DNA from: Phoronis australis | Taxonomy: Eukaryota; Animalia; Phoronida | Direction of reading: 5' to 3' | Assembly: GCA_002633005.1 (NCBI GenBank) | Contig: NMRA01000128.1 | Span: 150,051 to 214,050 of the forward strand | DNA length: 64,000 nt | Part shown: positions 1-64,000 of the stretch, in pieces | How the letters are laid out: every line of letters starts with the position of its first letter | How positions within the stretch are numbered: position 1 is the stretch's first letter | Notes under the pieces: generated by a model | Databases searched by the model: none | What the model saw: only the letters and a program-made list of their open reading frames with translations | Told to the model about the DNA's origin: nothing | Made by a program: the position numbers and the translations under genes

Positions 1-144
1 CCCCCTATGGTGCGCCGCCCATGGTATAACGTTAATTTTATGACCCATAACCTGTACGATTTACTGAAGGAAGTGTGTAGTTTTTAATCATATTGATTTT
101 ATGTCAGATTGTATTCCACCATTTTTTACACACATCGTTCCATA

Positions 145-1718
145 TCAGGTGTCCCATAAAAGTGAGCCATTTTTTGACAAGTAATTTGTCAGAAATTGAC
201 CAATCGAATTGTTCAAATTTTTCACAATGTATCTTCAGGATGTCATCAACAAGTATCTCAGAGAACATAAAAAATTATGGAAGTAATTTGAAATTCAAAA
301 CAGCAGGATGAAAAATGCAATATCACTGTGACTTTCATTGTGTTCATGCTGTGCTGGCACCTGCCAGTCAAAAAAAAATTGCCTGCCTGGGTCTCAAGTC
401 TACTGTCTGTTTTTTATTGTCAAATATGAATCCAAATCATTTTTGTCAAATATTTTGGTTTGTAAGAATGCCTTAGACTGAAAGTGATAAGTTTACAATT
501 GAAACCTATTTCAAGGAGAAAGGGTGGAGCGGAAGAAGAATCGTAACAGAGTTCCCAGGAAAAGGGTAGAGTCATGCGACTGTAGATAGACTTATTGTTA
601 AAATACGCAACAAAGGCTCTGTTGCGCATAAAAGTGGTAGTGGGAGACCGACGATTACATGTTCGAAAGAAAACGAGGATCGTGTTGAGGAACTGATTCA
701 ATCCTAGGAGGACAACCCAGGAAACCACAATTCTGAGAGCAGTCGCTAGCAATTTAACCCTTCGAAAGAATGTGGGTATTACGGAGAGATCAAAATAATA
801 GAAAGAAAAGAAAAAATTGATGCCGCTACTTGCATGACCGCTATTCAGCCGCTGATGTGAAAAGAATCATTTTCACTGATGAAAAAGACTTTACGCTAGA
901 AATCACTAAAAATCGCCAAAACCGTCGATCGTGTCATTTTATGGACACTCATTGATAGAGCCAAAGTTAAAAGTCAATCAGCTACATGCAGTTATTGGAT
1001 GAAATCTTCTTCCAGATTGCAGGCGACTTTATCCTGGAAACAATTATGTATTTCAGCAAGATGGGGCTCCTTCACACATATGGAGCAGGCCACACCAAGA
1101 TGGGGCTCCTTCACACATATGGAGGAGGCCACACCAAAATACATCTAAAAGGATGAGTGGTCTTCACTTGAGGTCCTGACTGCAATTCCATGGGCTATGC
1201 CATGTGGGACACTCTAGGGGAAAATTTACCGCGGAATGACAGGCAAATTGGAAGAGCAGGAGTTAAAAAGACAGGATAATTATGTCATGGGAGGGAATCA
1301 TTTCTGGTTGGAAGAAATGGCTCAGTTTAGTCTTGGAGGAAGATGGAGGCCACATTGAGCATAAACTGAAATAAGATAGCTTCCCTTTGATATTTCATTT
1401 TTTTGACCTGATGTTTTTAATTTGACAGTACTCGCACAATTGGACACAACATGGGCGGCACAGCACTGAAAAAAGTGGGGGGCTAAAGCCTCCTCAGTTC
1501 CCTGTGGTGCATCGCCTGTAGACCACTTGGCATGTGCGGCGTGGCAATGAAAAAAGTGGGGGGCTATAGCCCCCCAGCCCCCTATGGTGCGCCACCCATG
1601 CACAGATCTCTTTGATGTTTTGTAAATTTGTTGATGATATCCTAAGGTTGAAAAGAATTGGTTTATCCATTGCTGAGAAATTACTAGTAAAAAATGGCTC
1701 ACTTTTTGGGACACCTGA
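145..1718 (+). mobile_element. Decayed Tc1/mariner-superfamily DNA transposon
   Basis: Terminal inverted repeats TCAGGTGTCCCATAAAAGTGAGCCATTTTTT (from 145) and AAAAAATGGCTCACTTTTTGGGACACCTGA (to 1718), flanked by TA on both sides. Frameshifted transposase remnants: IIFTDEKDFT (~866), YVFQQDGAPSH (~1046), PDCNSMGYAMW (~1175). Contains a 39-bp tandem duplication (~1059-1137) and a nested MITE. Confidence 0.85.
1450..1600. mobile_element. Short MITE-like insertion nested in the Tc1/mariner
   Basis: Ends CATGGGCGGCAC...GTGCGCCACCCATG form an inverted repeat. The same end occurs at 1-23 and a similar start near 37908. Confidence 0.55.
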
Positions 1719-3716
1719 TAATCCTGATATAGCGATTTTTACATGCCAATACAGTACAGTGAGTCTACACATTCACAAAAAAACAATAATGGGTAGACAA
1801 TTGGTGAAGGTTACAATTGGGGGTAGATTTTAACCACGTAAATTATTTGAGAGCCTAGAAATGTAGATCCTCACTGCCACACCCCCACGGCAAGTCAAGG
1901 AGCCCCACCCCGGGGTTAAAGCAGAGCATGCTCACAGTAGAAAAAAATATTTATGATGCTCATGACAGACAGTTATCGTGCTGATTAAGGCCAGTAATCT
2001 CAATGGTCAGCCAAAATGTGATGGGTTAAGTACGATTTTTGATGGAGGCACTCGTGGCGGCTGTGTCGTGACACCAGTCAATGATAGCCAAACCAAAACA
2101 AAACAAAACCTTGGTAATTTACAACTTGTTAGCAAACGAAATCAACGCAGGAAAATCAACGCCAGAAATTTGTAACATTCTTGATCCGCTAGGTGACGCT
2201 TAGCGCCANATTCCTGATTTTTGCCTGCTCTTGTGTATTTCTTATGGAGGGCTGCTGGCAGGATTTAGCGCATGCGCAGTAGTGCATGTTACAAATTTCT
2301 GGCGTTGAGTTCCATACTGTAACACGACACCTACTAATTACAAAGTACTTACATCGTCCCACTTGATGAATTTGTTCCCTTTAAGCAGATGATCAGGTAC
2401 AGAGATTGGTTTAAGTTGTACAATATGAACACCTGGCTTAATGCCCGCCATTGCGATTATAATTTCAATCGAAAACCCGTTGTGACAGCAGCGACACCTT
2501 CGCACACCTTTCCAAATGGACTCGACCGGTTTACATGTGACGCTGTTTACTTTCTCCTTCAAACAGTGTGGTGGGAACGAACAACCAAATGACAGCAGAT
2601 TAGCCGCTGCAAAGTTTGTTGGGCAACTATAAATCATGAGCCAGCAGACGCTTTTCAAGTATCTTGTGGACTCGTCCTGGTCACATGTCAGACACGTGGT
2701 TTTCGATAATGATCCATGGGAAACTGCCATATGACATGAGTGGAATTGGTTACTTTACCTGAAAAAGCTGTGAAGGTAAGTAAAATAAAATCAGTGCTGA
2801 TTAATGACCTATCGGACCTTACTTCATGCATAAAATCTATGGCATCACACTTGTCAGTAGGCATAGTCGGCCAGCTAACTGTGTGAAGACTAACCAGCTA
2901 ATGTCAAATTCAAAAGCGTCATCTGCTTCTCCAATCAGCAGAAACTTAGTCCTAGACAGTGACCACTATCTCTCGATCTTGCTGGGTTAGAGACGGTGAA
3001 GCTCCTTTGGGCCCTTCATACGCTGAAAGCTTTGTTCAAAGAGCTACTAAAACCATTCATCAATGCCGGCGTACTAGAGGCAGAGATTTTACTTAGCCAG
3101 CTATACATGTATGAAGAATTACATGAAAATACATTATGGAACTGCAGTGTGTTAACTTTACATAGACCTCGGAATTTTACACCTCTGTGTAGTTCTGCTT
3201 GTCACCTCATAGTGAAACATTTAGAGTTATAAACCTGGCAGGGATGCATCCAAAATCGTGGAATTATCCAACACCCGCTTTACCCTTTACTGAGCTGTCA
3301 TTTTCTTGCACAATTTTTAGTCTTTTGTAAGATGAAGAAAGTCTGTCATCGACTTGAAAACAGTATGGTTATGATGCATATGCTGTTTTTTCGCAACGTC
3401 TTTTGCGAGTTGATGACAGCTTTGCCAAAGCAAAATTTGCTCAGTAATTTTGGTTTGCTGTTATTAAAATAATAAAAACTTATAATAACGGAATGAAACC
3501 AATTTGGATATGCTGTTGTGACAAGTACATAACCTTGTGGAAGAACAACAATTAACTGAATAATCAACGAAAAATGAAATTGGCCAGAATGCGTCTCTAT
3601 TTCATGGCACTGAAAGCCATTATGCATACGATTATTACGCAAATTTAGCAGCAGAATAATAAACTGAATTTTTAGCACCAGTTACTAATTTTGTTTCCTC
3701 AATGAAGTGTTAGTTT

Positions 3717-4668
3717 CAGTGGCAGATCTAGGATATCACAAGGGGGGGCCCAACATTTTGTCTGTAAACATTTGCACAAAGCACGATTGTAGATGCGCAT
3801 GGCACCGAATGGGGGAGGTCGGCAAACCCCCCTCCCGCCAGGAAAATTTTTCTGTTTTTCATTTTCCTTGATTCCTGAAGTATTATCCAAGAAAAAAAAG
3901 GCAAAGGAAAAAGAAAAAAATAGAGACCGTGTCAAACTTGAAAAACTACCAGTACCACAGACTCGAACTCACGACCTGGTGAGGTTACAGGGCGCGTGCT
4001 TTACCACTGCACCACCACGATTTCTCTCGTGTTTTGATTCTAAGAGACATACTTGTTTATGGTCCACAGTGTTTGCGCACGAAACCTACTTCTTTTTGTA
4101 ATGCTTTTTACACTTTTTATATTTTGTGCAATCAGTTCGTAACAAATTTGTTGTATTTGAAATAGTCTTCAATTGCCCAAAAGACCAAGTCCGTTTTTTG
4201 TGTTGGCATTAATGACACGATTGCTTTGGAAATTGTCTTAAGTTAAGGTTTGACAAAGAGAGAATTATATGTTTCTGAGTGATTCACTAAGGCTTCGATT
4301 AAAATTCACATCTTACTAGCAGCTTCTGTTTTTTCATCGTCACTCAAATTCCATTTTCTTTAAAAAATGAAGTAAAATTTTCTTCATTGCACAGTGAAGA
4401 AGACGACGGAAACGGAGTCATAGTGCGCAGCGGCATTGCCAGTCGTCTGGGATATGGCGAGAGAGCCTATACATGTACTTAGCCATAGTTCGGTTACAAT
4501 TGCGCCGTGTTCCCAATTTGACACTTGAAATTGGATCTGAGCCCCGCCCTACAACTGCACACATTTAAATCTTGTTTCAGCCGTATAATGTTAATTACCA
4601 GGGTTAATTAATAAACTCAACATTTCCCTATGGGGGGGGGCCCTGGGCCCCCACCTAAATCCGCCTAT
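3717..4668. mobile_element. Non-autonomous DNA element with a tRNA-like internal segment
   Basis: Ends CAGTGGCAGATCTAGG...GGGGGCCC and GGGGGCCCTGGGCCCCCACCTAAATCCGCCTATG are imperfect inverted repeats typical of invertebrate MITEs. Confidence 0.45.
3951..4017 (-). repeat. tRNA-derived SINE head or tRNA pseudogene
   Basis: Minus strand reads TGGTGGTGCAGTGGTAAAGCAC...GGTCGTGAGTTCGAGTCT, with Pol III A and B boxes. The anticodon and acceptor stems do not pair. Confidence 0.5.
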
Positions 4669-6134
4669 GAGTTTCTAATGACATATTGTGTCAGATTTTA
4701 TTAGGCCATTTTGGACCCACGACATCACGAAGCTGTATTAATATTTATGCAGTTCTGCACCAAAGCCACAGAGATGACACAACTTAGCCAGCCAGCTAGT
4801 AGTATGTAACTTTAAATCAGAAACTGGTGTGTGTTAACTTCACATAGACCTCAAAATTTTACATCACCCTGGTAGTTCTGCTTATGACATCATCGTGAAA
4901 CTTAAATCAACACGCAGATGTAATGACCGGCAAGGATGCATGCAAAAATTTGGGAATCAACTGACAGGTACCTTGCCCGTTACAGCTGTTTAGGTAAAAA
5001 CAATCTAATAAACATCATTTTCTTTTGTCCTTTCCTGGCTTTTATAAGAAAGAATAGTGTGTCCGTGAAATTGGCGTATGATATTTTTGTGATTTTTCAT
5101 ATGATTTATTCTTATTTTTTCTCATTTATCTAAACATAAAATAAAAGAACATCGTTGGGACATCCTTGTGTGTTGCAGTGGACATTTATGCTGTGTGTTT
5201 TAGTATAAATCCAGATGTCCTGCTGTAAATCCAGATGTTCTGCTTTTTCATTTTTGGATTGTTGGCAACTGTTCACAAGTTTGTGTTTTTGACACACTCA
5301 AGGTTGGAGGGCATGGCAACAAAAAAAATGATCCATTATACTTTTCTAGCCCATTCCTGTATTAGAGGCCATTATGTCCACGCACAAAGTTCTGTATGTC
5401 ATTCATCATCGTTTCACAAGGTTACATTTCCATATAGGTGCCACCTGTGGCAGAAGGTATTTCTAAATGTAAGCCAAGACTAGCAGCATATTATATTACT
5501 GAACTGATAATTGGCCACCAGAGTCACCTCCTCATGCTAATACCACATGCGGGAAACTTTCAGTTGAAAAAATTATGACATTTGTTTTGTATTCTCGGAC
5601 ATCAAAAGCAATGGAAAGTAACCTTTAAAAAATACCCTCCATTTTAGCAGCACGTCTGACAACTACCCCTATTATCAAACTCCCCAAATGGATTCTTTTG
5701 TATGTGAATTGAATTTGAAAATGTACCATGTTGTGGGAATTTTGTCAAAATGGTGCCTTTTCTAGGGAAATTGGTCATGAAAAAGTCACCCATTTGAGGG
5801 GCACATCCCAAATCCTCATCTTTGAAAACTTCCCTAGGAAACAACAGAATCATTCAACATACTGTTCAAGCTCATCCCTAGGTTATTTGTTGACAGATCC
5901 AAATCAGGACCTGTAACTTTTTCATGGCCAGATTACTGTTGCTATTCAAACTCAGATAAAAAAGATGTTAGCAGCCCTACCTTTTGAAAGGTAAATCAAT
6001 GATACAATGTTTTTGTACCTTCGCAAATGGGAGGCTTGAATTTGGGAACAAGGAATTGTTGTTACAGATAAGCATTTTTTTGCCTACAACGATTTCTTAC
6101 AGGCATTAAATTAGTGTGGCAGGGTTACTTCAAA

Positions 6135-9100
6135 ATGGTCGTCACAGTTGAAGAGAGAGTGTCTCGTGCCTTTCAGTTGTTCAAAGAATGTGGCGACTCG
6201 CAGTATATTGGTGAGCCCATCAGTAAATCATCGCATAGCATTCAGTGTGGCATGCTGGCAGAGAAAGAAGGATACCCCGTGCAGGTTTGACATGCATTCA
6301 AAATTTTCAGTGATTTACAGTTGTTTTAAAAAAATCATAATGAAAGGCCAGGAGACTAGGCAAAACTTAGCTGGACATTTTTGCTTAGAAATTTCACTGG
6401 TTTTCATGAGAAGAAGTTTTGTCGATTATTTTCCTAAACTACTTGTAGTTGAATTAATTTCGCCTGTGGACACATCAGTTTATAAAGCCCTCAGCACTAA
6501 CAGGTTTTAACAAGGGTTTTATACATGTTTGGTCATCTCCCAGTTGTCAGCACTCTAGTATTTCTTGCGTCACATCTCAAAAAATGTTTGAAAAATGGAA
6601 AAAGGACTGCTTGCTTAAGATTCTTCACAATTTTCTGCCATGCACAGAAATTCCAGGTATGGATGGCTTCTGTATGATTTGTTGCCAGACCATCTTACAC
6701 CAAGGGACTCGGTGTATTTTATTAATCCACATATTTCTCACTCCAAAAATATGTTTGTGTCGTAAAAGGAATCATGAAACATGATTTGTGCTGAATTGGT
6801 GAGATGTTATTGTAATTGTTTTCTAATTGATTGATGTTGTGAAACTGCTTTCAGACTATCCTTGGAGCCTTTTTTCATGATATCGGACATTTAGTGGGTG
6901 AAGTTCAAGGTCAAGAACCCATGATAACCAATGGTGTTAACTACGGAGCCCAAGTAAATTTCTTCTATTAAAAAGTTCCTTAAATGTTGATTGTTAATTT
7001 TGTAGAAACCCTGCATCTGAAGAAAACTGTAAGTTTCCATGATGCCTGAATCAATGTGTCAATCTTCATGTGAGACAAAATTCCACATTAATGTACAGAG
7101 TCCTTTCAGGTTTTAAATCTGATCCAAAATTTTGAGGATTTTTTAAGGCAGTAAGTCAGTTCAAATTATTAGAAGACGATTCCACATCAATGAATAAGCT
7201 TCTGTTGAAAATGTGCTCAGAGTTAAACCAGTTGGCAACAAGTCAGATTTTGTAGGGCAGAATTAAGTTTATAATCAAAGTGACACAAATTCATACGTTT
7301 TTCATTATACCCTAAAATTCTGCTTACAATTAGCTCAACAGAAAACTTATGCCTCTGTGAAACGCTTGATCCTAAAGTTTTTGTAAGTCTTGCATTTGAC
7401 CAACGCTTACCCTCTCCCGAGTTACACTGGACGATTGAAAGAGCGACACAATCTAATAATCATCATTATCTGGCTGCACTCTCCCATTTTTTCAACAAAA
7501 CAAAATCCGTCGTCAACTTGAGAATGCTACACTCCTGATTTCTGCTCATCTTCTGTTGTTGACAAACAGACTATGGTGTCTCTAAATGGCAATTTAGGTT
7601 TTCTTTCCGTTTCCAAGTTCCTCTATGGATGTTCATACATTTAACTTGCAAGTTTGTGTGAAGGAAACAACAGCACCTGCCCAATTTCAGATGGATTAAT
7701 TTTTTACACATATGGGCGCATATTGCCATTTTCTCTGTCTGGGCGCCTGGCGTCAGAGCTTGCAGCTGTGTCTCCTAAGCCCCGTTGCAGAATCTTGATG
7801 AGATTTGGCAGGTACGTTCCTATCAAGCTGAAGATGGATGACGACTACTATTGGATGAATCCAACTACCACTATGACCCCTATTTGCAATTTTAGTTGTG
7901 TACATTTGCCTCTGTATCTTCCTAATTCTTTGATTGATTTTCATGAAATTTGGCATATAGGTTTCTAGTATGAAGATGACAACACCTTTACATTTTCGGA
8001 CGTCTGACAATTCTGCGTCACTTAGTGGCCGTTTGTAAAAAAATTTTGAGCTCGTTTTTTGGCGTACACCTTCTATCTTCCAAACCACTTGAAGGATCAT
8101 TATGAAAATTGGTAGGTGTGTTTCTGATGCGGAGACCGCAGTTAATATTGATTTTTTTCTTTAGTATGTTTGACTACTCTGATGTCCCTTAGTGAAGATT
8201 TTGTTTCAGTTTGTGTCCACGGCTGTAGACACCTGTCCCTTTGCAGGAACTTTGTGAAATTTGGCAGTTGTGTTTCTATGGAGTTGCCAACAGATGATGA
8301 CAAGTTTCTCAATGGTTCCCTGTGTGTCCGTTGGGGAAAAAAAGAGACGCAGGTATCATTCAGCAGCATGCGTTTTATTACTGGTTGATGTAACCTTGGC
8401 AGTCATTAGTTAACTTGACAACAAAGAAAGAAAATGGCAGACTGTGAACGATTTTTAGCCTTGTCAATATCTTTGAAAATCAAGTTTTCTCTCTGCAGTG
8501 TTAATAACATCAGAAAGACCAAGTTAAGTTGTCTGCACAGCCAATGCAGTTTATGAGCGTGACATCGATAGCCGAAAAGAACACTAGCATACTGACAACA
8601 ACGTAAACAAAATTCAGTGACAGTAGAAAAATTGCACACTGAAAGGGCACAACCACAACTTTCTGATTCACATTTCTTGAACATATCCCAATTAAGCACG
8701 GCCGATTTCTCCGTACAACAGACCACAAACTATATCCACATTTACACTTCCTCCATCAGTTCGAGCATTCCTTTTGGCAATTCAACCAGCCAAACAGAAT
8801 CGCGGGTGTAAAAAAATTTCCCGAGGAAAATTAAATGCTGCCTACATGTCTTCTTCCCTTAGTGGACTTGCAAGGAACCAGCGAGGACGAGTTTCAGCGC
8901 AATCCGACGATTGGGGTGCCCCCTAGTGGCAACTTTGTTTTTTTTACGTTTTTCTGAGTATCTTTGGAGTTCATTGATGGATTTTCATAAAACTTGGCAA
9001 ATAGGTTTCTGTTAAGGTGATGACAATGCCTTTCCATTTTCAGACAGATTTTACTTAATGTACGCCTCCTAGTGGGGATTTTTGACAGTTTTGAGTCCAT

Positions 9101-12100
9101 TTTTGATGTCTACCTCTCTCCACCAAACTACTTGGAGGATCATTGTGAAAATTGGCAGATGTGTTTCTGATGAGAAGGCCACGGCTGATGATGTTCGGAC
9201 GGGTTGCACTACTTTGGCACCCCCTAGTCGCATTTCCCCCGTCCTCAGCTGTGTATCCTTAACATTTTTTTAAGATCTTTGTGAAATTTGACGGACATGT
9301 TCCTATGGAGCTGACATTTTATGACGCATTTCAAACCCATTCAACTACCAATGTACCTCTTGTGGCAGTTTTGGTTGTTTAAGTGTGGCTCTATTTTCAG
9401 AGTTATCGATGGATTTTAATGAAATTTGGTAAATAGGTTTCTATTAAAACAATAGTCTTCTGCTTTCATGTAGATTTGATGTATTTTTGCATCACCTAGT
9501 GTTTTTTTTTATTTTTTCGAGTGCCTTTTTTGTTCCTGATAAGAAGACATTGATTTGTGGACAGATTTAACAACTGTGACGCTTCCTGGTGGCAATTTTT
9601 GTCTGTTTTTGTTCCTCGGCTATCTAAGACTTTTGAACGGTTCTGACTACCGCTGTACTCCCTAGTGGCAATTTTTGTTTTTACGTTTGCATTTGTATCT
9701 CCAGAGTTCTTTGACAGTTTTTATTGAAATGTGGTAAAAAAGCTTGTATTATTATGGTGATAGCATTTATCCATTTTGGGGTGGATTTGACATTCTGTGC
9801 CACCTATTGTCCATTTTTGACACTTACAAACACCCCTAGAAGCACACTGTTTGCGTTGCTGTCGTGGGCGCATTTCAACACTCTGCGTTGCTCTTGTTGT
9901 CATCTTGGTGTCTGTTTTTAGCATCTGCCTCTATATTTGAACCGCTTGCCAGTGAAGCATTATCGTGAAAGTTTAGAAAATAGTTCCTTTTAAGGAGAGC
10001 ATGACTGAAGTTAATTTTGGAACTGTTCTGCAGTAATGCTTCCTTGTGACACTTTTAAATTTCTTAGCATCTGCTTCAATATCTACCAAGTTCTTTGATA
10101 GATATCCATGAAAGCAAAACTGGATATGATTGATGCACCACAGTATTCATAAGATGTAGCCTGCTTCCAAGCATCGCTGGTAAACAACACAACACCCACT
10201 TGGCGTTGGAATTGGATATTGTCTGATCCGTTACTAGCATGAAAAAAAAATCAGTTAAGAATGGTTTTTAAACCAAAAAAGTCCACCCACAATTACCATT
10301 TTTCTAACAACGATGAATTCAGCGTGACCTCACTATTCAAGTAAGTCAATCAGGTTTTGGTATTTTTCTGCAGATGCACAATGTATGCACTATTGGCATT
10401 GTTTATCTAAGGGAAAAGTGAGAAAATAACTAAGTGGGTGATGAGTGTTGAGCCGCGTGCTCCTGTACAGATTAGTCATGCAATTTTGTTCATGACGGAT
10501 TACATAACGATAATGCTGTCACGAGTAGCTGTAGTCGTAAAGTTTGTCATTTGTGTTCCTAGTGTTGGAAGTCTGTACAACATATGTTGATTTTCAGATG
10601 GATCTGACTCATCGTTGAAATATTTCTAAAAATGATCACCCCTTGCTTCTTTATCATTTGCAATGCACGCAGTGGATTTCTTTCAGTCTCTGAAGAGACT
10701 AATTCCACTGCTATCACAGTCTTCAAAAGATCACTGATCTTCACAGAAGATCAAACACAGATGTATTTTCTCTGGATGTTTTTTCTAGAATCATGATGTC
10801 CTAGGTGAGTCCTTCCTTCAAGAACTTGGTTTTCCCCTCGAAGTTACAGACATTGTGAGAGGTCATGTGAATGCAAAGCGCTACCTGGTGTTTAAAGACA
10901 AAGACTACTACAACAGTGAGTGACTAAACTAAACATGAAACCCGGCATTCTTTTGATATGCGTCACAAGGCAGTATCTTTTAGGGCAACTTATAAACCTA
11001 CATTCGTCGAAGAAGGGAAATTTTAATTTAGGTCACCCATTCTACTATAAGATTGATTTCGACTTATTCCTTACTCAGTAGAGAAGTGATTTCTGGGCCA
11101 AAGAACTCACAGTTTGTTATTGCTTGAGACTGCAGTCTGCACATAAGATGACGCGCCATGACAACCCAAATTGTACAGGCTATTCTCAAGCAATAACAAA
11201 CTGTCAGTTCTTTAGAAGCTTTGAAATTACTTCCAACTTGACTAAAGGAAAAAAAGTGTTTCAAATTAAAAGTTTTTGTGTTGTCAGCTCCTGAACAGCT
11301 CCTGTGCACCACCTAACGTTTGAAAGGTCATTTCCTGTTATAATAATGGTTATAGATTGCTGGTTACTTAGTTTAGGATCAGTGGAGATGTCAGTTCGTT
11401 GTTTTGCTGAGGCTACTCTTGCCATATTTATTAACCTACATCAAGCAATAGCGAACTGCCAGGTCATCCCTAGCCCTGCAACTACCTGTATTTTAAGTAA
11501 GCAAGAATTCGAGGCTAATTTTTATGCGCCCATGTATTTATATGTGGACGCATTATGTCGTTATATATGTCCGTCCATCCGTGTGGCGTCTGCTGCTCTA
11601 TCTCCAAAATGCCTTGACGTATGGTCATGAAATTTTGCGCATGTGTTTCTTCCATGGATGGGACAGCATGAGCGAACTTTCGGACGGATCCGACTACCAT
11701 TGTGCCCCCTAGTGGCAATTTTAGTTTTTTACGTTTACCTCTGTATCTTCAGTCCTGAGCGAATTTTCATAAAATTTGGTATATAGGCATCTATTAGTGA
11801 GATCATGCTATCCTCCCGTTTTGAGATGGATTCGACGTAGTTTGCACCACCTAGTGGCCAGGTTTACTGTTTTCGAGTCTGTTTTTTTGCGTCCGCCGCT
11901 CTATCAACCAAACCGCTCAAAGGATGATTGTTAAAATTGGCATATATGTTCTTACTTTGAAGTGGATGGCTGACGATGATTTTCCGATGACTTTGACTAC
12001 TGTGGCCGCACCTCCTAGTGGCATTTTTGTTTTTTTTTGTGCTCATAGCTGTATCTCCTAAACTGTTTGCAGCATCTTTACTTAGTTTAACAAGTATATT

Positions 12101-13330
12101 TATATGATTTTGACAACGGATGGCGACGACTTTCGGACGGATCTGACTACTGGTGTGCCCCCTAGCGGTCTGTATCTTCAACTGATTTTCATTAAGTTTT
12201 GAATATAGGCATCTATTGGTGAGACGACGCTATCATCCTGTTTTTGGATGGAATTGAGGTATTTTGCACCACCTGGTGGTCATTTTTGCTGTTTTCAAAT
12301 CTTGTTTTTGGCGTCCACCCCTCGATCAATCAAATCATTCTAGGGATGCTTTTGAAAATTGGCGTATATGTATTCAGTGTGAAGAGGACGTTTGATGATG
12401 GTGATTGACTACTGTGGCGCCGCCTAGTGGTAGTTTTGTTTTGCGCCCATAGCTGTATCTCCAAAAAACCACTGCAGGATCTTTATTAAATTTAGTAAGT
12501 GAATTTATATGAAGATTACAGACCAAGACTTTCAGGCGCGGATCGAACGGACGCTGTGCCCACAAGTGGCACTTTCATTTTGTTGTGTTTTCCTTTGGTT
12601 CTCTGGGGTTCCTTGACAGGTTTTTATGAAATATGGCATGTTCCCATTTTTGGATGGATTGTACGTTTTTACGCCATCTAGTGGCCATTGTTATGATACA
12701 AATAAAAGTAAACCATTTGCGATGCAATCGTGGGCGCATTTCAACGCTCCGCGTTGCTCTTGTATAAGTTAAATTTGTTAAAAGTAAAACTAATGCTAAG
12801 CTATGATTAGGTGAAGTTGTCTGTTTTCTGCTATAATTCTTTGAAATTGTCCTTGTCCAGATTGATATTATTTATACAATTCAAACAGGCTGACTGGCCT
12901 AGCAATGAAATCAAGTTTTGTTCCTATGTATTTTTGTTAAGAAATTTGATAAAATAACATTTGCTGTTCTGCATGATCTTGCTGTAAATTGAAGCAGCCT
13001 GATTGTGTAGTTTTAACAACATGCAACTAAGAAAAAAGATCAACAAAATCAATTCTTGTGATGCGCTTATCATTAGCTTTGGTACCCAGAAATCTATCTC
13101 TGATCTGTTTTTAAGGGTTATCTGATGCCAGTAAGCGAACGTTGGTCCATCAGGGAGGACCCATGACTCCAGATGAGGCGGAGTCATTTGAGAGGTCACC
13201 CCGGTTCAAGGAGATCTTGCGTATGCGGCAATGGGATGAACGAGCCAAAGAAGTAGACATTGAACTAGACGGTCTGGGGAAGTTCAAGCAAATGTCTATA
13301 GACTATTTGATGGCACTAGAGGGCAGTTAA
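6135..13330 (+). CDS. phnZ-like: PhnZ-like HD-domain diiron oxygenase (2-amino-1-hydroxyethylphosphonate dioxygenase-like), 196 aa, 4 coding exons
   Basis: Exons 6135-6284, 6855-6953, 10789-10915 and 13116-13330 are GT-AG and in phase (591 nt). Translation: MVVTVEERVSRAFQLFKECGDSQYIGEPISKSSHSIQCGMLAEKEGYPVQ/TILGAFFHDIGHLVGEVQGQEPMITNGVNYGAQ/NHDVLGESFLQELGFPLEVTDIVRGHVNAKRYLVFKDKDYYN/RLSDASKRTLVHQGGPMTPDEAESFERSPRFKEILRMRQWDERAKEVDIELDGLGKFKQMSIDYLMALEGS*. Motifs YxxE, HDIGH, NH, HVxAKRYL, LSxAS..TL..QGG and R..D..AK are those of the PhnZ family. Confidence 0.9.
7699..9898 (+). mobile_element. Helentron-associated (HINE/DINE-1-like) element with degenerate internal tandem repeats, in PhnZ-like intron 2
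   Basis: Repeated degenerate units containing CCCTAGTGGC and GAAATTTGGCA. The 3' end GGGCGCATTTCAACACTCTGCGTTGCTCTTGTT (subterminal IR plus stem-loop) is shared with the copy at 11518-12763. The 5' boundary is approximate. Confidence 0.55.
11518..12763 (+). mobile_element. Helentron-associated (HINE/DINE-1-like) element, in PhnZ-like intron 3
   Basis: 5' TTTTTATGCGCCCAT...ATGTGGACGCAT (subTIR plus local IR), then a short TCCG/TCCA microsatellite, a tandem core with CCTAGTGGC units, and a 3' TGGGCGCAT followed by hairpin CAACGC-TCC-GCGTTG-CTCTTGT. Confidence 0.65.
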
Positions 13331-15504
13331 AGAAATGCTATGTAAAATAACAAATTCTGTAAAAATGCCTTCAATCAGCTGAACATTGTTCAAATATTTG
13401 AGTGCATCTTTACTACAATAGTGCAGTTTCATTCTGTTAAACGAGTCACGCACATCAGTTGGATGCACGAAATCCTTGAAATTCTTCCCTATATCGCCAG
13501 TTACTGTAACTACGGTAGACAATAAATTTTATTTTGAAATTTTGTTTTTAGCTCAAGGATTTTAGGAGTGTGCACTGTGTCATTGGTGCATAAAAAATTC
13601 ATTCACTCACTGTACTTGCTAAACTCTAGCAAAATGACATTAATATTGTGTCCTTTTTGTTTTGCCATAGAATAAAATGCATTGGATTCATATTATAACA
13701 CAATGACAATTCAGACAAAACTGATCTAATTGTTCAACAATGTCTGATCAAGTATAAAACACGATGTCAGGGACGGGTCTTATTTACCATGCTCTTAAGA
13801 ATATAAAATTATTGTGGGTACTTGGACAAATTATAACTTTGTGTCACCTCCAGTTGCTATCATTGCAGTCTCCATGGATATTGCAATTTTTTGGGGCCCA
13901 CCGTCCACGTCCTACCTGGTTCTAATGATCCTGTATATTATGAAAATGCAGGTTCCAACTGTGGATTTAGTGTTCGGTTTTAAAAACTGAATGCAGTTAG
14001 TGTTTAGACCCATCAACAGTTGTGTAAGGTACTTGGGTAACTGTCAAACTCACACGCATAAGATGCTGCCATCAAAACACATTTAAGAGGAAAGAACAGA
14101 ATAAAGTGACGTTACTCACAAGTCCCAATGTGTGAATTACCCATAATCCTGTTTTTCTAAATTAATCCATGCTACTGGTGTCAGTCACCACATTTCACTT
14201 GGTGATCTAACGATCTTTTAGCCCTGCGGGTACCATAGGTGCATCGTGTAAAATTTTGTGAAGGCAAGTTACCTCTTTGCTCAGGACACGTAAATTGAGA
14301 AATAAAAGGAAAATCAGTGCTAGTGTCACTGAACACTTTCGAGTGTTTTAGTGAAATTTTTCAATCTTCATAGCGGGTGCTTTATATAAACCAAAATCGA
14401 TGTGATGGGTGGTACTTAAAGCAACATCTTTGTTAACTGTTATTTTGGTACATGCTTTGTGGTGGAATCATTTTGTTTCATTTTTTAATGAGGAGTTTGG
14501 GTTACAAATTACACATGATGAAAGCATTGAGGAAGATTGGTTGCTAACAACTATCCGTTTTGAAGTTTGCTATTTTGGCTTGACCTATTTCCAAGAGTGC
14601 AACTCATGTTGAAAAGGCTTATGTCAAGCCCACTTTCGGAGTTTAGTGAAGGGACGTATCCAGACTTCGGTAACAACTGTCCACTTTTTCTTATAGTGCC
14701 ACGTAAGTTTCATTTGTGCATCCAATTAAGTCATCGGTATGGCATTTTTGGGATAAAAATTTTGTGGCCATAAACATGTAATTGTTCAGTTTGCATGTGT
14801 GTGTGTGTGTGAGGCCTTCTTTGTTTCATGGTATTGCATATAATGAATCCTAGCCTTGTAAGGTCTTTGTGTTGTGTAGCATTAACAATAAGGCAACTAG
14901 TTGCTTAGGGGTCTCGTTTGCTCATCTTGATACCTTCGCAGGAAGTTGAAATTCTTTACTATTCTTGTTGTGTATTTCGACAAGCTGCATCACTCGCCTC
15001 TTATTTTGCCCAGGTAGTGATTTTACGTGCTGTAGGCACTAATGCTGGTCAAATGTGCTGGTGTCAAGACTGGACGAGTAGTACATTTTACCAAAATTTT
15101 GATACTTCAATCATCTTGATCATGTATATTGTTGTACGTATTGATGCACTCTGATTTGACTTTTATCATCAAGCAGCCATTTAGTTTAAAAAACAAGGTG
15201 ATGATTTCATGTCATTTTATTAATAAAAATAAAACCATTTTTGGTACTAACAGATACACTTCTTTCAGTAATTCTCTTTAATGGAATGAAACGATCCCTT
15301 ATTTTGAAAGAAGAATGAAACCTATCGTTGTACTTACTATTTCTCAGAGACAGCCACTCAGCCTTTATTGTTAAGTGCCGTGATGGCTAAATGACAAGTG
15401 GTCACTACAATATTAATGAAACTCCTAACGAGGAAGAGGAGCAGAAAGTTATTGAGAATGCCATCAACAATAATCAACTGCTCCTTGTCAGTAAGCTCGA
15501 GTAA

Positions 15505-18500
15505 TCAGTCCTTTTTCTTCTGCGTTTTTGGAGAGAAATAAGTTAAAATTGTCCTGGTTTTACGGGCTGGACTCTGAAAAAGAACAAAAGCAGATCATGA
15601 ACCCAGCTAAGACTTGGTTATTTAATTGTCGTGGTGCACACTTTTTCTCAAGAATACATGTTTCTTTACATTCTGGTGGCCAAGCCCAATTCTAAAGAGT
15701 TACAAATTATTAACAAAAACATCTTTATAACAAAGCCTGAAGAGTTACGAGGGAGAAAATCTGATTTCCTGACTGACAACTGACTTTTGGTATTGAAGCA
15801 ATGCCCTGCATGTGCTGTTACTGTTGAAAGTAAACAGGTGCAGTACTACCTTTTAAACGTCGTATTAACTTGAACACAATAGTTACCTCCAGGCTGGGCG
15901 ATGCTGGTCGACTTCTGGACGACACGGGACTGACCCCCTTACTGCCGCGTCGCTGCTGATTCAGACTGGGCGATGCTGGTCGACTCCTGCAAGTAACAGG
16001 ACTACCCCCCTCCCTGGAGTTGCGTCGCTGCTGACTCAGCTGAGTCAACCAATCAATCTTCTTTGGTGAATTCTCCTTATTGCTAGGTGGCACATAGATC
16101 GACCTGGGTTGTGGATTGAGAACGTAGTTTGGTAGATTGCTGGTAGGTGACTGAGGTGTGCCTCCAACAGCCTGCACCCAACCTGCTGTCTCCTCATGAC
16201 ATTTGAACAGCTTCTTTACAACATTGTAGTCACTGGACTCACGAAATACTGTCTTTGATTGCACATTACTTTTCACAGACTCATAATTGCACTTCTTAAG
16301 GGGTGGCATATGGCAACCGTTCGACACCTTAGCGCCATCTAACTTCCGTTTTACCCCACACTTGACAGGTGACAATGCATCCTGAATTTCACAAGCACCA
16401 TAGCTATCGGATGACTTCCGTGGGCTGAGAAACAAGTTTATTTTTCTCGGCGAGGAAGACTTTTGTGGTGATTTAAGATTCTTCTTCAGTAGTGCATACT
16501 TTGGTCCAGACTTTGGGCTAAGCCACTCCATGAGTGTTGGGAGTTTATAGGTGGGAGACTTGAAAGACTTTGTTACAGTAGGGACTTGTTGTTCCTGATT
16601 TGCAACTTTAGTTGACAAAGTAGATTGCGTGATAGAAGAATGGCAGTCAACCACTTGCTCGGACTCCGTACAAACCACTGCAATGTAAATATGTAATATT
16701 CACTGTTGAATAGTGTTTACATAGAAAATGTCAACCAAAACTAAACCAACTAGGATAGTCAAAGGTTTGTAACACTGGAAACACTGAAAATGGTCTCCAT
16801 GTCACTTTAGAAGATCATAGACGGCACTAACATAATTTAAACAGAATTCAAAGTCGCTTTGGAATAATCGAGAATATACAAATGATAAAATGATGAGAAA
16901 GGAACTCTGGATGCAATGAAATAAGTAAGGTTATAACCTGCACAATAACATGTAGTCAATTAAATTCTTGGTTCATATCATAAGACTTGTTGCCCGATAG
17001 TCCAATGAAATCAACATTGTAGCGCTGCACAGGACAAACATCTGCGTCACATCTTTAAAATAAAACGTGACTAATTCTGATGTGATAAAAACTCCCTAAT
17101 CATGCACTGTCATCAGGATACAGCTCTACCACCAGGACTGGCCGAGTCTCGCCGAAAGTGCGGCTTAGCCGTTACTCCAAGAGGATATCTCGAGTAGAAT
17201 AGACACGTTATCACCAGCATGAATTACTCACCTTTTTCACTAATTCGTCTGTGGGCTTTGCCAACAACAGTTGCTGGTTCGACTGGTATTGAACCATCAG
17301 ACTGCCAGATCCACATAGAATTATCATCAGATAATGTGGCTATCTATACAACAAAATGAGGAAATTGTAAATTCCAGAATTACACAAGACATACTTCTGG
17401 ATGCTCACACACCCATTACTATGCCAAATAAACCAATTCAGTGACATTTTTTGGCTGCTGTGCACCCACAATTTACAAGATGTGAACACTTTTATTTAGC
17501 CATGGCAGACTGAAAAGCCGATGACATTTATTTGATCAAGACTTAATTCAAAGTCCCAAACGAATACCAAATTAATGTCTTGAGAGTGCAATGACTGACT
17601 AGATGGTAGTTTTGGCCGAGAACCTACATAGACAAATAATGGCATAATACTGTTGAATGAAAGGAAACAATTTATAGCAAGAAAATTCATGGCAGAAAGC
17701 ATCACCTTGGTAGTGTCTGTAGGGCACCAGGAAACATCAGTCACCTCCCCTTGGTGTCCCTCCAGAACGACTGGACCACTCGTTGGCTCATTCAAGCACC
17801 ATATGTACGCCAAATCATCACTTGAACCACTCAGGAGGTATTGGTCATCAGGACTGACTGCAGCCTTCACGTAGAATGTAGCATTGCGGTGACCTCTGTA
17901 GGTAGCCACTGAAAGAACACAAAGACCAGTATGACACCAATATGTAAATTTATACGTTGGTCTAAGGGAAAGTCAATCATTTGTAACCTTTCTTATGGCA
18001 CATTAGCAGATGACATTTACAAATTCAAATTCTCAGAACTTACATGGGCCTGTTATACAAAATAGGTTAGCTTTTTTGCCTACAAACACTGCTTTAACAC
18101 AATGATGTCACCAAACCAAGTCAGATTAAAACGAGTGTATTTTAAGACACGCATCACGATTTCAATGCCTGAAAGGATCGTCTGCTCCACATTGAGACAA
18201 TGCGCAACCAAATAGGAAGGAGCTGATGTCAAAAAACAATAAGAAGGAAATCTGCCTCAATATTTTGGAAATGATACTCCATCCAAGTTTGATGGAGGAG
18301 AAACACCAGCGCCAGACAAGAGCAATGTCAGTTCAATGCACATGGAATACAAACGATGATACAACACTCTGGGCAGACCAAGACTTGTGCAATTTGGATA
18401 TTCAACAGACAAACATGCATCAAGTCTTAATCTCTTCAGGGTTCTCATAAGTAGCAAACAAGACACGTCAGTGACAGCCATGCAGTGTAGAGAACGCAGC

Positions 18501-21500
18501 ACAACTCGACACAAATGCAGTGGAATATTCTGCAACATCAAAGGCCAAAAACGTGCTACAGACTGGAAATTTCTTCAAAAATTTTCGGGCATTTTCACTA
18601 GGAGAGAACTTTCCTGTAAATGATTGTAACTTTTGTGCGCAACAGTTCATGCAGTTAATGAAGAAGCCTATCAAGGCATGAAACACGAGAGAACAACACT
18701 TTGCAGTACGCCAATTAAGGAAACCAAGTCATTTTAGATTGATTATGTAAATTCAATCTTGTCAAACATTTCGTAATAATAATAATAATTATAATAATAA
18801 TGTTTATTGTACATTGTAGGCTTTGCCTACTCATTCATAAATACATAAATTCAAATGTACGGTATATTCCGAATATTTACACGGAGAGCAGTTCTTCTCT
18901 TAAAGCCATAGCCTTCTGAATATACAATGTGAGGCGCTGGATGCTGTCATGATTTTTCTGTTGGAATAACCTAACAGGAGAATAGTTAACATTCACAAGC
19001 TCTGGTAGAAGATTTCTTCTAAGGCCTCCAAGAACAGGGCATCTACAAATGAAATGAGGCTCATCTTCAATTTCACCCAGACAGCATATGCCGCATATTC
19101 TCTCACCTCTAGGAATACCCATATGTCTCCCTTTCTCTATATTAAGTGAGTGACCTAGAAATACCCGTATGTCTCCCTTTCTCTATATTAAGTGAGTGAC
19201 CTAGGAATACCCGTATGTCTCCCTTTCTCTATATTAAGTGAGTGACCTAGGAATACCCATATGTCTACCTTTCTCTATATTAAGTGAGTGACCTAGGAAT
19301 ACCCATATGTCTCCCTTTCTCTATATTAAGTGAGTGACCTAGGAATACCCATATGTCTCCCTTTCTCTATATTAAGTGAGTGACCTAGGAATACCCATAT
19401 GTCTCCCTTTCTCTATATTAAGTGAGTGACCTAGGAATACCCATATGTCTCCCTNGATCTAAAAATCAATTTTGGCGCGTAAAAATGGCGGGAAAATTTT
19501 GCGACCTGGCATTTATGAATGCGAGCTGGATTTTGGAAATGCGACCTGGGATTCTGGCTAGGTCGCAAAATGCGACCTGGCGATTTTAATAGCGTCGAGC
19601 CCTGCATGCAGTTAATGAAGAAGCCTATCAAGGCATGAAACACGAGAGTACAACACTTTGCAGTACGCCAATTAAGGAAACCAAGTCATTCAAGATTGAT
19701 TATGTAAATTCAATCTTGTCAAACATTTCGTAATAATAATAATTATAATAATAATATTTATTGTACATCGTAGGCTTTGCCTACTCATACTCTTAAAGCC
19801 ATAGCCTTCTGAAAATACAATGTGAGGCGTTGGATGCTGTCATGATTTTTCTGTTGGAATAACCTAACAAGAGAGTAGTGAACATTCACAAGCTCTGGTA
19901 GAAGATTTCTACTAAGGTCTCCAAGAACAGAGCATCTACACATGAAATGAGGCTCATCTTCAATTTCACCCAGACAGCATATACCGCATATTCTCTCACC
20001 TCTAGGAATACCCATATGTCTCCCTTTCTCTATATTAAGTGAGTGACATGAACAACGAAACTGCGCGAATATTTTTCTTGAATAAGCGCTTAAACAATTC
20101 ACATATTGCTCGCTGACGAGATCGCATTTAATAAGACTATAAAATTCATATTCATTTAAGCCACCTATTTCCAGTTGCCAATCCTGTACGCCACAATCCA
20201 GCAATCTCTGTTTGAACAGAATTTTTGAAATCATTGTGTCCTCCCATTCCTCCATTACAATTCCTGTGTAAATAAATCATAAACTAATGTAACATGCGAT
20301 GACAGAGCGAACACTGTAAAAGGCCGGGACAAGTGCAATCTGGTCTCACGTGACAGTATTGCAATAATCACAACCTTGTACAGTGTGCAGGCATGCTGTT
20401 AATAGGATGCCAAACATGCAGAGACTTAATACTGAAGTTCGTCAAGCACTGTCTATGATATATATAGTAAAGGTTTAGTGGAAACTACTCGATCAGTCAA
20501 CTTGGCCCAGGGATCAGAGACGAATGTTGTACTGAATAACAGTCAACTTGGCCCCGGAACCAGAGGTGATTATATACAGAGTAGCAGTCAACTTGGCCCA
20601 CGGACTAGAGACGAATTTTGTACTGAGTAACAATCAACTTGGCCCAGGGACTAGAGACGAATGTTGTACTGAGGAGCAGTGAACTTGGCCCAGGGACCAG
20701 AGATGATTGCTGTACAGAGTAGCAGTCAACGTAGCCCATGGACCAGAGATGATTGTTGTACAGAGTGACAGCCAAGTTGGTCCAGGGAACAGATATCATT
20801 GTTGTAAAGAACCAGTCAGTTTTGTTTGAAGTTATAAACTACAAAGTACTACACCAGTATTTCCAGGATAATCACTAACCAAAGTACAGCCACTATCAAC
20901 AGTTTTCCGCATACCTGAATCCAACAACACCATGTCCATTCAGTCCATACGCTGCTGCCGCTGCTGCTGTGCGATGATGAAGAAAGCACGGATCTGCTGT
21001 AGGCCGGGACAAGTGCAATTTGATGAGGACACACAAATATTGCTCCTGACACGGCCTACTACAACCCACTTCAATGCGCATACATAAGAATAAAACAAGC
21101 CATAAACATTTCTTCAAAAGTCTCTGGCAATATACTGACCAATAACCCTGCCTCCATGGCCCAATCTGACCAACGTAAATTATAGGCCCACAAAACAGCG
21201 ATCAAGATATGCTGCGCACAAGCAGGCCGGGACAAGTGCAATTGGTTTTCAGTTAAAACACCCACTACTGCACTCGAACCCGCCTACATGTGCGCAACTA
21301 CGACTGCGCCATTACCAACAACCTCTTGATCCCAACTAAATGTACACAGAAATAACAGGCTCTTTTCAAACATACCAGTATTCAGAAAAAAGACACTTCC
21401 CCTGAATGGAAATTGATTCCACAAGAGAACTCCAGTTTGAACAAGCAAACTGGCTTGTCAGTAGGTGTCAGCACTGTGCCAACTAGGCCGGGACAAGTGC

Positions 21501-24500
21501 AATTTGAATCAAGAGTACAATATTGCACCCATACCAACCTAGCAGTCATAGCAATAGAATGTCTCAAAAACTGCGGCAAACCAAGCAGAGATGGTTAATT
21601 TCCACATGGACAACCCGTCTGATGGACACAAGTAGGAAACTACACATGCTCAGCAAAACGGATGTGACTCTTACCTGGCTGTGATGTGTAGCTTGCACAG
21701 TTGTACTCGTAGATAATATCATCCATACAGTTGGCAAACAGCCGTGTGCGTGAAGAGTCCATACAAAGGTTGGAAAATCCTATCAAACAGACGTGCCAAA
21801 GGATGGTTTTAATGAAGGAACTCAATTTTTGTTAGGGAAACCCCGATGACACACATGTTAGGCAATTCATAACACTGATCTGAGCTTAACAAATGGTAAC
21901 ATCCTGAAATTTGAGGCATTTTATAAACACATCCTGAGTTCATCGAAAGCAGAATTAGAAATTTTATAAACCATACCATAGTCTTTGGTTAGAACTTGAT
22001 GTTATAAGTTCTCAAGCATACAGTTAAGAAACTAAAATAAATATTGATAACAAATTTGTGCTTCATATTCTAGAACCTACAAGCACCATTAGAAAATAAC
22101 TGGCATTTTGCCCCTAAGCTTGTGCTAAAATCAAACCCTGCAAGCCAGTAACATTGGCACAATGTTTACTTGTTCAAGTATCAAAATAGTCCGATTTTGA
22201 CAATAAATCAAAACAACCGTATTATTTACTAAAGACCTCAAAGCTATCTATCACAAGGCACAGTTTTAAATAATTAAAGTTACTTGATTCAGGAAGTACC
22301 GAATTTTGAACTGGATTGTTCAAGTGTGAACTTAACTCTTCAATTCTGAACAATGAAATTTGGCCCCACTTCTTAGTCAGCCTTACCATGCTTGCGTATA
22401 CCAAGTCCAGCGTAAGTGAACAGTTGCCAGGGGACAGCAGTCGACTTTAGAATGCTGTAATTCTTTCGCAAATCCCAGACTTTGATATTTCTGGAAATTG
22501 ATAAGAATTGATTTACGATGGGAATTAATATGTGGCAACAACAAACATTCACTCGCTGAAGGTGTTGAAGGATGTGGTCTGAGGTTATCTCAGGATTAGG
22601 AGGTCTCAATAAATTTGTTGGTTAATCCTCCCTCTTGACAATTTGAACTTAATTGAATGAGCATGGAAATAAATTTCAGTTCAGTTCAACAAAAACGCTA
22701 AGTTCCTCAAGTTTGAGGAAACGTCTTAAACCAAGAAATGTAACATCCAGGAAATCAACTCTTCCGTGAACAACCGGATACAATTATCTGATCTAAAATG
22801 CCTACAATTTTATCTTCAATTTCATGCATTTTTTGAGGCATTTTTCTTTGCAGGTAAAAATAATCATCTCATAACAAATAAAGTCCTTCGCAAGTTTGTT
22901 ATTTTTAGGCAGACTATTTCAGTTGTATTTCAGTAATCTACACACCCGTCAGCAGCACCAGCTGAGATGAGGTAATGGTCATCTTGAAACAGGACTGAGG
23001 TCACACTTTGTTGGCTGGATTCTTGAGTGATCTGTTTCACACGTCGTCTGCTCTTCTGGGTGATGCTCTTGTCCACCAGTGAGTGAGCATTGCGTATCTG
23101 ATTGACAGAAGGAATGGAACCATCTGTAAAAACATGTCAATCTATCACAGTCTACTATGAGGTGACACTACACAGGTAGCAAGAGCAGGGGATGGAAATG
23201 ATTCCAGCCTTGATACTCTAAAACTTCAGTACTGGACTAGCAAGCACCGAACACACAGTTAACGGTGCCCCTAAACTCCACACGTGCACTGACAATACTA
23301 CATATCTGAAAATTCTTCAAAACCAGTGAGCAGGTGTGGAGCAGTGTCAGTACTGGAGTTTAGGGGATGAAAACCATGTACTACGTAAGCCAACACCAGT
23401 GTGTACTATCTCACTAGTATTGAAGCATGGTCATGGGATCGTTTCTATCCCCTGAAGAAGTACTATGCAAAATTTCAAAACCTTGCCAACTACTAAATAC
23501 AACAATAAGGTTATTTGTGCTTTCATTTAACACAAATCGAAGTGGTTAAATTACTGTTAAGAAAAAATATGTCACTTGTATAATAGTATTCTAGCATTAC
23601 CATTGGATGTGTGGATAGTATTCTAGCATTACCATAGGATGTGTGGACAAGAAACAATGGAGTTGAGATGGCAGCAAGGTGCTACAAAGTGTTAACAGTT
23701 CACTAAAGGACCAACAAACAAATCACTGACACCCCACTCGTGGGTCTCCCTACCAATCAGGGGAAATGGGGCAAAATGGCAAACAGTCCACTAAAGGACC
23801 AGCAAACAAACTCACTGACATTCCACTTGTGGGTTTCACTACCTACAGGAGAAGTGGGTCAAAACGGCAAACACAGTTCACTTAAGGACCAGCAAACAAA
23901 TCACTGACACCCCACTTGTGGGTTTCCCTACCGATCAGGGGAAGTGAAACAAAATTACCATATTATTCAAGGTTCACATAAAGACCCTCGTCTGTAATGC
24001 GTAAAACCAGCATGAGAAATCTCAGGCAGAGTGCTGCTGTGCAGTATCATTTTAGCACCATAAAGTCAATATAGGTGGGACAAAACTCAAACTTTGCTTT
24101 ATCTTGCAAAAATGTCTGAAATATTAATCCAGGCTGTACATACAAATGACACCCACCAACGAAAAATAGAAGCAAAATATAGTTGTTCATAACTTAGACA
24201 AAACTCATGCTGAGTGTGCAACAGGAACAGTTCAATTACATTTAATGAGGTTGTTCCCAGCTTGAATATTCAGTGAACAGACAGAAATGAAACCGCTCAG
24301 AGGAGTGAAACTTGGCGAAATTAACCGAAAAGACGATGATGACAACGATGATGATTATGATGATGAAGGTGGCAATTATGAAAAACACAATAATATACAC
24401 ATGACTAGTGAAGATGTCACAAATCAGTAAGAAATAGGCTACAGTCTTAAGCGACACTTGGCGAAATTAACTGAAAAGATGATGATAGAGATGACGACGA

Positions 24501-27500
24501 CGATTATGATGATGAAGGTGGCAATAATGAACAACATAACATTCATATGACTAGCGAAGATGTCAGAAGCAGTAAGAAATAGGCTACAGTCTTGTTACTA
24601 GAAGTTAAACCAACATCAATGCAGCAAGAGCGCTCAACAAAGGAACACCGCTATCAGAAAATATCAAATAATTCGAAAAATAGACGTCCTAGCGAAAAAT
24701 GGAAAATATCTTCTGAAAGCCCGTTCAAAGCTCTATCTAACATGTTAGTTTTGGAAAATTCCGTAAATATTTTGAAAAAATAGAAATTTTGCATTTTGTT
24801 TCGAAATTCAAAGTCAAATAATTCGAAAACGTTAAGTCTGAGAAAAAATTTGTTAGAGTTCATTTGAAAGGACATATCTCAGAGAATTTACATGCAAAAA
24901 TTCATGTCATTTTCTCTTCCTGTTTAAAGAGCCCCTCCCCCCCCCCTGCACGACTTAAAATGGGTCAAAATGTGCCTTTTTAGCAACAGATAATAGCGTG
25001 TCATAGAAAACTAACACCTGAAAAATTTAGAAGCAATTTGTCCTATAATGCGCCCTCTACAGGAGAAAACGTTTTTTTTGCCTGAAATCGAAGTGCACAT
25101 GAGCAATTGCCAATATTTCCGCCAGTGAGTAAACAATTTCCTGCACATCTGTAGCAAACAATGTCAGAGCAACATACTTGTCCGAATTCAGCCAAGTAAT
25201 TAATGTAGGTACAGTCCACAAGTTGATTATTCTACAGGATTGCTAAACTCTGTAATTAGACTTCACTGGGTGGCAGGTCAGTGAGAAGGTAGCACAGACA
25301 TATATTGAGCAGGCAACACAATACAACACCACAGGTAGGCAGCAGACAACACAATACAACACTGCAGGTAGGTAGCTCATTAAGCCACAGCTACAATGGC
25401 ACTCCTATCACTGTTGGCAAACTCACAATGAAGGAGGGGCTCATAGCACAGGGTTGTAACATACACTGCAGCAATCTTATCAAGAAGATAACAGGTATAG
25501 CAAAAGTTTTCAAGAGAAACATTTGGTCTCCATACAGGTGAGCCAACAGACTGGTGTTGATGGATATTAAACATAGACCAGGTGTCTAGACTCTACACTT
25601 TGAGAAAATTATCTTACATGAAAAGCAGGGGATTTGACATTTGAAGGTAACCATTTCACAGTTCCATGGAAAGAAGGGTTTCCTACACAGTTCAGTTGAG
25701 AGAGCTAAGTTCTAAGATCAATAACCTCTCCTCGAGACTGAACTCGAGAATTGACCAACCACGTGCACACTGAGAGAAAACCTTTGAAGTTCAAGCAATG
25801 TGAATGACTTACAACTTACAAGTTGTGTCAAGAGGACAGTGTGATAGTCTCTGGCCAAGCTTCATCACAATCACGCAAAATGGAAAAACGTCTCTACATG
25901 AACCAAGTGCACTGTCCAAAACCATTTCAAACGAAGTGAGCTACTACTACTTCAAGAATGTCAAGTGTTCCCAAGTTCTAAACTCATCAACTCTTCTGGA
26001 CGGATCCTTGTGAATGGGAAATGTCATAAGTTCTGAACTCATCAACCACCACATGAAAACATTCTGTAGCCGATAATCACAAAACACAAAAGTCTCAATT
26101 TAAAACCATTTCTGCTAAGCACAATTTCCAGCCCATTAAATATCAAGACGAAACATTTTAATTCCAACATTCAGTCCTTTGCAATTTGTTAAAAACAGTT
26201 GCCATTTTAGAGCAAACCACCTACCTTTACTGGCACACCGGCTGTCCCATACCATGATATGTCCATCACGCGACCCACTGGCAAAGACATCTAAGAGTAG
26301 AAATCAAGAGAATAGTCCACATCACTCCTTAAAAACCATCTACACACAACTAGAAAGACCTCTTCTCAGCCTCAACCAGTCAGGTAAAGAGATGGCCAAT
26401 CCTTACAATGGTCCCTATGTCACAGAATACTAAAGATGCTGGAGGGAAAGGTTTATGCCAGAGGGAGCTCTCAACAAACCCAACTGTCAATGGTCAATCC
26501 TTACAATGCTCCTTATATATCAGGGAATTATAAATTAACAATAAATGCTAACCACAATGTTCAGGAGAGGTCCAGGAGAAGACACCTCATCTCAGCAAAC
26601 CAAACTGTAGAGTAGAGATGATCAATTCAAACAATGGTTCCTATATCAGGAAACCATAATCTAACACTGGTCATTAGTTGGGATGAGAGAGAGCAGAGGG
26701 CATGAGTACAAAGGCATGGTAGGCTTGAACTGTGTTACGCCTATTGTGGAACACTATATAACAGTCTGAGTACAATATACATAGCTAGTTGGAGTGGATG
26801 GGCAATACAATACATTCTGTATTCATGGGTATTCGAGTGTGAAAAGGAGGGAAACAGGGTAACACTGCTAGCTGATATAGCCAACAGATTACTGAAGCTC
26901 ACAAGACAAACACAGAACAGTCAGACTGTTAAAACATGACACTTTTGACCTTTATGAAACATTTCAGATTCTATACAGAGATGTCGACAGGTAGAAATGA
27001 GTATGTGCTCTCCTACACATGTCAATACTTTAAAACACTAAATAACTTGGAGGCTGAGTGACAACAGTTCCCCTATCAGTAGGCACATGCACGTCTACCA
27101 TTCTTATATTAAGACTAAGCAGTGTTTCAACCTCATTCTTCATAAAAGACCATGATTTTCAACACTAGGCCAGTATGTACCATCCATGGAACAATAGAAA
27201 GTGACACTAACAGCCCGGCCAAGAGACCAAATCCTAGTTCTGCATTCACATCCACTGACCAGCAAAGACTGTGCCCAATAGGGAGTATAACAGTGTCTCC
27301 TTAATGGAAGGAAATGCAAAAGCAAAATGTGGGCCCTCTCCTTGGCTGTTTTCATTACTTATAGTGTATGGTAGTACAAATCCCCCAAGTACACAGTAAT
27401 TAACGAGGAAATGTCACAAGATAACCAGGGATCCGCATGCTTTACTGCAGGTAATATCAAAACTGGTACCTTTTCCCTTTTTAAGGAATGCACAGAAAGC

Positions 27501-30500
27501 AGTGCGGGTTTATTTACCTTTACTTCCAAGCTGGAAGTTGACAGTTTTCACACTGCTCACGTGCCCTTTGAAAACGCACAGCTTCTCTTTGCTCGTTACA
27601 TCCCAAAACGCCACAGTCTGATCACCGGATGCCGTCAACAATTTGTTGTCTTGTTGTGTCCAGGCAATATCAAACACAGCATTCGAGTGGGCCATCCAAT
27701 CTAAACAAATCAACATCACTTCATTCAATACAAACATTTCAGAATGACTTGTCTTAACAGCAGGAACACATTTCAAGTATTAAGATGCTTTACCGACGCA
27801 TCGATGTAAATTGCAAAAGTTAAGAAGAGGATTTCCATTAGCTTTGGTAGTTAACAAACGTCGAAGTATTTACTAGGTGGCGCTATGGGCATCAAAGTTA
27901 TTGAAAGGTGGCAGTAACATGAGCAGTCAACACATTGTTGACAACAGCACTGACTGACCCCAGCAAAAACCTTGGATAACATTAAAGACGCTTTGACGTT
28001 TCTGAGTTAAATCCACCTGTTTACTGTGAAGTAAACTTAACCTCATTGACAAGCTTGTGTACTTAGCTAAATATCTACAAAACTATAGATATTAAGTCAG
28101 CAATTTAGAAAGCCTTAGAATTTTAGTTTTTATTGTAGACAAATCTGTCGTTAATTTGGTCATGAAACATATTTTTAATGAAATTTATCAAAAAAAAATA
28201 ATAGCAAAACTACGGTATCGATAACACAACCAAATTTCATTTGATATAAATGTTCTAGATGAAATCTCAAAAACAATTTTCTAAACTATCATTTAGTTTT
28301 CACTTTTGCAAATTTTGTTGATTTTTCAAATAAACCATAGTCATATTTTTGATAACCCCTCAATAAAACGCTGAACATTTGAAAACAATTCCTTACAGGG
28401 TTTCTAGAACACAGCATAAAACGTATCTGGAAGTTTCATTTGAATCTGAACAGCCATTTCCGAGATATTATCTCTGAAGTTAACTTGGTCCATTTTTGCC
28501 AGGGCCTTACATAGCCTTTAGTGAGAACTCTTAAGCAAAAAAATAATTCATGACTTATTAATGCTATTTGATTAGGCATTCCCATAACAGACTAACCAAA
28601 GTTGTTTAAAATGTGAACTTAATTCCATATCAAGACTGACTAGCAATTGTCAAATCCTTTGCAAAACTGAGCAGGCTACGATTGCTAAGCTTTACCAACA
28701 GAAAAGACTTCTGCATACTATACCTCATATAGCACTTCTAGACAAAACTTAACTCGTCCCATCTCCAACTTACATGAACTAAGAGACTCGTCTCCATTCT
28801 TGTTCGTGTTGAACAAGCGGACACAGCCATCTTCATCAGCCACAGCAAGGACATGCTCAGCGCTGGGAACTGAAACAAAAGACAACTTTTCTGCCTGGAT
28901 GCACTCAACTATAGACACATTTATGAGGCACACTTGACATAGAACAGTTGACACGGAACAGCGGATCAGGCGCAAGTTTGTGTATAAACACCACCGACAC
29001 GGAGCAAATGACAATGCAGCAGCCATTTTTGACATCGGTTTCAAGGTACCTAAACTACATGGTCAACGGACTTATAAACACGGGCACGGACGCATGAACA
29101 CGACTCACGGACCTGAAAACACGGGACACGGACTCCGTTCACGAGGAAACACGGTTAACGGACCGCCAAACACGGGTCACGGACTCATCGGCTTCCTGGG
29201 TCAGCTGACGTCTCCATTTGTCCGTAAACTGTGTTTGGCGGTCCGTTAACCGTGTTTCCTCGGGAATATGAGTCCGTGTTCCGTGTATTTGGGTGCGTGG
29301 ATCGTGTTTTGTGAGTCCGTTCCCGTGTTTGTGAGTCAGTGGACGGTGTTTGCAGGTCCGTGAGTCGTGTTCATGCGTCCGTGGGCCGTGTTTATGAGTC
29401 CGTTAACCGTGTAGTTTAGGTACCTTGGGTTTGAGAGGAATAGAGCAACTTGCTCCAGTGTCAATTACATGTCTCAACACAAACTGAGGTACGGTGGAAC
29501 TCGTGGAAGGGATCATTCTTGATCGCACATGCTCAACAGCGTACATAAGGGACATCATATTGTTTTGTGTGATCATCACGGTTAATCTGAACACACGCAG
29601 ACTTTCGCATAATTGACTTACGGTGTAAATGCGACTGAAGTAGAGCAACTCGTGCTGTGTCAAGTGTTCCACGTGTGAAAACGTCTTATGTTCCGTACAT
29701 CTTCTGCGTACTTGATTGCCCTTTCTTATGCTGATTTAGTTTCACCATTAAATCAAATCGAAAGTGACCTATCATGTAATTCTCAATATTATCGAAAATA
29801 TCTCAGAAAACTGTAGCAGCGTTTTCGAGACTTCTGAATTTTTATATTAAAGAAAACTTGGACACGTTGATACTATGGTTTTGCTACCGCGGTACCTTCC
29901 TTTCTTGGCAAATTTTACTAAAAAAAACATGGTCACATGTCCTAGCTAATTAAATTTTACAGGCTTTCTATCTTCAAAAAATATACTTTAATTGAATTAA
30001 AATNCCCCCGCCGTAAGCCAGGGATAGGGGGAACCCGTGCCCTATTTTTTTAGGTCAACATCATGAATACTTGTGGCTGGCGTACCCATGGAGTATCTCT
30101 GGGATAGGGGAACCTCTTCCTAAACTTTTTAGGTCAAAATAAAACCCATAATGGGTGACATCCCATCCAACGTACTAGGTAATTTTAGAATCAGTAATAA
30201 CATACTACTTTGACATTGATCATCAGTTTTTCTTTTCTTTTCTTAAGGCAAACGTTTTTACTTATGGTACATTATGAAAAGGAACTGTGCATGACATGAA
30301 TAATAAAAAGTTCCGTCTGTGTAATTGTATTTTATCAAATGCGGGGGTTGAAAAAAGAGAAAGAAAGTATTTGGGTAATAATGTTTTGAAAATGGCTAAA
30401 AGTTTTCAGATGCTTTAGCCATTTTTCCTAATACCTTGAAAAGTGCGAGCCTAGCATAATATCCATGTTTCACAGCAATACCACCAGCCATTTCTGAAAT

Positions 30501-33500
30501 ATCATCTACCCAAGTCAACCAAAATCTGGACATTTTTCTGTGGTAGTACCTAACCTTAACAGGATTACCTAGACAGGACTTGTATAGCCTCATTTGGTGC
30601 AGGGTACAAGGCCCAGTGTTAAGACCAAAGCAGACAGTCTTTACTAAATAATGGAATTGGTAAGAGTACCTAACAAGTCACAGTGCTGAGACTTAAATTC
30701 ACAAGTACACAATATCCCTTCAACTCAAGTTTGAATGGACCTCATCAAACAATCAATTGTTGACTCTAGGAATAACCTCAAAGTGGCAAAGAGGAATTTA
30801 AGAACCCAAAATAGATTTATTACATAACATTAGGCAAGGTGAGGAAACCGCCACATGAATGTGTACACCATCTGTCACCAACCAAGACCAATAACAGTCC
30901 TTGTATACATCAACGGACTATTTAAACCATCACAGACACTCCACACTTGGAGTAGTAAATCACATGACCTCATCAATAGAATTTGGCTGTAGGTTTTGCG
31001 GCAAGACCATTTTCACCTTTTAGGTGGAAAAATTTTGTTCTATGAACTAAAGCTTTGATAGCTTGCTAAGAAAATGCAGTTATAGTACTGCCATACAAAG
31101 TACTTATGGATCACCTCCCTTGATAACGCTTAGTTCTAAAGTTTGACAATTTGCAAGGTGGCGGCCTACATCAAGTGTTGAACCTTACCTGTACAGAACT
31201 GACACGCGAATGGTGGCACCCAGGCCTGAAAACAAAAAAGATCAACTTCATAACAGTCACCATCAGAACTTATAACAGATGATTACAGATAACAAAGCAA
31301 ACATTACATCAACGCTGTTGGGTCAATGTTTTTGTAAAGAGAAAAACCAAGGCAATGCATACCTCAAGCATATTCACCTGATCTCTTTGTTATGTTGATT
31401 AAGCATTTTTGTCATATTACTCAGACACTGGGCAGTAGAGTAGCAGATTTAAGGCCTTTTCACACTAACTTAACTCTGGTATAAGAAGAGCATTGAAGTA
31501 AACTGAGAAGTAAATTTGAACTGTTCATACCAGCTTTGTTAGTTAATGGCATCAAAGTGAACAATGAGTGACACACTCATCATCAAAGTAATTGCAATGT
31601 AGTGCCGATGAATCCCTTGTGCAGCTTTTTTATGAGACAATTGAAGATCTTTTACAATCCAGGACCAAAGATAACCGTTCATACTGACCGCAACTCCCCA
31701 AAACATTGATGGATCGGCGTTAGTATAAAAGGGCCTTTAGTGAAACACACTACACTAGCATAAGCTACATACATATCTGTGTTAGAACCAGGCTTCGATG
31801 ATTCGTCTGTTATTTCACACAAAAAAGAAACACCAATATTGTCATTTCCCAATTCTTTAAAAGGATAACTACCATGCTTCAAATAATAGCTATTTGATCG
31901 AGTGTAGTTAAACAGTGCAAAACGTGTTGAGAATGGTGGAGTTTTATTTTGTCACGAAATTTGACAAAATTTCACCTTTCTGTCAGTGCCTCATAGTGAA
32001 GTGTGAATAATTACCATAACAGCAAGGGGGCGCTAGACCACTGCTGTTTCACTAAATTTCATGAGTTAGCCACCAGTTCACAACTTTAATATCCTTATCA
32101 GTATACACTCCTTTTTCATGAGACGTAAAACAAACACTAATGTTCACCCTAAAATACTGTTTTTTACACAGGTCAGGTCTTATAAAATGAAGTAACTCTC
32201 ACACAATCAATAAGTTTAATTAGATAGGTGAAAGAAAGGTACTTAAAATGACCATGAGTATAAAAGCTATTACAGGAGTTAGTGTCTGCTGTCAGTGCAA
32301 AACATCACGAAAGGTCAAGTGCATTATTGGCTTGCACCATTTGGACAAGACAGTAATATTTCGATAAACAACTGACTGTGTATATAGAGCACACAATAAA
32401 AGTACTTCTTTGTCTTAACTAATTTAGCTTTGCACATTTGTAATGGTCTAAAATTTCTCACAATAATTATCTGGCACATGTAACCAGGACACACAGAGCA
32501 GAAATGTTTAAGTATCTTTTCTATTTTAAAATTTCAAAACTAAATCTTCAGTAGGCCTACTATGTAGTTCAACAGTAGTGACAATATTGACAGACCTTGG
32601 CTGCACGTCAAAAGTTCTCAACTGGTCAAAATACTTCAGAAAAACTACCAAAGCGATAAAACAATGCTGTTTATAAAATCCGTGATAAGTTGGTCCCAAT
32701 AGACGTGGTTACTCGGAGGTGTGCAGGACCTGTTTCTAAGCATCAAATCTGCATTTATTTGCTCTGTTATCAAGAGTACCAAGGTGTACAGACCCAGGCA
32801 GAACAAACACGCCTTTCATGGACCAGGACAAAGCGTGAAATGCCTTGACAGAAAATCGATACTGCTTGACAAGAGTGGAGAGCAGGTACAGCCCAACACA
32901 CTTGTTGATTCAAGCTGAATGCCAACAGTTTAACCATAGATAATTGGATGTTTAGCTTAATGGGATGGTGGCAAGCCATTTTTATAAGCTCAACACTCAA
33001 CAATGTCCTTGATTGACTTGAATGTGTTCAACTGAGCAGTTGAACCTTTATCACTTTAAAACAAAATATTACCTGTCATGAAAACCACATTTTTAGATCC
33101 ACAGCAGATTCCATAACACAACCCGTGAATGAGTTGCAGAGAGTGAGGGTTGACGATCCCCACTTTAAATGACTGTGAGATTGGCCTGGCTAGGTTGTTA
33201 TATGAGATGTTTCATTGTTTGACCTTGTTCCCTTCATTCTTAAGTAGGTAATGTAGTGAGCCATATGAATGAGGCATTACACACAGCCAGTTAAGAGATC
33301 CAATAGCGACAGAATAAAGGGGCTATTAATACCCACAGGAGGTGAACTGAAAACTTTGTGTGAGTAACACTGGCCAGGAAAATAATGACCAATCTCTGCT
33401 GGTTAGATAATCAAACTTTCAACTTAATGAACAACCCAGTTTCTTACAAGACAGAGCTAGCGTACCATACACGATTCCCTTAAACCATCATAAACTACAA

Positions 33501-36500
33501 GAAAAAACGCTGCATCAAAATTGACAAAATTAAAACTCATCAAACAGTTAACAACTACTCTCACATTCTTTTATCCGGCTGGACTTGAAAGACAACGCAA
33601 CTGGAGGTCAACGTGAATATAAAACGACACATGGCAGGTGAGACCTGGTGATTTATGAGCCCAATACTCCACTTTGTTAGGACCCACAAATACACCCAGG
33701 TACATTCACATAAATGCCACTTACCTCTTCTTCCCAACTTTCAAATATGTGCTGCTGGTCTTTCAAACACACAAACTTTTCCAAAAGGCCTTTGCAAGTC
33801 CAGGTGTAGCCTGAAATTGCACCAGTAACTAACAGTTGTATCCAGGTGCGCTGTGCATTTAAAACAACAAAATACTAACGTTTCCACAAGACACAATCAA
33901 AGCTTATATAACATCCATGGTGTTCTTGTTTGATTCTTTGAAGGGTTAGAGGAACTACCTGGCAGAGTGCCAGCTCTACATAAAGATAGTCACATTGACA
34001 GACAGTAACCAAAGGGTACTAGTCAAATCCAGTCTACAGCCTTCACAGAATATCCACTCAACTCATAATTCACAATACCAACCAGTTTAAAGCAAAAAAA
34101 GCAACAGGGCACCGGTTAAAATAATGAATATCCTCTCGATAAAAAACTTCAAGACATGCCTTATGTCTACATCCAAAACGATGTTAAGAAAGCAACTCTG
34201 GTTCAAATTATTCACCCACGACAGGAATTGCAATCTCATTCTTATACCATACTTCAGTCAATGTCAAACCAATACTGGAGAACTGGTTTAGGACATATCA
34301 ACCTGATCTCCGACTCCAGCTACAAAATACCCTAGTTATATTGTAACTCGATCCCTGTGTACAATCATGTCTCCAATATTAGCTATGTGGAAAATGGTAA
34401 ACTTTTGGTACAATTGCAGGGAAAATTAATTTTGAATTAGTTTGTAATACAGATAACATGCACATTTGTTTCACAAGAATTCCTAATATCATTTTTCCCT
34501 CAAGATCCCAATTAAGTATTTTTTTGTAATGTGCAGTTTGTTTTGCGAAGTGTGTTATAGTTTACAATTTGCCGATTCACATTTAAAGGGAATTTTCCCT
34601 TTTACGGCTGAAAAACACATGTTTAGGTCTAGGATTGTAGTTGGAACAGAACTCTCAAAGTTGACCAGGATTATGAAACAAAAAACAACACTCACCGATG
34701 TCTGCTTGCAATTCACTGAAATCATGGCTGGTGACTTGGCCAGATAAATATTGTAAACATTCGGGTTAACACCCTGGGCGGTTAAATTTTCGAACCCAAA
34801 AATTTGGGGGGTGGGTGGTTAACCAGACATGGGCCATTAAATGCGAAATTTCAAGAAATTGCCGGTGGGCGGTTAACCGAACATGGCCGCTTATTATGAC
34901 AGACAACCACCCTGGGCGGTTAATCTCACATCACGATCCGAGTCCCCACAGGTATTGGGAACGCGTAACACTTGCAAAGAGCCTTATCGTCATGAAATAC
35001 GTACCCTGCGCACTCTAACTAACACAGTTTCGAATTTGTGGACAGTGGTCAAGTTCTGAATGTTTGTATAGAAAGTATGCTGCATAGTTCAGCACCTCAG
35101 ATAAGAACGATTATTGCGAATTCTACTCTTAATTTCACTATACTTCGCAGACATTGGTGAACATGTTCACCAACGCAGCAGGCGGTAGCTGCGCTGTCAT
35201 TTTAACCCAGTTGTAGTGATGCGCTGACCCATTTTTCCTGTTTGATTAGTGCGCACGTGCAAGCTTCACGTGTTGCAGAGGTCACAGCATAGATTAAATT
35301 TATGGTTGAAGTCCTGAGTGCTAGCTGTCCAAGTTCTGAGCAAAAAAGCAGTTTTAATATTAGTTGTAATATAAGTTTGAAAACTTCATTCAGATTTAAT
35401 TGTTTTTAGCGCTTGTGATGCTCATGTTCGAGACTCCATGACTCAATGAATTTGTTAAGGTATGGTTTACATGCGGCTGTCTTATTCCGGCGCTGCGCAC
35501 TTCCCGTAGCGCGAAACATGCTACGGTACACAATGACAACAAAAATAGCAGGCAAGCGGACATGAGACAGTTGTCAATCAAAACATAACGTACTCGTCCA
35601 GGTTACCACCCATTTTCAATTTTTCATTTTTAAGCGCCCATGCTCGGCTTACCGCCTACCCCCAATTTTTTATGATTGTGACCTCCTTAAAAGTGTGTGT
35701 GCTTTTTTGAACGTTTGTTTCGCAAAACTAAGATTCCAAAACATGCGCAACTCGCTTTTAAACCTTTCAATGACAATCAATCAGTTTTAGTGGAACCGGA
35801 AACTTGCTTTACTATGGTGGTAAAATACCCGTATTCTCATGCACTTTACTGAAGGACACAATTGTTTCCTTTGGCTCACGCACGGAACTCATGTCAGCAT
35901 GTACTGATCATTGAGACAGCACTTGTCGAATGTATTTCATTGCCATGATAGAACCAACAAAGCGGTACTTGAAAAGAATTTCAAGTCCGTGGTCTACCTT
36001 TCTGGATTCCCCATGACAGTACACGAAACATCACCACCCTGAGCAATGAAATAAAAAAAAACACAAGCGCACTCGGCTGGTTCATGACCAACGATTTTGG
36101 AAACTTCACCGACATTATTTTGGACGCAATGTTTTGAATACAAGCAGATACGGACCATTGTTCCGTGTCTTTTTTAAACGCATGTTTTTAATGACTCAGT
36201 CGTGACCCCAAAATGGAAGTGCCCAACCAAAAGCAAAAGCGCAAGAAATCAAATTGTAATTAAGCGCAAGTCGAACATTCTATCCACATTTATATGGTCA
36301 AAAACTTATTTTTTGAACTCTTGATTTGCCTGTTGACTTTTTACATAATTGCGTATTTGCTTTTTTATATGTGATTATGCTTCATTATTTTCGCAGCCGA
36401 CTGACCACCCCCATTGCTTAATAGTAGTATGGTGATTGTTGAGTAGTGCTTTGATGAATTCTGGGAGGTGGGTGTTGACTGTTCAATACAGAAATATACA

Positions 36501-39418
36501 GACAATGTATACAAAATGTTACATTGTTCGAACTAGGTTCAAAGTATTTAGAAGAAAGACCAGCTGTCAATCATTAGCACGTTTTGTTGCAGCACATCTT
36601 TACAAAATCACCTGCTTCCCCTAGCAATACATGACGATCTAGCGTAGTCTTGCGTGATCTTGCTTTTCTCTCAAGAAACTTGTCCTACTGAAGGCACGTC
36701 TATCTGTCAGAATGCCTTAGTTCCAAGACAAGACGAGCAGAGACCGAGGTACATAAAGACCCAATCATGCTCGGGACCACGGTGCCACTGTATTGTGTGC
36801 GCTATTTCACTTCAGCCCGTCGAAGTCTGTTACTTCAATCCACAAACGTATATTTTAATTGACACGTTTGAAGTCCAACGTCAGTGTAGCTCAGTAAGGG
36901 TAAAATCGGTCCTTTGTAGAGTAAGCACCCACTCCCGACTTTTCAAAAATTTTGATTTTAACCGCCCATGCTCGGCTTACCGCCCACCCCGTTTTTTAGA
37001 TTCCCAATTTAAGCACCCTAGGTGGTAACCTGGACGACCGCAACATCATTACTCAAGAACAAGTACTTGCTTAAGATTTTATTTTAAAAAAAATACTAAT
37101 AACTTTGACTGAAGTCCGAGGGAAAATTAGTTTGTACACGCAAGGTGTCGGTAAAAATAATTCATAGACAAAGTCCGAATTATTCGGCACCCCTGTTTTG
37201 CTATGCGACTAGTGACGACATCTAACCAGCAATGCGTCCTTACCAGCCTCCCATTCAGTAACGCTAGGATCTTGCTAAAAAGCAATACTTCGCGAGATTA
37301 CATGAGATATTGCCATGTATTTAGAATAAAAGTATGTGACTTTGGCTAGATTTTAGCCAAGACCTAGAGTAGTTCCTAGCGTTACTGAACGCAAGCCTGT
37401 ATCGAAAGACAGACATCCTTGATAACTCGGCACTTACATGCATCAAAATAGAGAGAATTTAACACCTTTTTTTAGTTATGGGAATTCTTGAAAATCCGAG
37501 AGCTTCCAACCTAAAGCTTATTGAGAGGGTTGGCAAAACCACTGTCTAGGCATTTCTCTGGCCTGATTATTTTGAATATATGTTTTATCTAGTGCACTGC
37601 AGTCAGAAACTCAGTGCAGCAGACAGCGTGGCTGAAAGTGGAGGTATTGATGCGGGCATACCTCTTGTTCCTGCAATCCAAAAGAGCACTATACTCTCGA
37701 TTACAAACATGAAATTTGAACAGGATGTAGTTTAGATGCGGGCACACCTTCTCAAGTTCTTTTCTCGAAGCCAAGGCCAAGTTTTCATGGCGAGTTTTCG
37801 ATTGTCCAGAAAGCCAAATTGGGAGATTCATGTTTTTACAGTTGCANTTTCCCAAATGGTCTTTTGTCTACTTTCTGATGTTTTTGCCACGATACGATCT
37901 AATAGTACATGGGTGGCACCGCAGCACTGAAAAAAGTGGGGTTATAGTCTCCACCTGCACCCTATCAAGCCAGTGTTTTCTACAACTTGTTTTGACTTGT
38001 CGCTGCATCGAGTTTGAATTTTACCATGACGAGTTTGGCTCACTTGCGTAGAGTTTAAGTATTGGGAGATTTAGTCATTTCTTAAGCAAATTAGGAAATT
38101 TTGGACTTTTGGTACCAGTTCAATGTATTTATTTCAAACTCCCCACAGTATAAGACTTGAACACATGTACATGAATGTTGAAATTCAAGTTGAGTTTGAA
38201 TTTTCTGCCGAGACCACTGCATGCTATGATGTGCTGCCCATGTAGTAGTACTCAGGGGCATATCCAGAATTTTTGGTTAGGAGGGGGGGGGGCAGGACAA
38301 AGTATTAGGTACGATTTTACCTGTAAGATATTTGCACCCTTGAACTGCCAAATGAAATCTGAGCGAGTTTTAGGGGGGCCTTAGTCCCCTTGCCCTCCCC
38401 CAAAATCCACCAATGTCTTGTAGTATGATGTGAAATTTCCTCCTAGCTCAGGTGCATTTATTTCTAAGCTGATGTGTTGTCTTTGCTCTTTTCCTTTTAA
38501 GCTGTGTAATCCATTGCTTTCATCTAACATGGGGTTGATGCTCCTGTTCCATTTACTAACAAAACACTTAAAACACCAATATCTCAGTAGAAATTGATCC
38601 AAATTGAATATAATACATACCACCATGTTCGTCTGAATGAGACAAATCTTTTGATATGCAGCGCATGTATATTCTTTTATTTTTTACGAAATTATGTAGA
38701 AAGGCAGATATTTTACGCATGTTCGTCGCGTTTCAATGGCCATTTTCTTCGTAACCACTCACCCAATTTTTATGATTTTAACACCATTTCATTTCTCACA
38801 CCAAGGGCTTTTCAAAAATGTATGACATGTGGCAATCTAAAAAAATTTAAAAAACGTCCTCCCTAGTATTTGTCGAGTTGTAAGACATGGACGGCCTCCT
38901 AGGCTAAGCTAAGGTGCCTATGCGCAAAAGGTAATTATAACAATGTGACTTAGATGTTTTAATCAGTGAGAGGCTTAATTCGTCAAAAAGCTGCCGGCGT
39001 ATGAAACGCTTTGGAGCTTCACCATCCAGACAGTCGAGACGTGGGCACTGTCTGTCCGTTGTCCTCCCTATCATTAGTCAAGTCGAACGAGTGTTTGTAG
39101 TGTAAATTTCAGGGAACAGTCACTGTCCATCCAGGGCATAAATTTTTACCTTTACAAGTGTTTTTTAGCTCAGTGAATGTTTAAAAACGTGATCATTTGC
39201 TTAATCACGATATTGCATGCTTAAATCAAGAATTCCAAAAATACCTATTCCAAGTTCACGCACGACATTGAACACCTCGTGGTGACGATTGCTGTGCACT
39301 GGAGTAGCCTAGATAATATACGATATATTTGACACATTAATTTACACACTTTTGACTTACCCAGTCTAGCGGGGAAGTAGCCGAATTCCCTTGCTCTGAG
39401 ATCGTACAATGACTGCAT
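15505..39418 (-). CDS. DTL: Denticleless/CDT2, WD40 substrate receptor of the CRL4 E3 ligase, 695 aa, 13 coding exons
   Basis: Exons 39418-39361 (MQSLYDLRAREFG), 33810-33725, 31225-31189 (AWVPPFACQFCT), 28869-28774 (EHVLAVADEDGCVRLFNT), 27700-27518 (WMAHSNAVFDIAW...TASGDQT), 26290-26225 (FASGSRDGHIMVWDSRC), 23123-22946, 22490-22387 (IKVWDLRKNY), 21779-21675, 17908-17706 (FYVKAAVSPDDQYLLSGSSD), 17343-17232, 16677-15887, 15573-15505 (RTILTYF, PIP box). All are GT-AG with consistent phases (2088 nt). Confidence 0.95.
18775..19154 (-). mobile_element. 5'-truncated non-LTR retrotransposon 3' end (copy 1)
   Basis: ORF 18877-19122 carries the ORF2 C-terminal Cys/His motif RICGICCLGEIEDEPHFICRCP. 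The 3' UTR has the hairpin GTAGGCAAAGCCTAC, AATAAA and a (TTA)n tail. Confidence 0.75.
19109..19454. repeat. 46-bp tandem repeat, about 7.5 copies, ending at an N
   Basis: Unit CTAGGAATACCCATATGTCTCCCTTTCTCTATATTAAGTGAGTGAC at 19109, 19155, 19201, 19247, 19293, 19339, 19385 and 19431. It is derived from the LINE coding sequence. Confidence 0.9.
19731..20255 (-). mobile_element. 5'-truncated non-LTR retrotransposon 3' end (copy 2)
   Basis: ORF 19785-20255 (...AQFRCSCHSLNIEKGRHMGIPRGERICGICCLGEIEDEPHF) with a (TTA)n tail. Near-duplicate of copy 1. Confidence 0.75.
20319..20376 (-). ncRNA. mir-92: pre-miR-92 hairpin 4 (3p GAUUGCACUUGUCCCGGCCUUU at 20340-20319)
   Basis: The 3p arm matches miR-92 (AUUGCACUUGUCCCGGCCU). 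The 5p arm AGGUUGUGAUUAUUGCAAUACU pairs with it, and the basal stem is ACACUGUA/UACAGUGU. Confidence 0.93.
20494..20810. repeat. Degenerate 45-46 bp minisatellite, about 7 copies, inside the miR-92 cluster
   Basis: Units starting CAGTCAACTTGGCCCAGGGA at 20494, 20540, 20585, 20631, 20677, 20723 and 20769. Confidence 0.8.
20999..21057 (-). ncRNA. mir-92: pre-miR-92 hairpin 3 (3p AAUUGCACUUGUCCCGGCCUAC at 21020-20999)
   Basis: miR-92 mature sequence, paired with the 5p arm AGGCCGUGUCAGGAGCAAUAUU. Confidence 0.93.
21222..21285 (-). ncRNA. mir-92: pre-miR-92 hairpin 2 (3p AAUUGCACUUGUCCCGGCCUGC at 21243-21222)
   Basis: miR-92 mature sequence, 5p arm AGGCGGGUUCGAGUGCAGUAGU, and basal stem GUUGCGCACA/UGUGCGCAGC. 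Confidence 0.93.
21483..21540 (-). ncRNA. mir-92: pre-miR-92 hairpin 1 (3p AAUUGCACUUGUCCCGGCCUAG at 21504-21483)
   Basis: miR-92 mature sequence. The 5p arm AGGUUGGUAUGGGUGCAAUAUU resembles vertebrate miR-92a-5p (AGGUUGG...). Confidence 0.93.
23186..23454. mobile_element. MITE
   Basis: TIRs CAGGGGATGGAAATGATTCC and GGGATCGTTTCTATCCCCTG, an internal IR (CTAAAACTTCAGTACTG / CAGTACTGGAGTTTAG), and similar flanks AAGAG and AAGAA. Confidence 0.6.
23694..23955. repeat. About 90-bp tandem repeat, 3 copies
   Basis: Unit starting ACAGTTCACTAAAGGACCAACAAACAAATCACTGACACCCCACTCGTGGG. Confidence 0.75.
24310..24592. repeat. About 145-bp tandem duplication containing (GAT)n-like runs
   Basis: ACTTGGCGAAATTAAC...GTAAGAAATAGGCTACAGTCTT occurs twice. 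Confidence 0.7.
29042..29427. mobile_element. Foldback or palindromic MITE in DTL intron 3
   Basis: CAAGGTACCTAAACTACATGGTCAACGGACTTATAAACACGGGCACGGACGCATGAACACGACTCACGGACCTG is mirrored at the right end. Internal CACGG subrepeats. Confidence 0.8.
35594..37037. mobile_element. Non-autonomous DNA transposon in DTL intron 1
   Basis: TIRs TCGTCCAGGTTACCACC and GGTGGTAACCTGGACGA, with the subterminal direct repeat CGCCCATGCTCGGCTTACCGCC near both ends. Confidence 0.65.
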
Positions 39419-39818
39419 CGTTCAAAGATATCTTAATCCAACATTGTAAACTTTATCGCACTTAGAGGTACGACAGAGTTCACTAACTTTCTGTCGCGGC
39501 TGCATCAACTTCGGCTACGCGCCAAAGTGACGTCACGGTTTCTTTGGAAATCTTCAGTTTTTGTTTAGAAAGAATTCGTTAATTTAGTTAACCTTATGAA
39601 TAGATAGCACAGTTTGACTGCCGTTTTTTTTTGTTTTCAATGTTTTGAAGAAACTTAATTCTCGACCGAATGAGATTGTGCGTTGCTAGCCGCCATTATT
39701 CTTTTGAGAGGGATGTTGAACTGATGTAGGGTCATTTATCAGACAACATCTCTGTTGTGTGGTATCATTGTAACTATCTTATTGTTGTACGTTACTCCTT
39801 ATTGTCAAATCTTCAAAG
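39419..39818. promoter_or_regulatory. Bidirectional DTL/CCT4 promoter and 5' UTR region with an E2F site and a CRE
   Basis: Divergent ATGs 400 bp apart. GCGCCAAA (reverse complement TTTGGCGC, E2F consensus) at 39519-39526 abuts the palindrome GTGACGTCAC at 39527-39536. Confidence 0.7.
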
Positions 39819-42800
39819 ATGCCTCCTAAACCATCAAGTGGAAAAGCTCCGAAAGGAGGTAAAAAGTCGGAATTTAAAGATAAAGAGAAGCCTACACAGA
39901 TTAGGTACAGCAACATCACTGCTGCCAAAGGTAGGGTACAGTAGGCTTGCAGTGTTTTTTGTTGATGTGTATGACAGCACCATGTGACAAAATACAAGCG
40001 ACAAACCATATACGAAATTCGTTCGGTGTGTCGTTATTTTATAAACTGCTAGTTCTTTCTAGAATGTTCCCCTCGGAGTCTGATAGAAAGGTCAAGGTCG
40101 CGCACGTTATGCCATTGCCAGTGGCATTATTCTTTTAGAAAAATACATCTTTATTGTACCGAGATTCAAACTGGGTATCTTTAGGGTAACTGGAAAACGA
40201 TTTAGAGAGGCTTTATTTGTTTGCTACAGTTGACACAACCCGAAACCAGTCACTAATTACTGGCCACTGCTATTCAAAATGCTGGCTGTGCTTGCAGTTT
40301 TTGCAAGCGGCAGTTGTCAAAGAAATTTGACGAAATGTAGAATGTGCGACCTTCACAATAGTTTAAAATATACCTGGATTATAAAATGTCTACCCTCCTC
40401 TGTTCTAGTCACATTTCCTGCACAATAATTAACAACCCAAAATTAAAGAAATTTGTCGTTAAAAAAAACCTGCAAAATGGCGACTTCCACGTTAGTTTTC
40501 AGTTCAGCCAGATTAAGAATTCGAGAGTCGGTCTCGTTTCTAAATCAACCAATGGCATTCAAGTACAAACGAGGTCATTAGATTAACTGTTGACATCTTT
40601 TCTCAAATTACGACATCAACTTGCTGCAGTATACTCAGCGACAAGATGGTGTCCTGAGCAAGGCATGAGTGTGGAAAATGTTGACATTTTGGCATGTATT
40701 GCCGATTTCCTTCATTAAATAACTTTTTCTGTTTAAGTTAAGAACTGGTACTGTATTTTTCTTCATTCAGACCTTGCAACTGTACGTTTTTAATTTCCAA
40801 TATTTGGGCAAAACTGTGTTGCATGGATTAACAACCTTGTGGAGCCTTTCCATGCGCTACTGGCGGGCGCGGTAAAAATGGGAACCCACACTCTAGCGTT
40901 ATCAACAAGAGTGTTGTGTCTACCAAACTCATCCCTGGTCTTCCACTTTGAACTTTCAATGTTTGTCTGGTGTTAGCTGCATGTCAATTTCTCCTATTTT
41001 TGTTTTAGCGGTAGCAGATGCAATCCGCACCAGTTTGGGTCCTCGTGGTATGGACAAAATGGTAGGATTTATTAATTAATTTGTTATTCAACATTTGGAG
41101 TGCTTGATTTTAAAGGGTGATCTACGCACTGTACGTTACTACCATAAGCAGAAATAAACAAGGGCATGGTGAATTGTGTATAGTTTAAGCGTGTACGAGT
41201 TTTCGCACATTTTCTATTTTATATTGTTAACTAGCCGTTACGGGTAGCAGCTAGGGGGAAACGCCGAGGGGAAATAGCTACACCTAAGAGTGAACCAAGT
41301 GTTCATCGCAAGAAACAGGAATGTTGCTAAAGAGACCGTGTTCAAAGCTTCAAGCAGAATTTCTGTCACTGTCAGATATTAGTAAGCAAGGTGTGCGGCT
41401 GCGGGATTTTTTCCCTAAGCAGTACAAATTTATTTCCAGAACATTTGATCTTGCCGTAACATTCACTTTGCCTGTTACAGCCGTTCATAGAAGTAAAAAA
41501 ATTATTAAACGTTAACAAAGGAAAATCTGTCGTCGTGCATACTCGTGACACGCTCACGTAGGCCTACGCGTCATTTCCTAAAACTCTGCGATATCTTTCG
41601 AGAGTTAGTTCTGAAATTGGGTTTTCTGGTATTAAAATGTTAAAAACTTGTAACTTGTAATGAAATGAAACCACTTCCGATTGTTAAGAACTGTACGCAA
41701 CCTCGCTGTTGGTTGAAGAACATGGAAATTGGCCAATAGGTGATGCAATGGTGCCCAAAGAGTGCATGGCGATTTTAGCAGCAGAATAACTGAAGAACGC
41801 CAATGTTCCAACACCCGTGTAAATAATTTAGTTGACTCAAGGAAAAATAAACAATTTTTAGTGAGGTATCATTAATTTGGGCAGCGACAGGCCCTAGGAA
41901 TTGTGTACTTGACAAAAGCCGGAGGGAGTGAAATTAAACCGACGGAGTGACGTCACCCAGGCCGTTGAGCCGATCGACTGATGTCACCAAGGCCAATACG
42001 AAGCTGGCCGCCCTCCCTCCGCGTCAGTGAAAAAACGGCCCGCGAGAAAAATATAGGACACCTCGAATCCTAATAGGGGCCCAGTGCAATACATGGGACC
42101 AAGACGGTGCCGAAACGGGTGCAGCGAAGGTCTGTAGTGGAGCGGGGGAGACGGAGTTTGTGAAAATCATGCATTTTATATATTAGATATTCCTGTGATG
42201 AATGAAGCAGTCTGAAGATCCGAGTAGATGTGATCTTTACTGGGAAATTACGTTCAAGTCTACCTGTAGCAGACAGGACTTTGATTCGCCTGTTGGAAGG
42301 AATGCAACTCAAACTGGTTAAAAACACCAGTACTTTATACAGTACTGTTTGTCAACAAACATATAATACTTATGTCATTGACAATTTTTAACTAAAGTTT
42401 ACGTGAAATAATATAATCAGAGTCCTACTTAAACACAGGCTATAGGTATCATGGCCCCTATTTTGCCAATTCTGCTTGTAGATTGGGAGTACAAAAATAG
42501 TTCAAATAATATTTAGTTTTCTTTCAAACTCATGAAAAGCTTTATGCATCTTGGTGCTGCTTCAAGTTTCAACTTTGGAATATAACTGCAAATTAATTAG
42601 TATATGCACAAAGTGGGCTAATGAGCTAGAGGAGCTACTGACTACTGTTGAAATTTTGCATTTGTTAATGTTGCTTGTTTTGTACAGATTCAAAGTGGCT
42701 CTGGAGACGTGACGATCACCAATGACGGTGCAACGATTTTGAAAGAAATGCAAGTTTTCCATCCAGCAGCCAAAATGGTATGTTTCCAATAGATAAACTG

Positions 42801-45800
42801 CTCTGTTGTTTGTTTAAGACTGTGTTGTTTGTGGTGTTTGACTATTAAGAATCCAAAAGTCTCTAAAACATAATTGGACCCACTTTTCATGAACCTGAAA
42901 AAGGGGCACTAACATTTATTACAACAGAACCAATAGTTAGGAGCTGGAAGATAATAACTGTTGTGTAATTTAAATTCAGCACTTTTCTTGGCCACTGTTT
43001 GACTGTATCTGCTGTCATATCATCGGCTGTTTATCCACATGTTGATCTTGTTTTGCTGTCGTTTTGTTGTTTTGCTTGTATTTTTACACTCTATCCGGAA
43101 CATTTCAGAATGGTGATACTTAACACTTTTAAAATGATGTTGCCGTCAGTGCCTGTAATGGTCGTCGTCTGCTCTGAAGATTGGTTACTGTGTTTTTCCA
43201 TGCCATGTACGTGTAACCGATTATTTCCAGCTTGTTGAGTTGTCGAAGGCTCAAGACATTGAAGCTGGTGATGGTACAACCTCCGTCTGTGTCATTGCTG
43301 GTAGTCTGTTGGATGCCAGTGCCAAGCTCCTCAACAAAGGTGAGTCAGTTGCCTGTATATCTGTGTAGATATAGTATTCAGCCACGTCTGCTGTGTGGTC
43401 TAGTGTCAGGGCCGAGTTGTATTACTTTGCAAGTCTATAAGATTTCGCCACGCTTTACGAGTAGAGTACATGATCATACTAGCTTTTGCCTGTGAGTGTG
43501 TTACAAAGTATAACGACTCGGGTGCAACACAAGGTCACTGACATATCTCTGAATGAAGCTGGAAATGTCTAAGTTAGAAGCAGCCGTTGTTTTTGCACTA
43601 GGCTGTTTCAGCTTGCACAGTTTCTGCATATATTAATTTGTGTGAACTTTGGCCTTGTAGAAAGTTTCATCAAGACCTTTTTTTTACACGTTTTAATCAT
43701 TTCTCTGCCTCTAAGTGTTTGATCATTACTATCCAGTCTTCTCTATAGCCTGTTTTGACTCTTTGGAGTGGTGATTTTTGATTTTGTTCTGATGAGTGTG
43801 GTCATCTGAAGCTGATTGAAAAAAAAAAAGAATCCGAGTTTGAACTCGTGGAAATTCACCCCTTGATTTGTTTAACATTTCACGAGTCCTTTCAAGTTTC
43901 CTTTATGAAGAACCACTGCTATCATTGAAACATTGTAGCGTAGCCTCCAATCTTGGCATGTCACTTCCTATTTGATGGATTGATGTGAATAATGATGGAA
44001 GGTAGATTATGGGTGAGGGTCTTCGGTGCTAGGACTGTGCTGTGTTCTAGATCCTTCCTCTGACCTCACAACATGCTAAAAAGACATTTCTTATTTATTC
44101 GAAGTACAATTAATCTAATACATTAACTTTAGCTTTTCAACATTTTTCATTTGCTGTGTGACAGCTTCTGGGTTTAGCGAGTTCATGACTTTGTACTTGA
44201 TGAAAGGTTGAGTGCACAAGGGGGTGTTATTTCTATGAATTCTTATGTGAGGTGAGGCTTAAGTTGCTGTGTAGCTTAATTGTCTATTGAATTTGTCTCC
44301 TGGGTGAAAGTGGAGCTTTAGCTGCAAAGTTACTGTTTCTTTAGTTTGTTCTTGTTGGAAACAACCATTTTATAGAACTGTCTGTGTTAAAGATTCTATT
44401 TTGAATATGCAAATGAGTACTAGTTTACAAAGAACCCCGGGTCTTCCGGTGTGCCGGAAACCATCTGCAAACCATTTACCATTACAATCTCACGAATGTC
44501 TTGTTTTGCGAGACTATTTTAATGTAAATGAGTATGGTAATATGTCATCGTTACCCTAAGGCACTGTTTTTATGATTTTTCATTTCACTATCAAGTAATA
44601 TTGGAATTACTAGGGTCTTCTACATACTCACACTCGCACTTGTTTTTTTTTTAAAAAACAAGTTAAAAGTGTATCAGTTGTGGTGTTTTCTTTAAAACCG
44701 CAGTTTCTTTACAAATTGTTTCTTTTCGTGATTATACTTGTACACACAATTCTCCAGGAGATCACTAGGTGACACTTGCTACAAATTTAAATTTTCACGT
44801 AGCGTCTTCAAGCAAATCTCTGACTTGCACACATCTAATTTATATTTTTTCCACATCGCTTTATAGAACTAGAACATCTGCAGTGTTATCCTCAACCTGT
44901 TTTAGTTCGTTACTGTGTCGAGTGTGAATTTTGTCATGACTAGTTTGGTTTACTTGAATGATTCAAGTTTGAAAACGTATGCAACGAGTTTGAAGTACTG
45001 GGAGAGTCATTTCTCAAGCAAATCGGGATATTTTGGATGTTTGGTACCAGTTCAATACATTTATACCAAGACTTAACACACAAACTCCCCACAGTATGGA
45101 CATGGACTTTCTAACACGTACATGAATTGTGTAACTCCAGTTGAGTTTGAATTTTCTGTAGAAGAGAACACTGGCCTATTTGTTAACGAAAATACAATGC
45201 AACAGGCTTAAATATGTGATGGTGCATCCGAGTGACTCACACATGCTCTTTGGCAGGCATTCATCCAACAACGGTCTCCGACGCCTTCCAGCAAGCTGCA
45301 GCCAAGTCTGTGGAGATACTGGAGCAGATGTCAACACCACTAGAACTAACAGACAGGGAGTCACTCCTGAAGAGTGCCTCAACGTCACTCAATTCAAAGG
45401 TGAGATGTCTGGTGATTAGCTTCTAACTGAAGGCATTACTATAGTGTTGTAATCAGAGCTGGGATTGTGTTGAGGATAGTACGGATTCGTTTTGTGTGAT
45501 ATAACTAGGTGATTGTTTGCAAAGTACCATTGAAACAGCATGGTGATGGTTAAGCAAAATAGTTATTAAATTAGCTTGAAGCTAGGTGGCATATTAAGTT
45601 TCACTGTGTGTCTTGAAATTGACTTGCAATCATTGTGCAGCATGCGGTTGTGTGTAATTGACCTATCTGCATCACTTGACTTGAAGTGGGTGTTGTGCTT
45701 TTTGCATTTTCAGGTGGTGTCGCAGTATTCGTCTAGTCTATCGCCGATAGCAGTGGACGCTGTCCTCCGAGTCATTGACCCGACTGCGGCTAATAATGTT

Positions 45801-48800
45801 GATCTGACTGATATTAAAGTCATGAAGCGACTTGGGTGAGTGATCAACTGAGCACTCAGATCAAGTTGTTTTTGAGTACTGATGTTAATAGTAGTACCAA
45901 TGACCCTAATATTTGTAATGGTAATATCACATTATGTCACCACTACTAATTGCGAGTTGAGCATGTTGTTTTTACATTATTTTGTCAACTTTTTACAAAA
46001 TCAGTGTAAATAGTCTCTCCCTCTAGGACCACTTACACATTTCCAAGAACAGCATTCTTTTCTCACATACTCAGTTCTTTTCTCACATACTCAGTTCTTT
46101 TCTCGTTCACTCTAACCACAAACATATCTTTCAGCACGAGACATGACCCACATCTGTACTGCATTGTTTTGTATAGAAATTGTTTTTTGTTAGTTTAACT
46201 CTGGCAGTAAGATATTTAACTGCAACTGAAAATTATTTTTGTATCAGTTTGCTTTCTGTTCTTCATCCAGTGGTACAGTTGAAGACACAGAACTCATAGA
46301 CGGTCTAGTGTTCCCTCAGAAGACATCTGGTGCTGGAGGACCAAATAAAGTGTCTAATGCCAAAATTGGATTCATACAGTTTTGCTTGTCTCCACCCAAG
46401 ACAGATGTAAGTTCAATGCCGTGTCTAAAACGTTTTTAATAGAGATTCGTTGTCGTATATGTTCGGTAATGGCTTTGTTAGTTTTGCATTATCATGTTTT
46501 CCATGCTTAGTGGTGGAGGAAATCAGAGGCTAAGTAATTGGTAACCTTGCAGGGCCCTCGATTTTTGGGGCCAAACATCGGCTCCGTTCCCCTTTGAAAA
46601 ATATTGAAAAATCACACAAAATACCCCTCGTGATGCCCAAAAGTCCCTCTCGAGTGATTGAAAAATACCCCTTCAGGTTCGAATCACTTGTAGCTCACCA
46701 AGTGGCAATTCGAAAGAGCACAAAAAGTTAAATTTGGTTTCTTGATGCAGAGCCTATGAGGGCTTACAACAGAGGTGGGGGTGCTTTTCAGGGCTTGGAA
46801 TTTTCCGTGGAAACGCGGATTTCCACTTTTTTCAAATGTCCGTTCCGCGCAATTTATTATATTTCCGCGTAAATAAAATCGGATTTGATATAAAATTTCC
46901 GCGGCAAATTCCTTTCATACTGCGGCGTTGCCGACGACGTTCACCTCGAAAAGCGGAAGTTGCTCTTTATGTTTCGGAGGAACGTAAATTGTCAACATTG
47001 CCGGGGCATCTGGGATAGCGTGGTGGGATTTTCAATGGCGTCTCGTGTGATTGTAAACCGCGGTGACAAATGCTACGGCTCTGCAACCAAAAATGTGTGG
47101 GGGTGGGAGTGGAGGAGTNCATCGACAATTTCAAGGCTGGGTAGCGCGCATGTTTTGGAAATTTGGGCCGTAAAAGTTTCCGCGCTTTTTGTCATTGGTC
47201 ATTCCAAGCCCTGGCTATTGATGGCCATTGGGGGGGGGGGTAGAATTTTCTGCTCACCCCAAAAATACCCTCAGAAAGTACAAGCAACTTTCCACTTAGG
47301 TGATCGAGGGCCCTGCCTTGGCAACGGACTTAAAGAGTGATTGACGTTGTCATGTCTCCCATAAGAGTTGTATTAATATGTGTAAGATTTGAAACTCTCC
47401 AATCCTTATCTTTGTCAGTTTCTTGTTTGTCTCCAAATTGTTTTTTGTGGTTACTAAATAAGTGGAGATTGGCTTCTGGTGTGATAACAGAACTGAATTT
47501 TTCCCTGAAGTGTGAGTAAAAGTTACAGTGATCATGTATTTAGCTTGTCAATACTTGGTGATGAGTTGCCAAAGTTTGTAACATCAGCAGTCTCACACAT
47601 CACGAGCCATGTTTGAATTGAAACAAGAGCCCCCTTTTGTTTTTCAGATGGAAAATCAGGTGATCATTTCTGATTACGCTCAGATGGACCGAGTGATGAA
47701 AGAAGAACGAAAGTATATTCTCGACATAGTCAAACAGATCAAAAAGGCTGGCTGTAATGTACTACTTATACAAAAGTCCATTCTTAGGTATGTTTTGTCC
47801 ACCACACTATGGTTGTTCTTACATTTGAGTTGTAAACTTGATATCAAATGGTAAATTGCTTTTCACGGCCTGACATGGCAATATTATTTCACCAATGTAT
47901 ACATACATACATACACATATACATACATGGAGTCGGTTACATGATCTTGTATGCAGCTGTTGTGTTAAGATAAAATGAGCTTTCTTTTGGTAAAGAAATA
48001 ACAAAGTGTCGTGTAGGGGATTGGGTCAACTTTTGTGTTGTTTTGCAGGGATGCCATCAATGATTTGGCAATGCACTTTTTGGCCAAGATGAAGATCATG
48101 GTGGTCAAAGATATTGAACGAGAAGATGTTGAATTTGTTTGTAAGGTAAGTTGTCAAGCAAACCACATTTTAGTGAAACAGTCCCAAGTTTGTTGTACAT
48201 GATTGTGTTATGATTACTGTCAATGTTTGTTTAATTTAGGCCTCCAATCTTGGCATGTCACTTCCTGTTTGGTGGATTGATGTGAATAATGATGGAAGGT
48301 AGATTATGGGTGAGGGTCTTCGGTGCTAGGACTGTGCAGTGTTCTAGATCCTTCCTCTGACCTCACAACACGTTTAAAAAGACTTCCCTTGGTGCTTTGT
48401 AATGCAGTTACCTCAAGGCTTGGAATTTTCCACGGAAACGCGGATTTCCGCTTTTTTCAAATGTTCTATCTGCGCATTTTATTATATTTCCGCGTAAAAT
48501 AAAATCGGATTTGACATAAAATTTCCGCGGCAAATTCCTTTCTTACCGCGGCGTTGTTGACGACGTTCACCTCGAAAAGCAGAAGTTGCTCTTTGTGTTT
48601 TGGAGGAATGTAAATTGTCAACATTGCCGGGGCATCTGGGATAGCGTGGTGGGATTTTCAATGGCGTCTCGTGTGATTGTAAACCGCGGTGACAAATACT
48701 ACGGCTCTGCAGCCAAAAATGTGTGGGGGTAGGAGTGGACGGACGAGCTAAAAAGACGCAGACGCATGCTGCTGACGGTGTCGGAGAAAGGTTCACATCG

Positions 48801-51800
48801 ACTATTTCAAGGCTGGGTAGCGCGCATCTTTTGGGCCGTAGAAGTTTCCGCGTTTTTTGTCATTGGTCATTCCAAGCCCTGTTACTTTGTCACGCAGTTT
48901 GTGAATTTCATTGGAGTTGATACATAATTACACAGTTGCCCTTACTATAGAAATAGTGCGGTACCAGTTTGATCATGTTTGAGTTGGTTCATTTTTGATA
49001 CTACTATTGTTAGAGCAGTCTTCTTCGTTCCTGTTGTCACACTGTTTGTTACAAGTATTGTTTTATTGCAGAGTCTGTCGTGCAAGCCTATTGCCAGTCT
49101 AGATCACTTCCAGCCTGAAATGTTAGGTTCAGCAGAACTAGTAGAGGAAGTGCAAGCTGGCACTAGTAAAATTGTCAAGGTGAGTCTCATTCAAAGAGTG
49201 GACGCCTTCGGTATTTACATTGTTTCAAAACGCGAACATCAAGTTTAGAGTTGGAATGACTATCATGTAGCTCTTAAAGTGAAACTTATAGTCCATCACT
49301 CATACAGAAGGATGATATATCTCAACAGAACTGAGTTTTTGAAAATTGAAGTTACTGTAAACACGCCTTTTCTCAAAAATTAACGTTTGACTTAGGGAGC
49401 TTACTAATGTAAATCTGGTCTTAACTTGTTCGTTGTTCAGATTAGGTGGTTCGTGGGCTTTGACAGGGCAATTCATGGTTATGCATGGTCTCAACTTCCT
49501 GTTCCTCCGTAGCCCAGAACTCTTTCCTCATCAATGTATGTTAAGACCAGGTTGATAGCAGTGAGTGGTATAAGTCGAACGTTAGTTTTTTTTTGGTGGC
49601 TGAAGGTGGTTTTGTAGCGACTGTGGACCAGTCTGGCCTTGTCTGCATTGCACTGAGTGCTTATAGTGACCCACCCTGACCAGTCTGGCCTTGTCTGCAC
49701 TATGAGTCCTTACAATGATCCAGCCCCACAAACCAAATTGTTGATCCAAATTTCCATCAATAACCAGTAGCCAGTTCTTCCCTAGCCCACAAATCATTTC
49801 AAACCTGAGTTAAGAACAACCTGATATTCATTTCATAACTGTATGTAGTCTGATGAAATGTTATTATACTAGCTTCACGTGAAAAACTTTTCGAAAATAC
49901 CAGCATTTCAACCCAACAGATGCATTATCAGTGAAGGGGTCATTTTTTCCAGCAGTCATTTTTTTATTAATATCTGAATTGCTTTTAAAACAGAAATTGA
50001 TGGTGTGTTCACTGTCTGCAATGAATATGTTAACATAGTGATAAAACGGTCCTTTCCTGGTGCACGTTTTCTTCGAAGTAAGCGGTCTGGCTACAAAAGT
50101 GCTTAAGAAAGCCACACTACAGGCATTTTTGCCTTGGGCAAAGACAACGTTAAGCCGTTTTATTTAACAGGGCTCTGGTTTATCTGCAGAAGTCAAGGGT
50201 TTAGAGCAGTTTTTCAATAGAAGACGCAGTGGTGTTCTCATTCTTGCTGTCTCCTCATGCTTCTCATGTTGTATTATTACAGATCACTGGTGTGGCCAAC
50301 CCTGGTCGAGCTGTCTCCATTCTGGTGAGAGGCTCCAACAAGCTGGTGTTGGAGGAGGCTGACCGCTCCATACACGACGCCCTCTGTGTCATCCGGTGTC
50401 TTGTCAAGAAAAGGTGAGCTGTCTGTTATATTGAAATCTGAAGGTGGATACTCTGAATTCACCGTGAGTGTTTTATCGCCCATTCATGTTTTGGCTGTGT
50501 TAGGTAATTTGTTAATGGTCAAATGTGCAACTGTTTGTTCCTGGATATTACACTCTTTTTTTAACAGGATAATGTCAGTGTTGTTCCTCGCGTAGACCAG
50601 ATCACTGTAAGCACTCACTTATATTAGTGCTAGTATTATTCACCAAACCAGTAAATTGGAGTGGCATAAACAAGGATAATGAATTAACTTGTTTTCAGAT
50701 AGCAATTATTTCAGTTTTATTGTTGTAATAAAAGTGATCATTTCTCAAAATAAATAAATCCAAATGTTTTTTCTAAGACTAATTTGGGAGGTCTTATAGA
50801 AGGTTAGGGGCATTACTCACGTGCTACTAAGATATTAGTGAACATTTCTTAAATCTACTTTCTGACTGTCTAGTGCAAAATTCTAAAACTACTGACAAAA
50901 TCTTACTGGGCAACTTACTGGATCATATCAGGGTTAAGAGATATATGTTTACCTTGTTTATGTACCTGATAACTGACTGGATATGTCATGCTCTTGTTGA
51001 CGGAGATTGCAGTTGTATTCTGAATGTAAATTGGTGAGTATTTTGTGTTCCCTGTCGATGTCACAGAAGTGAAATAATACCATTATTAATCCAGCACCAA
51101 TTTTTTCTCTGAAGTTTCAATGCAGAAACGAATCGGCTGATTTTCTGCTGATTTGTTTTTTCCAATTTCTTTCACAATGTTTGCCACATTCTAACCACGT
51201 TTTTTTAATTTTCTACAGGGAAACTGAACCTCTATAAGATCAAGAATAGACAGTTGAATGGTAGACTTGGACAATATAATATTTGATTGCCAAAATAATT
51301 ACCTTTGAATTCTTAGATGGCTGTTAATCTCAAAAAATAAGTAATATATTGGAAAGTAGGTGGCAGTCAAGACTTCTCTGTCGCACTTGATGACATCTAC
51401 AGTACTTTCTTGAACATTCGTTTTATCAACTTAGTTCCTCTCAACCTTACTTCAATGTACATCGCATCTGTTTCTTCCAGGGCACTCATAGCCGGTGGTG
51501 GTGCTCCAGAGATAGAGTTGTCTTTGGGCTTGGCAAAGTACGCGCAAACTCTAGCAGGCATGGAGCAGTACTGCTTCCGGGCATTTGCCGAGGCCCTCGA
51601 GGTGATACCGTTCACGCTGGCTGAGAACGCCGGACTCAACCCCATTGCTACAGTTACTGATCTCAGGAACAGGCATGCCCAGGGTGAAAAGAATGCGGGG
51701 ATCAATGTCAGGAAGGTATGATTAAAAGTCATTGTTAAGGGTAAATTTTTATTACATTTGGTACTCAATAGTTGGTAATATGTTCGCTATGGAATTCCTA

Positions 51801-53255
51801 TTTGTTGGCTATTTTTTGTGCACTAAGTTTTGGTTCATGTTGGCCTCCAATCTTGGCATGTCACTTCCCGTGTGGTGGATTGATGTGAATAATGATGGAA
51901 GGCAGACTATGGGTGAGGGTCTTCGGTGCTAGGACTGTGCAGTGTTCTAGATCCTTCCTCTGACCTCACAACACGTTTGACTGTATGGTTAATGAGGTGT
52001 TCGTTAAATGTGAATATGAACAACGCTCAAGTTAATGTCATTTGCCAGGTTTTGGTCTGAAAGAAAACATTGTTGCTTTCAGTGTCTTTGCTCCGATCAG
52101 ACGTACGACCTTTCATAAAACGGGCTGCAGGATCCTCAAATTCAAACCCTGTGTTGTCACGATTACTTTTAACACTTCCCTTTTTTCTTAATTCTCCACA
52201 ATTTCAGATTTTAAATTGCAGTGGAGTGTTAGTGTTTGAGCTGTTTCAATTGTGCATGTATTGAAAAAAAATAATAAAACACCTTTAAAGAGTCATCTTC
52301 GAATTTTTTTTTATTGTTAGATGTGCTTGTGATACTTTGTAGGGCGCTATCACCAATATTCTAGAAGAGAACGTTGTGCAACCCCTCCTGGTGTCAACTA
52401 GCGCCGTAAGTCTGGCAGCTGAGACAGTCCGTAGTATCATGAAAATTGACGACATTGTAAGTTTTAGACTGCTTACTGACTTTAAAGGTGTAGTTGATTA
52501 TCTATCCTATAAAAGGAAGTCCTATGATTTTGAGGATGTACAATTAATCTTAAATATTTGATCTTTTCATTCTTCCATGAATCTTGTTTCAACTACCAAA
52601 AAATTATTGCTTTTTAGTGATTCCCTGTCATTTTGACTTATATCATGTATTTGAGAAACTTACGTATCCTTCTTGTCATTCAAAAGTTCAGGCTTGTGGC
52701 CGTCTTTAAGCCATGTGTGGTGTGAATGCTGGGAAACTGTTTTATTGGTGCCGTCAAGTCACATTACAATGAGCTCTGCTTAAAATGTTCTCTCGCTTGC
52801 AACCTTCCCTTCTGGAAGTCACATTTTTCTCGTACAGAATACCTTTTCTACACGTCATTTTTTTACTAAGGGACGCACTGTGCTTATGTTTGCAATGTAT
52901 CAATTTCGTTGTCCCATTTTGTGACTGTATCAACTTTACAGCAAACCAATGCATGCGAGTCTAAAAATTGATTACACGCAGACTCCTCGGTTTCATATTA
53001 GTTCGCAGCACATGATTTCTTACACGCGGTTGGACAGTTTCACATTAGAGAAATGGAGAGTGAACGGATCGATGATTTCTATTTTCTTGATTTGGTTACA
53101 ACAAACATGTTCCATTAGTCCCAGGGGTTTCTTTGTAGCAAGGTTCAACTGTAGTTTTGTGGTTAATAGTATCAGTCCTACAGGAAACCGAGGGGAAATT
53201 GTGTCATCTTTTTAATTTTACCTTTTCTGTGTTTCAGGTGAATACCATGCGTTAG
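39819..53255 (+). CDS. CCT4: T-complex protein 1 subunit delta (CCT/TRiC chaperonin), 535 aa, 14 exons
   Basis: Exons 39819-39930, 41009-41061 ([17 protein letters not shown]), 42688-42777 (TNDGATIL), 43231-43339 (AGDGTTSV), 45257-45399, 45714-45835, 46271-46406 ([11 protein letters not shown]), 47648-47787 ([15 protein letters not shown]), 48049-48145, 49072-49179, 50283-50413, 51481-51715, 52343-52456, 53238-53255. All are GT-AG and in phase (1608 nt). AATAAA at 53552. Confidence 0.97.
43943..44076 (+). ncRNA. Box H/ACA snoRNA copy 1 (SNORA57/U99-like 18S guide), CCT4 intron 4
   Basis: 134 nt: hairpin, H box (AGATTA), hairpin, ACA plus 3 nt. The 3' pocket GTCTTCG / CCTCTGAC is complementary to 18S GUCAGAGG-UU-CGAAGAC (18S sequence recalled). 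Confidence 0.85.
46550..47315. mobile_element. MITE (CAGGGCCCTCGAT TIR) carrying a nested second MITE at 46789-47213
   Basis: TIRs CAGGGCCCTCGAT and ATCGAGGGCCCTG with CCTTG duplicated on both sides. The inner element has TIRs CAGGGCTTGGAA and TTCCAAGCCCTG. Confidence 0.7.
48240..48373 (+). ncRNA. Box H/ACA snoRNA copy 2, CCT4 intron 9
   Basis: Near-identical to copy 1, differing only in the apical loops and the last nucleotides. Confidence 0.85.
48414..48881. mobile_element. MITE, second copy of the CAGGGCTTGGAA family
   Basis: Closely similar to 46789-47213. TIRs CAAGGCTTGGAA and TTCCAAGCCCTG, flanks TTACCT and TTACTT. Confidence 0.75.
51843..51976 (+). ncRNA. Box H/ACA snoRNA copy 3, CCT4 intron 12
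   Basis: Same structure. The H box AGACTA still fits ANANNA, and the basal G-U pair has become G-C. Confidence 0.85.
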
Positions 53256-55984
53256 TTACTCGTTCAAAAGAGCAGCAACACCACCAGCGGCAGCGAGATG
53301 GCTTATGTAAGCGAGGAACACCTCATAAAGACTCCGTTCTGTGGATGTGTAGGAATTGCTCAATGTGAAGGACGAGGGATCTGTTTCTATTTAAGTTCAA
53401 ACCATCATTTCAATGGAACTGGAGTTGCTAGACACTGGACGTCTTGTTTCTGCTAGCTAGCTTATGTGTTAGTTTGTGTCAGTGCTGCCTCTGTACCAAC
53501 AGCATTTCCATGCTTGCATATTCTGTTTGGTATCGTGTGATTTTTTTTTACAATAAATGTATTTAAATGGTATTGACCGTACTTCCTTTCTTGTCTTTTC
53601 CCAATTGGGAATCATTTATCCTCATTCTCTTTCAAAACTGGAATTGTGAACAGGTTTGTTAAACTTGAATAAAATTCAAATATTGACATCAGTGGTGCAT
53701 GGTTTTAGTAACCAGCTTGTTGACTGGTCCTGACTGAACTGGTGGGGCGCAAGTTTAGCTGCCGTCATATCCTGGACTGTTGGTAGGGTGCAAAAGAGGG
53801 TTGAACTTGGTGAATGCTGTAATCAGTTGGGAGAAACACCAGGTAAAATTCTAATTTTGTTGCACGAAGGTGTGGGTTAGCACATACAGCCACTGTTTTT
53901 GCAGTATTCAAATCTGGGTTCCTATGTTTGTAATTGGGTGTAGTTGCTTTTTTGTAAATTATTTGATGAAACCCAAGGAGACAGTTTCTAAAAATATGCA
54001 TGTGAGAGATGACTTGCATCTTACAAATTGATAAGTTTCAGTAATTAATCTTCGCATAGTTGAAGTAATATTCTCGTCAAATTGGCGTCTCGGTGCAAGT
54101 CTTCCGTGGTAAATATAAATACTGCGGTTTTCACACGGGAACACAAGTAATGTGTGCAGCTATTGCATACACACCAGGCGTGCGTTCAGTAACGCTAGGA
54201 CCTGAACGGGAGGCAGATGGCGACAACTGCAACTTGCGTAAGGGCTGCTATTGCGACACCATGGTAAAAATAATTATTTTCACATGGGAACGCCACTAAT
54301 ATGTGTTGCTATTGCCTACACACCAGATGGCGACAACTGCAACTTGCTTAAGGGCTACTGGTGCGCCGCCCAACAACATTAATGAAAAAGTTTAATTTTT
54401 TAAGACAGTAAGCACTCACATGCACTTATACAAGAGACGCCCGCCTGTGCCTGCAAATTAAGTTTACGTGTATGCGACATATAAAACATGAGTAAGAAAT
54501 TGCAAAAATCATTTTGGATCCGTATGGGCCCGAAAGCGCTCGGGGAATACGACGCAGGAAGGTTAGCTTTAGTAAGCGCACTCTCACCCTTCTAGGTCAA
54601 AGCTCACTTTATCAGGGTTAATAAAGGGGTGTACTTTGAATGGGTGCGCTCGATTCCGGGGCTCCTGGTACGCTGCCTAAGAGGCTGTTTTAAATTCCAT
54701 GTTGAAAATTGGTGCAACCACGGGGATTTTTCAATTAAAACTATCAAAAAGCGTCGAAATGAATTAGTCAGCTTTCGTAGATTCACTGAAACATGTAAAT
54801 TCAAAATTTTTGCAGGTTACCAGAAGAAAATAACCCTTCACATGGCAACACACTGTAAAAGGTAAACGTGGAACACTGCGCACATTTTGAGGTAACTGAC
54901 GTTTGTTAATAGGCGAGATTTTTTTTCAACTCCGTAATTCACAGTATGAAAATTTTAAGCAATTCCCACAAGAGGTGCGCGCATGTGCTTTTACTTGATA
55001 GGTAACCACGGGAGACGGGGAGTTCCACAAGGGATTTGTGGGCCTTCTCCAAAGAAATGCCCAGTCTTAATTCGCGTTAACGTGAATTCTGGTTCAGTCC
55101 AGTATGAGTAGTCTGTCATTTTCAGAATGTATTCGAGTGAACGTGAATTCTGGTTCATTTCGGTGGTAGCCTGTCGAGGTTTATGAAATAAACTTGCATT
55201 TCAACAAATGAATCGTAGAAGTCTTTTTTGCGATTGCCCGTACACTGTACTTTAAACAACTTGATCTGTTAGCCTACTGTGCACAATCATCAACATCACG
55301 CCTCTGACAGTATGGTCGACATGGAGAGTTCCGTATGAAGAACTCCCTCTTCACCAATAATGCTTTTCTAATAATGATCTTCAAAAGAAAAAGAAATATT
55401 GTTTTTGTACTTGTAATTTTTGAGAAAAATATACATTTTGTTATAGTTTCAGAACCCGGCACCGAGAATATAATTCAGTGGTCTTCGAGTTTTTCTATTC
55501 TTTCAATCTGATCAATGCAATTATTTTTGTATTTGATGCAGTCTCACGATTTTACGATTGTTTAGGTCGCAAGCATTGATGCTGCTAGGCTGTATATGAA
55601 CACTATGCTGCCGATTTTATTGTTTCTTCATCCTTTTAAGAACTAGAAGAAAAACTATCAACATAGGAAAGAATGCTGCCAAATACTCTCATGAAAGGCT
55701 CATTTAAAAAAACTGGAAAAGAGTGACAGTTGATTTTATCATTGGATCACTCCTCCCCTCATTTCTCGACATAACGGGATGGTTTCATCACTGTAGCTGT
55801 GAGCTTGGTATTAAATGACATACATTTCAAAATAAAAAACGGAAAGAGAGAGCTGAGTCTCTGGAGAAATGCAGTGAATAAACTTTTCTTTTTGAATTTA
55901 AAAATATGAATTAATTTGCTCTAGGAAATATGGGCAAAACACGTTTTGTCGAAATTTTTCGAAGTTTCTGGTCCTCTTGCAATG

Positions 55985-56133
55985 CGTGTACACTTGTCTT
56001 TTCTTGTTTGTATCATGTATCTAAAGTGACTTATAAGCCCCGTGGAGGGCTGGGTGTTCCTAGTCTTTGTAACGTATTCATTGAACACATGTCACTATAA
56101 TAAAAAAATTACTTACTTACTTACTTACTTACT
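55985..56133 (+). mobile_element. Retroposon 3' end with an (ACTT)n tail
   Basis: Hairpin AGCCCCGTGGAGGGCT, then AATAAA, then TTACTTACTTACTTACTTACTTAC. Confidence 0.5.
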
Positions 56134-57694
56134 AAACATGTGACTAGCATGTTTTCAAGTGAAGGTACAGGTGAACGTACAGGACTATATGGCAAAATTT
56201 AAAAAAATGAAGGCCTTTAAAATTGTCCTGGCCAGGACCCCCCAGGACCCGGGCCCCTGCGTCCCCGCCGGGCCCGCCCTGCACCTCAGTAGCACTCAGA
56301 CCACAAAGGTTTCGTCCTATCACCTGCAAATTATTGGGGAACAGGCGCTGAGTCCCGATTTCATCCGCTTCCTACATCCCAGTTTAGGAGTTGCAGGTAC
56401 TGCCCCTATGTTCATGAATGAGGGAAGGGCGCTCGCTCCCAGTCCCCCCTCGATCTGCCTTAATTCACGTACGTCGCCGGGCTATAGTCACGTGGAGGCT
56501 AAATCACTATGACGGAAGACGTACGTGTTCATATAGTAGCTTTAAATATTTTAACTCCGCGATTTCCGATGCGGGGGTCAGGTGGGTAACTATATATGAC
56601 TCGGTGTACTATGACAAAAGTTGGTTCAATGTCTACCTAAACAGTTTTGTCGTGCTCCTCTATATCATTTGCACCGGCTTCGAGCAACCCATCCGTGAAC
56701 AGACCGTAGTTTGGCTAGTTGTCAGGGCGGGTCATTTTTTACAACGAGCATGGCCTCAAGCAATGGCGGGTATTGATTTAAATCTTAGCTGAATAGCGGG
56801 CCAACGATACTTGAATACAGGCCCGTAGGAAGGTAAAAATTATTGGGGGGGCACCGACCCTGGTCGATACGTAACTTCTAATTTCGAAACCACTGCGTTG
56901 CACTGGGGTGTATATATCAACGCTGTATTTTATTCAACTGTGCGTCACGTTTGGGAGATTTTTTATCAGTTTGGTAATTTCGTACGTGGTGTCTAAAGCA
57001 TCTGCCATCAGCTTGCATCGTTTGATACTATCTGACCAGGCAAGATTCAACGCNTAGCCTTGACCCCTTAGGCTGACTCAGCCGGCTCCGGCCAAGCTGG
57101 AGTTCTCAACGTTGGTGAAATCCTAAGGCAGCATGGAATTACCATCCTAGGATACCATTTGACGGTGTCTACTCACAAATTAAACGTCGAAACTGTTTTT
57201 GCTGGTAAACTTCCATACTCTGTTCCCTCGGCACTCATGTTCCACAGAGTTGGCGTCTGTTGGAAGGGTTGAGGGGTGCAAAGACTGGACTGAGGAAATG
57301 GGGGTTTTCACTGAATCTTCTTTTGAATAATAATAGTTGCCAACTTGTTATAGGCCTCTTGAAAACAGGTTTTGTGGTTAAAAAGGGCGACGACTCACAT
57401 CTTCTTGAAACTCGTTTAGACAGTCGAGTAACATATTTTATTGAACTCCCCGGGAGGTACACTAAAGGGAAAACCAAAGTCATCCATAGATAATTGATAA
57501 ACAAATAACAATTGATCGGGCAATTCTTGGGAAATGTTTCTTTTAAATTTCTTTTTGTAATTACATTCTGGGTTATATTGACTAGAATATTTAGCTCACC
57601 TACAGCGAGACGTTTGGTTTGATATATTACAAGACCAGGTTCTGCGACCTGCATCACCTCTGGGGCTCACGAAGTAAATTCTAAATGAGACGTG

Positions 57695-57748
57695 TGACGT
57701 CATAATATTGAAAAGAGTAGGAAGACGGAAAGACCGGAGAAATGGCGA
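57695..57748 (+). promoter_or_regulatory. MTA proximal promoter motifs (CRE TGACGTCA; YY1-like AAATGGCG)
   Basis: Motifs lie 130-190 bp upstream of the ATG. Motif match only. Confidence 0.35.
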
Positions 57749-57880
57749 TTTGGTGATCTGCCTTCGGACCCTCTTTGCGTCAATGAACTTTGTTGGGAAT
57801 TTTGAACCGTGTTTCGTTTTGAAATTTAGTTGTTTGTGAGCTGTTGAGTTTCTGGGATACTTAAAAGAAGATCTTTGATT

Positions 57881-60800
57881 ATGGCGGCGAACATGTATCG
57901 AGTTGGAGGTAAGAGTTTGTACAATGGATTTCGGCATGGTTGAGGGTTAATTTAGATCGCGCTGCCACACCGCGGCGGAATATTTTTTAAAACCAATTTG
58001 AGCCACATTTAAGAAACTTGACATACCAGCTCTGTGATTTCAAGCCAGATTTATTTTCGATTGTCATTTCAAGCTTGGGCTGTATGATTTTGACCAAGAC
58101 ACTGCTCCTGGTTTCTAAAATATTTGAATGGAATCCAAAGGATCTTCGGTGGATGTGATGCGGTTTGCCGGTGTCCTCACGGGGTGCCAAACTTAAAATA
58201 CGGATTGATTCAAATAATTGGAAATAACGTTTTAGAATAAGATGTCAGAACGTTCTTTACATTGCAAATGATAGAATGCTGGGCGTGTTTGAGTAATATT
58301 TTGTTTTTAATTATGATCATAGGACAAACAATTCTTGGAACTACTTTTGTAATACTAGAAACACACAATGCCAATGGTCAAAACTCTTTCATCTTTTTAC
58401 CAGATTATGTGTACTTTGAAACTTCGTCGTCGTCGCCATATCTCATAAGGAGAATTGAAGAACTGAATAAGGTATGTCTACATAGAAATACCAGTTGGTA
58501 ATTTTGTTTCGTCATTTTGGTATATTCATTTGCTTGTGAAACTTGTTCAACTTAAGGCCATTGTTGTCACTAAAGACACTAAAGATGCATAATTAAGTTG
58601 GCAGATTCTAAGTGATTTTTGAAATGTTTTTTCAGACCCCTAATGGAAATGTTGAAGCTAAAGTTATGTGTTTTTATCGTCGACGAGATGTTCCAAGTTC
58701 ACTGATGATGCTTGCCGATAAACACCATGGTAAGTAATAATATTTTGTTATAATTATTAATTGTGTATAAAATGTTTGTGGTGTCTTCTCCCAAAACTTT
58801 GTGAAGTTGTTAAATATGACCCTCTGATACAGAGTTAGCATGTATTGTTGTTATATCACAAATTTAACTACTCATTATGTTGATGGTGTCTTATGTTGAA
58901 TTAACTTGACCACATGGTTTGTTCGAAGCTTCTTCGTTTTATCCATATTGCAGGGCCTTTTATACCTGTTGCCAGGGTAAAACTGCTGTACATTTGTGGA
59001 TCAGAGTTTCAGTCTCACTAGTTTATTTCAACAATGAAGTATTATCAGTTATTTTTTCCAAGCCAAAGTGCTGGGAGTAGAAGTGGGTGTGCGCTATTCA
59101 TTACTTGGTTAAATGAAATTTCTCTAAGAAGCTTACTTGTTATTTGGTTGACTTCTCGTTGACATCATAAAAAGAACAATTTAAGTATGGTAAATCCCTT
59201 TCCAGCCGTTAAGTCTTTCGTACGAGTCCTGTGGTTTAAACTCCGTTTTTGTACCTATCATATACAGTTTGTAACTGAAGTAATTTCTCTTGAACTGAAG
59301 ATAGTTGTATTGTAAAATAAAAGAAGCCAACCTTTCAGTATCTCATATCTGTTCTTGAAATTGGCATACATTTTTGAGTAATGCACTCATAAACTATTTA
59401 TTTACCAACTTAATTGTTCTTATGAGAAAGTACTAGGTGTGCCAATTGCATGCTTCTGTAAATAATTTTAGCATCACTTATGAACATGTCCTTTAATGTT
59501 CTGTCATTACTTTAAAATTTAAATCACTTCAGTGTAGTGTGCCAAATTTTGAATATGAATTTATTGTGTTGCTCTTGATAGCCTGTTTGATTTCTGGATA
59601 CACGTTGAGATATTGTGTCTAATGTATTCTGTTGACCAGTATGTCTGGAAACTATTTTTCCTCGTGGCTGAATACATATGCATGAGGAGTTGTGATGTGA
59701 TTCACTACATGGGAACTATTTTCTGTGGAGTGTTACATTTGAGTGATATGTCACCAGACTACTTTTCTCTGGAGGGTAGGAATACAAGATAGAGAAAAGA
59801 TTGTTATGTGTCCAATACTACTTTTTCACATGTATTAACACGGGCAGTAATCAGGTCTTGTTGTTAGAGATCACATTCAGTTGAGATCAGAGTTATAGAT
59901 TAACTGTGTTATTTTAGTGCATAGAAAGAGAGTGTGTACTCATGGGATGTTTTACTCTGGAATTCTCTTTATGCAATTCTTTCCATTTACTTCTGCACCT
60001 TTGGGTAATGAATTTGATGACTTTGTGCATCAATAACAAGACTGAAATTCCATGTCTTATTTTACCATGAAACTCATTTTAAAACCTGCTTAATTAAAAT
60101 AACCATGCAATAGTAAAAAATGTTAGTGTTGTGATATGGTGTGGAGTTGTGTTAGTGACAAGGTTTGTATGGCTTGGACTACCTGCTAGTCTCTGGATAA
60201 GATTTGAGAAGTGGGCTCAAAATGTAGAAGTTGCCTTGTCGGTTAATCAGTATTTATCCTGAGACTGACATAAGGGGCATATGCAGGTGTGATTAGTATT
60301 GTTTGAAAGACAATTAAAGATTGTATTTGTTAAATAACCAGACATGTTCACGTAACTGTCAGGTATGACATGATGTAAACATTCTGTGCTTGTAGGAGGT
60401 TAGTTTTGTGTGATTGTTGGCACTTAATACAAGAACAAATCGATATGAATTCTGTGTCAAATTTAATGAAATGGGAATCATCCATATTCTAGTTACAGAG
60501 TGATGTAGTTTTGGTTGAAAGCATCCTGTGTGTTTTGAAAATACAGTTCTGGAGATATTATGTACATGGGCCTGAAAACTCTGGTCGCCATCTGAAGTTC
60601 CTTAGCCCTTAGTTAGGTTGCGCTATCTTTTTAAACAGTGTTAAATATAACATGCTTTTCAGTACCCATAAGTTCTGTTTTGCGTTGGCACTGCTGACAT
60701 AGTAGCTGTCAAATTTGAATAAAATTCAGTAATTTGTTTATTGAGCAGATATAGCCAGCTATTCAGCTAGTCCTTTAAAAGTGAAAATTCATAAACTACC

Positions 60801-63754
60801 AGGAAAATGTACTTTTTACGTGCTGAGAGAGCTTTTGCAACATTACATCCTGAGTTCATTCTAAGACCTGTCAAGGTCTCTGGATCTGTGACTGACCAAA
60901 GGCGGACGTGGTATATATGCCAATAATCTTTGATCTATAATATGTGATGTGGTGGGGAAATGTCGCGCACCCTTCACTCCAACACTGATGCTGTGGCGTC
61001 ATTCTGATAGAGAGGAGTGAGCCATATCAATTCCATATCAGTTCTTTTAAATTAGGACATAAGACAAGATAAATATTTTATCGTCCTCCCTTGCTCATAG
61101 AAAATATGCAATGCCGATTCTGCTGGCTTTAAAACTTTCTGTCGGCAATTCAAAAAAAGCATTTGTAGCATGGGAAGTATTTACAGAGAATACTGAAACC
61201 CCCACATAAAAAATTAAAATGTTTTAGTGATAATTAAGTTAATTACGCATTGCATATTTAGTTGACAATTGCGAGTGATTGTTAAAATAGTGAACATGGT
61301 TACGGCATGTTTAGGTTATATTGACCAAAAACAGGTTTTGACCGAAAATAAAGTGATAACCTTCAGTCTTCAGATTTTGAAGACTTGCGGCAGTTTCCGC
61401 TTTTACTCGGCTTCGGCAAATTGACTTACTTTGAACTTAGGAACACGAGTTATTGAAAACAGCTTGGTAAATTTCATACAAACAAGTTCATCGTTTAGAG
61501 GATCTGGATCGCCTCTTTTAGTTTAGGATTTATTTTCTACGTTATTCACAGAAACTTTCCAATTTTAATATTTATTCACCAATCTCAAAAAATGCTGTTA
61601 GTATTTTCCTGCGGCATTCAGGGCGATGTAATTGCCTACTTAAAAAAGGTCATCTTTGTGTTATCTGATCAGAGTGAGAGGTGATAGCTGGGTACATTAG
61701 GGCACAGTAGAGAAACAGTTGTATGCATGCATTTTTACAGGTAGGAACACCGTTTCACTGTCGCCACCAAGTGAATTTCTCATTGTTCACTGTAGGCCTG
61801 TCATCTAGGCTGCGGCCATGCAGAAACTAAAATATCACTAGTGAAGTCTAAGTGAGAGTATTATATGGTGCTGTCAACAGGGGGTCAAATGCAAAATTGC
61901 GGAGGACTGGGGGTGAGGATGAAGTCAGTGTTGACAAGAGAGAGCGCTTTTTTGTAGTGAACTTCAACGGTGCTTGGCTACACCAATGGGCATACTGGCT
62001 TCTTAAAAAAGGCTCACTTTGTTGACAGTCCAGAGTAATACCTGTGCTAATCAAGTGTGGGTCTAATTTGGCGGGTACTTACATTTTGCAACCTCAGATT
62101 ACTGGGGTTATCTCAGCTACAAACTCTCTTGCCAGACGCAACTTCAAATTTTAACTGGTCGATTTTCCACTGCTTGCTATGACAAACTAGGTGATACTTT
62201 TGTACGTTTTCCTCAGATTTAGGCACCAAAACTTAGCTTTTTACATTCTCTTTGTTAGGTTAGGTCACAAGGGTCAATGTGTGATCAAATAATGACATTA
62301 TATCATGCCCAATCAGAATCAGGAAATCTGATATTATTTAATCATAGCTTCATATCTTAAACAAGTACCCTTATTTGGAATATGTTAGACAAGTTCTTGA
62401 TCTCTGCAGTGAGCAAGAAATGTAATGAAATTCCATAGAGGCAGTATTCTAAAATAGTTATCTGACCACTTCCTATTTGGAAACCTTCTGGATAGATGAA
62501 TCTGTAGACTTGAGAATTTTTGTGGACTTCTAGAATTGTAAATGATATTTTAAATAATGGAAACATCTAAAGAGAATCCCCTTACAAATCATGTACCATG
62601 AAAATTTTCAGACAAAATTCAGTGCCCCAAATCCCAAAGGGACTACCATCTTACTTGAGGAGTTTTTGCCATTACCTATTGTAGGTCTGACACCAACTTT
62701 CTAGTGGTCTATTTGCTAAGGCAGTAGAAGACACTGAGGCTAATTTGTTGCCATCCCAAATTTCCGTTGTGTTTGTCTTCTAATTAGACCACTTTCTTGA
62801 ACATGTGCCAACTGGATCTTGACTCAATATTCAAATTGCATTGGATACAACATTGTTGTGCAGCCACAAAAATTTTGTGGTCACATATATAAGGTAGTCA
62901 GCTTCCTGTCAGCATGTCTGTTCATCACCTTTGCTTGTCCATTTGAATTTTTCAATTGTAACCTGCTCATTTATTATGTTGTTTTTGCAATGCACATTTG
63001 GTGTCACCACTTGTTTTTGCTCGGTGCTCTTTTGTTGTTTTGATTGAAACATTTCCACTGCCTTGCTGTTCCTTACCTCCCACCTGTACTTTATTGTCAA
63101 TTCCTTCAACTGTAATTCCAGGTCTTCCCAATTAAAGCACTTTTAAGTTCTTTCCAAAAAATCTTTGTGTCATAAAAACAATGTATTTTTATTTCTCAAG
63201 ACACCTTGTTCCGTAATGCTATAACTAGTATAATTATAAGGTGGATACAAGTGAACAAAGGGATTATATCACATTAATGTGAAATCTGATTTGCATGACG
63301 GTCTTAGTGTAACAACTAGGACAACCCCACCAGGGAAGTTTGTCCAAGTTCAGTGAAGATCCAACCGCTGTGTGCAACTGACCTATATGGGAATTTTACA
63401 GCACGGTCACAACAATGGCAACAGAACTTCTTAATGTTGTTTTAGCTGTGTGTTTATCAGCTACCAAGGTATTATGCTCAGTGAGGTTTCACATGGTAAT
63501 AGTAGTAAGACTTTACGATTTTTTTAATGAATGTGTATTGAAGTCTCACTTTGTGATATTTTGTTTCAGTCCAATTAGAGGAAGAGCGAGAAACCAACGA
63601 GGAACTGTCGGAGAATCAACAGCACCAATTAAAACATCGAGAGCTCTTCCTGTCACGCTCAGTTGAGACTTTACCTGCCACACATATCCGCGGCAAGTGC
63701 TCGGTAACGCTACTTAATGAGACAGAGTCCTTACTATCCTACCTGAATAAGGAG
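57881..63754 (+). CDS. MTA1: Metastasis-associated protein MTA1/2/3 orthologue (NuRD subunit), N-terminal BAH domain; partial, continues beyond the window
   Basis: Exons 57881-57908 (MAANMYRVG), 58404-58471 ([23 protein letters not shown]), 58636-58729 ([18 protein letters not shown]), 63570-63754 ([44 protein letters not shown]). All are GT-AG and in phase. Confidence 0.95.
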
Positions 63755-64000
63755 GTAAGTGTTGTTGCTAATAGACTCGTATGGTTTGTGAAATGAGCTT
63801 CAAGAATGGAGCGTACCAAAGTTAAGGAGATAATTTTTGTGCATGATTGATTTGAATTTTTATGTGTTCGGTATATTGGAGTCGCCCTTTACTAATTACA
63901 GTGCAAATCGGGAATGGCATGAAGAGATGCTTATATGTTGTCGCTTTCGCTGTTATGGTCAGTTTGAAAACTTAAATCCCTTACTTAAACTATCGTCATA

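What the first reader, a model, noticed from the sequence alone, without database searches (positions are those of the whole stretch)
6135..13330. Spliced animal gene for a PhnZ-type C-P bond-cleaving oxygenase with an intact active site
Seen: a clean 4-exon, 196-aa ORF with Y24, E27, H34, H58, D59, H62, H85, H109, K113, S131, T134, Q138, R163 and D166. Known (recalled numbering): bacterial PhnZ uses H34/H58/D59/H80/H104/D161 as diiron ligands, a Y24/E27 gate, and H62/K108/S126/T129/Q133/R158 for substrate binding. Every position matches, either exactly or at +5 after an insertion. PhnY/PhnZ converts 2-aminoethylphosphonate to glycine and phosphate, and marine invertebrates are rich in 2-AEP lipids and glycans. 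Inference: this animal may catabolise phosphonates itself, an ability usually credited to microbes. The introns and the flanking metazoan genes argue against contamination.
Basis: partly seen in the sequence, partly recalled or inferred. Interest (0 to 1): 0.8.

Follow-up and report, generated by a model that had tools for sequence, protein, structure and literature searches.

The report
Ancient animal PhnZ-type phosphonate oxygenase gene
This animal has a real, spliced and expressed gene whose protein keeps the active-site residues of the bacterial enzyme PhnZ and has counterparts from sponges to acorn worms, so these animals likely can split the tough carbon-phosphorus bond of hydroxylated phosphonates themselves, although the activity is untested and no partner hydroxylase was found.

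Summary
Observation confirmed and extended. The four coding exons give a 196-aa protein with all 14 stated residues. RNA-seq reads span all three coding introns plus an unreported 5'-UTR exon, so the gene has five exons. It is neither contamination nor an oddity: orthologues occur in 33 named species of seven animal phyla, RefSeq already auto-labels 20 of them as PhnZ-like, the window protein falls in an animal clade (97/94), and intron 1 matches a sea-star isoform break. The clade lies on the PhnZ side, outside TmpB. Of the 80 bacterial loci fetched, 71 have phosphonate-catabolism neighbours and only 1 a PhnY*-like one. Best reading: a cytosolic diiron oxygenase that likely cleaves (R)-1-hydroxy-2-aminoethylphosphonate to glycine and phosphate. 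Ten literature searches listed no paper on animal PhnZ, but key primary papers were not held. The scan's earlier notes cover bacterial and fungal PhnZ, none animal. New member of a known kind, with an open, testable question.

The parts
2706..2775 (+). Non-coding first exon (3' part; its 5' end was not determined, 2706 is the minimum reach of joint-spanning reads); holds an in-frame stop upstream of the ATG
   Evidence: Joint 2775->6103, GT..AG, 17/8/1 reads, up to 70 letters on the short side; in-frame stop
2776..6102 (+). 5'-UTR intron, 3327 nt
   Evidence: donor and acceptor read
6103..6284 (+). Exon 2: 32 nt of UTR and codons 1-50 (ATG 6135); YxxE loop Y24/E27 and Fe ligand H34
   Evidence: matches 4MLM residues 6-46 and TmpB 27-61; TIGR03276 E 4.6e-9
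6855..6953 (+). Exon 3: codons 51-83; HD dyad H58/D59, H62, lid loop with the 5-residue insertion (M73, G81)
10789..10915 (+). Exon 4: codons 84-125; H85, H109, K113
   Evidence: aligns to 4MLM 80-118
13116..13462 (+). Exon 5: codons 126-196, stop at 13328-13330, then 3' UTR (contig reaches 13462; AATAAA at 13521; true end not determined); S131, T134, Q138, R163, D166, E167
   Evidence: aligns to 4MLM 122-185, E 1.7e-12

Best explanation
The gene is a spliced, expressed, five-exon animal gene, conserved from sponges to hemichordates, whose protein keeps all 14 PhnZ active-site residues checked and is predicted to be a cytosolic mixed-valent diiron oxygenase that likely uses O2 to cleave (R)-1-hydroxy-2-aminoethylphosphonate (R-HAEP) into glycine and phosphate. 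Shown: gene structure, transcription, residues, distribution, position on the PhnZ side of the family. Inferred from PhnZ: H34/H58/D59/H85/H109/D166 hold Fe(II)/Fe(III); the 1-hydroxyphosphonate chelates one iron; E27 swings in to bind the amine and Y24 leaves the second iron so that O2 binds; a superoxo species abstracts the C1 hydrogen and the C-P bond breaks without an external reductant. Inferred, weaker: it works without a linked hydroxylase, as a salvage or clean-up step for R-HAEP that comes from food or from an unlinked hydroxylase, like the partnerless phnZ genes in bacterial AEP clusters.
For: 14 of 14 residues present and invariant in 33 named animals, apart from an N-terminally short Oscarella model that lacks Y24/E27/H34. 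Roles of the six ligands, Y24, E27, H62 and R158/E162 are stated in passages of PMC8177086 and PMC7916636; roles of K108/S126/T129/Q133 are recalled. PDB best hits are PhnZ then TmpB. A model of a stand-in orthologue (P0005, 56% identical; pLDDT 97.5) matches substrate-bound PhnZ best (TM 0.84, E 3e-13), TmpB next (0.81); 10 hits at E<=0.001, all PhnZ or TmpB. Tree: window protein in a clade of 27 animal + 2 unnamed rows (97/94), inside a 100/99 group with fungal and protist PhnY*-PhnZ fusions and a Bacteroidota/Pseudomonas clade; a member of that clade scores 187 bits to PhnZ 4MLM against 133 to TmpB, while the TmpB clade (one member 366 bits to 6NPA) is outside at 100/100. 71 of 80 GTDB loci have a phosphonate-catabolism neighbour (TIGR03364 FAD oxidase 53, PhnX-like 50, 2-AEP ABC transporter 12) and 1 of 80 a PhnY*-like, 0 of 80 a TmpA-like gene. 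PMC8154272 (passages) reports phnZ without phnY* in phnWX/phnWAY clusters, mutually exclusive with the R-HAEP lyase PbfA, and names R-HAEP a natural product. No hydrophobic N-terminal stretch (max 9-residue hydropathy 0.72).
Against: No activity data. The same 14 residues are kept in TmpB-clade proteins (T134 is S in 4 of 13), so they do not fix the substrate. Six animal-type orthologues score 188-198 bits on TIGR03276, under its 214.6 cut-off. Animals carry a 5-residue lid-loop insertion and H137 where PhnZ-side bacteria have Y/F, which may change specificity. PMC8177086 warns that HD-protein chemistry cannot be inferred from sequence alone. Natural abundance of R-HAEP is poorly documented (PMC8154272). 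The 80 loci were ranked by likeness to a bacterial protein (P0067), are taxonomically clustered, and some are shorter than the 4-kb flanks asked for. The tree is one short gene under LG+G4 without a mixture model; the fold is of a stand-in, not of the window protein.
Confidence: 0.6

Rival explanations
1. Same chemistry, other phosphonate: the main substrate is an N-methylated HAEP (giving sarcosine, dimethylglycine or glycine betaine, as TmpB does) or hydroxymethylphosphonate (giving formate, as GmPhnZ1 does).
For: Catalytic residues are shared with TmpB; exon 1 alone scores as well to TmpB as to PhnZ (22.8 vs 22.2 bits). 53 of 80 bacterial loci lie beside TIGR03364 oxidases, one member of which oxidises N-methyl-AEP (PMC10590968). 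N-methyl AEPs occur in marine organisms (same paper). Lid loop differs from PhnZ.
Against: Outside the TmpB clade (100/100); NF049941 scores 140-165 vs cut-off 300 and NF052439 111-130 vs 300, both below the TIGR03276 scores; at lid-loop columns L63, M73, G81 animals match the PhnZ-side bacteria, not TmpB.
Confidence: 0.22
2. The fold was repurposed in animals for oxidative C-C cleavage of a non-phosphonate (a diol or alpha-hydroxy acid, as MIOX or SmaX do).
For: No hydroxylase partner found; HD oxygenases with C-C chemistry exist (PMC12186529); kept in phyla for which I have no evidence of phosphonate metabolism.
Against: K113, S131, T134, Q138 and R163 are invariant in 33 of 33 animals, as expected if a phosphonate is still bound (roles recalled); MIOX matches the stand-in model only at TM 0.52, E 0.27; SmaX has a one-iron site, unlike the full six-ligand set here.
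Confidence: 0.1
3. It is an HD phosphohydrolase (YqeK-like dimetal phosphatase), not an oxygenase.
For: The H..HD..H..H..D motif is also found in YqeK (PMC8177086); the window protein has a basic residue (K31) three places before H34; one orthologue is labelled 'HD phosphohydrolase-like'.
Against: The arginine that marks HD phosphatases is missing (position 31 is Q in 20, K in 9, R in 0 of 33 animals); the YxxE gate is present; hydrolase structures match the model only at E>=0.036 and TM<=0.37.
Confidence: 0.04
4. On origin: contamination or a recent horizontal transfer from bacteria into this lineage.
For: A Bacteroidota/Pseudomonas clade is an unresolved neighbour of the animal clade; one barnacle protein falls outside the animal clade; the top 120 hits hold no vertebrate, insect or nematode name, so the distribution is patchy.
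Against: Four spliced introns; 55-58% identity to other animals against at most 50% to named bacteria; animal clade 97/94, and adding the barnacle is not rejected (AU p 0.33); a 19-aa isoform insert of the sea star Patiria sits exactly at intron 1, pointing to a shared ancestral intron.
Confidence: 0.02

Closest known systems
PhnZ of uncultured bacterium HF130_AEPn_1 (PDB 4MLM, 4MLN, 4N6W, 4N71)
   Same: Six iron ligands, YxxE gate, H62, K108/S126/T129/Q133/R158/E162 equivalents, length, predicted fold (TM 0.84 for a stand-in), lid-loop M and G.
   Different: Spliced animal gene; about 38% identity (stand-in); 5-residue lid insertion; no adjacent phnY*; activity untested.
TmpB of Leisingera caerulea (PDB 6NPA; NCBIfam NF049941)
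   Same: Same catalytic residue set and fold (TM 0.81).
   Different: Separate clade (100/100), different lid-loop residues, under half of the family cut-off, no TmpA-like neighbour.
PhoF-type PhnY*-PhnZ fusions of fungi (Fonsecaea PhoF, seen only as cited in PMC10574752) and similar protist fusions
   Same: Eukaryotic members of the same PhnZ-side group.
   Different: The animal protein is single-domain: in-frame stop upstream, stop at 13330; none of the 22 longer hits bears an animal name (5 bear a source or organism name).
Partnerless phnZ in bacterial AEP clusters (TIGR03276; phnWX/phnWAY or TIGR03364-TIGR03351 clusters)
   Same: Nearest named bacterial relatives; no hydroxylase beside the gene (79 of 80 loci).
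   Different: Bacterial operon context with transporters and hydrolytic enzymes; these proteins are themselves uncharacterised as far as I saw.
RefSeq '2-amino-1-hydroxyethylphosphonate dioxygenase (glycine-forming)-like' proteins of invertebrates
   Same: Orthologues (50-58% identity); 21 of the 120 listed hits (20 species) carry this label.
   Different: An automatic label by similarity; I saw no experimental or phylogenetic paper behind it.
myo-Inositol oxygenase (MIOX, PDB 2HUO)
   Same: Animal mixed-valent diiron HD oxygenase.
   Different: C-C cleavage of inositol, no YxxE loop, TM 0.52 and 11% identity to the stand-in model.

Membership tests
PhnZ/TmpB-type HD mixed-valent diiron oxygenases | H..HD..H..H..D six-ligand diiron motif | tested here: met
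   H34, H58, D59, H85, H109, D166; aligned to 4MLM; definition from PMC8177086
PhnZ/TmpB-type HD mixed-valent diiron oxygenases | YxxE gating loop | tested here: met
   Y24 and E27; invariant in 32 of 33 animals, one model lacks the region
PhnZ/TmpB-type HD mixed-valent diiron oxygenases | Substrate-site residues H62, K108, S126, T129, Q133, R158 | tested here: met
   H62, K113, S131, T134, Q138, R163 in the window and in 33 of 33 animals; H62 and R158 roles read in PMC7916636, the other four recalled
PhnZ/TmpB-type HD mixed-valent diiron oxygenases | PhnZ fold | tested here: met
   On a stand-in orthologue only (P0005): TM 0.84 to 4N71
PhnZ/TmpB-type HD mixed-valent diiron oxygenases | Fe(II)/Fe(III) cofactor and O2-dependent phosphate release from an (R)-1-hydroxyphosphonate | not testable with these tools
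   Needs EPR/Moessbauer and enzyme assay
TIGR03276 Phn-HD equivalog (NCBIfam) | Score at or above 214.6 bits | tested here: not met
   Six animal-type orthologues score 188-198; the spliced window protein itself was not scanned. It is the best-scoring model, but I do not file the gene under this prokaryote-tuned equivalog
PhnY*/PhnZ two-enzyme AEP pathway | Fe/2OG hydroxylase adjacent, fused or elsewhere in the genome | tested here: inconclusive
   None in the 64-kb window (best PhyH E 0.69, no TmpA hit); no genome held; 30 of 150 listed PhnY*-like representatives looked up, 8 with an organism name, 0 animal
TmpB (NF049941) | Score >=300 bits, TmpB clade, TmpA neighbour | tested here: not met
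   140-165 bits; outside the TmpB clade; no TmpA-like exon in the window
GmPhnZ1 hydroxymethylphosphonate dioxygenase (NF052439) | Score >=300 bits | tested here: not met
   111-130 bits; no GmPhnZ1 reference was in the tree
PhoF-type fusion | PhyH domain in the same chain | tested here: not met
   In-frame stop in the UTR exon, stop at 13330 confirmed in contig X1
HD phosphohydrolases | Conserved arginine about three residues before the first histidine | tested here: not met
   K31/S32/S33 in the window; R at position 31 in 0 of 33 and at 32 in 1 of 33 animals; feature from PMC8177086

The most novel reading that the evidence does not exclude
Most invertebrate phyla inherited a C-P bond-cleaving oxygenase from the first animals and pair it with a still unidentified animal hydroxylase, so they mineralise their own 2-aminoethylphosphonate lipids and glycans to glycine and phosphate. 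Animals would then run a complete phosphonate cycle (synthesis genes are already reported in corals), and C-P cleavage would not be a microbial monopoly.
Probability: 0.35. Interest if true: 0.8.

Novelty: new member of a known kind. Interest (0 to 1): 0.55.

Why it matters
Phosphonate-P can reach half of total P in some marine invertebrates (PMC3266647, passage) and corals carry AEP synthesis genes (PMC3640398, passages), yet breakdown is described for microbes, and a 2023 review calls phosphonates 'even more cryptic in eukaryotes' (PMC10574752, passage). A small soluble enzyme conserved across seven animal phyla makes 'can animals break C-P bonds?' answerable with one recombinant protein and 31P-NMR, and defines a missing-enzyme hunt for the hydroxylase. 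It would also give animals a second mixed-valent diiron oxygenase beside MIOX. The chemistry itself is known, and the gene is already auto-labelled in public annotation, which caps the surprise.

Tried and rejected
Whole-genome partner search: no genome held. First exon joining had two boundaries off by one, corrected. Pfam on single exons gave nothing over cut-off. The run search listed no indexed holder on record as RNA; the laid raw reads settled expression. Partner hunt: representative search with a PhnY*-like domain gave 2780 hits, 150 listed, 27 of them fusions; 30 stand-alone ones looked up gave 3 fungi, 3 named protists, 2 bacterial clusters, 22 without an organism, no animal; this is weak evidence because representatives are mostly unnamed and PHYHD1-like or BBOX-like candidates were not searched. 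Atlas look-ups showed fungal and bacterial clusters only and add little. The quick tree of 143 rows (one Patiria isoform left out) gave the animal group only SH-aLRT 88; the careful tree used 84 rows, with 27 of the 33 named animals, and lacks the sequences of 4MLM, 6NPA, GmPhnZ1 and MIOX, for which close stand-ins were used for the first two only. The two unnamed rows in the AU test were added after seeing the tree. The host phylum could not be placed by this gene and was not pursued. Primary papers on PhnZ and TmpB (PMC3986159, PMC3839769, PMC6503667, PMC7176486) were not held. A viral-contig scan was a side look. No complex prediction was run, since no partner was in hand.
Full report
Gene structure. 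Raw reads of three RNA runs of one study, carrying the same species label as run X1, span intron 1 (27/25/7 reads), intron 2 (22/23/8) and intron 3 (30/25/8); a 790-nt contig of X1, from a second study, carries the four exons with 1-4 differing letters each. The reads also show a fifth, non-coding exon ending at 2775 and spliced to 6103 (17/8/1 reads). It holds an in-frame stop, so there is no N-terminal extension or fusion. Seven allele differences in the coding sequence were mapped: four silent, three changing residues 21, 100 and 191, none in the active site.

Identity. Exon 5 alone finds PhnZ (4MLM, E 1.7e-12) and TmpB (E 1.7e-7) in the PDB; exon 4 aligns to PhnZ 80-118. The printed alignments confirm the recalled PhnZ numbering, with a +5 shift after the lid loop. 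Passages of PMC8177086 and PMC7916636 give the roles of the six iron ligands, the YxxE gate, H62 and the D161-R158-E162 chain; the roles of K108, S126, T129 and Q133 are recalled, because the structure papers were not held. The arginine typical of HD phosphatases is absent. A model of the closest unnamed orthologue (P0005, 56% identical; pLDDT 97.5) has 10 PDB matches at E<=0.001, all PhnZ or TmpB, best TM 0.84; MIOX gives 0.52. Against this, six animal-type orthologues stay under the cut-offs of all three NCBIfam models (TIGR03276 188-198 of 214.6; TmpB 140-165 of 300; GmPhnZ1 111-130 of 300).

Distribution and origin. A search with the brittle-star orthologue gave 1663 proteins at E<=1e-10; of the 120 listed, 34 rows are from 33 named animal species: 2 sponges, 3 cnidarians, 11 molluscs (two freshwater), 1 brachiopod, 6 arthropods, 7 echinoderms, 3 hemichordates. 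21 rows (20 species) already bear the RefSeq label '2-amino-1-hydroxyethylphosphonate dioxygenase (glycine-forming)-like'. No vertebrate, insect or nematode name is among the 120, which suggests but does not show loss. The 14 residues are invariant across the 33, apart from one N-terminally short model. In a maximum-likelihood tree of 84 rows, the window protein, 26 named animals and 2 unnamed rows form a clade at 97/94; the barnacle protein is unresolved outside, and holding it in is not rejected (AU p 0.33). The 19-aa insert that separates two Patiria isoforms lies exactly at the window's intron 1, which I read as a shared intron (inference; the sea-star DNA was not seen). Vertical inheritance from early animals is the simplest account; an older transfer is not excluded.

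Which subfamily. With TmpA-adjacent proteins as outgroup (one scores 366 bits to TmpB), the animal clade lies in a 100/99 group with fungal and protist PhnY*-PhnZ fusions and a Bacteroidota/Pseudomonas clade, one member of which scores 187 bits to the characterised PhnZ and 133 to TmpB. Lid-loop columns L63, M73 and G81 side with the PhnZ-side bacteria; T75 and H137 are animal features. Of 80 GTDB loci fetched with a mixed profile (best 80 of 569, ranked by a bacterial query), 71 have a phosphonate-catabolism neighbour: TIGR03364 oxidase 53, PhnX-like 50, 2-AEP ABC transporter 12. Only 1 has a PhnY*-like and none a TmpA-like neighbour. So this branch is tied to aminophosphonate breakdown and commonly works without an adjacent hydroxylase. 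PMC8154272 (passages) reports the same arrangement, notes that such phnZ genes never co-occur with the R-HAEP lyase PbfA in these clusters, and cites R-HAEP as a natural compound of amoebae and some bacteria.

The missing partner. None is in the window: among 2215 six-frame segments the PhyH profile's best E is 0.69 and a TmpA-like query has no hit, while the HD profile finds all four exons. The neighbours are a DTL/CDT2-like gene on the minus strand, CCT4 and a BAH-domain exon. No genome was held. The 22 longer homologues are mostly PhyH fusions (18 of 22 with PF05721) and none bears an animal name. Of 150 listed PhnY*-like representatives, 30 were looked up; 8 have an organism name and none is an animal. 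This is suggestive only. The question stays open, and PHYHD1-like or BBOX-like enzymes (recalled candidates) were not tested.

Mechanism. Most likely (0.6) a cytosolic Fe(II)/Fe(III) oxygenase that binds (R)-HAEP at one iron, opens the Y24/E27 gate, activates O2 at the other iron and releases glycine and phosphate. The chemistry is inferred from PhnZ; the supply of substrate, by food or by an unlinked hydroxylase, is unknown. An N-methylated or smaller 1-hydroxyphosphonate as main substrate is the chief rival (0.22); non-phosphonate oxygenase (0.1) and hydrolase (0.04) readings fit the residues worse.

Literature. Ten full-text searches listed no paper on animal PhnZ; one search showed 30 of 9410 matches, and only two held papers contain the RefSeq name, both on marine microbes by title. 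I read passages, not whole texts, of PMC10574752, PMC8177086, PMC7916636, PMC10590968, PMC8154272, PMC12186529, PMC9381506, PMC3640398, PMC3266647 and PMC10598087 (reference list only); no supplements. The fungal PhoF paper was seen only as cited in PMC10574752. Four primary papers were not held, and their sequence surveys or supplements may already mention animal homologues. The scan's earlier notes hold bacterial and fungal PhnZ findings but no animal one.

Verdict. Real, expressed, ancient and already auto-labelled; a new member of a known enzyme kind. Its value lies in an apparently untested question, whether animals cleave C-P bonds, which one assay can answer. Interest 0.55.

Noticed in passing
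window 2230-2524: RNA reads lie mostly on the opposite strand just upstream of the first exon, and a GCGCATGCGC motif (NRF1-type site, recalled) is at 2268: possibly a bidirectional promoter; the reads could also come from a repeat.
   Followed up: partly
window 7650-10050 and 11500-12770 (introns 2 and 3): Three or more copies of an interspersed element with internal tandem units of about 140-160 nt and a shared end motif; related RNA reads reach depths above 2000 on one strand. Resembles non-autonomous Helentron/DINE-like elements (recalled, untested).
   Followed up: partly
window 11100-11213: 30-nt inverted repeat, 97% complementary, 54 nt apart, in intron 3; MITE-like.
   Followed up: no
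window 15821-27779 (-), 47582-51718 (+), 63557-63793 (+): Neighbouring genes: DTL/CDT2-like WD40 gene tail-to-tail with the oxygenase gene, CCT4 (TCP-1 delta), and a BAH-domain exon.
   Followed up: partly
L001-L080: DUF5690 (PF18943) lies beside phnZ in 52 of 80 loci, together with the TIGR03364 oxidase and PhnX-like genes: a candidate aminophosphonate transporter (inference).
   Followed up: partly
L115-L145: 31 viral contigs, many labelled as giant-virus MAGs and two over 1 Mb, encode PhnZ-like proteins; 3 of 31 are fused to a PhyH domain.
   Followed up: partly
P0122-P0139, P0145-P0289: PhnY*-PhnZ fusions occur in both domain orders (31 HD-first, 11 PhyH-first) and are scattered over the PhyH tree, suggesting repeated fusion or fission.
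   Followed up: partly
tree: Rooted on TmpB, the Bacteroidota/Pseudomonas clade nests among eukaryotic sequences; this depends on the root and on weak branches and was not tested.
   Followed up: no
L084:2983-3543: A phnZ-like gene sits inside a C-P lyase operon on a Nostoc plasmid.
   Followed up: no

What the first reader, a model, noticed from the sequence alone, without database searches (positions are those of the whole stretch)
20319..21540. Four-hairpin miR-92 cluster in intron 9 of DTL/CDT2
Seen: the exact 19-mer AGGCCGGGACAAGTGCAAT occurs at 20321, 21001, 21224 and 21485 with unrelated flanks. Its reverse complement is the miR-92 core. Each copy sits on the 3p arm of a ~60-nt hairpin with a different but pairing 5p arm, sense to DTL. 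Known: in vertebrates, miR-92-family members occur in E2F-responsive clusters (miR-17~92, and miR-25 in miR-106b~25 within an MCM7 intron). Inference: here a homotypic four-copy cluster rides in a different replication-control gene, which could be a parallel way of coupling miR-92 dose to the proliferation programme. I do not know whether this host relationship has been described.
Basis: partly seen in the sequence, partly recalled or inferred. Interest (0 to 1): 0.85.

Follow-up and report, generated by a model that had tools for sequence, protein, structure and literature searches.

The report
miR-92 cluster riding a replication gene
An intron of the DNA-replication control gene DTL in an invertebrate animal holds five fold-back copies of the microRNA miR-92 (four near-identical, one diverged) that are likely made together with DTL in dividing cells, and a published table places this microRNA family inside a different cell-cycle gene in several other animal lineages, a repeated pairing that would suggest selection keeps wiring miR-92 to cell division.

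Summary
Observation confirmed and extended. The four 19-mers are exact (chance 0.02). Each is the 3p arm of a miR-92-type hairpin, sense to an intact 13-exon DTL gene, inside intron 9, whose splicing RNA-seq shows. An E2F consensus site lies 100 nt upstream of the DTL start codon. No small-RNA data were available, so processing and co-expression are inferred. Homotypic miR-92 clusters are ordinary. The DTL host was not found in print, in a published 34-species host table, or in 36 metagenome loci (mostly short). The stronger result is the pattern in that table: 7 of 10 distinct sense hosts of MIR-92 (MCM5, MCM6, MCM7, POLA1, TOPBP1, WDR76, PSMC3IP) are on a human RB-E2F target list, against 1 of 54 hosts of other families (p about 1e-6). 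DTL is on the same list. The paper's main text does not remark on this. Many miR-92 clusters are intergenic, and the fly host jigr1 does not fit. This scan had not reported the DTL link; it had noted a related acorn-worm MCM7 cluster. Verdict: known family, new host, probable recurrent host-hopping into E2F genes.

The parts
21483..21540 (-). miR-92 hairpin 1, predicted 58-nt precursor; predicted mature 5' end 21504
   Evidence: 21 of 22 mature bases paired, apical UGU, basal UG at -13, CNNC at +16; Rfam mir-92 37.3 bits, E 1.7e-7
21222..21285 (-). miR-92 hairpin 2, predicted 64-nt precursor; predicted mature 5' end 21243
   Evidence: z -7.3; apical GUG; no CNNC at +16 to +18; Rfam mir-92 23 bits
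20999..21057 (-). miR-92 hairpin 3, predicted 59-nt precursor; predicted mature 5' end 21020
   Evidence: apical UGU, CNNC at +17; Rfam mir-92 22.7 bits
20319..20376 (-). miR-92 hairpin 4, predicted 58-nt precursor; predicted mature 5' end 20340 (starts with G, same seed)
   Evidence: apical UGU, basal UG at -13, CNNC at +18; Rfam mir-92 27.2 bits
   Evidence: z -4.4 to -5.0, 20 of 22 paired, basal UG at -14, CNNC at +15; Rfam mir-92 only 15.4 bits, E 3.2
17909..21674 (-). DTL intron 9 (3766 nt, GT-AG) that holds all five hairpins
   Evidence: RNA-seq joint 17908|21675 in runs X2, X3, X4; gene model
21675..21779 (-). DTL exon 9
17706..17908 (-). DTL exon 10 (WD40 repeat)
15505..39418 (-). DTL/CDT2 coding span, 13 exons, 695 aa, open frame
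   Evidence: 11 of 12 joints seen in RNA-seq tables; best hit Lingula DTL 506 bits
39518..39526 (-). E2F consensus site TTTGGCGCG about 100 nt upstream of the DTL start codon, next to a CRE palindrome at 39528-39535, in the short head-to-head spacer shared with a CCT gene
   Evidence: 4 such 9-mers in the 64-kb window; chance about 0.02 for a 330-nt spacer; motif definitions recalled, binding untested
18648..20047 (.). recent duplicated repeat unit (about 950-nt spacing, 96-97% alike) with a 46-nt tandem array, lying between hairpins 4 and 5
20494..20810 (.). 46-nt tandem array (6.9 copies) between hairpins 3 and 4
16258..16292 (-). two miR-92 7mer-m8 seed matches, 28 nt apart, in the coding sequence of DTL exon 12 (possible feedback on the host; may be chance)

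Best explanation
Five miR-92-family hairpins lie sense inside intron 9 of a spliced, intact DTL gene, and are likely cropped from the DTL pre-mRNA, so that miR-92 output would follow the predicted E2F-driven, S-phase activity of the DTL promoter. Shown: sequence, folds, host gene, splicing, strand, promoter motif. Inferred: Drosha/Dicer processing to 3p products with one shared seed; co-transcription with DTL; E2F control in this animal; dose as the reason for several copies. Evolutionary reading (inferred): most invertebrates in the published table keep an intergenic miR-92 cluster, while further copies have landed in introns in separate lineages and persist mainly where the host is an RB-E2F gene. 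DTL is a further such landing. Targets are not tested. From recall, CRL4-Cdt2 degrades CDK inhibitors and vertebrate miR-25/92 represses p57 and Bim, so host and microRNA may push the same way at G1/S.
For: Exact repeats far above chance. The four are the four most stable 90-nt windows of the intron. Arms and loops have diverged while pairing is kept. CNNC at +16 to +18 in 3 of 4 against a 0.095 background, p 0.003; apical UGU/GUG in 4 of 4. Intron spliced and RNA on the minus strand. Only about 135 nt separate the exon-9 donor from hairpin 1, little room for an own promoter. E2F site upstream of DTL. Human DTL is on both the RB-E2F list and the DREAM list. In PMC11848845 Dataset S1, 7 of 10 distinct sense MIR-92 hosts are on the RB-E2F list against 1 of 54 hosts of other families read from four table parts, p 1.5e-6; 5e-5 with the three MCM genes counted once; 8e-6 with two antisense invertebrate hosts counted as misses; against 5 of 139 hosts in that paper's Table 2, p 3e-7. 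An eighth host, XRCC3, is on the DREAM list. Amphioxus hosts lie on four chromosomes, so these are separate placements.
Against: No small-RNA reads; the RNA runs gave zero depth over 20476-21139. All Rfam scores are below gathering and hairpin 5 is not significant. No co-expression data. The RB-E2F list is human and is only a proxy for invertebrate regulation. Many MIR-92 loci are intergenic (limpet, tick, nematode, acorn worm, and one cluster in most others; 4 of 6 human loci). The fly host jigr1 and one unnamed amphioxus host are not on the list. No replication-gene domain in 300 of 1196 sense-strand ORFs scanned from 21 metagenome loci, and three loci lie beside a fumarylacetoacetase-like gene on the other strand. 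The background was read from 4 of about 97 table parts. One E2F motif has a 2-4% chance of arising in such a spacer.
Confidence: 0.7

Rival explanations
1. The hairpins are real miR-92 genes but have their own promoter inside DTL, so the host is only a landlord and expression is independent of it.
For: Many miR-92 clusters are intergenic and must have own promoters. An E2F-like 8-mer lies at 21580, 40 nt upstream of hairpin 1. The hairpin tree does not group the four window copies (0% of bootstrap trees), which fits a whole old cluster moved as a block, perhaps with its promoter.
Against: About 135 nt between exon-9 donor and hairpin 1. The 8-mer occurs 8 times in 64 kb. No intronic transcript seen over 20476-21139 (weak, since cropping would destroy it). 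Host enrichment for E2F genes is hard to explain if hosts are irrelevant. The tree is poorly resolved (2 of 33 branches well supported).
Confidence: 0.14
2. The cluster is co-transcribed with DTL, but the choice of host reflects insertion bias into genes active in germline and early embryo, not selection for cell-cycle coupling.
For: Heritable insertions occur in proliferating germ cells where such genes are active (inference). Repeat insertions are present in this intron.
Against: Such a bias should affect other families too, yet 1 of 54 other hosts is on the list, and housekeeping genes far outnumber replication genes. Caveat: most other families were born in place and never moved, so they are an imperfect control.
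Confidence: 0.13
3. The copies are inert repeats or decayed microRNA pseudogenes.
For: No expression data; Rfam scores below gathering; hairpin 5 has drifted at five positions.
Against: 19 mature-arm bases are identical across four copies whose loops and flanks are unrelated, and the same mature core recurs in hairpins from many other animals. Processing motifs sit at the expected places.
Confidence: 0.03

Closest known systems
Human miR-106b~25 cluster in MCM7 intron 13 (PMC3824591, passages; Hsa-Mir-92-P2c in mcm7, PMC11848845 Dataset S1)
   Same: MIR-92 member, sense in an intron of an RB-E2F replication gene
   Different: Mixed families there, one seed here; different host gene; protostome lineage
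Invertebrate intronic MIR-92 clusters in PMC11848845 Dataset S1: Ciona mcm7 (3 copies) and pola1 (4), sea cucumber xrcc3 (6), echinoderm topbp1, amphioxus mcm5, mcm6, wdr76, oyster psmc3ip
   Same: Homotypic, sense, intronic, host is an RB-E2F or DREAM gene
   Different: No DTL host in the table (annelid and brachiopod rows absent); the paper's main text has 0 occurrences of 'replication' or 'cell cycle'
Biomphalaria glabrata four-copy intronic miR-92 cluster (PMC12261956, passages)
   Same: Four copies within about 650 nt, intronic, lophotrochozoan, expressed
   Different: Host gene not named in the passages seen; mature sequences differ; whether the host is DTL is open
Drosophila miR-92a/b in jigr1 (PMC4441384, abstract)
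   Same: Intragenic miR-92 co-expressed with its host, active in dividing neuroblasts; represses the host
   Different: jigr1 is not on the replication list; feedback there is shown, here only two coding-sequence seed matches exist
snoRNA host switching among ribosome and translation genes (recalled, no call)
   Same: A small RNA changes host gene between lineages but stays within one co-regulated gene class
   Different: Here a microRNA and the E2F/S-phase class; analogy only

Membership tests
MIR-92 microRNA family | Seed AUUGCAC at positions 2-8 of the 3p arm | tested here: met
   5 of 5 hairpins, with 5' ends predicted by analogy; seed assignment as in 10.1101/2024.12.01.626237
MIR-92 microRNA family | Mature sequence similarity beyond the seed | tested here: met
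   Hairpins 1-4 match the Rfam mir-92 3p consensus and 30 hairpins of other animals; hairpin 5 differs at 5 positions
MIR-92 microRNA family | Rfam RF00464 score at or above gathering (47 bits) | tested here: inconclusive
   37.3, 27.2, 23.0, 22.7 and 15.4 bits, all below the cut-off; mir-92 or a mir-92-seed family is the best match for each; E 1.7e-7 to 0.011 for four, 3.2 for the fifth
canonical animal pre-miRNA | About 60-nt hairpin, at least 16 mature bases paired, 2-nt 3' overhang | tested here: met
   58-64 nt, 17-21 of 22 paired in the predicted folds
canonical animal pre-miRNA | Microprocessor motifs (basal UG, apical UGU/GUG, CNNC) | tested here: met
   CNNC at +16 to +18 in 3 of 4 (p 0.003) and +15 in hairpin 5; apical motif 4 of 4; basal UG at -13 in 2 of 4 and -14 in hairpin 5; motif positions recalled
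canonical animal pre-miRNA | Small-RNA reads from both arms with homogeneous 5' ends | not testable with these tools
   Only long RNA-seq runs were offered
host-coupled intronic microRNA | Sense position in a spliced intron of an expressed gene | tested here: met
host-coupled intronic microRNA | No independent promoter; co-expression with host | not testable with these tools
   No CAGE or paired expression data; zero depth over 20476-21139 is uninformative
RB-E2F target gene (host) | E2F consensus near the transcription start | tested here: met
   9-mer at 39518-39526, chance about 0.02
RB-E2F target gene (host) | E2F/RB binding and cell-cycle-dependent expression in this species | not testable with these tools
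   Known only for human DTL
conserved miR-92/DTL synteny | Same host in other animals | tested here: not met
   0 'dtl' hits in the 34-species table; 0 of 36 metagenome loci hit by any DTL homologue, though 24 of 36 are under 5 kb; close relatives not available

The most novel reading that the evidence does not exclude
miR-92 has repeatedly and independently moved into introns of different RB-E2F/S-phase genes across Bilateria (MCM5, MCM6, MCM7, POLA1, TOPBP1, WDR76, PSMC3IP, XRCC3, now DTL). Selection keeps re-attaching one seed to one promoter class while the host identity is free to change: regulon-level conservation by host-hopping, as snoRNAs do among ribosome genes, and a direct clue that the ancestral job of miR-92 is tied to proliferating cells. 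DTL would be the first multi-copy protostome case with a named replication host.
Probability: 0.6. Interest if true: 0.8.

Novelty: new variant of a known kind. Interest (0 to 1): 0.62.

Why it matters
Most ancient intronic microRNAs stay in one host for over 500 million years (for example miR-7 in hnRNPK and miR-34 in POLR2H recur across the table rows read). miR-92 appears to change host but not host class. If that holds, the MCM7 link of the human oncogenic miR-106b~25 cluster is one instance of a rule, not an accident. It predicts where unannotated miR-92 copies will sit in new genomes, and it makes the ancestral function of this family testable by genomics alone. The locus itself adds a new host and a diverged fifth copy.

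Tried and rejected
No whole genome is held for the window, so other miR-92 loci of this animal could not be sought. Run search: no RNA holder listed in the index; three raw-read runs under the same species label were laid instead; their reads are mostly 90-99% alike, so another individual or a close relative. No small-RNA run was offered. Whole-window Rfam at gathering missed all hairpins. DTL synteny: tblastn with exon peptides, 2, 4 and then all 122 fetched DTL-like proteins against 36 loci gave nothing; no other window gene matched 20 masked loci. Host search in those loci: Pfam on the 300 best-ranked of 1196 sense ORFs from 21 loci found only transposases, a reverse transcriptase, a carboxyl transferase gene downstream and sub-threshold noise. 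Two sense exons downstream of miR-92 in L028 looked like PMF1/Nnf1 from recall, but Pfam, the Atlas (best 0.88) and PDB (PMF1 at E 0.4) did not confirm it and no upstream exon was shown: not counted. Hairpin tree of 36 rows (18 of 37 sources; near-duplicate loci left out): unresolved. The other seed matches in the window: 10 of 15 ATTGCAC sites are not cluster hairpins; none folded as a 3p hairpin with z under -2.5, one is the opposite strand of hairpin 1. DTL tree places the animal outside molluscs, unresolved among Lingula, Owenia, Lineus, Tubulanus. Literature searches for the DTL link or the host pattern: 17 papers, all human-disease titles; 0; 3; 26; none of 20 listed mention mir-92; 0. 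Mir-4818 in acorn-worm mcm7 was not counted as MIR-92, since I did not check its seed.
Full report
1. Observation. The 19-mer is present exactly four times (20321, 21001, 21224, 21485) and at no other place with up to three mismatches; 100 shuffles give a mean of 0.02 and none reaches four. Read on the minus strand, each copy is the 3p arm of a hairpin with a different loop and 5p arm. The 84-nt windows fold at z -3.8 to -4.7 and are the four most stable 90-nt windows of the intron. Predicted precursors are 21540-21483, 21285-21222, 21057-20999 and 20376-20319, with 2-nt overhangs and 21, 19, 19 and 17 of 22 mature bases paired. Rfam mir-92 matches all four at E 1.7e-7 to 0.011 but below the gathering score, so a whole-window scan at gathering misses them. 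CNNC sits at +16 to +18 in 3 of 4 (background 0.095, p 0.003) and an apical UGU/GUG in 4 of 4 (motif positions recalled).

2. A fifth hairpin. A sliding fold of the intron showed a further stem at 18433-18373. It carries the same seed, differs from hairpin 2 at five mature positions that are all paired in the fold, has 20 of 22 bases paired, a basal UG at -14 and z -4.4 to -5.0. Rfam gives mir-92 only at E 3.2. Of 15 seed matches in the window, only these five also carry the 3' GGNCT signature and fold as 3p hairpins. A recent duplicated repeat of about 950 nt lies between hairpins 4 and 5, so the five were probably once closer together (inference).

3. Host. Thirteen exons with GT-AG sites give an open 695-aa WD40 protein. 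Best named hits are denticleless proteins of Lingula (506 bits), Tubulanus, Owenia and Lineus; the tree excludes molluscs and does not resolve further. Three raw RNA-seq runs of one study, under the same species label, show the joint 17908|21675 in 4, 9 and 2 reads, with first mates on + as expected for minus-strand RNA in a stranded library (the CCT gene shows the mirror pattern). Eleven of twelve joints appear in the displayed tables; intron 3 rests on splice sites and frame. The cluster is therefore sense in intron 9. DTL is head-to-head with a CCT gene about 300 nt away. The spacer holds TTTGGCGCG at 39526-39518 beside a CRE palindrome; four such 9-mers exist in the window, so chance is about 0.02. 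No reads covered 20476-21139, and no small-RNA run was offered.

4. Is the layout unusual? The homotypic layout is not. A metagenome scan with the 20-mer returned 36 loci; 11 hold two to four copies (8 after merging near-duplicates). Biomphalaria has four intronic copies within 650 nt, host unnamed in the passages seen. Limpet, Ciona and sea cucumber have clusters of 3-6. The DTL host was not found elsewhere: 0 of 36 loci match any DTL homologue (24 of 36 are under 5 kb), three lie beside a fumarylacetoacetase-like gene on the other strand, and 'dtl' does not occur in the held supplement of PMC11848845, whose locus table lacks annelid and brachiopod MIR-92 rows.

5. The pattern. Dataset S1 of PMC11848845 lists the host of each microRNA in 34 species. 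I read all 115 'Mir-92-o' places in the locus sheet, all 12 sea-cucumber rows, all six human rows, and part of the rows for four species named otherwise; other vertebrates were not read except hagfish. Distinct sense hosts are mcm5, mcm6, wdr76 and an unnamed locus (amphioxus), mcm7 (Ciona, human), pola1 (Ciona), topbp1 (three echinoderms), xrcc3 (sea cucumber), psmc3ip (oyster) and og0001515 (fly; jigr1). Seven of these ten are in Table 1 of PMC9090780, a list of 488 human RB-E2F genes (tick marks lost in the text). XRCC3 is in the 268-gene DREAM list of PMC6753476. DTL is in both. Of 54 distinct sense hosts of other families in four table parts (amphioxus, sea urchin, oyster, part of Ciona) one, pold1, is on the RB-E2F list: Fisher p 1.5e-6; 5e-5 with MCM genes counted once; 8e-6 with two antisense invertebrate hosts added as misses. 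Against the 139 hosts of that paper's Table 2 (5 on the list) p is 3e-7. The amphioxus hosts are on four chromosomes, so they are separate placements. Against the pattern: most species also have intergenic MIR-92 clusters, some have only those, jigr1 does not fit, the list is human, most control families never changed host, and 300 of 1196 ORFs from 21 metagenome loci showed no replication domain.

6. How it likely works. Shown: five same-seed hairpins in a spliced intron of an expressed DTL gene with an E2F motif at its promoter. Inferred: Microprocessor crops them from the DTL pre-mRNA, the 3p arms load into Argonaute, and output rises with E2F activity; several copies raise the dose of one seed. 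E2F control of human miR-17/92 and the MCM7 location of miR-106b/25 are in PMC3824591. From recall only: CRL4-Cdt2 degrades CDT1, p21 and SET8, and miR-25/92 represses p57, so host and passenger could both lower CDK inhibitors. Two seed matches in DTL exon 12 raise the chance of feedback on the host, as shown for fly jigr1, but coding sites are weak and these may be chance. Whether the cluster arrived as one hairpin and expanded, or as a block, is unresolved: the four copies do not form a clade, in a tree with 2 of 33 branches supported. Confidence 0.70; own promoter 0.14; insertion bias without selection 0.13; inert 0.03.

7. Novelty. The family and the cluster form are known. The DTL host and the fifth copy were not found recorded. 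The recurrence of RB-E2F hosts is latent in a published table, but that paper's main text has no occurrence of 'replication' or 'cell cycle', and eight searches found no paper stating it (listings only). The library lacks most subscription papers and MirGeneDB itself could not be queried, so prior notice is possible. Earlier notes of this scan hold nothing on this DNA or on DTL; one unreviewed note describes a miR-92-seed cluster (Mir-4818) in acorn-worm MCM7, whose host rows I confirmed but did not count.

8. Papers seen. PMC11848845: passages, first part of section 7, supplement searches and parts 11, 14, 15, 58 (file cut; later datasets unseen). PMC9090780: passages and section 12. PMC6753476, PMC12261956, PMC7488030, PMC8001136, PMC3824591, 10.1101/2024.12.01.626237: passages. 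PMC4441384: abstract and outline.

9. Verdict. Real feature, new variant of a known kind; interest 0.62. Most novel reading: repeated, selected host-hopping of miR-92 among RB-E2F genes across Bilateria, probability 0.6, interest 0.8 if true.

Noticed in passing
window 43944-44076, 48241-48373, 51844-51976 (+): Three copies of the H/ACA snoRNA SNORA57 above the Rfam gathering score, in the region of the CCT (TCP-1 family, CCT4-like by recall) gene that starts near 39700; likely intronic.
   Followed up: no
window 39480-39715: DTL and the CCT gene are head-to-head about 300 nt apart; CCT reads are several-fold deeper than DTL reads in the same runs, so the shared spacer acts unequally in the two directions.
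   Followed up: partly
window 16258-16292 (-): Two miR-92 7mer-m8 seed matches in the coding sequence of DTL exon 12.
   Followed up: partly
window 21572-21580 (-): An E2F-like 8-mer 40 nt upstream of hairpin 1; one of 8 in the window, probably chance.
   Followed up: no
window 18648-20276: Duplicated unit with an ORF fragment carrying a CxxC...HxxxxC motif, resembling the end of a LINE ORF2 by recall; no Pfam hit.
   Followed up: partly
window 13115-13330 (+): Exon-like ORF that resembles the C-terminal part of an HD-domain phosphohydrolase by recall; no Pfam hit on this piece; gene converges on the DTL 3' end.
   Followed up: partly
L003:10641-14258, L010:10422-14764, L020:1894-5793: In three other animals the miR-92 cluster lies just past the 3' end of a fumarylacetoacetase-like gene on the opposite strand, followed in L003 and L020 by a carboxyl transferase gene: a conserved, apparently intergenic position.
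   Followed up: partly
L028:3380-3823 and 8201-8488 (-), also L008: Two coding-like exons downstream of and sense to a single miR-92 hairpin; weak likeness to kinetochore protein PMF1 (E 0.4); unconfirmed.
   Followed up: partly
PMC11848845 Dataset S1, oyster row NC_047559.1:11693494: The one background exception, a hairpin labelled Mir-96-P2i/Novel-16, sits sense in pold1; its seed is worth checking.
   Followed up: no
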